NCBI GenBank assembly: GCA_026770705.1
Contig: JANJGN010000034.1
Coordinates: forward strand, 5,146,001 to 5,210,000
From: Isurus oxyrinchus
Taxonomy: Eukaryota
DNA length: 64,000 nucleotides
Direction: 5' to 3'
How positions within the stretch are numbered: the first letter of the stretch is position 1; the number at the start of each line of letters is the position of its first letter. A program made the translations under genes and the position numbers. The notes under the pieces were generated by a model. The model searched no databases, was not told the DNA's origin, and worked only from the letters and a program-made list of their open reading frames with translations. Shown here piece by piece: positions 1-64,000 of the stretch.

Positions 1-129
1 ACAGAACCTATATGAAACAGAAGTTGTGATCAATAGAACGAAATAATATTAGTAAAAATTATAATAATCCTTGAAAAACCTATTCTTTTCACCGCGTTAT
101 ACTTGGAAATACTTTACATTTTCGAACAG

Positions 130-150
130 GTTCAGGGAAGGAATACAAGA
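130..150 (+). CDS. candidate 21-nt phase-1 micro-exon, (G)SGKEYK
   Basis: ttttcgaacAG|gttcagggaaggaatacaaga|GTattt. Same length as the exons at 39868 and 40420, but the donor is weak and there is no Leu at position 2. Confidence 0.25.
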
Positions 151-519
151 GTATTTTTTTAAAGAAACACATAACACAAGACCAATGTAGCTAAGCACTT
201 CAAAATATTGGCAGAAGAATCTCTGCACCCACGAGATATTTAATCTGAACGAAAGTGATTAAAAGGCCACAAATTAAGAGAGTTTTGCTTTCTTCTTTCA
301 ACATTCTGTGGTTTAATAACTGTTGAAGACTTTGTGAAATTTATATGTTTATGCACCTTTTCACTGGCGCTATCGCGTTGCTGAAAATGGGCCACCTACC
401 ATCGGAAAATGCCTCTAAATGATTCGTTTGACAAGTTATACTGGAATTTCTCAAAACAACTGAAAAGAGATTTTGTTAGCATTTGGCTAACTTAATACGC
501 TTGAGAAATATAATTTGGG

Positions 520-3110
520 CATGAAAGCATAAGAACACAAAATAAAGGAGAACGAGTAGCTGACACCACCTATCGAGCTTGCTTCGGCATTCAATGGGAT
601 TATGGCTGATGTTTGTCTTCAGATGCATTATAGTGCCGCTCAACACATCCCTTCATGCTGTGACAGAAGAAAAATCTGTTTATCCTACCCTTAAATTTAT
701 TCAACGATGGATAAGCTACAACAAATTGAGGAAGAGAAATCTTCAGACACACATCCATAGTGTAAAGAAATGTATTGTCATGTCAGCCCTAAATGATGGG
801 GTCATTAGACTGAGACTGACATGCAGTGTAAGTTTCCCCGACCAATGGAAACACTATGTCAGTTATCCCCCTATCAAGACAAATGATAATTGAATAGCTT
901 TCAGCGAAATCGCCTTTTATCATTCTAAACTTCAGAGGCATAAAGCCAAAAGATATTTAGCCACCAACACAAACATATCAGAGACCAATTTAGTTAACCT
1001 TCACTGTGCCACCTGAAAAGCAGTGTATCATTTCTTAAGTGCGGTGACGAACATTGCTTGAATTCCAGATGCCCCCTCACTAAACACTGTACAACTGCCG
1101 AAAGACTTATATAATCTTGCACTCTAAACACATTTGCAATAAAGGACAGCATGTAATCTGCCATCCTGCTTACTTGTTGCACCTGCATGCTAACTTTCAG
1201 TGTCCCTTGTGTCAGTACACTCAGTTCTCTTTGAACATCAACTAGTTACTCACCTTTCAAAAAATATATATATTCTGCATTTTTAGTCTTACAGACAAAG
1301 TGAATAAATTCATGTTTCTCTGTATGACTGCATTTGCCATCATTTTGCCCACTCGACTCGCCTTAAAATTCCAAACACTTTCCTATACTCAGCCAACTTA
1401 GATACATTTTTCTCTGCTTCTTTATCAAAATCAATGCTATACAGTGCAAAAAGCTGACACCCCTCACCTGTTCCTTGCAGGCCTAAATTATTTGGTGCAT
1501 GTCAACTTCGAAATTAAGGCACTGTTTACGCTCAGTCTGTTTTCAATCCATTAACCAATCTGCTATCATTGCCGATATATTAGAGCAACTCCATTTGCCC
1601 CTAATTTGCACGTTATCCTTTCATGTCTCACCCTTTCATATGTCTTATGTAAGTTCACGTAGAAAAATTCTAATTTCCTCGCTTTTACGTAAAACTAGTT
1701 ACATCTAAAAATAAAACTATAATTGTTTGATGAATCAGAATTTTACTTTTCTCAAACAATAATGGTTTGTTCCTGATATTATGCTTCCCCAAATACATTT
1801 GTTGGGATATCCTCAAAATTAGTTTGCAACGTTCTCCAAGTACTGGTGTTAGGCTAAGTGCCCTAAAGTTCAGCGCTTTTTTTCCCCCCTCGATACTGCC
1901 TTTCTTGACATGTGCTGCAACAATTGCCATTTTGCAATCAGGTGGCATTGATTGCTAAATTTCGGTAACTTTCTGAATGTGACAGATAACACATTATTTC
2001 TGCATCTACCACTGGCAGAACATTGTTGTGTAGACCATCAGGTTCGTAGGACAGTTTTGTTCTCAGTCCCTTAAGTTTGTCAAAATTTTCCTCTGCAGTT
2101 ATTAATTACCATAAGACACTTTCACTATTACCCACAGTTTGTTATGTATTTCTGCAACAAAAGTTGTCCTTTCTATTGTGAAAACATACACAAAATATTT
2201 GCTGATTGCCTGCATCCTAACGTTGTTCCCCTTGATAGTTATTCATGTGCTTGTTTCTATGGGACTTACGTTTTTCTTTGCTCTTCCCTTTCGTATGATC
2301 TCATGTTTTATATTTCCCTTTGATAAAATTGTTTGTAGGCATTTGCTGGTATCTAAAACATTCCCTGATAAGCTTTTAATTTTAGCAAAAGTGTAAGTCT
2401 CTCCTATTTATAGAATGTAATTATTAACATCCGAATTGGGCCACAGATCAATTTTGAATGCTAAGTTTGCGTTTTTTCAAATGACTCCGTTTTTTGGAAT
2501 ATTTTTAATAGTTTCATTGAACGTTGCCAATTGCTGATTTGTGACTATACGATTTCGTCTTTTACCAATCAATATTAGCCTCTTCTCCTTTTGCTTCCAT
2601 GTATTTGCTTTCTATGCATGTTGAATGCTTTTTCTTGCAATTGGATTTTGCTGCTTTCAAACTTCACATAACGTAAAATGGTATGCTGAGCACGAGTACC
2701 ATTTGGAGATTTTAACATGACATCACGAATTGAACATGTTAAATAACACAATATTAGATCTAAGTTAATTTTAATTCTATATATTTACACACCGCACAGC
2801 TCCAACAATCTTCCACGAAAACCATCTAAAACATATCTTCCCGACGGTTTTGGCCAATTGATTGTCCCTGCTACACTGAAGATGAACTTTTTCAACATTT
2901 ATTTACATTTCACTTGTTATTATTTCAGACTTTTTTCTATGTATTTAGTTATCTGCCCCCCCCCCCCCCACCCCCACCCACACCCCAACGGCTTAACAGC
3001 AGTTTGGGTTACTATGAACTTCTCCCATCAATGTTTTCTCACAATTGCCTTTTCTAAGCTCAACCCATTCTGATTTTACTTCATTATCATTGAACACCAT
3101 TTCCTTTCTC
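520..3110 (-). mobile_element. old degenerate CR1-clade LINE, ORF2 RT and 3' end
   Basis: Minus-strand ORF 994..1188 (QVQQV..ADYMLSFI..LVRGHLE..SPHLRND) matches the CR1 RT C-terminal motif LVRPHLEYC..WSP. CR1-type 3' UTR near 520-620. Many stops. Confidence 0.8.
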
Positions 3111-3114
3111 TCCA

Positions 3115-3450
3115 CTGAGGGAGGCGACGGTTTAATTTTAGTGTCACTTGGGCACATGACCCAGGGATCTGCATCAATGCTGTGATATGCATGTACAAAT
3201 CCAAACGCTACAGATAACAGAATTCAATTAAAAGAATAAAAATCAGAAAAGAAAGAAGAAAAATTTGTCGATTGTCATCAAAAACCCATCTTGCTTACTA
3301 ATTCCATTAACAGAATGAAATTTGCCCTCTTTGACCAATCTGTCCTCCATGTGAATCCTGACCCTCCACAATTTGTTTGGCTCTTAAATGACTTCTGGAA
3401 TTCTAGGGCTGTCGTTATCAAACCATTAGAAAATCTATAAGGAATGAAGT
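3115..3450 (+). mobile_element. tRNA-derived SINE-like head preceding a LINE ORF
   Basis: Degenerate A/B-box-like head (gaggcgacggtttaattttagtgtcact...caaatcc) resembling shark tRNA-SINE heads. Better-preserved paralogs at ~28555 and ~28795 contain gattcgaatcc (B-box-like). Confidence 0.5.
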
Positions 3451-5080
3451 CAGATTGGCAACTCGGCATTCACTGAGCGCTGGAAAATGTAGTGGTAAAC
3501 AATTCATTTTCGTTCCTCCAACGTTCATGTTCGTAGCATCAGGGACGAAGGCCCAGATTCAGAAATTTACCCCACAGGCTAGTGAAGCAGCAGCCAGAAT
3601 ATTCATTGTCATGCAAGCATATATTGCACATCATGTTGCAAAAATGATTCACACCATTCCTGGTTAAGTCTTGACTGACAAGGAGGGCAGGACCGGCATT
3701 GGTGTGAAAACACGACTGTACGGCCGTGGCAAAATTACCACGGGAGACCTCAGCAATGAACCTCATCCATTAAGTTTCATGGCATTGCATGAAACTTGGG
3801 AAAGGAATTATCCTGCGGTTTACCACACATGGACTTACCTGCCCCCTCCGCCCCCGAGCCAAACTGCTGACTTAGCACTCCCTCATATTGAAAGCCACTT
3901 CAGGCAGCTTGATGGAATCATTAAAGTTTGAAAGTGCACCAAATAACTCTGAGTAGGGGGCGTCAATTCCTATCATCAGCATTATTTCAGAAGCATTATC
4001 ACGGTTTGTGCCTTCCGAGTTCTAAAAGTCATAGTTTCTAAATTAGGACTTTGGTAAGTATTGAAAAAAATAAACAGCATGCAGTGGCAACAATTACATG
4101 ATGTCATCCTGAACAATTTGTCTGCTTCAGGTGCACCTGGCCATGACGTTAAAGTTGGCGTCACCGGCGCATAGCCCTTAAGCACAACACTGCCCATTTT
4201 CACATTGAGGATGCCACCCATCAGTTTTGTGGGATACTACGACCATGCCACGTACGATAAGTGTCGAACTCATGTAGCACCTAAAGACTGGCCATCCATG
4301 AGGCTCTGTCAGTTATCTGCAGGGACTTTCTTGCATTCAACCACAGTGTGTAAGCCCAAGGCCTGTTGTGTACCCAATTAAGCTACCTGTCAGTGATTTA
4401 CTCCGTTTTAATGATGAGTGCAGATAGACATGCAAATTCTGCAGCAGGCATACATGGAAATGAGATTTCAACCTTTTGAAGTAGCAACTCAGGTCTACCT
4501 CAATGCCAAGCAGTGTAAGCAGGTTGCAACATACAGCATGAAAGAATTGGACAACCAAGCAATCAGATTTAAGCTCAACAGTCATCCCATATCCAGCATA
4601 GCATCATGGTAGTCAAGTCAACAACTCACTGGAGGTCGGGTCTCCACACATTGCCCCATCCTCAATAATGTAGGAGCCTAGCACGTCACTGCAGAACACA
4701 AGACTGAAGCTTTTCCAGAATCTTCATCCAGGACTGCCGAGAAGATGACCCAAATTCCCTCCGGCGATGGTCAGCAGCCTCACAGGTGCCAATCTTCATC
4801 TAATTCGATAAGCTCATATGAAATCAAGAAATGTCTTAAGTCACTGTATAAGACAAAGCCTCTGGCACTTATAATATTCTTGCAACCGTGTTGAAGGCTC
4901 ATTATTTAGAACATGCCTTAGCCAAATTGTTCCAGTAAAAAGACAATGCTGGCATCTACCAAACCATATGGAAAATGCCACCAGCATCTCCTGGACACAT
5001 ACACACGCACACACAGACAAACAGTGGAAATCTCACCCATCCAATTACTGAACATCAGTTCATTCTCGATCATCAACAAA
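3450..5080 (+). mobile_element. degenerate non-LTR retrotransposon (family B), APE endonuclease and start of RT; 5' part
   Basis: Frameshifted APE-type motifs (TYLPPP..LPHIESH, VGASIP/GDFN-like, later ..HPITEHQFILDH). Interrupted at ~5080 by a CR1 and resumes at ~9399. Confidence 0.75.
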
Positions 5081-8000
5081 GAGCGCATACCCATGAAAGG
5101 GGGAGAGGCATCATCCTGAGTAAGGCACAGCCAGAGTGAGTGTGTGGATTCGCAATGCTGGTGCTTAGTTAGAATTCGGTGCATCGGGAGGAGCTCATCT
5201 TCACATGCTATTCTTTGCTATCCAACTAGTAAAATCTTCAGATAGTGCTCTTGCACTGCAGCAGCATTACAGGTGCTATGGGAAAAGAATGATTGGTAAT
5301 TGGCGGGTAAGTTTGGGTAAATATTAAAGACTACTATTGCTTATAGTTTAAGGCCTTTTTCTGGTTTATAGTTTGTATATGCTGTAGTAACGAGAATCAG
5401 GAAAGAAGGGCCCTGGAGTAATTGTTTTATAAGTTTTATGTTAAAGCGATAAATCTTTAAAGGAGAGCTCAAAGCGATGGTGTGCTCCTCGTGCTCCATG
5501 TCGGAAGCTGGGAACGTTTCCAGTGCCTGGGGCCAACATGTGTGCAGGAAGAGTTTGCAGTTGTAGCTCCTGGAAGTTCGGGATTCAGAGCTGAAACGGC
5601 GATTGGGGGCTGTTTGGATCATCCAAGAGTCATAGAGCAACATGGATAGCAGTTTTAGAGAGTTGGGCACAACGCAGCTAGAGGGAATTGAGGTAGGAAG
5701 GGAATGGTTGATCAACAAGCAGTCGAATAATAGCAGGCAGGTAGTTCAGTAGTCCCCAGGTGTCCCATTCGAAAATCGGTAATCCATTTCGGAGGCTGGT
5801 TGCTGCAGGGAGTTCTGAGAGAGCCATGCTTCTGGCACCTCAAGCAGCCTGTCTGTACAGGAGATAACAAATAGAGGCAAAGCAATAATAGCAAGGGACT
5901 CTATAGTCACGGGTATAGATAGGCTCTGCAGTGGCCGTCATTGTGTCTAGAGGGTGGGTTATTGCCTCCCTGATGCCATGGTCTGGGATGTCACTAAATG
6001 GCTGCAGGGCAGCCTGTAAGGGGAGAGCGATTAGACAGAGGCCTTGGTACCTTTTGGCACCAGTGACATCGGTACAAAGTTTAATGAGCTCTTGTATCCT
6101 ATAATTCAGGGTGTTAGACAGAAGAATAAAAAGCAGGACATCTCGAGTTGTTATCTCTGGATTACATGCAGTGTCACGTGCTAGCGTGTGAGAAAACGGA
6201 AAATAGGGCAGATGATTATGTCGCTTCAGTGTTGGTGCAGAAGGAAGATTTTTTTTCCTGCATCGCTGGGATCTTTTCTGGGGTATGTGTGATATTTATA
6301 AGTGGGGCATTTTCCATCTGAATCCGAGCGGGACTAACCTCCATGCGCACGGTTTTGCTAGTGCTTTTGGGAGGAGATTGAACTAATTCAGTAGGGGAAG
6401 GAGAGACAGAATGTTAGCCGATTTCGCACGCATCATAATAAAGTAAGGGTAGCAAGTCAGCGAGAGTACAGCTGCATTAGGGCTGAATGGACGAAGGCAA
6501 GCATGCATGCCATCTAGTTTCATGCCAGGAGTTTTAAAAGTAAACGGATTAGTTAAGGATGTGGATTGACAAGTGGAATTGTGATAAAGCAGCGATCACT
6601 GAGACATGGTTGAGGGAGGGCTAGGAGTGGCAGCTCAACATTCTGGAATGTAGAGTATTCAGACGAGACGGGGGAGGAGGTTAGAGAGATGCAGGCATTG
6701 CATTACTGGTTAAGGAGTCTGATACTGCTGTAATGAGATATGATATATTTGTGGTAGCATCGAATGAAACTTTGTGCGTAGAGCTTGGGAACAGAAAAAG
6801 TGGTAGCAACATTTTTACGTGTTTATTACACTCCCCCAGAACGTCAGCGTGTAATTCAGCAGCAAATATGCGCACAATTTGCGGAGATTTGCAAAAACAA
6901 TAATAACAGTGCAATTATATAAGGTGATTTTAAATTTCCCAAAATTAATTGGGATACCCATAGTGATAAGGGCTGGCATGGAGTTGATTTTTTGACAAGC
7001 ATACATGACAGCTTTTTAGATCAATATGTACAGGGTCCAACAGGTTACAGCACAGTGCAAGAACTTATTCTGGGGAATAAAGTCTTTAAGTGACTGTGGT
7101 GATGGTGTGGTAGCATTTTATTAATAGCGACGACAAAATGGTAAAAATTAAGGTTTTTACGGACATAGAAATACACACATTGCAAAAAAAAAAATATACT
7201 TTGGGTTTGCAAATAGCTGATGTTAGTAAAATAGCGCACGATCTGGGCAACGCACACTGGGAATAGCTACTTCTGGGGCAATCCACAAAGGTGCATTGCG
7301 GATGCATTCGAAAAGGAACGGTAGAAAGTACAGGCTCAAACTGTTCCATCCACAGTGATAGGAAGAATTAACCAACCCAGAAAACGTTGGATGACGAGAG
7401 ATATTTGGTGTACGATGAGATGGAAAAGAGAAGCTTTAACAGAGACCAGGGAAGAACGTCAGTGGAGGAATCAGTGTACTACAGAAAACGAAGGGTGGAG
7501 CTTAAGAAAGCTATTAGGAGAATATAGAGGGCATATGAGAAAGCTCTGTCTTGTAAAAGTAGTGAAAATCCCGGATGGTCTATAACTATATCAATGGGAA
7601 AAGCATTACCAGAGGAAGGTTAGGGCCCCTTATGCACCACGGGGGGAATGTATGGGTGCAGCATGGAGGACACTGGTTCATTGTTCAATGCTTCTCATTC
7701 GTCTTCACCCAAGAACATGAGGATGAAGGTATGCAACTCGGGGAGAGACAATGTGAGGATCTTGATCAAGTTGGTATAGGGAGCAAAAAGGTACTGTCAG
7801 TCCGAAAAGTGGACAAATATCCAGGTTGTTCAGGATGATTTGTGGCCCAGACTGCTGAGGGAGGCAAGGGAGGAGATCGGAGGGGCTCTGACCACAATTT
7901 TTAGATTTTCACTGGCCACGGGGGAGGTGCCAGTGGTCTGGAGAACCGCTAAAGTCTTTTTCCGCTATTAAGGACGGGTTGCAGATATAACATTGAGAAC

Positions 8001-9398
8001 TATAGGCCAGTGAGTCGCATGTAAATTGTGCGAAATTACAGAAAATATCAAAGGAGAGATGCTATCTCCACTTATATAAGCAAGATTTAATCAGGGAATG
8101 TCGTCATGGCTTTGACAGAGGGAGGTCATATCTAACAAATTTGATTTACTTTATTGAGGAGGTGGCAGATGTGTAGAATAGGGTACTGCAGTTCAGGTAA
8201 ATTACATGGATTTAAACAATGCTGTTGACAAGATCGTTCGTGGGTACTTATAAAGAACGCAAGTGCACATCGGAGACAGTGTAATTTGAATAAGTTGGAT
8301 CCAAAAATGGCTTTGGTGCAGGAGACCGAGGGTGATGACAAAAGGATGCAACAGTGATTGGAACCACTGTCCAATAGAGTACCATAGGGATCCTCGCTGG
8401 GCCCCTTATTATTCTAAATTTATATAAACGACATGGACGGATATGTTGTGGGTAGGATTAGTAGGTTTTGGGAATGACGCAAAGATTTTCTGGGTGGTTA
8501 AGAGCGAGGTTGAGTGCTTTGGGCCATAGGAACATATTGACGGGAATGGACAAATGGACAATTAAACGGCAGCTGGAATTTAAAATATAAACGTATGAGA
8601 TGATGCACTTGGGAAAGAGTAATTTGACAAGCAAGTATTCATTGAAAATCATAGCATTCGAATGTTCTGAGGAAAAAAGTCACATTGGCGTGTGTGTCCA
8701 TAGATCTCTGAAGGCGGAGGGGCATGTTAGTTGGGCGGTGCAAAAGGCATATCGGACACTTGCCTTTAAAAATCGAGGCGCAGATTACAGAAGTAGGGAG
8801 ATCATGTACATGGTGTACAGAACATTGGTGAGGCTAGAGGCAGAGCAGTGTGCACAGTTCTGGTCGCCATGTTTTAGGTTAGTTGCGATTTGACTGGAGG
8901 ACGTGCAGAGGAGAATTAGTAGGATGTTGCCTGCGATAAAGCATGTAAGTTACGAAGAGACGTTAGAAAAACTTGTATTGTTTTCGTTGCAGCGGAGAAG
9001 GTGGAGGGGCGACCTAATCGAGGTGCACAAGATTATGTGTGGCCTGGAATGGTTGGTCAGGTTGCAGCTGTTCCTTTTAGTTGAAGGGTCAGTCAAGAGG
9101 TGACATAGGTTCAAGGTTCAAGGGCAGGAGGTTTAGGAATGTTGTGAGGAAATAGGTTTTACCCAGGTGCAGGAGACGGTCTGGGATGTGCTGCCTTGGA
9201 GGTTGACGGGGGGGGGGGGTTGACTCACATGCTTTAAAAAATATGTGGGTGAGCACTTGGGAAATCATAACTTTCAAGGCTATGGGTGAAGTGCTTGTAA
9301 ATGGGATTAGGAAGGAAAGGCAGGTGTGATTCACGTGTTGGTGCAGACTCAACGGACAAATGGGCCTCTTCTGCACTATGTGATTCTGTGATTCTGTG
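5081..9398 (+). mobile_element. near full-length CR1 LINE (ORF1 zinc finger and SGNH esterase, ORF2 EN-RT), inactivated
   Basis: ORF1 remnant MVCSSCSMSEA..VCRK at ~5477 and esterase-like AIIARDSIVTGID..YCLPDA at ~5880. EN motif ITETWLREG at ~6595. RT C-terminus in ORFs 8600..8893 and 8903..9103. 3' tail gattctgtgattctgtg, the CR1 octamer repeat. Confidence 0.9.
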
Positions 9399-9905
9399 AA
9401 AATTCATCAAAAATGTTTTCTTCTGGCATTTGCTTAGCAATACCCTGCTCGCTGACACACAGTTTTAGTGCCAACAGGATCACACAGCTCCAGAACGTAT
9501 TTAAGGTTTGGAAATAAATTGGGCAAAACAGCTGACTCTAGAGGTGAGATGAGGGTGACTGCCCATGAGACCAACAGCAACATCCACATGTCATCAAGAG
9601 CCGTGGCACAACAGAAGTTAATAGAAAGTGAAGCTCCCCGCTGCTCTGGAGTCATTTGTTGCACAAGGGAAAGTTTTGGTCATCTTTGTTATTGCTGTTC
9701 ATCAATTTTGGTACCAACGCATCGCTTCAGCATTCCTTGAGAGTAGTGCCAAAGCGCAAACATCTTCAGCTGCTTCATCAATGACCTTCTTTCCATCATA
9801 ACGTCAGAAATGGCGACGCTCACCGTTGATTCTACAATGTTCAGAAGCATTTGCGTCCACGCAGATACTGAGGCAGTCCATCCAATTATTAACAATACCT
9901 GGGGT
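9399..9905 (+). mobile_element. family B LINE RT, continuation of 3450-5080
   Basis: Resumes with HLLSNTLLADTQF and PNIFSCFINDL..ST motifs, collinear with the paralog at 30400-30760. Confidence 0.75.
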
Positions 9906-10420
9906 GTTGAGATCTAATTTATTTACCACTATTTGTGCAATGTATCTTATTGCAGATGCTTTATAAATTCGCATATACAACTTTAAACTCATAATGTTTC
10001 CATTCCCCCCAATGCCGTTATTTGCTGAGGTACATTTTTTTCTTTAAAGCTCGGTGTCTTGCTTTCCCACCGCGCTTCTCTTTACCCATATCACTCCGCT
10101 GCTCTGACGTCTGGGCATTCCTCGATTTTCTAAAACTACCATCACATTAACACGTGTTATGGGTTGCCTTTGTGCTCGACACACTTTTTATTCTACTGTC
10201 AGGGTTGGAACATGGCAATCGAATCATTTGACTTTTATTTGATACTGGGCGAAACTCTGTGAGGGTAACATTAATCCTCAGAACATTTGTTGTGGATACC
10301 ATAGCAAGTAAAACAAGCGGCTCTCGTCAATCAATGCTGCCGACAGCAGGATAACAGCAAAGACATCGAGCGTTGATCACCTCAATATTATGTTTAGTGC
10401 CGAATCCAACTTTGACCCAG
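9905..10420 (-). mobile_element. very old CR1 ORF1/ORF2 junction remnant
   Basis: Minus strand LKLYMRIYKASAI.. (ORF 9804..9992) resembles the CR1 ORF2 start LKxLYxNARSI. Paralogous to 31590-31780 and 34320-34630. Confidence 0.45.
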
Positions 10421-11633
10421 ATAGAGGTAAGAGAGAGGAGAGAAAAACAAGTAGAGAGGGAGAGCAGGAGAGAGACGAACGTCAGTAAATGGTCACAGAG
10501 GCACTCACTAATGGAAAAAAAAGAGGCTAGACCAACAGCTCGTCAATGAACAGAAATGCAAAGTGTAAACAATACGCAACTAATTTTCAACGGAGTTTGA
10601 TGCTCAGGTACTTCTAGGCACAGAGTGGAACTGAAACATTGGTAATTAGCAAGAAAGACACAGAGTTCCAGCAAATGACAGATATACACAAATATGCAGT
10701 TGAAAGAGAGATGGGTATTAAATAGCGTGAGAGAAATATTTACTCAAATCTGTTATGCGCATGCATAAAAGGAAAGAAAAACTTTCACTCAGAAATACGG
10801 ATTTAGTCTCTTGGAAAACTGTTGGCCTATACGATTCGTATTAACAAATGCTAAAGATGACAAACTATGACAGTAAAAAAAAAAATGGAATGAAAACAAG
10901 CCAGTGAAGTAACCATTGAGTGGATCGAATTTCCCCGACAGAGAGGAGGAAACTGGCAACTGACGTTCAGCAGCTAGCATTCCAAATGAAATTGAAAGAG
11001 AGCACATATTCTGTCAGAGAGTGATGAGTTAAGAAACCTCTGGCACTGCTTAGCGTTTCAGGAGAACAAAAAAATGGTCTGACTTTGCCCGGCATCTGTA
11101 AAGTAGCGGAAGACAACTCCAAAATTACACTTTCGCTCAATGTAGCACAATTACATCTGCCCAAAGATGACCATTCTTGATCCAATATATTGCGCTCCTC
11201 CTTTAATACTGCCAGGTGCTGACATCAAATTGACGGGCAGTCAAATGAAAGGTTAGCAGAGTGTTCAATGATGGCTTGCTGTCTAAAATCCTTCACTCCA
11301 TCATGAGCAAGTTTGTTGAACAATGATTCAGGTGCTTCAAAGCTCAAGAGTAATTGTGCTTATGGAAAGAAAATTCACCCTGGGGGATTCTTCAGAGCCG
11401 GATGTTTTGCTTTTCTGACTGACAGGCGACGGGTTTCAGGACTTCAAAAATGCTGAACAAAAAATGGTCACTGCTGTGCAAGCAATTTCGGGACCACTTG
11501 GCAGTTGTAAAAGCAAAAATTGCATTAAAAATTAACGCATGCCAAATTATTCAATCTTACTGATGTGATGAGTGAACCAATGGATGGTCTTGCTTTAAAA
11601 GCAGACTGCGTTTGAATAAAGCATTCTCTCCAG

Positions 11634-11648
11634 ATCTGGGAAAAAAAG
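11634..11648 (+). CDS. candidate 15-nt phase-1 micro-exon, (D)LGKK
   Basis: cattctctccAG|atctgggaaaaaaag|GTaatt, with Leu at position 2 as in the other micro-exons. An alternative acceptor upstream (exon start 11605) resembles that of exon 52872. Confidence 0.3.
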
Positions 11649-12904
11649 GTAATTAGGAGTGTTGATTGATTCAGTTTGGGCTCTGCTTGAATTGGAAAAT
11701 AGGTGTGATATCTATGATATGCGGCTGTTGGATGCTAGTGGAGTCAGCAATTCTACTTCCGCTTTTATGTGAAAAACTATTTTCCAAAATGGAAAACAAA
11801 AGCCTGCATGGACTGGAATTGTTTAACAAAATTGCCTGTCAGGGAGCAAGCAAACTCCATGACGATTGTAAAATAAGTTTCATCACATCCAGTAAATTAC
11901 CACACAATATCCGCATGAGTGGGCATGGGCCATCATTCTCACTTGCATAGTCAAAGTGATAGATTTTCACGTGCGTCTGGAAATGTGATAGGGAGGCAAA
12001 GAGGTTGCGATGCTAAGAAATCGATTTCCTGCAATCGGTGTCTGACAGCATGACGACGTTTAGCCAGGTGATTAAAACTGAAGTTCATGACTGGTCAGAT
12101 TAGGAGAAAATTTTCTATCTTTCGAGGTTAGAAGGCTGCTGCTGAGTGTAGAAATAGAAAGTGCAAGGCTTCCTCATTAAATATTTACTCAAGTTCGAAT
12201 TCGAAGCTCACTTTGGGTGTGACAACGTGGGCCAATGAGCACAGAAATTATTATAGATGTGAACTTTTACGAGTTAGAACAGGGGCAAGGGAAATTGAAT
12301 AAGATATGTAATGAATACGTTGGAGTAGCAAATCACAGAGAAATCAGAGACATTGCGAATTGTAAGCTAAGGCAATAACAGTACCGGGCGAGGCTGCAGA
12401 GGGGGAAACAGATGACCTTATTATCACGTACGTTTATCACTTTAATATTCACGGAGGTGGAATGAGGAAGGAATTTGCCAAGGGCTTGGTTGAAACTCGA
12501 GAATTTGCCTGATTGTGGCAAGTAGTTCAGCGCTGGAGAGAAACCTTTATGTGGGCTACAGAAGATAATGTCGTTGGTCCTCCGTTTAGGTAGTTCCATA
12601 TAAATCCAAAACATGAATTGTTGAATTCCAGCAGAGAGTTCAGTAATTTGCATACAGTATGATATTCGGAGAGTTACAGAAATTCTATCAGCAGTGGTAC
12701 TTTCTTCAAGTATTAAGGCAGGTGCCGTAACTTTATACAATGGCTTGAAAGATGGAGATCTGTACTTTTATCATCTTTGATTTGTGTTTTCTGCCTTTAT
12801 AAAAATATGACTGAACTACTGCACCAAAGAAAGGAATAATTGCCCTTTATAGTAGGCAATTCAGCATGTGGGACTTGAAACTGCTTCTCCGAATAATCCA
12901 ATTT

Positions 12905-13560
12905 TTTTTTTACTCATTTGTGGGCTGTAGACATTGCTAGCCGTGCAACATTTATTGCCAAATGCGAAATGCATCCGAGAAGATGACGGCGAGCTGCCTA
13001 GATGAACCATTGCATCCCATGCTGAGTATTTACATCCAGAATGTTGTTAGAGAGGGAGTTCCATGATTTCGACACAGCAACAGTGGAGGAACTTCAAAAT
13101 ATTTACAATCAGTTTGATGCATGATTGGAGATAAATTGGTAACTGGTGATGTTCCCATGCATCTGATATCCTTGTCGTTCTAGATGGTAAGTTTCTGAGT
13201 TTGGTCATGGACCCTTGGTGAGTTCCTATCCTGCATTTTGTAGATAGTTCACACTGCTGCCACTGTGCGATGGTGGTTAAGGGAATTGATATGTATAGAT
13301 AGGATGCCAAACGTACGAGCTGATTTATGTTAGATGGTATCAATCATCTCCGGTTTTGGAATGACACCCATCCAAGCAATTGGTGAGCATTCCATTTCGA
13401 AACTAACTCTTGCTTCATAGATGGTGGACGGGTTTGGGGATTCTGGCTATGAGTTGCTCGCCACAATATTCCCAGGATCTAGCCTGCTCTTGTAACCACA
13501 ATATTGATACGACTTGTCCATTTCAATTCCTGGTCATTGCTAGCCTATAGGAAACTGTGT
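12905..13560 (-). mobile_element. family B LINE 3' fragment (duplicate at ~15120-15800)
   Basis: Reverse complement matches the 3' end at 30950-31460. Confidence 0.75.
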
Positions 13561-13984
13561 ATGCATGGGACGATTAGTTATTGTGTAACATTTGAGTGTT
13601 CAGTTTGCAGTTTCCGTTGTAGAGCTATGAAGTCTAAGCATAAGGAATAGACTGTGGTCAGATTCTAAATGTCTTCCCCATTTTTCCCTACAGTCCTGAC
13701 AAAGAGCCAAGACGGTAAGTCACCAGAAATCAGCTTTCCAGCTAAAAATGAACAAATGTGTGTGTTTCTGGTAGGGACGAAGTTTGCACAGCATTCCACT
13801 AGACGCCTTTGGATATTTTTAACTAAAAATGGCGAGGATTGCCTTTGGTTTCAGACAAACTCTAAGTTGCCAGCCATAACTGATGATTGTACATTTTGCC
13901 ACCATCAAAAATAAGGCTCGACTGCGCTTTGGATATATGTGTGTCCGGTTGTGTATGATTATAAGTCTAGAGGCGGTGTCAAAG

Positions 13985-14985
13985 AAACATATGAAAAAGG
14001 AGCTGCAGTATATCATTTGGTCCTTCGGCCCTGCACCGCAAATCAATGCAATCATGGCTGATCCACAATCTCAATGCCATACGCACATTCTCTTCCCATC
14101 ACCCTCTTACCTTTTGGGTGTGGAAAACCAGTTAAATCCTGCTTAGTTAGTCAGTCAGTTAATCTCCACTGTCTTTTGTGTTAGCTAATTGTGCAGGCTC
14201 AACACACTCTGGGTGAAAACATTTCTCATCATCTCAGTCCCAACATAACTATCCCATTTTCTCAGGCTGTACTAACGTGTTCCAGTCCAAGCGACGCCCT
14301 CCCAGGTCTCCCCACCAGGACAGTGGAATGATCATTCCTGCTTCCAGTCTGTCCAGCCCAGCTCAGAATGTTATATATTTCTATGAGATACCTTTGCGTT
14401 CGTCTGAATACCAGTGAATACATGCCTTCCCGACCCACTTTCTCCACATATGACAATTCTGCCATCCCAATAGCCTCCACGGCGAACCATCGAACTCCCT
14501 CCATGACTTGGATATCTTCTCTTCAAAAATGAGGCCAAAACTGCCCGTGCACACTTAGCTGTGGTAAGACATCTTTGCTGCTGTACTCAAATCCTCTTGC
14601 AATGAAGCTCAACAAACTATTTGCCTTTCAACTGATTTCTGCACCTGCATGATTGTTGTCATTGAATAATGCACAAGGATGCTCAGGTCTCTTTATTCAT
14701 CAACATTTCCATAGCTATCTCCATTGAAAGAATATTCTTCCATGCTGTTTTTCCCACCGACGTGGAGAACTTCACAATAATACACGTAATTCTGTAACTG
14801 TCACATGTTTGCCCACACACTCAAATTATCTAACTCGTCTTGAAGTCTGATTGCATCCTCCACAAAAATCCAGTTCCCAACTAATTGTGTGCACTCATAA
14901 AATTTGAAAATATTACACATTGTTCCCTCACATAAGCCATTGATAAATATTGAGACAGCTTTGAGCCCAAGCACCGAGATTGTAA
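13985..14985 (-). mobile_element. CR1 RT and 3' UTR fragment
   Basis: ORF 14801..14998 (IFINGL.EGTMCNIFKF...RLQDELDNL..WA) is CR1 RT. Confidence 0.8.
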
Positions 14986-16229
14986 CTGTTACTCTCATTG
15001 TTTTGCGAGTTCCGTCTTTATAAATAATATGATTGAATTACTGTACGATGGAGAAAAATAATTACCCTATATACTTGGCAACTCAGCACGTGGGACTTCA
15101 AGTGCTTCTCCAAACAATCCATATTTCCTTGTTCGTTCATGGGCTGTAGACATAGCTAGCTGTCCATCAACTATTTCCAAACTCGAATTGCATGCCAGAA
15201 GATGGCGGCGAGATGCCTAGTTGGACCGCTGCATGCCATGCGGCTTAGTCACACCCATAATGTTGTTAGAGGGGGAGTTCAAAAATTTTGACAGCGGAAC
15301 AGTGGATGAACTGCAAAATATTTCCAAGTCAGTTTGATGAATGACTTGGAGGAAAAGTGGCAACTGGCCATGTTCCCATGCATCTCATATCCTTGTCATT
15401 CTAGATTATAATGGTCTGGGATTTGGATGGTGCCACAGGTAATGCACCTTGGTGAGTTCATATCCTGCATTTTGCAGAACGTTTACCCTGCTGCCACTGT
15501 GCATCGGTGGTGAAGGGAAGTAATATGTGTTGGTAGGATGCCTGACATATCAGCTGCTTTATGTTGATATACCAGCGTCTTCAGTTTTGGACCAGGACCT
15601 ATCCATGCAACTGGACAGGATTCCATTTCGATCCTGACTCTAGCTTCGTCGTTGGTGGATGGAATTGGATAGTATTGGTATGAGCAAATCACCACATTAT
15701 TCCTACAATCTGGTCTGCTCTTGTAGCCGCAGTATTCATATGGCTTGTCCATTTCAATTTCTTGTCATTGCTATCCCGTAGCATGCTGCTTTCTCATGGG
15801 ATTATAAGTGATTGCATCACATTTGAGTCTTCAGTTTTCAATGTCCGTTATGGGGCTATTTTATTTATGCATAAGGAATATATTCTGGTCATAATATTAA
15901 TGCCTTCGCTGTTCCACCCCACAGACCTGACAAAGAGCAAGGAGGGTAAGCCACTAAAAATCAGCATTCCAGCGAGAAATTGAACGAATCTGAACGTTGC
16001 TGGTCGGGAGGAAGTTTGCAAAAAATTCCACTTGATGACTTTGGATAGTTTTACTGAAAATGGCGAACATCACCCTTCCTTTCACACAAGCTCCAACTTG
16101 CCAGCCATAACTAATGATTGTCCATGTTTTCACCATCGTAATTAAGGCTGGACTGCACTTTGGTTATATGTGTGTGTGTGTTTGTGTGTGCGTGTGTGTG
16201 CTATTATAATATTAGAGGCTGTGTCAAAG

Positions 16230-17600
16230 AAACATATAAAATATGACTTGGAGTATATCATTCGGTCATCAGCCCTGCAGCACCATTCAATGTGACTTCT
16301 ATCTCAGTGCCACAATGCCGTTCTCTACCCATCGTCCTTCTCATCATTTGGGTTTGGAAACACACATTTCCTGCTTAAATGTATTCAGTTAGTTAATCTC
16401 CATAGCCTTTATTAGTAGATAACTGCAGGCTCACCACCCTCTGAGTGAACAAATTTCTCATTATCCCAGTTCCAAAACGCCTATGCTATTTCACAGGCTG
16501 TAGCAACGTGTTCCAATCCACTCAATGGCACCAACCGTCCCCGCCAAGAGTGGGTAATCATCATTCCTTCTTCCAGCCTGTCCTGCCCTCTCACAATGTT
16601 TTTCATTTCAATGGGATACGTTTGCATTCGTCTGAGTATCAGTGAATACATGTATGCCTGACCCAGTTTCTCCTAATACAAAAATCTTGACATCCCAATA
16701 GTTTCCATGGCGAACCTTCAAACTCCCTCAATGTCATGTCTATCTTCTCTTCAATAAGGAGGCTGAAACTGCTCTCGCACACATAGCTGTGATAAGACAT
16801 CATTGCACCTTTACTCAAATCCTCTTGCTACGCAGGGCAAGAAACCATATGAATTTTATTAGATTGTTGCAGCTGTATGTTTGTTGTCAGCGAATCATGC
16901 ACAGGTATGTTCAGGTCTCTTTGTGCATCAACGATTCCCAAACTATCACCATTTAAACAAAACTCTTCCATGCTGCTTTTCCCAACTGAAGTGGAGAACT
17001 TCACAATCATCCACGTTATTCTGCAACTTTAATATGTCTGCCCACGCAGTCAACTTGTCTAACTCGTCTTGAAGTCTGACTGCATTAACCACAAAACTCC
17101 TGTACTCAATTAGTTGTAAGTCCTCAGAAAACTTGCAAATAGTACATTGTGTTCCCTCAACTGAGTCACTGAAAAATATTGAGATCAGCGGGGGCCCAAT
17201 CATGGATCCACATTGTACAGCAATAGCAAACGCCTGCCACGCCAGAAAAATAAAAAAGAACAAATATTTATTATTACTCTGCGTTTCCTGTCTGTTAAGC
17301 GATGCCTAATCTCTGCCAATATATCACCATCAATTCCATGGGCTTTATTTTTCTCACTAAGCTCTTGGACTTTACTAAAAGCCTTCTGGGAATCCAATAC
17401 AACAGTTCCACTCCCCTAATATTTCTGTTCTTGCATCATTAGTATTCTGCTGCACGTTTCCCGAAAATAATTTCCCGTTCAAAAATTGACACTGAACTTG
17501 TCTCATCCCATTGACATTTCCAAAATGTCCTGATCTCAAACCATTTATAAAAGGCACTGTAATTTTCCATAAAGCCGATGTTAGGCTAACCCGTTTGCAA
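16230..17600 (-). mobile_element. CR1 RT and 3' UTR fragment
   Basis: ORFs 16946..17263 and 17200..17397 (DSQKAFSKV..HGIDGDIL..LTDRKRRV, GPPLISIF..ICKFSED). Confidence 0.85.
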
Positions 17601-17834
17601 TTATTGGCTCTAGCCAGACTGATCATAGATCTAGATCTATCATCAGAATCTAGATTTTTCAGCCAATATCCTTTTTCAATGTAGACTGATTTCAATCTTA
17701 ACTAGGAACGTAACACCATATTTTTTTTTCTTTTTTGCCTATCCTTTTAAATATCGAATGCCCTTAGCTATCAAGTTGGTAGTCTTGGTAACCCTGCAGC
17801 CACGTATCTGTATTTATAATAATTTCGTCACCAT

Positions 17835-18020
17835 ATGTGTGTTTGTGTGTGTGTGTTTGTGTGCTGTTTGTGTGTGTTGTGGGGTAGATGTTTGTGGAGG
17901 GATGTGAGCACGAGAATAAACTGAATGGTACAGACAGTGAGAGAGAGAGAGACAGAAACACAAAGAGAAAGAGAGACTGAGAGAGAGCTATGGAGGGAGA
18001 GATAGAGAGAGTGTCAGTGA
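17835..18020. repeat. compound (TG)n/(GA)n microsatellite
   Basis: Directly visible. Confidence 0.9.
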
Positions 18021-18717
18021 GGGTAACAAATTGTAAGGAAGACAACAATGTGTACAAAGAAAAAAAATTGCACTCCAGGCTTTCAGTTGCCGAGGTACTA
18101 GTCTGACATCTCTAGCTCTCTTTTGGCAGGTACGAGATTGAACACTGCTGTTTTGCCTAACCTATGCCCATCTGTCCTATTTTTTGCTCAGGTGACTCTA
18201 AGTCAACAGATCACTGTTAACACTCCACAAAGCAGTTGCGTTGTTTTGAAAATTCGATTTTTCGTTAGGCACAATGCATCAGCACAGCTGCTTCTGTTGA
18301 ATACCCAGTGTATAAACATCATTGTTTCCAAAATAGCCACGTCCTATCGATTTATCTTTACAGGAAATACCACATAGAGAGGAAGATATTGGAATCATAC
18401 TACTAGTTTGATGAATAGGCTATACATTCGAATTTACATAAATTTCATTGTCCTTCTCGTGTTGGTTCTCCATTTTCTGTAAACTTAATAGCGAAAGTAT
18501 AGACCTCAATACTGTTTATTTGATCGCACTTATGCAATATGCGACTTGAAGCTCTGTTCTGAGTCATCCACCAAGAGCAGTTTTGCCCTGTCCCTCCTCA
18601 AAATTGAATCAAAAATTCAAACCCACTGTCATTTTTATCTGATTATTGTTCATATTTAAATGTAACTTGTGCAAAATATTCAGCAACAGTATCTCTGCGC
18701 CCCACTTACGCCCCCAG

Positions 18718-18738
18718 ATTTGAAAAAGTGCAACAAAG
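18718..18738 (+). pseudogene. degenerate 21-nt heptad micro-exon (D)LKKCNK with mutated donor
   Basis: cttacgcccccAG|atttgaaaaagtgcaacaaag|TTaaag. Codon-level similarity to 21135 (DLNKCND) and 39868 (ELKKEQR). Confidence 0.5.
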
Positions 18739-21134
18739 TTAAAGCTTACAAATCTGTGCGAAATTTGATGAGACAAAGTGACTGTAGCGTCGTTGTTCAT
18801 GAACTATCCAAAGAGGCCACTGGGAAGCTGTGGCCTTGAATAACGGAATCGACCATTTGTTTGAGGTTGATTGGAAAATGCCAGACATTATTGATGGTTG
18901 GTAATGGAATAGCAATGACAATTAAGTATAAATCTCATTTTTGTCAGAGAGGAAGCCAAAGAGATTAAAAGTTGCTGGCATACAGATCTACACAGGAAAC
19001 AATGATATTTATTTTAATTGATGTACAAATGGCAAGAAAAATATGAACGTAATTGAACAGAAAGTGGAAAGGCAAGGATACATAGAAAGGGAGCGAGTTA
19101 AATCATCACGGAGATGTCCCTTTGTTGTTTAGCAGAAGTGCAAAGGCAAACATGCATAAATTTAGGGGCAGACATACGTCGAGATGGAGAGGGAGAAGGA
19201 ACAAGCGATTCATTGCTGGACAGATCAAAACGCACAAACATTGGTCATAACTTAAAAATATATGATTATGCATAATGAAGCATGATAGTTTTATAAATCT
19301 AAGCATTAGACTGTTTCTTAAATTTAGACAATGATAGCCAAATGGCAGTGCAAACACAATCATAGAACAATGCTAAATGATTCACGGATTTTGGTTGATT
19401 GCACGGTCATGAATGTTCTGAGCACAGGGTAAGTGTAAGAAATCTTTTTATAATCATCACATTATAAAGTTATTATAAGCATCATTTCAGGATCATGTAT
19501 CTAATAAGTACTGCACAGATCCTTTAGAAAGCATTGCTTTAAAATGAATTGATAGTGCATTAAATGACTGGGAAAGAATGAGAAGATGCTTTGGTCAATT
19601 ATGTTGATAGACAGGGACCGGAGATAAACACGTCCACAAACCAATTCAGAAACAGAGATAAAGAGTAAAAGGAAAAAAAAACTTTCTTCAACACAACGGC
19701 TTACAGGAACATGCGTATACAAAGTTACAACATGAACAACATTTTGTTCTTAATGCAGTTAGCATTGATCGAGAGGGCGAGAAAGTGAAGGCTAACTAAT
19801 CGCACATATGCTGATTTTAAAAAGGAGAATGAGGAAATGCAAGTCATCTACATGTAGTCTTTTACGGTTAGTGTCACGGACCAATGCAGTATTACTGCCA
19901 ATTTATCTTCAGAATTCTGATATTTGTGGGCAAAATAACTCAGGAGCAGCTGCTGGCCATAAGTATTGTTTATTCAAGTCATATATTTAATGATTGTGAT
20001 CAAGGTTTAGCAAGAAACGATCAGGGAATGATTACATCACTAAACGTCAATATGAAGTGTCTCTTCCTCAGGAATTTTCAATCGTTTCGTTTCCATAACT
20101 CTACAGTGTTTGTATTAATGTGCTGAAGAGACACGCTGGGAATTCTTATAGAGAGCGCATCTAAAAACATAAAGTTGTAGAAGAAGGGGACTATGGAACA
20201 TTATATTGTCTAATATTAGCACAGAAAGTGTCAGCAGAACTTTTACATCACATAGTGGAGAGTCAAACGACTGACAAGCAGTGTTTGGCAGAAGCACACA
20301 GAACGCAGATAAATCGACATAGATTAAAGGACTCAGAGAAAGATACATAAACTGGAATATTATAACATATGTGTGAATAGTCAATGGAGATAAATAGATT
20401 AGGTTTCATAGTTCAAAAGGAGAAGATGGATTGCGAGACACAGAGAGACAGAAGAAGACAGTTAGTGTTATGCATAATCCATAAAGGTCTAAACAGAGAG
20501 ACAGACTTGTAGAGTAGCAGCCACTGACCATAGAGGGAAACAAGATGCCGTATGGGGGTCAATACACAGACAGGAAATCGAGCAGAGGCACAAGTCAATA
20601 TCAAGCGAGGGACAGTGATACTGATGAGTAGATAGAAAGAAAATGCAGAAAACTTAAGGGAGAGTGAAGAACACGAAAAACTGCATTCAGATACAGCTCT
20701 ACATTCACAAATAAATAGATGTTTTGAAAGAGTCACATACATTGATGAGCCGATCAATGCAACGTGGACACAAATAACTAACCATAGGTAACTTTAAGAT
20801 TTTGCAATATGGGAAGAACGTTTACTAGTTTATCTGACCCCCCAAAGATCTGGAAAAGTACAAGAATGGTTAGGCATCACGAAAATGAAAAATAACGTGA
20901 ATTTTTTGAGTTTTCTGTAAAAATGTGGTTTGGTTGCATGGTCCTTAATTTCACAATTTTCTGTCAGTGCTCTGCGGACAGCTATACGTCTGACATGCTG
21001 TTTTAAGCTATTGACTTGAGAGTTTTCATCAACATTATTGCGGATGTTTGGTTAACTATGAATGAGCTATGTTACATGCCCATTTATAATCGGATTTTGT
21101 CACAACGTTGTTTGTGTTTCTATATTCCCAAAAT

Positions 21135-21155
21135 ATCTTAACAAATGCAACGATG
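21135..21155 (+). pseudogene. degenerate 21-nt heptad micro-exon (D)LNKCND with mutated acceptor
   Basis: ttcccaaaAT|atcttaacaaatgcaacgatg|GTaagagtg. The 3' half and donor (gcaacg-tg|gtaagagtg) nearly match exon 39868. Confidence 0.5.
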
Positions 21156-24100
21156 GTAAGAGTGGTTGTAATGGGTTATTTATCACATATGAGTCCTGGG
21201 GAAACTGGCTGAATGCTCTAGTGCTCCACTGGACTTATGTTGCTGATATAAACTCAACATGCTTGCGCAATTTGAGTAGTTTCATGCTCCTTCCGTGCAG
21301 ATCAGCAAATCCGAGGGCCATGAGGACAGGACAAAAAAATAAAGCTGGATTATGTTGTTGGAAGGAAAGATGCAATGAATTGTGGAGGAAATATTTATTT
21401 CCGTGCTTTGTATATTATGTTCTGAATTTCATTTATCCCTCTTTGATTGTTGAACTCCCAAGGGACTGCTTCGAATCTTTAACATAATAGTTACAAGCAG
21501 GTCAGTGAAGTGCATGGAAGGGTGTCAAAAGTTGAATGTTTCGACCCTCGAAAGCAGAAGTCTTTGCGATTAGTTCTGCCATACTGTCGTTCCGCAAGGC
21601 AAAAACAATGTATGCCACAATGACTCACGAAATCCGGTGCTACCATTTAACATTAGTCAAATTCATAATTCAAGTAGGAAGCTGTCTGGACTCCACCTTT
21701 ATATCTTCTTATAGATAATTATTCAGACTCTAAGCCAGTTGATGCCATATTTGTAAAGCGTGAGTAGTTAACATGCTTAATATATTTGGAGGTTTCAAGT
21801 CAAGGTGGCAGGAACAAGTGGAAAAGGAACACATGTTGTTTTATTCCCAACATCTGCAGCAAAAGTGATGTGCAGGTTGGTCCCAGGAGAATTCAACTGT
21901 CCTTCGTGAAAAGTGTTTTTTTCTTCTCACTCTTTATTTTTGAAGGATACATGCGTTGAAGTTCATGGCATTGCGAGACGACTTACGAGCATGAATAATT
22001 CCTAGGGGAACATTATGCTAAGCCAACAAACAACTATTCAGGTACCTAGTAAGTGAACTGAGTGTACATGTACAGGGGCTCAATGCATAGAAGATCAATA
22101 CCTCAAAACATTTACATGGCATGCTCTGTCGAATCACGGGGATATGGCATCAGCTGGCGGCGCTGACTAGCATTGAATAAAAAATCCAAGTTTATTATGT
22201 TCATAGGCCAAACAGAGATAATAACAAAAGCATATTCAGGCCATTGTGAAAGGAAAACTTATTGAATAATCACACTGTGAGTAGGACTTGCTTCTAAAAG
22301 CTATAAGCGTTTAGTTATTCATTGCTGCTAAAGTATAAAATCTCTGAAAATGCTTCTCGAACCGATTGTGAATTAGAATGTTCCAAATGTAGTAAAATCC
22401 CGAATAAAAACCTGCAGAACGTGTAATTGGCGAGGATTGTTACAAGCTAATTCGAAGAAATACTTTTTTAAAGTTCATCATAAATGGAGAAGATAGATAG
22501 GTATCCGCAGAAATTTAGGTTCCTAATTCCCGAATTCGGAGAGGAAATGCACAGCAGCCATTGACCAGGTTATGAAATCAGAGTTGATCAAACACCAGCA
22601 TTGGATATATAATGAAATCTTGCAGTGTTCTAAACTTGGATAAATTGTAGATATAGAGATGGAGCATGGCCATGAATTTAAATTCACTGCAAATTCAAAA
22701 GTAATGTCTCACCTAAGAGGTGACAACTTTGGTCAGTGAGCAGAGGGATGTGTGAGGAATGGAACTAACTCGTGGTAATGGAAATTTAATGGAGACATTT
22801 AACGAAATCTTTGGAACTTGAAGGATTGGAAGGGTCACTGCCATGGATGAATCGCACAGCAGCGGATCATTTGAGGCATGACCAGAATTGGACACGGCTG
22901 CAGATGCGGAAGCATATGGCCTTATGCATAGTTGATTTTTTGGAAGATCTTAACGGAGGTAAATAAAGTAACAGGGCTGCGAATAAAATGGCCCAACTTC
23001 AAATACTTTCCATACAGAGAGATATTGGGGAGGCCTGTCGAGAATAGTTTGCTGCTGAGGCAGAATACTCTGACCTTGGTCATTCTAATATACAATGGAA
23101 AGCAAATCCTGCTGCAGAATTATTTTATGCCATTAAAACTGCTGATAATGTCTTGTAGTGTAGTACTGATGTGCTGCTATGGAATGGTGACATGCATGTG
23201 ACATCTTACACTATGTATTTGAATGGTGCAATTGAGGGGCAGTGCGAAAATGAGAATGAAGAGCGGACGTAGGTTACATAATTTAAGGTACCAGAGGTAA
23301 GGTGCCTGAACTAAAGTCTGTAATTTCTCTGTCATAATGAGTTTGGGGTGGCAGCACTGAAATCAATATGAGTGTTATGATCTTCCACTCTAAAATTCGT
23401 CAGATGAGTTAAATATGCGGACTTGTCAAAATTTCTCATGTTGAGCTCCTGTTGAGCAATGCGCTCTATGGATGCCAGAGCTGGTCCTTGTTAAAACTGA
23501 CGAGAGGAATCGACATATGGTCAGAATTAAGTATGGTGAAAAGTTCTTCGGATTGGCCATACAGAGCGGGGAACCTACTCTTTTTTTCTGAAAGAAAATC
23601 GTAGAAGCTGTAACAGTTCGACTTTAAGTTGAAGTGAAGCAGCACAAAGTTAGAAAGTACATTCAATGAAAACAGCTAGCTTTGGCTCTAATTTTGAAAA
23701 AAAAAATGACAAGGTGAAACATATAGAACGGAAGTGCAGGTCCTAAACGCACTGTTTGAATGGACAACATCAGAAAATGGGTGAGCGGAGGTTTGACAGT
23801 GTTATACAGCAAGGCACCGATAAGTGATAAATGCCTACGCTGCCTCTTCGGGAGTAGATAACCATGAGTGTGTAGCTTTGCGATTCATAAGTAAGAATTG
23901 CACCAGGCAAATGTTGTTGTATGCAGGTGTCCGGCAGTGCTTCAGACGCAATGGAGGGGAATGGTATGTTAAACCCACTTAAAATTGGACGAGGAGTAAG
24001 AGTGTTTACTAATCGGAAAGAATTATGAAATTTTCCACTTATTTCATTGCTATGTCTGGTGAGGCCGGTGGGTTTGGTAAATTATTAATAGAGTTTCAAA

Positions 24101-24570
24101 AGGAATGCAAAGAAAAATAGGTCGAAAGTACTGATGAAAAAATCAATTCATGACGTTTACAAAGAAAGATAATTTAGAAACGTGATGATATTTAGAAAAG
24201 TCTTACGTGCCATTGATTTTCTTTTGCGATGTTAATATGTTTGTACTGTCACAGTACCAAAGATATGAGTAATTCAAAATCGATCGAACATAGTTACTAT
24301 GGATGGTCGGCAAATCAGTACTAGAGTGGACAGAGCAGGTGCGGCTTCTAACAAATCAGCACTGGTTGCTATTTAACTCATTCAGGCTAAACAACAATAC
24401 AACCACAATCCAATTTTCCTGATGCCAAGAGAAAGTGGAAAGCAACTGTGAAATCAGTTTCTAAAATCTGATCCAATGCAATGGGCATAAGCTGTATGGA
24501 GTATGATTTGTTTTTTTTTAAGCGTTCGCCGTTGTTTACTGCTGCGCTTTCAAACTAAACTTCGCCATCA

Positions 24571-24775
24571 AAAAAACTCAGCAGGTCTGGCAGCATCAGA
24601 GGAGATGAAAATAGTTGACGTTTCGAGTCCTCATGACCTTCCAGTTCTGTGGAAAGTCAAGAGGACTCGAAACGTCAACTCTTTTCTTCTCCACCGTTGC
24701 TGTCAGACGTGCTGAGTTTTTCCAGGTAATTATTTTTTTGTTTTGAATTTTCATCATCTGCAGTTTTTTGTTTTA
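24571..24775. mobile_element. short palindromic Penelope-like insertion with hammerhead motif
   Basis: Inverted arms (aaactcagcaggtctggcagc..gacgtttcgagtcctc / gaggactcgaaacgtc..gctgagtttt). TSD aaacttc(g/t)ccatca at 24557-24570 and 24776-24789. Same family as 41984-42664. Confidence 0.8.
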
Positions 24776-26039
24776 AAACTTCTCCATCATCCAATGGTCC
24801 AGGGATGAGGCATTAGGGTCTTATATCTGATGTGCAGCAACAGGATTAAATGGCAGCATCATCAGAACACTGTTCCAAGTTCCACAGTTGGCTAATGTCG
24901 AGTCGGAATTGTATCCCACAAAATTGGAACCCAGGGAGATGCCACGATGCGATCTAAGCGAGCATAATCCTTGTATGCTTAATGAGGACTGCTCTTGATT
25001 TCCCTCAGCTTAAGCTAAACGGAGGAAATTAGAAGGGGTTATGATCAGTGAAAATGTTCTCTTGGCCATAAGTTTCATTACTAAAGAGCAGATGTTAATA
25101 TATCTTGGCAAAAGTGCCCAGAAGTGATGTGAGTTTCTTGTAGCAGGGAATTAACATCTTTAAATAACTGTCTGCAGCAGTGGTGGAAGATACAATCCAT
25201 TATGCCCAAAAGTCACCTTAATAATGCTTCACTTTGACTATTTTGATGCAACAGGCTTAAAACTACCAGTATATAGCCGCTTCAAAGAGCAGGAATACAA
25301 ATTGTGAGACCAATGGCTTTCATGCTTATCGCATGGGCGCTGACCTGCTTTGGCTTCGGACCTCATTAACCTTCTTCCTGCCATCGCGTTGCTTTGAATC
25401 CGTCTGACACCCTTCTGCCTTCCAAATCTGAAAGGCAACTAATTTCTCCAAATATGGCCCCTTGCGCAACTTTAATTGTAATTCTACAAAATTTTAATTC
25501 CGTGCCACCAGATGCTTTGGAGTTAAAGGAACATATGTAATTACTTCTCTAAACCTCTCCAACCGTGTAACTTATTTCCAATTTCAAGACACTAAAATGG
25601 ATTGCGTTGTCAATGCTTATGACCATTTGTACTATTATTAATTAGCTGTGTTGATTTCAAATGTTCTTCCTAAGAATCCTGTAGAGAGCCTTGGGAAGAC
25701 TTAGTTGTTGCCAATGAAGCTACGAACTTCTAAATATTGGCAAAAAAAAGCTTCTTTGCACACACGGAGCTGAACTGATTATTAGGCCACAAAATAATTC
25801 GTGTTTGCTGCCTTCTTTCATCCATGTTCGGTATAACTCCTTTTGAATGCAGAAAGCAAACATGTTTTTATGCTTATTATCATTGTCACTATCGGGTGGC
25901 TAACTTGGAACACCTGGCATTGGCAAATATCTCTAGGTCATTCGTTTGACAAGATTTTGCGATACGTTAGCAACAACTTAAAAAGTGTTTGTCATAATTT
26001 GGCTATCTAAATTCCCCTGAGAAGTGTAAATTAGTCATG

Positions 26040-28500
26040 AAGTCATGAGAACATAAAATAAAAATTACTATTATAAGGCATGGCCTTTCGAGCCTACGCT
26101 GCCATTCAAGTCGATTTTGGTTTGTTCCTCAAGCCATTTTTGCAGCTGCTCGACTTAATCCTTAATTCCATGACAGACCAAAAATCTATTTACAGCAGCA
26201 TTAAATGTATGCAACGATTGTAATCCACAAGATAATAGGAAAGAGAACTCCTCAGGTCACACACATTGAGAAATACATTTCTTGTCATGCTGGCTCTAAA
26301 CGATGCAGTTATTAAAATGAGAATCAGGTCCAGTGTATAGGATGTCCCAAACAATGGAAACAATTTATCAAAGTACACCCAGTCAAGCCAAATCATTATC
26401 CCGTGGATGTGAAGGACATCACTATTTATTGCTCTAAACTCCAGCGGAAATAATCTCAACGACTCCTGGAACAACCACCCTGCCCACAGGACAAGGACCA
26501 ATTCACGGTACTTTAAGAGTGTCACAAGTGTGCCATTTCTTAAATGTGGTGACGGAAATTGAGAACATTCCAGATGCAGTCTAACCAAACGCTGTGCAAC
26601 TGCAGCAAGGGTTATTTAAGTTTATTTTTTCATCCCATTTGCAATAAAAGACAGCATGTTATTTTCCATCCTACTGACTTGCTGCTCCTGCATGCTAAGT
26701 TTCGTTGTTCCTTTTGCAAATGCACTCAGCCTGCTTTGAACATCATGACCATTACTTACACAACTTTCAAAAAAATATTCTGCTTTTTCAGTCTTATGGA
26801 CAAATTGAGTATCTTCACATGTTTCTTTGTTACACTTCTAATTCATTTTTTCCCAGTCATTAGTCCGTATGATTCTGCCCAGTCTGCTGTTTCAACAAAT
26901 TGTTCTCTGCCTCTTTATCTAAGTTATTTCTATAGTTGTAAAGGACTGAGGACCAACAAGTGACCTTGCAGCGTTCCACTATTTGCCGCCTTCCAACTCT
27001 GAACAAAAAGAACCCCTTTTATGCACACGCTTTTTTGTATCTGTTGACCAATCCGCTATCAATGCTGATATGCATTGCTGCATGTGCACCCATTTTTTTA
27101 AGTTAACCATTCAGATGTATTTTGTAAATCCACATACACATCATCGATTTATCCCCGTGATCCACAATACTGGTTACATCCTAATAACGTATCATTGGTT
27201 AATAAAAAATAATTTCACTTTTCTGAAACTATGTTGACTGGTCCTTGTGATATTAATGTATTCAAATTGCACTTGCTATATTTTGTTAATAATACACTGC
27301 AACATTTCCCAAGGACTGATGTTAGGCTAACTGGCCTATGGTTCACCGTGTTTCTCTATCCTGACTTTTTGGAAAAGCGGTGAAACAATTTCCGATTTCC
27401 AATTTTGTGGCACTATTTGCTGAATATAATTAATGTTCTTATAGTGATGGACAACATACTGTCTCTGCAGGTGTCTCTACCAAAACGTCTAGCGTGTAAG
27501 CCATTATGTGAAATAGATTGTACGAATCTTAGCTTCTTATATTTATCAATAATTTCCCTTTGCTGAAATTAATTTTTATAACATCCTTACATTTTTGCCC
27601 GGGATTATCGTGTATTTATTGAACAGAACTTTAGTTTTTTACTCTGAAGGCAGACACAAAATATTGTTTTAATGCGTGCGTCATTTCTTTGTTCCCCATG
27701 AAACCGTCCCTTGTGCATGTTTCCAAAGTACCAGCATTTTATTCAGCTATGCTCTTCCTTTTCATATACTCTCATTTTATTTTTTTTTCCGTTTGATCAA
27801 CTTGTTGGCGAACGTTTGTAGGTATCTGAAGCACTCCACGGACCTGAAATTATTTTAGCAGCATTATAAGGCTCTTTTTTAAAAATCCAATAATATTCTT
27901 AACTTCCCCAAAGGGCCACAGATGGATCTTTGTTGCCGAGTTCTCGTTTTTTGCTGGAGTTTATTTTGTTCAACATTTTTTATTGTTTCTTTGAACGTTA
28001 TACACTTTGAATTTCCGTCTTTATCGTTTACTGTTATTTTTTTTACCAAAATACCTCTTTCTCCCTTCACATTTATGTAATTTTTTTTCGGGTTAAATGC
28101 ATGGCTTTGGCTGTGATTGAAAAGTGCTGCTATCAAACCTCACGTAAAATTGAATGGTGTGATGATCACTATTCCAAAGTAGGCCTATTGACCTGGGATC
28201 ACGACCTGACAATGTTCACTGACACAAAGTTAGATCTAACCCTAACCCTAACTCCACTGCGTATATCTCCAAATATCTTTTATGAAACAACACAAAAACA
28301 CATTTCCCGACCATTCTTGCCAATTGATTGTCCCAGCTTAACTGAATATTAAATTCTCAAACAATAATTATAATTTATCAGTTATAATCTCAAAATGTTC
28401 TACTTATTATATTATCTGCCCAACGGCATAATGACAGATAGTGGGAGTATAAACTTCTCCCAACAATAGTCCCTGATTCCTGCTATTCCTAATTTGCCCG
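26040..28500 (-). mobile_element. degenerate CR1 ORF2, paralog of 520-3110
   Basis: ORF 26190..26588 begins VRLHLECSQFPSPHLRN. Confidence 0.8.
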
Positions 28501-28508
28501 AATACTTA

Positions 28509-28990
28509 TACTACTTAATGATCTTCGGTGGCCAGAGCCTTTTTTCACGATTAAGTGAGGCGATAGTGTAGATTTGTTGTCTCTGCACAAGGGATACTTA
28601 GACCTGCAGCAATGTTGTGGGACCCAGATTCGAATCCAAACATGACAGATGCTGTTTTTCAGTTACATCAATAAACATCTGATATGGAACAAAAACCACT
28701 TCCCATTGAAAAAAAAGGAACATCTACTTTACTGCCTTGCCCGGTTTTACTACTTAATGATCTTCGGAGGCCAGAGCCTTTTTTCACCATTAAGGGAGGT
28801 GATAGGATAGATTTATTGTCTCTGCACAAGGGATTCTTAGACCTGCAGCAATGGTGTGGGATGCAGATTCGAATCCACACACGACAGATGCTGCAATTCA
28901 GTTACATCATTAAACATTTGATATGGAATAAAAACCACTGCCGATTGTAAAAAAAAAAAAGAACATCTGGTTTACTGCCTTGCCCGGTTT
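28509..28990 (+). repeat. ~240-bp tandem duplication containing the tRNA-like SINE head
   Basis: Both units start tactacttaatgatcttcgg.ggccagagcctttttt and end tttactgccttgcccggttt. Confidence 0.9.
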
Positions 28991-31460
28991 CAAATTATTT
29001 TGACTCCTGGCTCACCACAAAAAGCTTGGCTCGTAGTTGCCCTGTGATTTTCTAGAGCTCACGGTATTAAACAGTTGGAAATTGTATAAGGAATGAAACG
29101 TGATTTGCAACTGAGCATTTACGTGGACAGTGGGAAAGGCATGGTAAACATAACCCTGTCTACCCAACAACAACATTTCTGTTAGCTTATGGAGATGTTC
29201 ATTATTCATACTCATGCCATCATGCCTTACAGGTAAAGTCCCAAACACCACTATTACCAAGCAGGGCAGGCCCGGCAGTGGTGCTAAAACAGTTGTACAC
29301 AGCAAGTGCACAGTTACCCTTGGGAACCTCAGCATTGAATCAGTCCCCATGACATCTCGTGGCATCATGTCGAACATGCAAAAGGAAACTTCCTTCGCTT
29401 GACCACATAAGCACACACCTATCCACTCCCCCTCAGAGCCCAGCTGATGAAATAACATTTCCGTTTGTTGATCGTGATTTTCACCACTTGCAAGGAGCAT
29501 TAATGATTGCACGGGTGCAGATTGTAGTCTGAGTAGGGGAGTTCAATGTCAATCGCAATATGTGTTTCAGAAGAACCATTACTGACAGAATTGACAGAGT
29601 TCTAATGGACAAATCTGCTAAATTACGAATTTGGCACGTGTTGGGGAAAAAGAAGCAAAACGAGGTGTAAAGAGATCCATGATGACATCCTCAACAATCT
29701 TCCTGCTGCAGGTGCACCTTTCCATGAAATTAATGGTAGAAGTGACCACCACATTGTCCTTCTGCAGACCATTGTCCATCTTAAAATTTTGGATGCCACC
29801 ATCGTTTTTGTTGTCCACTACAGCATTGCTCAGTAGGATCGTCTTCAAGCTGATATAGCAAATCAAAACTGGGCATCAATTAGGCTCTGCCAGACATCAA
29901 CAAGGACAGTATTATAATCATTCACAGGCCGTAACTCCAAGGCATCTACCCAATCCTGCCATTGTTGCCTGGCAACAATTTATCCTCATTAAATGAGGAG
30001 CTCTGCAGAGTATGCCAAGTTCGGAAACAGGCATACTTGAAATTGAGATATCAAACAGTGAAGCTACAATTCGTGTCGACTTCCATGCTATAGAGTGTCG
30101 GAATGAAGCGATTTTAAGCGCCACAGAATTCGACAACCGATCAAACAAATGTATGTACAGCAATCATTCCATTTCCAGGTTTTTCCTTATGTTCTTCCAA
30201 TTAATATCTCTCTGGGGCGTACAATCCAAACATATCCCCATCCTCAATAACAGTGGAGCCTAGCTTTCCAAAAGATAAGACAGAAGCATTTGCAAAAATA
30301 TTCATGCAGAAGTGCTGAGAAGATTATCCAAATTTCCCTCCCCCGATGGTTTGCAGCAGCACACATATCATGCATCAGCCAATTCGGTTCGCTCAGGTGA
30401 GTGCCCATTACCCCATGGCAGCGCTTAGTTGGCAACAAGGAGAAATTGCACAACTGAAGTCAATGGTAATCATTTAAAGCTCTGCGCTGGCTGCACTCAT
30501 AAGTTGCACAAGGGAAGTTTGTTGTGGATGTTGTTGTTTTTGTTCAAAAATTTCAAAACCAGGGCATCGATGCAGGAGTCTTGAAAGTAGTGCACTAGGT
30601 GCAACTATCTTCAGCTGTTTCATCAATGACATTCCTTCCATCACAATTTCAGAAATGGTCATGCTCGCTGGTGATTCAACAATGCTCAGCACCATTCACG
30701 TCTACCCAGATGCTGAGGCAGCTCATGTCATTTTCCACAAAACCTGGGCAATATCCTGAAATTGGTCTGACAATTGGCAAGTGGCATTCGTGCCAGACAA
30801 GTCTCAAGCAACCTCTACCTCAAAGAAGTCTCAAATTAACCATTTCAATTGTACTAACATCACTAAATCCCCCACCATTAATTCCCTGGGGTTTCCTATT
30901 CACTGGAAACGTAACTGGAATATGTTGACTTCAAGCGTACGTCTAGTAAATCACCTCCTCATTCCCATAAGCTTTTCTTTCAGCTGAAAGTTACACGTCA
31001 ACAGTGTGATGGGATACTCTCTGCTGGCCGGGACTCAATAAACTCGACATCATCCTAAAGATGGCAGCCCATTTAGCAACACTTTTTACAAAATGATTCA
31101 CTCCTTCACCACCGAAGCCGATATGCAGCATTGAGTGCCTTCTACAAGATGCATTGCAGGAACTCTTCAAAACTCCTTAGAAAGCATCTTGCACAGCCAT
31201 GATCGCTAGCAACTAGAAGCTTTAGGACAGAAAGTGCCTGCTAACACCACGAGCTGTCACTTCCTCTCTAAGACAAACAGGGCATTATCTTGGAAATATG
31301 TCCCTATTTCTTCAAAGCTGCTAGGAAAATATCTGGAACTCCCTCATAAAAGACACCGTGGGTTCACTTACAACGCATGGGCAGCAGCAAGGGCAATTAC
31401 AAATGTGCAACAAATGCTGATCTATCCGCCGATGTCCACATCCCATAAATGGATGAAACA
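28990..31460 (+). mobile_element. family B LINE, EN-RT with internal deletions and 3' UTR
   Basis: ORF 29214..29402 (VPNTTIT..GRPGSGAKTVVHS..TLGNLSIES), ARVGEKEAKRG..TIFLL (EN), LGATIFSCFINDIPSI..MLAGDSTM (RT). 3' end gggcaattac..aaatgctg..atgtccacatcccat. Confidence 0.8.
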
Positions 31461-31789
31461 GAGTATCGTCATTATGTCATCATTTAATTTAATGAATACC
31501 TGAGCACCTTTTCCCTTCTTTTTATCTTTTGGAAATATGCGCACAGGATTATGTATTTCCAAACTTGATCACCTCCTGGCCAGTATTCCGTAATGCTGAT
31601 TAAATCTAAGTTATTTACCAATATTTGTGCCATCTAATTGCATGTCTTTTATACGTTCGGATAAGGAACTGTTTGCTACAATGTCCTTATTCGCTGATGT
31701 ACATTTTAATTTTGGGATAAACATCTGCCCCTCCCTGTCCCATCCCGCTTCGATTTAACCACAGCACTCTAAAAATTTATCTAATGAAT

Positions 31790-34320
31790 AAAGAACAAAG
31801 GAAAGTACTGCATAGGAACAGGCCCTTCGTCCCTCCAAGCCTGCGCCAATCATATTTACCGTGAACTAAAACATTTTGAACTTCTGGGGTCTGTTTCCAG
31901 CTTTTGCCATCCTATTCATGTATTTGGCAAGCTGCCTCTTAAACATCACTATCGTAGCTGCTTCCAGTACCTCCTCTGGCAGCGAATTCCAAACACTCAC
32001 GACTCTCTGTGTAAAAAAACTTGGCCCGCACATCTCCTCTATAGTTTTCTCCTCTCACCTTAAATCTATACAACCTATAAATTGAGTCGTCCCTCCTGGG
32101 AAAAAGCTTCTGACTATCTACTCTGTCTATGACAATCATAATTTTGTAAACTTCTATCTTGTCGCCCCTCAATCTCCGTCTAGTGAGAACAAACCGAGTT
32201 TCTCCAATCTATTTTCATAGCTAATAACCTCCAGACCAGGGAGCATCCTGGTAAACCTCCTCTCCACCCTGCCCAACGCCTCCATATCATTCCGGTAATG
32301 TGGCGACCAATATCCCAAGTGTGGCCTCACCAAAGTTCTATACATCTGCAGCATGACGTCCCAGCTTCTATACTCAATAGCGCTGCCAATGAAGGCCAGC
32401 AGGCCATGTGCCTTCCAGACTACGTTATCCACCTGCGTTGCCATTTTCAGTAACCTGTGATCATGTACAATGAGATCCATCTGCCCATCAATGCACTTCA
32501 ATGATCTGCCATTTACTGTATAATTTACTGTATTATTCCTACCTGTATTAGACCATGCAAAATGCATTATCTCGCATCTGCCCGGATTAAAATCGTTCTG
32601 CCATTTTGCCACCCAAATCTTCCACCAATCAATATACTGTTCTATCCTTCGACAATACCCTTCACTATCTGCAATTCCTTCAATCTTCAAAATTACTAAT
32701 TAGCACAGTTCCATTTTCCTCCAAATCATTTAGTGATAATAGAAACAGCAAAGGTCCCACCACTGATCACTGTGGAACTATATTAGTCACAGCTCTCTAT
32801 TCAGAAAAGAACCCTGCACTTTCTGCCCTCTGCTTTCTATGACCAAACCAATTCTGTCTGCATCTTGCCAGCTCATGTCCGATCCCATGCGACTTTACCC
32901 TCTGTAGCAGTCTGCCATGTGGGACCTTGTCAAAGCCTTACTGAAATCCATGTATATAACATCCACTGCCCTTCCATCATCGATCATCTTTGTCACTTCC
33001 TCGAAAATCTCAATCAAGTTAGTGAGATACGAATTCCCCTTTAGAAAACATTGCTGCCTCTCACTAATATGCCCATTTCCATCCAAATGTAATAAATCCT
33101 CCCATGAAAAATCTTCTCCAATAATTGAACTACCACTGACGTAAGGCTCACCGGCCTATAATTTCCTGAATTATCCCTGCTCCCTTCTTTAACAATGGAA
33201 CAACATGTGCCATCATCCAGTTCTGTGGCACCGCAACCATAGACAGTGAGGATACAACTATTTCGGTCAAGGACCCAGCAATCTCTTCTCTTGCCTCGCA
33301 GATTACTCAGGGGTAGATCCCATCTGGCCCTGGGGACTTATCCACCTTAATATTCGTAAAAACATCTAACACCTGGTCTTCTTTTTTTCTCAACATTATC
33401 CAGGCTGTCTATATCATCTCCCCTAGACAAGTTGACCACTAAGTCCTTCTCTTTGGCGATTACTGATGAGAACTACACATTTACAATCTCTACCATTTCT
33501 TCTGGCTCCACGCACAGAATCCCACCTCAGTCCGTGAGTGGGCTTCCCCTTTCGCTGTCTGCCCTCTTGATTTTTACATATGTATAAGTGCCCTTACGAT
33601 TTTCATTAATCCTGGTTGCCAGTGACGTTTCATGACTGCCTTGAGCAATGCTGACTCTTTGCTTAAGTTTCTTCCTACTTTCTTTATATTCTCCCCTGGC
33701 ATCATATGTTCCCAGCCTTCTAGCCCTTACAAATCCTTTTCTTTTCCTTTTGGCTAATCTCGCAATATACTTCGGTATCCAAGGTTCCTGAAACTTACCA
33801 TGCTTATACGCCATTCTAGCTGGAACATGTCTGTCCTGAATTCTTATCAACTGACATTAGACAGCAACCACCCCACCAACGCGCCCCCCCCCCTCCCCTG
33901 CCCAAACCCCACATGTCAGTTGTTGATTTGCTTCAGACTTCCGCATCCAGTCTACATTCATCAGTTTCTGCCTAGTATTACTATAATTATGCCTTCCCCC
34001 AATTAAGCACCTTAACCAGAGGACTCCTGTTATTCTTATCCACCAGTACCATGAAACTTACTGAATTACGGTCTATTTTCCCGAAATGATCCCCGACTGA
34101 AAATTTGACCACATAGCAGGGTTTATTCCCAAACACCAGGTCCAGTATTGCCTCTTCACTATTTGGACTATCTACATATTTTCTAAGGAAGCTCCCAAAG
34201 ATGCACCTTAGAAATTCTTTACCATCGAAATGCCTAGCACTAAGTGATTCCCAGTCAATATATGGAAAGTTAAAATCACCCACCGCAACAACTCTATTAC
34301 TTTGAGATTTAGGCATTTCT
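31790..34320 (-). mobile_element. 5'-truncated CR1 LINE ORF2, younger
   Basis: ORFs 33987..34316 (VVAVGDFNFPYIDW..LDLVFGN), 32895..33086 (LTNLIEIFEEVTK.ID.GRAVDVIYMDFSKA) and 32169..32690 (YRTLVRPHL.YWSPHYR). Confidence 0.92.
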
Positions 34321-34689
34321 CTGAATTTCTAAATCTCCCATCACCAAAATACATGCTTAATGGTTCGTCTTTGAGCTCCATGCACATGTTATTGAAATGC
34401 CACAATGAGAATATATTGCCGCAGTGCTTTGAATTATTTGTGAAACTGGGCAAGGCTATGAAAATGTAACAGTAATTCTAAGAAATGTTATTGTCGATTC
34501 CATTGCAGGTAAATAAAGTGGTGCTTACAGATCAATGCAGCTGACAGAAAAAAAAATAACAGCATCATTGTCGAGAGTTGATAATATTAACTGTATGCTT
34601 AATGAAGAAGCAAAATTTGATTCAGAAACAGCGAGAGAAAGGAAGAGTTAGAGAGAAAGGTGGGGGGAGAGAGAGAGAGATGCACAGCG

Positions 34690-35460
34690 CTATAAGGGAC
34701 CATAACTTTTAACTTTATACATTAATGATTTACATGAAGGGACTGACGGCATCTTCGCTTAGTTTGCAGATGTTACAAAAATATTTGGAGGGATAGGATT
34801 TATGGAAAAGGCAGCGAGGCTGCAGAAGGATACGGATAGGTTTGGAGAATGGGAAAGAAGTGGGAAATGGAATAAAACGTGGGGAAGCGTGATTTCATGC
34901 ACTTTGGTAGGAAGAATAGGGGCATGGACAATTTTTTAAATGGGGAGAAAATTCTGAAAACGGGAGTGCAAAGGGGCTTGGGAGTCAGAATCCACGATTC
35001 TCTTAAGGTTAACTTGCAGGTTGAGTCGGTAGTTAGGAAAGCAAATGGAATGCTGGCTTTCATTTCGAAAGGACTAGAGTAAAAACAGCCGAGATGTGCT
35101 GATGAGGATTTAAAAGGCTCTGGTCAGAACAAATTTTGAATATTGTGAACAAATTTGGGCCCTGTATGTCAGGAACGATTTGCTGGCCCTGGAGAGGTTC
35201 CAGGGAAGGTTCCTGAGGAACCTTGTGATCCAGAAAGTGGTGGATCTATGTAAGTCATTGCCACAGAAGGCTGTAGAGGCCAGGTCATGGAGTATATTTA
35301 AGATAGAGATAGATAGGTTTTTGATTTGTAAGGGGGTCAAAGATCGTCGGAGAAGGTGGGAGGATGGGGTGGAGAATGTTATCAGCCATGATTGAATGGC
35401 GGAGCAGACTCGATGGGCCGAATGGTATAATTTCTGCTCCTATATTTAATGGTCTTATGG
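34690..35460 (+). mobile_element. 5'-truncated CR1 with ~250-bp internal deletion; same subfamily as 44850-48560
   Basis: INDLHEGT..FADVTKI; ORF 34879..35082; tail tggtcttatgg. Deletion junction at ~35215. Confidence 0.9.
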
Positions 35461-35469
35461 AATCTTTCC

Positions 35470-36290
35470 AGCAACTATCATTATAGAATGGCTTTGCTTC
35501 TTTCCAGGAAATAATTTGTGAGCAAAGTGATTCCGCATTTTGCATTCAGAGCACTCTTTTCACAATGCTGGGCATGTCTTCTATACTTTTCCCTGTGGTC
35601 TCCGCAATATTCACATATTGTACAAAGGTCTTGATATTTCCTCAGCCCACAATATGTTTGTTCTTCTCTTTAGCTGTTTTCATGCGCTTGGAAGGCTTAG
35701 AGTACTCGTCAACATGATTGCCAATCTTCCCAGATTTCCATCCATATTCTCCAGCTGATGATTTTCTTCCTCAGCAATTTAGAGCATTAAATAACTTCCT
35801 TAAGTGTAAAGTTAACTTTTGTCAGCAGGCCTTTGCTCACCACTGTATCTCTCTTTCCTAAAACAATCTCATCATTCATCAGGAAACCTTCAGTTGAACA
35901 AGTTCACAAGAGTCAGTTAGATGTCTCGCTGAAGTAATTTTCAAAATAAAGCATTTAACACATCTTCTGGACTTCTATTGTTGAACACATAACGATCATC
36001 AATTAAAATAGTGGACTGTTCAAGGCAGGTTTTCAAGGCCACCAAATTTTCACAAGACTCATTATTCATTTCTGGTCTACACTGAGGTATACTGTTTAAT
36101 GCAACTCATAACAATTTTCTCACCATTGCTGATAGCAGGGTTCCAAATCATACTTACTTGTGCAGGTTGTTTATATGAAGACGTGAAATTTTCAAGGCTG
36201 TGCCACTTTATCTGGAAGCCTGTTCGATTCAGTCCCACAAAGCCCTTCATGTTTCTATTGCATGTAATGAAACATTCAAATTGGTACTTA
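35470..36290 (-). mobile_element. Ty3/Gypsy LTR-retrotransposon gag relic
   Basis: Minus-strand translation across frameshifts: MKGFVGLNRTGFQIKW..TLLSAM..ILIDDRYVFNNRS..DSCELVQL..DEIVLGKRDTVVSKGLLTKVNFTLKEVI..CEYCG..CPAL*KECSECKMRNHFAHK. These fit Gypsy gag motifs (ERYxFxxRxQ, RDRIVLG, CPAxGKxCxxCxKxNHFA knuckle). Confidence 0.8.
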
Positions 36291-36854
36291 CCCATCTAAC
36301 ATACATGTCCATGTACAAAGTTGCAGACAAACGTTTTAAGCATGGCTTGTTGTTTTCTACGGCAGCTTGATCTCTTGCTGAACTGAGAATATGCTGATTT
36401 TTCACTCGAAACACCTCAAAGTATGTTTCAACTGCTGGAAGAAATGACTTGTGTTTCCAAGCCTGTATACACCAAGGGCAGACTACTATGGAAAGCCAAG
36501 GGCAAAACAAATTGCACAACAAAACTTCTCCAAACATTCAATGCGTGAGGTTATAATGGAGTTATATATTTTGAATGATGATGATGGGGTCAGTGGAACG
36601 CTACTGTTTAGGTGAAAAAGAGGAGAAGCCAAGGTCAGATTAATGGGTGTGCAGTTTAGTGTCCGGGAGCTGCAAGGAACTGCATTTCTGCTGATTATTC
36701 GTTAAGGATCAGATGTGTAAATATTGGAACTTTGGGTTGTCCAACACAACTGTACCATGATGGGAAGTCGTTGGATGAGGTTGTCCGAAAGGTTCAAAGC
36801 TTCAGATAATCAGGCAGAGAACCTTAGCTTTGTCCTATTGGTAAATCAGTTGGA

Positions 36855-37075
36855 ACAACCACACCTGCAAATTCCTCTCCAAGTTACACCTCACCCTGAA
36901 TTGGAACTGTATTGCCTTCCTTTATTGCTGCAACATTAGAATCGCGGGACTCCAATTCTTAAATCACTGTGGGTGTTCCAAAAGCACATGGACGGCAGTT
37001 TTTACAAGAAAGCAACCCATCCCTACTTTCTCAAGTGCAGTTCGCAAATAGCCATTAAATGCTGATGTAGTCGTC
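36855..37075 (+). mobile_element. family B LINE/SINE 3' tail fragment
   Basis: acacctgcaaattcctctccaag..ttctcaagtgcagt..taaatgctgat matches 31245-31440. Confidence 0.7.
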
Positions 37076-37199
37076 CTATTTAAGTGATATATTATATTTA
37101 GAAGGGGCGCCAAGCATTTTGGATGAAGGGGATAAACGATGGGTAGAACAGGAATGTCCAGAAAAAATACCTTGATGAGGGGGCAACTTAAATGTAATT

Positions 37200-39240
37200 A
37201 CAAACATCAAGAGCACATGTCCCAATCAGCAAATTATATCATGTGCAAATTATTGGACAGCTAACAGAAAGCTGTAATGAGGGTCAATTTGATATTTTCC
37301 ATTTTGTAAAACATTTAAAAGTGAATTATTACAGGATTCACTGCTGTGGAATCAACTACTTGCGACCTATATCAGCGTGATTAAAGTGCCCAATGACTGG
37401 TAGTTTTCTGATTATGCCAAAATATAGTTTCTTTGTGATAGTGGCAAAATAAGTGTGTGGGGAAATTAACAGTTAAAGCATAATTTTACAAAATGTTTCC
37501 ACTTTGGCAGGAATAATGCAAAAGTAGTCTTTAAATGAAAGTGAATAAAAATTGTAGGCGACATGTTAAAGAGCTATTTGTGGGTCGTTTTGTTTTGTTA
37601 AAGAGAAGTTAGTATGCAGAAACAGGTGGTGAATGGTACAGATATTGAATGTTGTCTAATGTTGCAGTTGGAATGAAATGTACAAGTATTCTCTGTATTG
37701 GCTAGCATTTCTGAATGGTTTATTGCTGTTTGTGTTTTCCAATCACTTGCCTCGTTACGAATCCAAAGAACATGCAGGGAATCAGAAGAATAGCGAAAAC
37801 AACTAACCTGGTAGAGATAATCAGGATTGATTGTAAGTAAGAAATGGCAAAAAAAAAAAAATGACGCAAGAAGCCTATCGTTCTTGACATTAGCGGTCCT
37901 TCTCGACAAATTATACCAAATAATCAGGGCTTTCCTCAAAAAGCTGCCAGGTCAAACCTTTTCATCTTCCGCCTAATAGCACACTTCGGAGGAATACAAA
38001 TGCAAGAAGAAAACAACTATTATTACTCGATGATAAGAGAATAATGATTTTTTGTCAAGTGTACCCTGATTGTCAGAGGCGTTGACATGGATAATGCATG
38101 AATTGATGCTGATAGACAGTTAACTGCCAAGATTTTGCCAATATTTGTTTATGATATAAATTAGGCAGATTGACGATGATGTCATCGAATGGCTGTGGCT
38201 TATGTTGTATAAGTGAAAAATGCGCATAATCTTTACATGTTTATGCTGTGCACAAAGAACAAGAACCCCTGCAGTACGCTGTTTAGCTTCCAGCACAAGC
38301 AATTGCTCCAGAGTGCGAGCTCTGCTGGCAATCTCAAATTTGTTGTCCACGCAGCTCCTAGTGCTCTGAGCATCACTTAATAAGGAGATAATACCCCCGG
38401 TAACATGGCCACGTTGTCACTTATACAAAAGCCAAAGTTAATTCACTGTGGACAAGATTTCGTATCCTACCATACTTTCCAATCCACTATTCACAAGAGC
38501 CAGTGGGACCAACGCTGATTCGATGACCCTGTGTATTTAAAAAATGAGTGGCAACTTGGTCAACCTAAAGCACGTGGCTACTTAAGATAGTTTTAAGAAC
38601 AGAATTAATGATAATAATAATCACCATTCCAAAAAAAGAATGGAAGAGAAAAGGCGAAAATGTATGCAAGCTAGCCTGTTGTCTCAGGTGTAAATGCTTG
38701 AATGAATTACTAAAGAAGACTTAGAAAACGGTAGCACATTCAGAGTGAGCCTGTATGGTTTTGGAAATTGAAATTATGTTTGCCGTTTATTCGAGTTATT
38801 TTAAGTTTGACAGGCAAGATGCATAAAGTTTGTTTGGATTTCGAAAATGCATTAAAAAACGTGGCACATAGAAGATTAGGATAAATATCATGGTATGATC
38901 TTCTGCTTTCTGTGGCGATGTAGTACCCTGGCCAAAGGATTGGCTCACTAACAGGAAACATAGTCACGAGAAAATGAATCATTTTCACCTTGGAAAACTG
39001 CTCCTACTGGACTGCCGCAGACATGGGTGCTGAGCCCTCATTTATTCTGCACCTATATTCGTGAAATAGATGACGGTACATGCCAAAATAATGACACGGT
39101 TGCTCACAATATGCAGGTATGTAGAAAAACAAGTTGTGAGAAAGATAGAACATTTCTGCAAAGGGATTTAGAGAGAAACAACGAGTGGGAAAAAAACTAG
39201 ATGCAACATAATGTTGGAAGATATGAGGCTATCCAGCCTG
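37200..39240 (+). mobile_element. two very old CR1 RT fragments (~37200-38120, ~38640-39240)
   Basis: Residual motifs such as VCLDFENAL..VAHRRL and gcacatgtcc..ggacagctaacagaaagc. Heavily diverged. Confidence 0.55.
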
Positions 39241-39867
39241 ATAGGGAGAGTTGCAAATCGCTTTCAGGTGCTGAGGACCTCAGCTCTTGAATTACAAATC
39301 ACTAGCTTTTCATCCTCACTGCCTTGTTTCATTCATTTTGGTCACAAAATTGGCAGATTCCATTGCAAGCTTGTGATAAACTGGATGCATGAGAATGTAT
39401 CATATTCCATTACATTCTCATGACATTCTGATTTTAAAACGGTCTGCTGAAATGCCATAGGGTACGCGCTTACTTCAATTGTAGATTATCGATGGGATCA
39501 CCTTCTTATGATACAAAAAATTGTTGTCCCAATAGAAAAAGCTTCCAAAAATTCGAAACTTCCAAACTTTTCTAACATCAGCAAAGTATTGTGTCATCAA
39601 GGAAATCCATGCAAACAATCTCGCAATTGCTATTTAATTTGACATTTTCCCCTCTCTTTATTGCTCCCGTATGCGGTTTGAATTATTCACGTCGATACAA
39701 CTGCTCTTTATTGGCCTTATGCGACTGGTAATTGTCAACCGTTTACCTTCAAAAGATTTAATTTTCATGGCGCCCATATAGTATGGCAGCACATAAGAGA
39801 AAATGAAGGGCGTGATCTATTCAAGATTTGGACGGAATATTTCATTGTTTAAACTTGCACCCTACAG

Positions 39868-39888
39868 AATTGAAGAAAGAGCAACGTG
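39868..39888 (+). CDS. 21-nt phase-1 micro-exon encoding one heptad, (E)LKKEQR
   Basis: cttgcaccctacAG|aattgaagaaagagcaacgtg|GTaaga. Canonical sites, open frame, located in a non-repeat island. Confidence 0.65.
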
Positions 39889-40419
39889 GTAAGAGTGCTA
39901 ACAAAATAATTGTATCCCTGCATTGAACACAATGATCATTCGATTATAGTCATCCTTTGAGTGATTGTCTGCAGTGGCGTTAATATATAAAAAAGTGCGA
40001 ACATCACACGGATTTCACCTAAATATGTTCGCCAATAATGATAAGCTGTAAATCTTACCATCATTCTTAACATTAATAAGACCTTTAAGTCTGAGATTTG
40101 GAACCACCTACTTCTGTGGACCGAGAAATAGAAAGACACAGACGTCGATGGCCATGTAAACATGAGCCGTGTGTCATCCGACAGAAGGAGGGACTAATGA
40201 GAATGGGAGAGAGGGAGCGAGAATGTGAGAGCGAGAGAGAGAGAGAGAGAGGTGGTGGAGATTGCTTGAATATGTGTATGCTGCAAGATTGACATTTGAC
40301 TGCGCGGCACTTAGGTCCAAGCTGAGCATTGAATTTGTGCTTGCTGTTAATATTCGCTGCACTTGTTCATAACACATTTGAAATTATAGGTTGACTTGTG
40401 TTTTTGTTCTGCCCCTCAG

Positions 40420-40440
40420 AGCTCCGCAAGCTCAAATCCG
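40420..40440 (+). CDS. 21-nt phase-1 micro-exon encoding one heptad, (E)LRKLKS
   Basis: ttgacttgtgtttttgttctgcccctcAG|agctccgcaagctcaaatccg|GTaaga. Strong polypyrimidine tract and donor. Confidence 0.7.
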
Positions 40441-41983
40441 GTAAGAAATGGAACCAGAAATTTGCTTTTCCATGCGAAACTCGGAAAGGCTCTATGATAC
40501 ATGAATAGATTTTGAAAGTATTACCCCGTCATGTTCACACGAAGTCTCTGCAAGGTTGCACGTTGAAGAAAAGACAAACCTTCTCCCTTCGATGCCCAGC
40601 ACAGAATACAGGACATTAGTGATGGTTGGTGATAGTGTTAACATGATTCTCCAGCCGGCCTTTGGGTGATTGACTGTAACATCAGTAGACATAGAGCGAA
40701 CATAGACCCAGTTTTGTATATGCAAGGAGAGAAGTACATACACTTTTTACATGATTAGCTTTGGATTACGAGGCAGAAATATACGTATGTTATCTGGCTG
40801 TACAACACAATGACTGGATCATCGATGTACAGAGAGTTGAATTATAAAAAAAAAAAATCTGAACAGAAATAAAGAGGAGGAGGGACTGAAGATAATCAGT
40901 AATCGAAAGACAGAGCAACACTAAATGTATACGTCAAATTAAGGGAAGGGGTGGTGGGAGGGGGCAGGCGGGTGAAAAAGGGAAATGTGTATAAAACGAT
41001 AAAGAACCACGGGTGTACTCCTGGGGAGAGAGGCAGAAAGAGAAAAATGCATAGGCATGCATCAGCTTTGAGAAAACAAACATCCGATAGACAGATACAA
41101 GCATACAAATGTAGAGAGGGAGGAATACAGTTGAACGAAAATTGGGACAACACCAGGGGATAGACAGAGTCAAGCATAGATATACACACATATAGCGTGG
41201 GATACGGAGGCACAGGCACGTCGGGATATAGGTCTAAATTTCAACATCAATGGCGAATAAGACAAAGGGGAAATTCCAACATCATAGATGGTGGTGAGCA
41301 AATAATAACTGTTACACTGATGAATGCTGGAGCTATGGATTTTTTTTGGTCAAAAAAAAATTGTAGTTTATTTTTTGATAAATATGATGAAACTCTGATA
41401 AACTCATATACATAGAGCTTCAGGTTTTCTGTGTGAGGCACATGATTTGTCTCAAGTCTGTACAACTGATTAGTTTCCTGGAAAATCACACAGAAGAAAA
41501 ACTGTGACCAGTCAGCGGTGCAGGCGCTCAGCTACAAAGAAAAACAAACTCTGCAGTAAAAATAATCACAAGTAGAAGCTGGGCCAAAAATAAGCAGTTA
41601 TCAAAACACATTCAAATCACGACTTGACAGAGTCATAACAATATGTCATAACATTGTGATCGAGCCCAGAGTTTCAAAGAAGTTAAGAATGGCCTTACCG
41701 AAAATGCTAGTAGCCCCACAACTCTACATAAAACGTATAAAAGTTGTTGCTATCTAAGGATGTCGTTAGAAAAGGAACATGTATACATTTTTTACGATGG
41801 TGTAACAAGAAAAACGTAAACGTGCATGTCTATCATGCATCACCAATTAGTAAAATATCCCAAGGCACCTGAATGGAATATTAACTAAAGGGGTCTGAAA
41901 AATTTCAAATGCAAATAACTACTAGAACAGATCACTTACAGCTTTTTTGAAGAGTTAGGCTAAAGGAGCATCTTAAAGGAGGA

Positions 41984-42664
41984 TAAAAACAAAAAAAACT
42001 GCGGATGCTGGAAATCCAAAACAAAAACAGAATTACCTGTAAAAACTCAGCAGGTCTGGCAGCATCGGCGGAGAAGAAACGAGTTGACGTTTCGAGTCCT
42101 CATGACCCTTCGACAGAATTTGATTTCGAGTCCAAGAAAGAGTTGAAATATAAGCTGGTTTAAGGTGTGTGTGTGGGGGGCGGAGAGATAGAGAGTTTCT
42201 GTTTCCCCATTTTCCCCTTTTTTCCCCTATAAATTATACAGATTATTCTTTTCCCACCTATTTCCATTATTTTTAAATATTTTAAAATCTTTTATGCTCC
42301 CCCCACCCCCACTAGAGCTGTACCTTGAGTGCCCTATCATCCATTCTTAATTAGCACATTCGTTTAGATAATATCACCAACTTTAACTTTAACACCTATT
42401 TGTTATTTTGTACCATTGTCACTGACATCTTTTGATGATCTGCTTCTATCACTGCTTGTTTGTCTACACAACCACCTCTCTCTCTCTCTCTATCTCTCCG
42501 CCCCCCACACACACACCTTAAACCAGCTTATATTTCAACTCTTTCTTGGACTCGAAATCAAGTTCTGTCGAAGGGTCATGAGGACTCGAAACGTCAACTC
42601 TTTTCTTCTCCGCCGATGCTGCCAGACCTGCTGAGTTTTTACAGGTAATTCTGTTTTTGTTTTT
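41984..42664. mobile_element. young Penelope-like element remnant with inverted pseudo-LTR
   Basis: ~178-bp inverted arms (42018-42195 and 42486-42663) with 2 mismatches seen. Perfect 14-bp TSD atcttaaaggagga at 41970-41983 and 42665-42678. Hammerhead motif in each arm. Confidence 0.85.
42561..42599 (+). ncRNA. minimal type I hammerhead ribozyme motif, variant core
   Basis: agtt-CTGTCGA-a-gggtc(atgag)gactc-GAAA-cGTC-aact: stem I agtt/aact, stem II gggtc/gactc, palindromic acgt stem III. Antisense copy at 42082-42120. Confidence 0.6.
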
Positions 42665-44849
42665 ATCTTAAAGGAGGAATTCGATGTTAATCAGTTAATT
42701 GGTTTAGACTTGATGTCCCCATTTTCTGACCAACCAGATAAAGCCATGGCCGTGAATGTTGGTTTAAATATAGCTGAATTGCTTAAGATACCGGAATCAG
42801 AGGAATCATGATATTTGGAGGATTGATTGGCTCAAAAGGTTGCTGAGAAATACCAGCAAACGGTTTCTGGGCATTTAAAATGCAGAAGGGGTGTTACGTT
42901 CATTGATTTCACAATACAGGCACAAAATATAGGCCAGCAAGCACAAGCATCATGAGGGAACTGTGTTGTAGTAAGTTAGGATACAGTTGGGAGATAAGTG
43001 AATAACCTCAACTTTATGGAAGAATAGCAAGGAGACAGCGAATGATTGCATTGGAATATTCAGGATTAGAAATAACGATATGGGTGAAGGTTGTGCAGCC
43101 GAAGGTCTAAGGCAAGGTCAGGATTAGGCGATGCTGGGGTGGTAGAAATAGATCATTGGCATGGCAGCAGGTTTTGGCCAGTCCAGACATGATATCAAGA
43201 ATGGCTAAATCTTGCTTCAAATTTAGGCCTTTTTTGAGGTGAAGAATGCATCGCTAAGCAATGCAAATTGTCACCCTAGCAAAGATATTGCTTTTGATCT
43301 TCTAAATATTTTTGAAAGGATGTTCTCCTTTTGCAATTCTGGGTTTTGCACAGATATTATTTCAATGTACTGGCAGTGATTCATTTGCAGAGTTTGGATA
43401 TTTTCAGTGTAGGCCGCAATCATGTTGCTGTTTTTATTTTTTGCATTATACACTTTAAGTGCAGTACATAGGTCAGTAGCATCCGAAATGCCTGTGTGCA
43501 ACTTTTGGGAAAGCCAGATCGAAAGTGCAACAGATGAATGAACAGGTGATCCTTTAGCTATCAGTCTATAGTAAAGAAAGGACCCAGGTAAATTATGTTT
43601 CAGCTCCAACAGGATGAGTATCTTTTGCATAAATATGACTGATGTATATTAGGAATGCAACAATGTAAGGAGTACGAGGAATGATGGTTTGTATTTGTCG
43701 TTGTGACAAAATGAATAATTTATATTATTTATATAATAAATTAGGCACCCTAATTGATTCTGACGCAGTAAAGACGTCTCTTTCTGTGCTTTTCTTCCCT
43801 TGTGGAAGACATAAACGTTATAATTTGAGTTTACAGGCATGCCAACAATGCCTCTCAACTGCTGCATGAAGCTTAAAGGAGCAGTAGGGACAGGAAGTAG
43901 TAGTGACAGTGGAATTTATATGCTCCACTTTGATCAGGAATAAATGTTGCCACAGGTAAAGGATTGGTAAGCAGGCGAGATCGAGTTACCTGAAGTTGAC
44001 AAAAATGTGGTGACAAGAAAGCAGGTGACGATTATGATTTTAAATTAGTGGGTTAGTTTCATTTTGCAGAAGAGGTAGAAGCGAAGTAGATATTATTTTA
44101 CGAGAAGAAATGTGATAAATTTTAAATCAGCAGAACGATTGTGAATGTTTTCCTGCAGCACAAATTGGATACCTCATCTAAAATGAGGGCCAGTTGATAG
44201 TGTGCGAAATTCTCTTTTGTTATCATACTTGTTAACTTCCGGAGGCTCTCGATAAATCATGGACTCGATTTTTAAATTACAAGCGATGTTCCCATATTCC
44301 CAAATGGCCTGCCTTACAATTCCTAAACATGGGTCCAACCCAATCACTCTCAGGATAAATATTCGCTCCCATTTTGGCCTGCTGCATACCCTGAATATTA
44401 ACCATTGCTTTTTGGTGGATGATAACTTTAGGGGTGCTGCACCTAATTCTGCAATTCGCTCTTCGAAAATATTTCTGCCTCGTTCCTCATTTAAGTGAAG
44501 GAATAACAATTCTCTTTGAACAAGGTTTTGATCAAACTCTGATTTGCAATTCTTTATTTCCCATTGCCGAATTCAGTTTGTTAATTACCTTGCCAAATGA
44601 GCAAGAAAAATTCACCTCAATAACGCTATTTGAGTGCACTTTGTTGCTGGGAAATCCAGTGGCTACTAATCGATTGACAAATGCCATAGGGAGGATTGAA
44701 AATAAGTTTAAGGGGGGCATAATTTCATTAGAGATACAATACATAAAGTCAATTCAGGCGGAATGAATGTGTTTAACCATTCAATTATATTAGACCGGAG
44801 TATATTGTTCTATTAACTCCACTTTTTAAGCAGGATTGCGATTCCAGCA

Positions 44850-47800
44850 AAGAATGTTGCCTGCCCGGTACCAGGGTGATGGACATCTCTGACCGGCTTG
44901 AAAGGATATTGGAGAGGGACGGGGAGGATCCATTTGTTGTGGTCCACGGCAGGACAAATAACATAGGTAAGACTCGGAACGATGACCTGTTTAGGGATTA
45001 TGAGGAAGTAAGAACTAAATTAACGAACAGGTCTTCAAGGGTTACAATCTCTAGATGACTACCCGAGCCACGTGCTAATTAGCATAGGGACATGAGAATA
45101 AGGGAAGTAAGCACGTGGCTAAAGGATTGGTGCATGAAAGAGGGGTTCCATTTCGTGGGGCACTGGCATCAGTATTGTAACAGGAGGGATATGTTCTGTT
45201 AGGACGGTCTCTAACTGAACGAATCTGGGACCACTGTTCTAGTGAAAAGTATAAATAGGGTAGTTAACTTTAAACTAGATAGTCGGGGGAGGGGGGGGGG
45301 GGGGGTGGGGGGCAGTAAAACTCCAATAAGTATGACTAATGGGAAATAAAGTAGCAGGTTAGCCTGAGGAGGGGTCGGGGATTGGGGGGGTTAGGATTCA
45401 ACTTCATAGAAAATTATGAAAAACTGCAAAGGAAGGAGAGCCCAGGAGAGGCTATTAAAGTCACCAGAACGCAACATAGGGCAGCATGTTTGGAAAGGGC
45501 TAGGAAACTAACTACAGGCACATTAGATATAGGGACGACAATGAGGAAGTTGGCGGGAAATACAGGACTGAATGTAAACAAAAAACAATATCTGGAAAAA
45601 CTCAGCAGGTCTTGCAGCATCTATGGAATGGAGCAAAATTAACGTTTCGAGTGCGCATGACTCTTCAGCAGGACTGAACGTGTTGTATCTAAATGCAGGC
45701 TGAGACAAGGTGAGGTAAATGAGCTTGTGGTGCAGCTTGAAATTGGCAGGTTTTATGCGTTAGGCATTACAGAGACAAGGTTGCAAAGGGATCAGGACTG
45801 TGAGTTAAATATCTGAGGATATACATTCTATCGAAAAGATAGCCAGGTAGACAGAGGGACTATTTTTACTTTGCTACTAAGAACTTCAATTAAATCGACA
45901 GTAAGAAATGGTGTAGGGTCAGGTGATATAGAATCTGTTTTGAGTACAGTGGAGGAACCACCAAGTTAAAAAAGAAAACATAATGGGAGTTATGTACAGG
46001 CCCCCAAATAGTAGTCAGGATGTGGGGCGCAAAATACATTAGGGGATAGAAAAGGTGTGTAAGAAAGGCAAGGTTACATATCATGGCGAATTTCAATATG
46101 CATGTGGACTGGGAAAGTCAGGTTGGTATTGGATCCCAAGAAAAGTTACTTGTGGATTGTCTTAGGGATTTCTTTGGGAGCAGATTGTGGTGGAGCCCAC
46201 TAGGGAAGAGTCAATTCTAGGTTTGGCGATGTGTAATGAGGCACATTTGATAAGGGGGCTTAGGGTGAAGGAACCCTAGCAGGAAGTTACAATTTTATGT
46301 TAGATTTCACCATGCAATTTGAGGGGGAAAAGCTGGAATCAGATGTAAAGGTATTATTGTTGAATAATGGCAATTAGGAGGCTTGAGGCAGAAGCTGGCC
46401 AGAATTGACTCGGAGATGAGCCTAGCAGTAAAGACAGTGGAACAGCAATGGCAGGAGTTTCTGGCAGTAATTTCGGTGCCACAGCAAAAATTCTTCCCCA
46501 GGACGATGAAGCATACGAAAGGGAACACGAGGCAACCATGGCAAACAAGGTAAGTCAGGGACAACATAAAACTAAAGAGAAAGCATACAATATAGCAAAG
46601 AACAGTGGGAAACCAGGGGACTTGGAAGCCTACAAAGACCAACAGAGGACAATAAAAAAAAAAGGATTATGGAGTGAGAAGATAAAACATGAGGGTAACC
46701 TAGCTAGCAATATAAAAGAAACACGCCAGATTAGATTTTTAGATATATTAAGGGAAAGACAGAGGCAGAAATTTACATTTGGACGCTGCAAGATGACGTT
46801 GGAGAGTAGTAGTCGTGGGGAACAACGTAATGGCGGAGGAACTGAATAAGTACATTGCTTCAGTCTTCACAGTGGAAGACATGAGTGACATCCCCACAGT
46901 TCAAAAGAGTCGGGGGATAGAGGTGAGTTTGGTGGCCATTATCAAGGAGAAGTTGCTAGGAAAACTGAAAGGTCTGAAGGTGGATAAACGACCTGGACCA
47001 GATGGATTACACGCCAGAGTTCTGAAGGAGATAAATGAAGAGTTAGTGGAGGGGTTAGTGGTAATATTGCAGGAATCACCGGAGGCTGGCGGATCCCAGG
47101 GAACTGGAAAACGGTTAATGTAACCCCCCTGTTTAAGAAGGGAGTTCAGCAAAAGACGGGAAATTACAGGCCGGTTAGCTTGACCTCGGCCATTGGTAAG
47201 ATGTTATTGTCCATTATTAAGGATGAGATTTCAGAATATTTGGAAGCGCATGGTAAATTAGGGCAGTCAACATAGTTTCATCAAGGGGAGGTCATGCCTG
47301 CAAATCTGTTAGAATTCTTTGAGGAGGTAACGAGTAGGTTATACAAAGGAGAGCCAATGGATGCCATCTACTTGGACTTCGAGAAGGCCTTTGACAAGGT
47401 GTCGCACACGAGGCTGCTTAATATGTTAAGAACCATGGTGTTATAGGCAAGGTACTGAGATTTATAGAAGATTGGCTCTCTGGCAGGAGGCAGAGAGTGG
47501 GGATAAGTGGATACTTCTCAGGATGGAAGCCAGTGACTAGTGGTGTTCTGCAGGGGTCAGTAATGGGACTACAACTTTTCTCTTTACACATTAATGATCT
47601 AGATGAAGGAACCGAGGGCATTCTGGCTGAATTTGCAGATTATACAAAAATGGTTGGAAGGACAGGTAGCATTGAGGAGGCAGGGTGGCTGCAGAGGAAT
47701 ATGGACAGGCGAGCAGAATTGGCTAAGAAATGGCAGATGGAATACACGTGGGGATGTGTGACGTCATGCAAGTTGGTAAGAAGAATAGAGGCATAGACTG

Positions 47801-48560
47801 TTTTCTAAATGTAGAGATAATTCATAAATATGGTGTGCAAAGGGAATTGGGACTCCTAGTCGAGGATTCTCTTATGGTTAAGTTGCAGGTTGAGTCGGTA
47901 GTTTCGAAGGCAAATGCAATGTTGGCATTTATTTCGAGAGGACTATAATATGAAAAATGAGATGTGCTCCTGAGCACTTATAAGGCTCTGGTCAGATCAC
48001 AACTGGACTATTATGAGCAATTCTGGGCCCCGTATCTCAGGAAGGATGTGCTGGCCCTGGAGAAGGACCAGAGGAGGTTCAGGAGAATGATCCCAGGACT
48101 GAAAGGCTTAGCATTTGCAGAACGTTTGAGGACTCTGGGTATATACTCTATGCAGTTTAAGAGGATGAGGGGGGATCTGATTGAAACTTACAGGATTCTG
48201 AAAGGCCTGGGTACAGTGGAAGTGGGCAAGATATTTCCATTGTTTGGAGAGACTAGGAACTGAGGGCACAGCCTCAGAGTAAAGGGAAGGCTTTTTAGAA
48301 CAGAAATGGGGAGAAACCTCTTTAGCCAGGGAGTGGTGAATCTGTGGAATTTATTGCCACACAAGGCTGCTGAGGCCATGTAAGTCAGTGCATATAATTC
48401 CGAGATAGGTAGGATCTTGATTCTTAAGGGGAACAAAGCTTCGGCGAAGAAGGCGGGAGAATGGGGTTAAGAAACTCATCAACCATGATTGAATGGCCGT
48501 GCAGACTAAATGAGCCAAATGGCCTCATAACTAATCCAATGTCTTATGGTCTCATGGTCT
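44850..48560 (+). mobile_element. CR1 LINE from ORF1 esterase through ORF2 to 3' tail, inactivated
   Basis: CCLPGTRVMDISDRLERILERDGEDPFVVVHGRTNNIGK (ORF 44876), LNKYIASVFTVED..PGPDGLHARVLKE (46815), SGVLQGSVMG..INDLDEG..EFADYTK (47497), tail cttatggtctcatggtct. Confidence 0.95.
45576..45668. mobile_element. Penelope-like single-arm fragment nested in CR1
   Basis: ggaaaaactcagcaggtcttgcagcat..aacgtttcgagt..atgactcttc. TSD caggactgaa(t/c)gt at 45563-45575 and 45669-45681. Confidence 0.75.
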
Positions 48561-48589
48561 TTCTTATGTACATACCACCGCTGCTCCAC

Positions 48590-50660
48590 CAAATCATGTC
48601 TTATTTGTTGATCAACCTTGATTGTATTGGACTGATAACCACCCAGGATCTGGGAATTACAAAGGCTAACGAATTTCTGAGGAAAGGAAATCTTCCTAAG
48701 CTCCACATTAAACTGGAGACATCTCATTTGAAAGCGTGCTCCCGTGTTTCATTTATGCCTAGGGGAATTATACAAATCGCATCTACCATGTCAAATCCTG
48801 AAATGAATGTTTTAATAAGATAATCTTCCATTCTTCTGAACCTCAATGAATGCATGCAAAAACATCTAAACGTTGTAATTTTCATGAGACAATACGACAA
48901 TTTCATCTCAGTTGAATTGGCCTTGTAAATCTGCTTCGTGCTCCTTCTACATCAGGGATATTCAACCTGTAGTTAGGGAAATCAAAGACTGTGGATTCAA
49001 AAAAGTGATGTTGAGTTGTAGTGTTACAGGCTTGCCTGCATGCAGTAAAACTGGTTGATTGCAGATATTTTTTTTTAAATAACTGTAACTGTGCTGAATG
49101 CTTTCTTTGAACTCTTCACCCACGATTCCTTTGACAAATAGATTCATGCAATCTATATGAAGATCAAAATTGCCCCCACTTATTGCATTTTATTTATTTC
49201 CAGCAGCGAATTTGCCCTGATTTGTCCTCTGCCCTGCAGTTTAACCAATGTTATAGTACCTATTAACCATACCAAACAATGACATTTCTACCCTTTGTTT
49301 TTTTTAAGTTTCATTTAAATCCAAGCAGATTCGACATCCTTAGATTTTTCGTAAGGTTGATAGTACATTACTGACTGGTCTCATATTTGATTGACATCTC
49401 TACAAACCCGTTTCCCTTTTTCAGTGTCCTTTCGAAATGTTAACTACCCTTGTGTATGCAGTTCGCAATCGTGCGCAGCTTTTCAGCACGGCTCTATTTG
49501 CCTACAAAAACGTACCTAGGTATTTGTATATGTGCTACGGCTATTTCCATTTTATTGAAATGCAGCATGCATTTAGGTAAACAGGCTCTAATTATATTGA
49601 CTTTACATCATTTCAATGTTCCTACATTTTTTTTGCCAGTGTACTGTTATGCTTAAATATTCCCTGCCTTCCAATTGCCCTCTGGTTACTATTCCTTGTA
49701 TACAGCACTTTTGCCTTGTCGCTTGTCATTATCTCCGTAGACATCATTCTTGCCCCTAATATTTCGCTTAAACCCTTCTTTAGTGCCATGGCTATACAAT
49801 GGTTTCATGCTCATTCATGTGATGGCTGCCTATTTGTATAAATCCTCCTTTCCCCAGTCCTGATGTCATCGTCAAGCTTCTGGAAACCCATTTATCCCAC
49901 ATCAGTTTTTGAACAATAGTTCATCCATAACGTTTTTCCCTTCCCTTTTGAAGTCTGCTAATGGTTCATGTGATCACCACGGTCCATTCCTTCTCTGGTT
50001 CCACTCGTATTTGTTTTTTTTTTTTGTTTTCCATTTAACCTCTACATGCTCACATTCCCACTGAAGAATCTGGATCTTCGACCGACATATAGCAGCTCGG
50101 CCAATGTTGGCCACGCAAACTGCATCCATCCATTTCAAATCTGTGGCCCACTTCAGTCCCAAGGAGATAAAATTTACCTTGTAAACGGAAAGGGAGCACC
50201 TCCTCTGTCACACACGCTTTTGGCCGCATGAGTGCAGTATCAATCACAATGATTGTAATGTCTGTATGATAAATATGGTGAAATGTCAACTCCCAAGCCA
50301 AACAATACACTTTTCGGAGGTCTGGCGGGTCATACTTCCTTGCAACTCCTCCTAAGGTCCACATAGGATGCACGAGTATTGAAGCAAATGAGTCCTATTA
50401 CGTTGATTTCCACCTTCTGGACAAACGCACCTGCCTCACTGGGAGGCACAGTCTCCTTTCGCAGAGGACAGATAAAATCTGATGTATCAACCCAGAAAGA
50501 TGTAGCGGCTTCACAGAAAAAAATGCCAGAGAAATTGCCCGCCCATGCCCCTCAACTCCTCTGTTGGTGCATCGCAGTTTCTGTTTCTGAAGATCCAGCG
50601 AATGAACTCTGACACAAATTTTGTCGAGCTGCGGCAATAACGGCAGATGTTGCTGTCCTG
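48590..50660 (-). mobile_element. old CR1 with large internal deletion
   Basis: CR1 3' UTR-like sequence at 48590-49050, EN start near 49500-49600, and an ORF1-like leucine-zipper remnant (ORF 50398..50637 QLDKICVRVHSLD). Confidence 0.55.
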
Positions 50661-50944
50661 GGTCGTATTAGTAAAAAAAATGAAGATTCTGGATGGTGTG
50701 GCACAACACGTTATCTCTCCTGCAAGCCCATTGTAGTTTACTTAAATCATTACTTTTGAAGATTAGAAAGAGACAATTGGGAAAACAAAATATAGTTATG
50801 CCAACTAATTTAATGTGCTAACTTAGCAGTTCAATAAATACCTCTAACTGCCATTTATGAATTGAACTTAGTGGCACCGTTCAGAGGCAAGATAAATAAA
50901 TAAATGCACAAACACATGCATGCCCAAAAGGCTGGTAGATTGAT

Positions 50945-51065
50945 GACAGAAAGGTAGATAGATAGTTAGTTCAATAGATAAATAGTTTGAGAGTGATACA
51001 AAGATACAGAGATGGATAGATATATGGATTGATACATTGATAGATAGATAGTGCTAATATTGATA
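50945..51065. repeat. degenerate (GATA)n microsatellite
   Basis: Directly visible. Confidence 0.8.
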
Positions 51066-51519
51066 GTGATATTTTAGGCAATTTATTGTCACTCAAATTT
51101 GCAATGACTTATACATGAGCGGAACAATAAGAAAAAATGTCTAAACGTAATGTTTAAGGGGCTATTTAAATATCAGCGTTGGTTGAAGAAGTTTATGGAT
51201 GGGCATTTGACACCATTGCAGCACGGCCGATGTATTGGAGGCTTGATCGACATTGAGGTGTTATAAGGGGTAGATTAGCAAAGACATGAAATAATTAGAA
51301 AAGACAAAAAAAGTCTTTCATTCCAAACTTGACGGACCAGAATCCATTGAATTACAATGCCTGATATCTGAAATGATAGTCGGCAGAAATTAGTATGAAC
51401 ACACATTAATTGTATATAAGATTTATATATTTGAGTTTATTGTTGAGGAAAACATGGACAAAATGTTCATGTTCCATGAGGCATGTAGCATTGACGTGTA
51501 CAGGGCCAGGTTTTTTGCT

Positions 51520-52210
51520 TTTTGGAGGAGCTGCACTCATCCAGGCAAACAGACAGCATTCCACTACCCTCCGTAACTGTGCTTTCTAAACGTTGGTCTG
51601 TTCTTAAGGATTAATAGGCTGGGCTACAAGCTAAATAGTGATCATAATTTGCTTTGTTCTTACATCCTCAGTATTTTTATGCTTGGTCTGATTCATTTTC
51701 TTGTCAAAGGCAACCACGGGGTTTATTAGTTGCAAATTCAGCAATAGTGATGTTGAGGTGAGCTGGCTAGATTCTCTTATTAGTGGTTATTGAGAGGCAC
51801 TTAAGCAAAAGGATTGTGCTATCCGCTTATCAGCCCAAGCCGTTATGTTGTCTACACTTTGCTACTTATAGTCAAGGATTGGTTCAGTAACTGAGGAGTT
51901 GTGAATTTTGGCAAACATTGTGCTATCCTAAGTGAAGATGTGGGAGTAGGTATAATCATTTCCGACTGTGACTGTTAAATGCCGGGAATATCATTGATTA
52001 AAGAGCTGAATGTGTTAACGCCAAGAACGCTATCTGGGGAACAGCAAGGAAAATGTTATCCTAAAATCCGGAAGTGAGATGAGCGACCTACAAAAACCAA
52101 AATGATTGTCATTTTGCCTGGTAGGACTGCAAAAACTGTAGAGTTTTCATCTGTGTCCCATTGGCTTCCCTTTTAATTGGCCGCCTATGTGCCATATACC
52201 TTTCAAATTT
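51520..52210 (-). mobile_element. old family B LINE RT fragment
   Basis: ggagctgcactcatccaggcaa..cattcc and cattgattaaagagctgaa resemble 13360-13400 and the reverse complement of 30600-30640. Confidence 0.6.
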
Positions 52211-52871
52211 CGCCCTGAAATCAACGGCAGACAGTCCCCAGGGCACTTTCGTTTTCAATATTGGATCCAAGTATTTATTGATGTCAACAAGGGAGGGACA
52301 CTGGCATTACCTAAACTTAGCATCTTTGCGAAACCCATACGTGCATTATCGATAAAAAAATATATATTTAACATGAGCTGGCAATTAAAACAATTCAATA
52401 TATGCCACGAATTAAAATCATGCATATATTTTGGATGTATTCATTGGAAGGCAGCAGCAAAAGAGCAGGGTTATCAAAATAACAGGATAGCTTTCAAACA
52501 TCCTGCACAGAAACGATGAACAAAAAATAATTTGCCTTTGATGTAATATTTTATATTGAACGACGTAGACGGGGCATACAAGAGCAAATGATCCATCAAT
52601 GTCATGATGGAATAGGTATGAGGTGATTATTAATCATGCAAACCAATTAAAAACTACCACATCACTAGATTTTCAGCGAAAAATTAACTTTAACTTATTG
52701 TGTCATCAAAGTTTGTTTAATGCAGTTTCTTATGTGAGAATATATATGCTGATGATAACAAACACAATTGTGCATAAATGAAGCCAATACGAGATATTAC
52801 ATTGCATAAGCTAGGCATTTAAAACGTTAGTTGTGTCATCCTCTGCAATTAATACTTGTTTTAAACTGCAG

Positions 52872-52907
52872 ACCTTGCCGACTGTCAGAACAGTTTAAAG
52901 CAAAAGG
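52872..52907 (+). CDS. 36-nt phase-1 exon, (D)LADCQNSLKQK
   Basis: cttgttttaaactgcAG|accttgccgactgtcagaacagtttaaagcaaaagg|GTgaga. Leu at positions 2 and 9 keeps the heptad register. Confidence 0.6.
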
Positions 52908-53856
52908 GTGAGAATTTATGTAATCTTTGATTTCAACATCTGCAGCTTATGATATTGTGATTAATGGTAACAGAGAAAGAAAACAATGGGTTTTTGAATA
53001 GCTTTGAGCGTGTATTGAGCGTGTATCCCAAGTTTGTTCAGTCAGATTACATTGTGCAAACTTCAACTGGCTTGTAAAGCAATGGAAAACTTCCATTATG
53101 TATATATAACTAATGATAATAACACCACTAGCCTTAGAAGCAGGACTATTAATCCAGTACAATAAACATTTGGATAAAAAGCTAAAACGGAACGAAATAT
53201 GGCATAAACTTAGAAAGCACAGAAACACTCAGTTCACAAAAGGGAAAAAAGATAAATGTACCAGCACTTTCCTAGTTAAAACAGTGTTCAGGCATTTCAG
53301 TGTGATAAAATAACGGATACAGTGAAATGGCCGGTGCTGTGGAATGGGGATCACAATTGCAGAGTTTTTCGGGGAATGAACGCTGACAGCTGATCTAGAG
53401 CGCTCTTGTTGTTTCTACCGCTCTGGGATCTGGGCACAGACAACACATTCTGCTGAAAGGTTTCACAACATAGGTAATGGATTATTTGCAAACAAACTGA
53501 ACGTTGAAATAGGGACTAGGAATTAATAAGGTGTAATCGGTATTTGAAATATGACAATGTTCAATGCAGTTCAATTATTTAATTTAAATTTAGAAGGCCT
53601 TACTGCTGATGCGTGGAACAACATAAAGATTACAATTAAGAAACTATAGTATATAATTGTTTTAAATGTTAGTGAAGCTAATAGCGATATTATTAAAGAA
53701 CAGAAAATCGAAAACACATTCGCAAAACAGTAAAAGTAAACGAGAGGAGTTTTTTTGGTTTCTAAAGTTGCTCTGTTTGTTTGATCATTTAGACATTTAA
53801 TACAGGCAATAAAATACTTTTTTCATTTTTTTTTACTCTATCTTCCATAATGGCAG

Positions 53857-53862
53857 AGGAAG
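53857..53862 (+). CDS. candidate 6-nt phase-1 micro-exon, (E)E
   Basis: Long polypyrimidine tract tttcattttttttt actctatcttccataatggcAG|aggaag|GTacgt. 36+6=42 nt completes two heptads. Confidence 0.4.
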
Positions 53863-54539
53863 GTACGTGTTTAAGATTCTGAACATCCAATGGAGCTGGC
53901 GAAGCATTGTTTGATGTGCTTTCCTTTGAAGCCTGAGTCACCCGTTGTAAGTGATATTGCCCTCGATAATCCTTGCTTTAGCAGAGGGCTTTAGGTGGAT
54001 TCAAAGAGCCAAAATGCATCAAAGGAAACATCACTAAACATAACATTTAAGAGACTCGTAGAAGAAGATATTAGAACTAGCGACAATGATAGTAATAATA
54101 ATAAATTAATAATAATCATAAATGTGTGTGAACATTCAGGATTAAAATCAGGGAATGTGATACCGTCGTAGAGGGTGCAGCAGATGATCTTAAAACTTTG
54201 AACCGTGGAAAGTGAATACAAAATGCTAAGTAGTGCACAGACCAAAATCGGCGTATACCAAGTGGAGAGAATTGAATGAGAGAAGTGCCATGAGAGCGCT
54301 AAAAATGCAGAGTGGACTGAATCCATTAGTACATTTGCTTTCAACGATTAGAATTATAAATTTAGAGTGCAGCAAACCACAATGCAACATAGCTGCACTA
54401 CCGTAGAGGCCTATATGTGACTAGTTATTACAGAAACTAACCTCGTCCATTTGAAAATTCCCAGACATTGCAAGAAAACATTGAAGGAGAGAGAAAAAAT
54501 AAGAATTAGGGATGAAGAGGAACGGCATATAAAAACCTA

Positions 54540-57500
54540 GGCAGATAGGCGATGTGAGCACGACGAGGCTATTTAGACCTTCGCGCCTCCTCTACTTTTC
54601 AAATATATCATCAATGATCCCATTAAGGCCTCAACTTCATGTTGGAGCCTACACATCCCCACGCTCTACTCCAACACCCTGTGACCCTTGATTCCCTTGT
54701 GTAGCAAAAATAATGTTATTTTTTTACCCTCCTTTGAATAAATTTTGTGATGTTCCCTCCGCTGCTTTCTGCGGAAGGGAAATTAGCATTTTATCGCCCT
54801 TTCACAGAGAAAAAAAAACAAATCTACTAATTTCCATCTTAATTTTGCTATACTCGTGTCCCCCGGTTCTAACTTTTCAAAAAATAGAAACATTCGACTA
54901 GCATATTACTATAAAACTTCCCGAGGATATTCTATCCTTCAATGAGACCAAGCCTCAGAGGTCTAAACACCAATCTGCTTAAGACCACACTGTTCAATTT
55001 ATTCTTCTTAAGAAAAGCCGATGATCCCAATAACGCATCGAATGCACTTTCCTGATCTGCTTCGAAAGAATTATATATTTGATTACAAATAACGAAATCA
55101 AACTGAATACAGACATCGAAATGTGTTCTCACTAAGGCTCGATACACACGGCAGAAAACTTCCATAACGTTATATTCCATTACACTTTCAAAGGTTGTCA
55201 AAATTAGATTTTTTTCCTTACCAATCACTTGCTGTACCTGCATAATTATCTTTTGTCATATAAATACTAGTACATTCAGCTTCTTTTGTACCTCTGAGTT
55301 CTCCATTCTATCTCAGTTTGCATAACATACCCCTTTTTCTATTCTTCCAGCCAAAGTGGACAAGTTCACATTATCGCACAACGTTTACCACCTTCTATTT
55401 TTGTCCATTCACTTAACCTATCTACACACTTTTGTAAACTGTATACCTCCTCTTGACAAAGTCATTCCCTGCCCATCTTGGTGTACTCTGCAAATTTAAC
55501 TGCCATACATTTCGCTTTTTCATCCAACTGATTGATGTTGATTACAAATAATTAAGGTCCCATCACTGATCCAATTGGCACAACACTTATTACAGTCTAC
55601 TAAACTGAAAACTATCCACATATTTCTACTTACTGCTTCTGTTATCTAACCAATTCTTTGCAGATGCTAACATCTTACCTTCTAGACAACTACATCTTAT
55701 CTTATGTAGAGACATTTGATGTGGCATGTTATCAGCTGAATACTGGAACGCTAAGATCACCACATGTAGGGTTACCACTTTATCCAGCGTGCGACTTAAA
55801 TTCTTGACAAAATGAATAAATTAGTTTAGCGCAATTTTCCTTACCTGAGCCTATGTTGGCTCGGCCTCATAATGTATTTATCCTGCAATAACTTCCTTAT
55901 TCATGGTTTCTTGAAATGTTCCTCTGACTGCTGCTAGACCATCTCGAAACTTCTTTCCTGCTTTCAGGCCCCATTCATTCTAGAGATGAGTGTTGCATTA
56001 GCCATTTTCCAATACACTAATATATCTCATTCATTTTGGAAGATCATATCTAACGAATATAACATCTCTGACAGCTTTTTCAATTGAGGCCCTACGGTGC
56101 ATGACTAGTGGCCGTGGGGTCTTTTCAATATTTACTTGTGGATGTTATCCCGCATGTATTTCTCTAGCGATGGTGATTGTTTTAATTATCTCCCTCCCGT
56201 TATCGTCTTGGTGTTCAAGCATCGTTAGATAGTTTTCTCTTTCTTCTACACTGAAGACAGACACAAAGCGCCTGCTCAACGCTCCTGCATTCCCGTTGTT
56301 TTAATTTTCACTGCGCAGACACAATTCATAGAGGGCCTACACTAGGTCTAGTTAATCTCTTCCTACATAGGCATTTGTAAAAACTCATAATATTTTGTTA
56401 TATGTAACCAGCTAGTTTTCTCTCACATGATTCTCTATCCGCTTTATAGTTTTAGTCTGTCCTTGCTAATTCTTCAAAATTCCCCAATCTTTTCACTTAA
56501 TACTATTATTTGTCGATTTATAAAGCATTTATTTCAATTTGATCGTATCCAATTCAAAGAGTTGTGTTTTCTTTCTTACAGAGCTATATCTGTGACGTTT
56601 TATATATCGCCTGAAATATCTGCCATTGCATCTAAACCCATGTAACGTAATTTCTTAACTGACATGTGCAGGATCTTCTTCAATTCCATTGTACTTAGGT
56701 TTTCTTTGTAATGTTCAAAGAGCTAGTCTTAGTCATTCATACCAACCAGGCAAGTTCAATCTTCAAATTATGTTATGTTATACTATTCTGCAGTATTTTA
56801 GGTAATCTGTCACCCAGAGGATCCTATACTACGAGCTCATTGATTAATGCTGTTCGATTGTTCATTACCAGGCCCAGGAAGGCGTCCTCCCTGTCTGTTG
56901 ATCAAAATTACTGCTCTCAGAAATTGTCAGCAATACATTCCATGTCCTTATTTGCCGGGCTAGATTAGCCAGTCTAATTAACCAATCGACATATAGATTC
57001 ATCTGGTACCATTCATAAAAGCACTCTGAATTTATTTCTCTATACCATATTCTGCTGCCTATCAACTGTTGCCAGGCCTAGAAATTACTCAAGAAAGTGA
57101 CCTGTTGTCTATTATCTTTCCTTTTGGAACCTAACTGGTTCCAAACTCTTGCTTATTGAATCAAAAGCCTTCTTCCATTAATGTGCAAATAGCATGATTA
57201 ATTAGAAAGCTACTGTACATTTTTTTGTCTCCTAGCTCCCTACATTTTGGCAATTTTAAACATCCATCAGTAGCCAGTTCGCAACCATGGTCACGTTGCT
57301 TCCATGTCACTGTAACAGGTATTGGATATAAATCTTTAGCTCTAAATGTGAAATCAATTAATTCATTTTGTTGAGAGTACTCAGATAAATAGACTACAAC
57401 TATGCCTTTTTTGCATAATGCTGGCGCACCCAAAAGTTTTCACTCTCTGTCCCTTCCTGCCACACATTGATTACCATTATCGAAGAGCTGTTATGTTCCC

Positions 57501-58500
57501 TTACCTCCTTGCTTCACTTTGACTTACTACATTCCTTTCCCATGCTCTATTCTCCACACTATTTGGTTTTAAGCCCTTGTATAAAGCCATAGATTCAAGA
57601 AGAGCCAAGACACTGGACCAAGCGAAAGTTTACGTGAAATTTCTCTCAACGGTGCAGCTCTGACTTCCTCCAGTATTGGTGCCAGTACGCAATGAATTAA
57701 AAAACAATTCATCTCACACCAGTCTTTTGGCAAGATTTTAACCTCTCTATTCTTATTCACACTACACCAATTTAGTCGTTTCACAGGTAATATTTCATAT
57801 ACTATTCCCTTTGAACTTCTGTTTTTCTAATTTTATTTAACCCTAGCTGTCCATAATCGATACACAGAACGTTTAACCAACTCATTTATATGCCTTTGGC
57901 ATCCAGGTGAACCACGGATCTGAATACACCCACTACCACTGGAGTTTCCTGTCCAGCCTCCTGCATTAACTCTGGCACCACATAGGCAGCAAATGGGTTT
58001 GGAATCACGCTTTGGACTGCAGACTACTGTGTCCATTGATCTCACCGTACTATCCATCAACACCGCGACAATTACTGTTAATGGTTCCAACTTGAATGCC
58101 CTTTTGAACGATGGTGCATTGGCCACTTTTCCCTTCTTTCTTGCGCTCTCGCTTGAAATGTGGAGGTTTGAAGAGTCTCCAATCTGTAGTATATTTGCAA
58201 AGGCTGAGGTTGATGCAATCATTTCCTCTGGGCTCACATACCAGCCTCCTTTCCAGCCATGACTGCTGAGTAAATCAGAATACCCTACACTATAGATGTG
58301 TCTGTGCCGAGGAATAAAATAGAGAGGTAACTTTGCTCTCTTCGGATGCATTGTATTGTTGGCAGCTCGGCCTCCAGACAATGTCTGTGAGTGGAACTCT
58401 TTCAATCCGCAGACTCTTCCGGGAGATGTGATCACCCTTGACCACGCACTGACAGGCGCTGGCACTTACTGCGGTCATAACACATCACCTGCCCTGACAT
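54540..58500 (-). mobile_element. old near full-length CR1 LINE
   Basis: ORF 57833..58465 contains esterase-like VAVLMDSTVRSMDTVVCSPKRDSKPICCLCGARV. ORF 54932..55243 contains QVQQVIGK..YRALVRTHFDVCIQF. Confidence 0.85.
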
Positions 58501-60494
58501 TATACATGTTTGTTACTTAATCTAGTGTTTTCCATATTGGTTCATTGGTCATATAATGCACAACACGTTGGCCCGCTTTATCACTGCCATTAAAATTTGT
58601 GATATTAATAAAAGCTTACAAGTTATAAATGAATGCAACAAAAGTTAGAGTATTAAGGACAAGCAGAGTGCTCACCTCGCAATTATTTAATATTTCCCAA
58701 TTTTTTCAGTTTTTGAATATGTTCAGAACATAGTTGACCCACAAACTGTGTCGCCACTCCCTCTGCTGTCACTCGACTTTAAGCTCCTGTTGCCCTCCGA
58801 ATTCTTGCGCTGTTTTTCAACCCTAGCTAACGCCTTCTCTGTAATTGCACTTTTCCATTCTTGCCACCCTCTCCCCTCACCCTCCGGTTTTGAACTCTGA
58901 ACATTTTGAACTCTAGTGCCGCTCTTCAATTGTCGATGTTCTGCTCTTCTGAAATGTTCATAATGCATTAATGCACAAGTCAGTTGTCTGCTTTGAAAAA
59001 AAGTGTATGATTTGCCTCAGTGTGAAACTACTGGCGCCATCAAAATTATCTCAGCCCCCAGCCGATCCATGCACCCGACCATTGGCATTGCACAATTTTC
59101 TCTTATGCGTCTCTGTCCTATATCTCAAAATCTCCACAAAAATGCACGTTTTGCGCTATAAGCAAGTAGCCAGAGAGATATCATGACTACCTTCTACAAT
59201 AGTCAACAGGAAACTTAGCATTCTGAACACAAATAGGGGCAGGGTTTACATTTTGTGTGTGGAGCATATGCGTGTGTGCATGTGTGTGTCTCTGTGTGTA
59301 TGCTGTTTCTAAATAATATACCATAAATATTTATATGAGCTACACTGGTTTCCACCAACAACACGTGTCACATTTACAGGGTAACGGAACTTCTCTCCGC
59401 AATGGCAGCCTTCGAAGCAATCATCACTTGGAGACATTGCTGAGCTGTTCCTGTAACCAGCCCACTGTTTGCGAGCGTTCTCACAAATATACCCCCGTCC
59501 ATGATTATGCAGCAGCCTCACGTTTGCTACTTAGTTGGATGCCTTAGGCAAATAGAGGCAAAGGGCAAAAGCCCTTCCGATGGTGTGACAACTCCAAGTT
59601 TATGCCCTAATACAGCACATCCGATGTCTCAAAAGGCATTCAATTCATTAGGATTCCTTCCTTGGCACATAACCAGGTTTCATTGCAAGGCGATATTGGT
59701 GGAGGGTTGTGCATCTGCTGCAAAGGAATGACGTGGCCTATGATATGTTCAGAAAAACTCATTTTAAGAAGTGCCTGTCTACAAAATGCTCGACATTGAA
59801 TGGCAAGAAAGCTCTGCTTGGGGGCAAATCGCTTTGCTTAATTATTTATTCTGGACTTTGCTGCTTGATGTGCCTATAAAACAGACTTCATGAGGACAAA
59901 GGTACCAACACTTGATGAAGGCCTTCAATGCTGCTTGCAGATTCCTGAGGCAAGCCATAGGCAATATTCGCGTGACTATGTTCCCAGTCTTTAGCCAATC
60001 ATTCGTTGTGTAAGCATTTACATCACTGGTGCAAAAGTGCTCCTTTAATAAGTGGAGCAGGGGAAATTTCAAATGAAAGATTTGCCCCGGAATCTCAGTT
60101 ACACTATACGTGACAGTGAAGGACGATAAAACAAATTATTTGGCAATATCCTGCGACAGATCTACAAATGTGCATCAATAGACAAATAAATGAAGGTTGA
60201 TATTTGGTTGTGTTGTTAGATGTTCAGTAATTCAGTTTGATCATAGTGAGATAGAAAATTATCGATCTCTGACAGAGGAGGGAAAAAGATCCACTTTTAC
60301 TTTTGTTTTCTTTGTGTTTTGCACCAGGACATTGCAGAACAATTTTACATGTAATTGAGCAACTTCCTAAAATGCATATGTTTACAACGTATGAAAGGCG
60401 ATAAAAATTTTAAGCACATACCTCTCCTGGAGGTCGTCTGCTGTTACGTCACTTCAACTAGCTCCAAATGCGTGTTTGCCCAATTAGGTCGCCA

Positions 60495-61610
60495 ATGTTT
60501 TAGCCTTCCAACGTAATTGAAGTGCTTCACTTCCCCCTAGGTTTTTTAAAAAAGAATCTAGAAGAATCGAATAAACATGTACTGTCCTGGTCTCCACTTC
60601 ATTAAATTCATGTGGAAGGAAAGTAGGTAATGCAGAGTAATAACATATTTTTAAAATCCATACATTTACGATATAACAAGCAACTGCTCATGTGAGTAGT
60701 TAGAAAATATTAAATCGATTGATTTAGTCCCGTTCTTACTTAGTTTTTTGTTTGATCGCTGAGAGTTCATTTATCTTCATGTGCATGTCTTCATCGATAC
60801 CTCTGTGCCTTTCTGGCCATCTCTTTTTCGAAAAATATATTTATGATAAGCAGATGTGGATCACAGGATCATTGTATGCATAATTGCTGTGTACAGGAAG
60901 AGATCCACGAAAATATTGATTAATTCCAATGTATTGCCATCTCTTCTTAACGAAAATGCAGCACTGGATCTTTGTGAGAATCTTCTAAAAGCAAAAGGTG
61001 AGGCAATCTATTCCGAGTTTGCTTGATGCGTTAGAATAATCCATTACAATGACATGTAGTTGATCCGCTGGCTACTGATAGTTGACTAAGGAGCATTGTT
61101 AAATTTTCAGCATTGACTCATGCGTCATAATTCATGCACATTCCTGTGTCTGTAATTTGAACAAGTTAGCAAATTGCATAACCATTCATCCCGTTTGCAA
61201 AGTAAGAGTTTCTGCCAGTGATATCATCATCTATAGCAAATATGGTTGTGTTGTTTTGTATTTCCATGCGTTGCGAATTTCAATTTACAATCAGATAGTT
61301 GGCATTTAAAATTCAGTGCTCAATACAGCTGTCCTTTGACAAGTTACTTGATTTGCCCTGTTTTAAAAACGATTGTTCCCGTCGTGTCGGGACGTTGTAA
61401 CGGCTTTTCAATTAATCCCGATCTGACAGCCTTCTCCCGGAATTATTCTGTGTTTGTTGAGATCACCATTCTTCTAGCCCTCCAGCGTCAATTAAGTGTT
61501 TGATTTGTCCCAGGTTAAAAAAAATAAATCAAGAAGAATTGGTAAAATGTGCGCTGTCCTGGTCTCCACTTCATGAAATTATTTTGGAAGAAAAATTAGT
61601 TGATGCATTT
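60495..61610 (+). repeat. diverged ~140-bp direct repeat (60495-60640 and 61463-61610) around an exon-like segment
   Basis: Shared tagcc.tcca.cgt..aagtg, ..ag|gtt..aaaaa..aatc.agaagaat and ctgtcctggtctccacttcat.aa. Confidence 0.75.
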
Positions 61611-63093
61611 TATAAATACTAATATTTATTTCAGGAAGTTTTCAGGTGCTAACAAACCTTTCATTTGCTTGATTATTTTCTTCTTGTTTTTGATGTTGTA
61701 ATCATTTTGCAATGCAAGGAAAGGCCAAATTAGTAGTCACAAAAATAGTCCCTCAGTTACGTCAAATTGCTAGACTAATACCTCTAGCTATCTACATGAC
61801 TTTCATGTAACTATCACTTACCCTGACAGCATTTAAGATGAATATCATCTGGTGTATTAAGAAACAATTGAGGTGATATCTCCTGTTGATAAATGACATG
61901 CCTGAAGGTTCAGGCTCCCGAATAGTGAAACAGAAACGTATCATATAGAATGCACGACACTTCTAGCAGATATTTCACAATATTCGGATATTGGGAACGA
62001 TTCCTACATGAAAGAGTCTTCACCCCAAAGGGCAGAATCCGATAAAAATAGCTATGTCAGTTTCCATTAAATGAGGAAAACGGGAAATTACTATGCAGGA
62101 ATGTTGTACAATTAGTTGGCCTAGTCTTCACAATATGTGGCGACCAGGATGCATGTTTACTTTTTAAAAGAAGCAAAGTTAAGTTAAGTGAGATATTCTC
62201 AATCAATTATTTTACCTAATGTCATTTAGCCATGAGAGATGAAAATGATGTCTATCCTTATAATAAAGGCGACGTTAAGTAATATACTGAAGCAGAATAT
62301 AAACTTCTACATTATAGATTAAGACTATTTGCTTTTAATTGACCCAGTGTCACCTTTATTCTCGTGAGAATACATCATTCAACAAGTCATGGAGATCAAC
62401 AATATAGCACTTTCTAAATTTGATGAATAATGACTCTCCAAGGGAAATATGGAATAGTACACGTAAGATGCCAATGGCTGCAAATATAAAAAATTGCATG
62501 TTAATTAAATGCTCCTCCGTGTCTCCCATATTGTATTTTTTGTTATAATTGTACAGGGACAGATGCATGTGAAGCCGTTATAAAATTAAAAGGTGAGCCA
62601 AAGTTGCTGTTTATTCGACACATTTGCATAACCACTGACACTGTGGAATACATAATATATTTGCTATCCATACAAGTGAGAATGAAAATGAAAAACATGC
62701 TAGATTCGTTTGATTGTTTGAACTGTCGAAATGGGCACATGGGCTGGGGACCTACATGATGAAAACTCTTTTTTATGCACATCTATGTGAACCGTTAAAT
62801 TTATTGTTTATTTTTGTAATAATATCATGGTTTTTTCATATGTATATATAGCTCTCACAAAGTTGTGACACAGCCTCATTCCTGATGATATAAGAATAGT
62901 GTGTTATTAAAAGCCACCTAATTCCAAAAACAAGCATATACAAGCTCCAGTATGTGCATATTTTAATAAACGAACGACACAAGTATAAGTTTATTTTTCA
63001 TGTATTTCCATGTAACGATATTTCCACTGCAATCAATAGACACAGGTAGGCAGCTAGATTTCTCGTTATTTCTTCTTTTATTTTATTTTTTAG

Positions 63094-63158
63094 TCATTAA
63101 TGGAAAACAAATCATACCAGGTGGCAGCGAGATCAGCACAGATATTGACGTAAAATAA
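63094..63158 (+). CDS. candidate phase-1 terminal coding exon (V)INGKQIIPGGSEISTDIDVK*
   Basis: Very strong acceptor ttcttttattttattttttAG. The frame stays open after the TAA for 22 more codons, to 63227. Confidence 0.4.
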
Positions 63159-63342
63159 AACGAAGAAGGCAACAGCATTGAAGTTGTCAGCTCTGCTAAC
63201 ATTGCCTCTTCTGAGTCATTTAAATAACTGTTGATTCTCTTTTCCTGAACACAAAGCTCTTTCAGCGCACACTTATATTTCCCCCTTAATAACATTGCTC
63301 AAATGTCTGCAAAATGGAGAGCAACCTTGGATCTGCAAGACT

Positions 63343-63896
63343 TTTTTGTATATTTCAGGCTCCATTTATGGCTGTAGCAACCACCATTGAGTAACCCCTT
63401 TAGCGTAGCAGACAAATGCATGGCAAGTGAAAATAATCGAGTTTGTGGGGCTTCCACCAATGAAGCGTCCATGTCTCATATCCGGGATTAACTGGTATTT
63501 TTGTTTTATTAAGCGTGGTTATAGGGAAAGAGCAATCAATTATTTGCTAATTTGACATCCTGCTATGAGATAGGATTCCATGAACTTATGAAAAAGCGTT
63601 GGTGGGTAATGCTTCTAATCGTAAGAAACAAAAAAAAAAGAAACAACATTTTCATGCAAAAAAAAATATTGTGGCCGAAAGGTTTTATCACCGAATAACA
63701 CTAAAATGTTTTTAATGCTCATACCTGAGGTTCATTTCAGATGACATTGCATTCTGCCAATTTCTGTAAACTAAAATACAGAAAATAGGCAATACAGCTA
63801 GAAAAGGTGCAGAGAAGCGCTCCTGAAATGCTCCGCTAAAGGGGTTACTCAATCGTGGTTGCTACAGCCATAAATGGAGCCTGAAATATACAAAAA
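63343..63896. repeat. 68-bp inverted repeat (63343-63410 and 63829-63896), 418-bp spacer
   Basis: The arms are reverse complements with 2 mismatches. Confidence 0.95.
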
Positions 63897-64000
63897 GCAT
63901 GAGATGTTTGAGATATGAACGTTAACAAAATAAACGTGGATCTTCTGCCCAAACGAAAGTATGTAATGGACAGCTTTAGAAGAGTCATTCAAATGGTGAG

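Follow-up and report, generated by a model that had tools for sequence, protein, structure and literature searches.

Butyrophilins (BTN/BTNL), as outlined in PMC8813856, PMC4046983 and PMC12841164, carry a heptad region followed by a B30.2 (PRY-SPRY) domain, and the same order is found in the locus described here, gene B, in which heptads encoded by small exons precede a C-terminal B30.2 domain. Butyrophilins have few heptads, whereas gene B has hundreds; no IgV/IgC or transmembrane (TM) exon was found in gene B, and its B30.2 domain does not group with BTN sequences. The coiled coil of chicken BG proteins is built from many small exons of seven residues, and the outline of this system in PMC4046983 includes expansion and contraction through duplication and alternative use of the small exons. 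Gene B shares with BG, so outlined, both the small-exon coiled coil and duplication-driven length change, but it is dominated by 27- and 36-nt exons; BG has IgV and TM with no B30.2 in that outline, whereas gene B has B30.2, and Ig and TM were not found. The pattern of chicken BG and MOG, a single IgV plus TM without B30.2, is therefore not that of gene B. TRIM proteins with PRY-SPRY are similarly outlined (PMC8813856) as a coiled coil with a C-terminal B30.2, but gene B gave no RING or B-box match, its predicted rod is far longer and derives from micro-exons, and in the tree its B30.2 does not fall among the TRIMs.

The window, the whole 64,000-nt stretch of DNA analyzed, falls within gene B (Table 1). 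An original prediction had placed four exons there and assigned them to a large heptad coiled-coil gene, BTN/BG-like or of another kind; coding micro-exons of a large heptad coiled-coil gene were confirmed, and a place in the butyrophilin/BG/MOG family was not supported. The four exons have AG/GT ends, a final G and a phase-1 frame free of stops, and read in order they place Leu at every seventh residue. Four more exons in the window were accepted. The cassette at 13694 is homologous to other live 21-nt exons, and the exon at 15925 is its tandem duplicate (76% over 511 nt); homologs of the weak cassette at 20848 in gene C, a duplicate of gene B, retain AG/GT. Candidates at 11216 (36 nt), 45773 (27 nt, inside a repeat) and 13184 (3 nt) were not accepted as exons.

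Table 1. Micro-exons and candidates in the window (window coordinates; scores in bits).
Position	Strand	Feature	Score	Original prediction
1..64000	+	Window, C34:5,146,001-5,210,000, wholly within gene B, in its 21-nt exon block		
13694..13714	+	21-nt phase-1 exon, one heptad	16.5 (held-out)	absent
15925..15945	+	21-nt phase-1 exon	12.4	absent
20848..20868	+	Weak 21-nt cassette copy, possibly decaying	4.7	
39868..39888	+	21-nt phase-1 exon	11.8	exon 1
40420..40440	+	21-nt phase-1 exon	18.2	exon 2
52872..52907	+	36-nt phase-1 exon with Cys as residue 5, belonging to the main class of 12 residues	15.8	exon 3
53857..53862	+	6-nt phase-1 candidate, uncertain	9.4	exon 4
60962..60997	+	36-nt phase-1 exon, weak acceptor	14.3	absent
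62557..62592	+	36-nt phase-1 exon	17.3	absent
63040..63045	+	Weak 6-nt candidate following 36-nt exon, uncertain	6.4	

A strict 21-nt motif (YAG-N21-G/GTRAG, open frame, hydrophobic residue 2) occurs four times on the + strand of the window and 0 times on the - strand, against a mean of 0.08 in 150 shuffles, none of which reached four; this is a shuffle comparison of the kind named in the original prediction. With 36-nt exons added, six were found against a shuffle mean of 0.23, and 0 of 150 shuffles reached six. The predicted exons at 39868, 40420 and 52872 (21, 21 and 36 nt) thus stand far above chance. The 6-nt exon at 53857 has the signals and frame claimed for it but alone is at chance level: the window holds three 6-nt motifs, a number also reached by 9 of 150 shuffles, and 1.06 Mb holds eight on the + strand versus seven on the - strand. 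It is nonetheless plausible, because 36 + 6 nt brings the heptad register back. The scores of the four predicted exons came from a model trained on 115 exons, all outside the window, with splice sites scored by approximate frequencies and then by a self-trained matrix; per 64 kb, the minus strand yields 0.12 hits that score at least 12 bits, 0.9 with at least 10 and 1.74 with at least 8. Contigs from a related organism cover this region, with run X4 spanning both exons at 39868 and 40420 and run X1 the second only. All 28 listed differences fall within the intron (39963-40393) and none in the two exons or their splice signals, a pattern with P ~0.07 on the 42 exon bases alone and 0.002 once splice signals are included.

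Gene B (G000:C34 ~4,848,400-6,396,340) spans about 1.55 Mb rather than 40 kb, and collinearity with gene C makes it likely that this is a single unit. On the + strand it contains 292 phase-1 micro-exon candidates, together encoding 2,797 aa of heptads, versus 15 on the - strand, a count that covers 1.388 of 1.548 Mb. The candidates span 15-36 nt, mostly 27, 36, 21 and 15 nt, with the classes arranged in blocks; 21-nt exons form one such block, but exons of this size are a minority (30/292). Strong 21-, 27- and 36-nt exons are stop-free in phase 1 in 103 of 105 cases (the two alternative phases give 48 and 47), and across 111 close exon pairs heptad register is kept at 0.609 versus a null of 0.474 +/- 0.019 (0/1000 null). 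Cys is concentrated at the heptad core, with 40% at residue 5 of the 36-nt exons. The 21-nt cassette is present in 36 copies, 28 called live and 8 not, and 21-nt exons resemble the first seven residues of the 36-nt class (+1.4 bits) and not the 27-nt class (-3.5). They may therefore be shortened 36-nt exons of gene B's own family, and because they fit the start of that class, the likeness to chicken BG may be convergent.

Gene C is an old duplicate with the same order of first exon, 21-nt block and 27/36-nt block, and its terminal B30.2 is 92% identical to that of gene B. From 171 exons tried, 34 pairs were alignable (two of them nested alternatives), with 0 indels and 0 stops. AG is retained in 33/34 and GT in 32/34, versus backgrounds of 63% and 58%; in a single pair both splice sites are gone in gene C. 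Identity is 90.7% in exons and 81.8% in introns, and with pS 0.18, pN 0.07 and dN/dS 0.36, the micro-exons of genes B and C are under purifying selection. Live counterparts of the four predicted exons are absent from the examined part of gene C, so this test speaks for the gene and not for those exons. It is very improbable that the exons are splice-like chance motifs or remnants of a dead pseudogene, as the chance-level 6-nt exon and dead cassette copies near the window could suggest, given the strand and phase bias, the dN/dS value, the intact B30.2 exons and the conservation in the related organism.

The search for a downstream PRY-SPRY exon was successful: the final exon of gene B, 1.19 Mb past the window, is an intact 173-aa B30.2/SPRY (Pfam SPRY, E 1.8e-13), preceded by a 27-nt exon with Trp, and from the sequence it would be linked to the window exons. 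No B30.2 match was found between 4.817 and 6.396 Mb of C34 among the 150 of 283 candidates scored, and the contig carries five such B30.2 exons. In a midpoint-rooted tree (15 clade rows, 11 Ig-labelled, 31 TRIM), these domains and short shark, ray and chimaera models form a 15-row clade with support of 100/100, outside the BTN+TRIM group (100/100) and separate from shark, bony-fish and amphibian BTNs. The best PDB sequence match is the BTN3A1 B30.2 (E 4e-20), and the structure model of a skate relative matches the TRIM7/TRIM11 B30.2 fold; a homodimer prediction for the same relative gave a score of 0.01 and no verdict.

The original prediction also proposed an upstream scan for Ig and TM exons, and neither type was found back to the stop of the preceding gene. 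The 1.92 Mb searched takes in the entire 5' end, and the gaps from gene starts to neighbors, only ~23-31 kb, were searched completely. Eight Ig-bearing BTN-type tblastn queries against 1.924 Mb, in which there was no positive Ig control, matched B30.2 exons alone, as did four TRIM queries, with no RING or B-box; an Ig motif scan of 4,032 ORFs gave one match, spurious, and a genome V-set search (150 of 3,319 candidates scored) gave its sole C34 match at 13.07 Mb. No convincing transmembrane or hydrophobic exon was seen in 1.064 Mb. The main reading of the original prediction, a genuine butyrophilin/BG gene whose IgV/IgC and TM exons are joined by a cytoplasmic heptad tail, would account for phase-1 21-nt exons, the 27-nt exon ahead of B30.2 and the BTN3A1 match, but these searches and the tree largely refute it and leave it highly unlikely. 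Because no Ig, TM or RING exon was found, gene B is BTN/BG-like in design and not a butyrophilin.

The same gene could instead encode a secreted or type II membrane-anchored protein, with an unseen small first coding exon as signal or anchor and core Cys forming interchain disulfides. Cys at a coiled-coil core is more usual in secreted rods. The 111-nt second exon opens with nine mostly hydrophobic codons ahead of the first ATG of gene A, and this start is conserved between the A and B genes, where most changes fall at third positions, as would be consistent with a signal exon that was not seen; skate and bamboo-shark database models also start hydrophobic. However, no candidate for a conserved start-codon or signal exon was found upstream in genes A, B, C and D, and the 111-nt exon is absent from gene C, whose exons are nevertheless under selection. 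As a query, it matched no protein or Pfam family. Narcine and catshark models start hydrophilic, the hydrophobic starts may be intron read-in, and sequons number 6 versus 6.2 expected, leaving secretion or anchoring an outside but appreciable chance. A Tetherin/PLVAP-type type II coiled-coil locus was rejected, as PV-1 matches lie on C12, weakly on C29 and none on C34, counts that are a floor from a stricter first look.

On balance, the reading considered probable from sequence comparison is one 1.55-Mb gene of ~290 micro-exons plus B30.2, predicted to encode a soluble, self-pairing rod of ~3,000 residues with B30.2 at its tip. The ~290 exons would be spliced into one transcript ending at the B30.2 exon. 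The second exon of each of genes A, B and C carries an in-frame ATG; translation would start there, making the protein cytosolic. The rods would oligomerize and display B30.2 binding domains at the tip, and by analogy with the coiled coil in TRIMs and BTN tails might act as a long spacer or scaffold carrying a ligand-binding head. All array exons are phase 1-1 with lengths divisible by 3 nt, so gain, loss and skipping keep the frame, and rod length can evolve through cassette duplication and decay.

The closest database proteins contain SPRY/PRY and helical rods only (Pfam SPRY/PRY only in 6/6 scanned), and their isoforms differ in 6- and 9-residue blocks; rod segments of the skate relative match the last gene B exons. 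Chondrichthyan RefSeq models in the B30.2 clade (XP_055510696, XP_038668997, XP_042191566, XP_069775384, XP_038672306, XP_060706632) are named TRIM69-like, TRIM39-like, TRIM58, A33-like and BTN3A1-like, names implying domains that these SPRY/PRY-only models do not have. At 175-460 aa, they compare with a predicted ~2,800 aa or more for gene B. Database models of the clade as a whole span just 129-460 aa, with no member above 358 aa among the best 120 of 440 matches in a search of 325-2,000 aa. Such lengths, together with the grouping of exon classes in blocks, could mean that the array is real but yields several shorter transcripts, owing to promoters inside it or to early polyadenylation, so that the complete rod would be made rarely or never. 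This is rather improbable: no internal first or terminal exon was recognized in the array, gene C runs through the same succession of first exon, exon blocks and B30.2, and short models would be expected wherever annotation misses micro-exons. Contigs of four runs guessed to be RNA matched only repeats and did not reach the B30.2 exon of gene B, a result that counts neither for nor against expression.

It is an evenly balanced proposition that the single-gene reading extends to an undescribed chondrichthyan-wide family of 0.5-1.5-Mb genes with up to ~300 micro-exons, encoding Cys-studded rods of ~3,000 residues (~0.4 micrometer) with a distinct B30.2 sensor and length set by cassette birth, death and skipping. 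Such genes would then be among the most exon-rich of vertebrates, represented in databases only by short misnamed fragments. No published description of the family was found in titles and abstract openings, and tables of shark BTN/TRIM models in supplements such as that of PMC12841164 could list the genes. If the predicted expression holds, cartilaginous fishes possess a multi-megabase gene cluster (~2.7-7.5 Mb of C34) that shrinks to short 'TRIM-like' models in annotation. With its hundreds of exons of 15-36 nt, it would put splicing to an extreme test and would clearly illustrate how a protein can grow as micro-exon cassettes duplicate and decay. It would also add a B30.2 lineage, a third alongside TRIMs and butyrophilins, in the oldest jawed vertebrates alive today that have adaptive immunity. 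Separately, and as a lead only, a 1,579-aa Atlas cluster with SPRY and a coiled-coil family, scored 0.84, could be a long model of the coiled-coil-B30.2 design.

All four micro-exons of the original prediction occur at 39868-39888 and 40420-40440 (21 nt each), 52872-52907 (36 nt), and 53857-53862 (6 nt), each bounded by AG and GT and open in phase 1. A motif scan for strict 21-nt exons in the window gave four matches on the plus strand and none on the minus strand, with a mean of 0.08 in 150 dinucleotide shuffles, none of which reached four. Scores from a splice-plus-coding model, for which all 115 training exons came from outside the window, were 11.8, 18.2, 15.8, and 9.4 bits for the predicted exons in order, against a minus-strand background per 64 kb of 0.12 at ≥12 bits and 1.74 at 8 bits. 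Because of these shuffle counts and scores, the first three exons are secure, but the 6-nt exon, whose motif count is reached in 9 of 150 shuffles, is not. Comparison with contigs of a related organism lists 28 differences within the intron that separates the first two predicted exons; both exons and their splice signals carry none. Introns in the window also contain broken LINE-type reverse-transcriptase fragments, recognized by eye (32169-34328, minus; 46409-48263, plus), one of which matches an N-terminal LINE-derived stretch in catshark model XP_038668997, and a 239-nt tandem repeat is present in two copies at 28509-28990.

In a crude scan of 1.064 Mb around the window, the 21-, 27-, and 36-nt size classes gave 105 exons on the plus strand versus 8 on the minus strand; 103 of the 105 are stop-free in phase 1, compared with 48 and 47 in the other two phases. 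Throughout the 4.98-Gb genome, a 27-nt pattern had six matches, all on the plus strand of the same contig (C34) at 4.37-6.65 Mb, and none in the control. A conserved 5′ block with a terminal donor marks where three neighboring genes start: gene A at 3.998 Mb, gene B at 4.848 Mb, and gene C at 6.454 Mb. In A and B, the next exon is 111 nt long. From these starts and the positions of B30.2 exons, the window (C34:5,146,001-5,210,000) therefore lies within gene B, which at ∼1.55 Mb replaces the >40 kb originally proposed. Across 1.388 Mb of gene B there are 292 micro-exon candidates on the plus strand versus 15 on the minus strand, comprising 2,797 codons, with plus-strand sizes of 27 nt (121), 36 nt (107), 21 nt (30), 15 nt (15), and other (19). 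Within gene B, tandem copies of a ∼25-27-kb block, which holds several exons and among them a 15-nt class, lie at ∼5.88-6.17 Mb (segments L177-L179, L200-L209), as seen in 100 kb out of 260 kb across 5.91-6.17 Mb. Upstream of the first donor, a conserved promoter-like block (L043:2370-2610, L118:8380-8630, L147:3770-4050) carries ATTGG and AAAGTCA motifs, of CCAAT-box and nuclear-receptor-like type.

Coordinates of exons, genes, and exon remnants (C34, contig with the window; L, sequence segments)
Feature	Position	Strand	Remark
Further good exon	window 13694
Further good exon	window 15925
Further good exon	window 60962
Further good exon	window 62557
Intact B30.2 exon	C34:4,816,507	+	173 aa
Intact B30.2 exon	C34:6,395,819	+	173 aa
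Intact B30.2 exon	C34:7,496,442	+	173 aa
Intact B30.2 exon	C34 near 3.474 Mb	-	173 aa
Intact B30.2 exon	C34 near 2.709 Mb	-	173 aa
Gene C, duplicate of B	C34:6,433,690-7,496,953		intron identity ∼80%
Dead 21-nt cassette copy	L010:3164		AG or GT lost
Dead 21-nt cassette copy	L011:4839		AG or GT lost
Dead 21-nt cassette copy	L012:2650		AG or GT lost
Dead 21-nt cassette copy	L015:1303		AG or GT lost
Dead 21-nt cassette copy	L018:8498		AG or GT lost
Dead 21-nt cassette copy	L018:9903		AG or GT lost
Dead 21-nt cassette copy	L019:5121		AG or GT lost

According to three papers (PMC4046983, PMC8813856, PMC12841164), butyrophilins (BTN) combine IgV-IgC-TM with a few heptads and B30.2, chicken BG proteins combine IgV-TM with many 7-residue exons and no B30.2, and TRIMs carry RING-B-box. 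Gene B shares the rod-plus-B30.2 design with BTN and the micro-exon build with BG, but no Ig or transmembrane part as in either, nor a RING as in TRIMs, was found. The proposed search of the flanks recovered B30.2 exons as the sole matches of eight Ig-bearing and four TRIM queries in 1.924 Mb; an Ig motif scan of 4,032 ORFs gave one match, which was spurious, and no convincing transmembrane exon was seen in 1.064 Mb. In a 59-row tree (motif-assigned labels, midpoint root, without isoform duplicates, TRIMs >560 aa, and most unlabelled matches), a 100/100 branch separates seven B30.2 domains of this genome and eight chondrichthyan models from 11 Ig-labelled, 31 TRIM, and two other rows; of eight Ig rows with names checked, seven are BTN or ERMAP. 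The BTN/BG-like assignment thus holds for overall design and exon build but not for Ig, transmembrane, or B30.2 affinity. Closest database proteins were from cartilaginous fishes in every case, which points to a shark-like host, and the clade takes in chimaera, skate, ray, and sharks. Its database models have 129-460 aa, with SPRY/PRY alone in the six scanned, and their isoforms vary by blocks of 6 or 9 residues, as expected from skipping of such micro-exons. The predicted structure of the skate model has long helices and a B30.2 sandwich (pLDDT 73), with fold matches to TRIM7 and BTN3A1. Because the 21-nt peptides of gene B fit residues 1-7 of the 36-nt class, their likeness to BG exons may be convergent. 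Titles and abstract openings from a literature search held no description of this coiled-coil-B30.2 gene family.

Gene C is an old duplicate of gene B that has undergone internal deletions. Its first exon still precedes the 21-nt block, which in turn precedes the 27/36-nt block. It lacks the 111-nt exon and two large blocks, and its 75-nt exon has an in-frame ATG at 6,457,734. Alignable copies in the C sequence examined were found for 34 of 171 B exons tried, including two nested alternatives, with the acceptor AG intact in 33 of the 34 pairs and the donor GT in 32 (intronic dinucleotide background, 63% and 58%) and no indels or stops; one pair has lost both splice sites in C. Exons are 90.7% identical and introns 81.8%, with pS of 0.18, pN of 0.07, and dN/dS of 0.36. 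Live copies of the four predicted exons were absent from the C sequence examined, and similarity between A and B is limited to exons. Among 36 copies of a 21-nt cassette at 5.06-5.33 Mb, 28 were called live and 8 were not, most of the latter without AG or GT.

Hydrophobic residues occupy positions 2, 5, 9, and 12 of 36-nt exons, 4 of 27-nt exons, and 2 and 5 of 21-nt exons, and 36 plus 27 nt make three heptads. Across the junctions of 111 close exon pairs, the heptad register was kept better than in every one of 1,000 random pairings. The exons of gene B would form one transcript, with a predicted translation start at an in-frame ATG in the second exon. The predicted product is a soluble parallel coiled-coil rod of ∼3,000 residues and, at a coiled-coil rise of 0.15 nm per residue, ∼0.4 micrometre, which may serve as a spacer or scaffold presenting B30.2 heads. 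A secreted form is a less likely alternative, to which the hydrophobic beginning of the 111-nt exon and Cys at core positions point.

Gene D starts on the minus strand, head-to-head with gene A, the two starts (D, minus; A, plus) being ∼23 kb apart at C34 3.975-3.998 Mb (L116-L118). Two further B30.2 exons of the same clade, at 89.72 and 91.35 Mb of another contig, C21 (L132, L133), lie inside a large cluster with >130 SPRY matches over 82-118 Mb, and a link between the C34 genes and this region is suggested.
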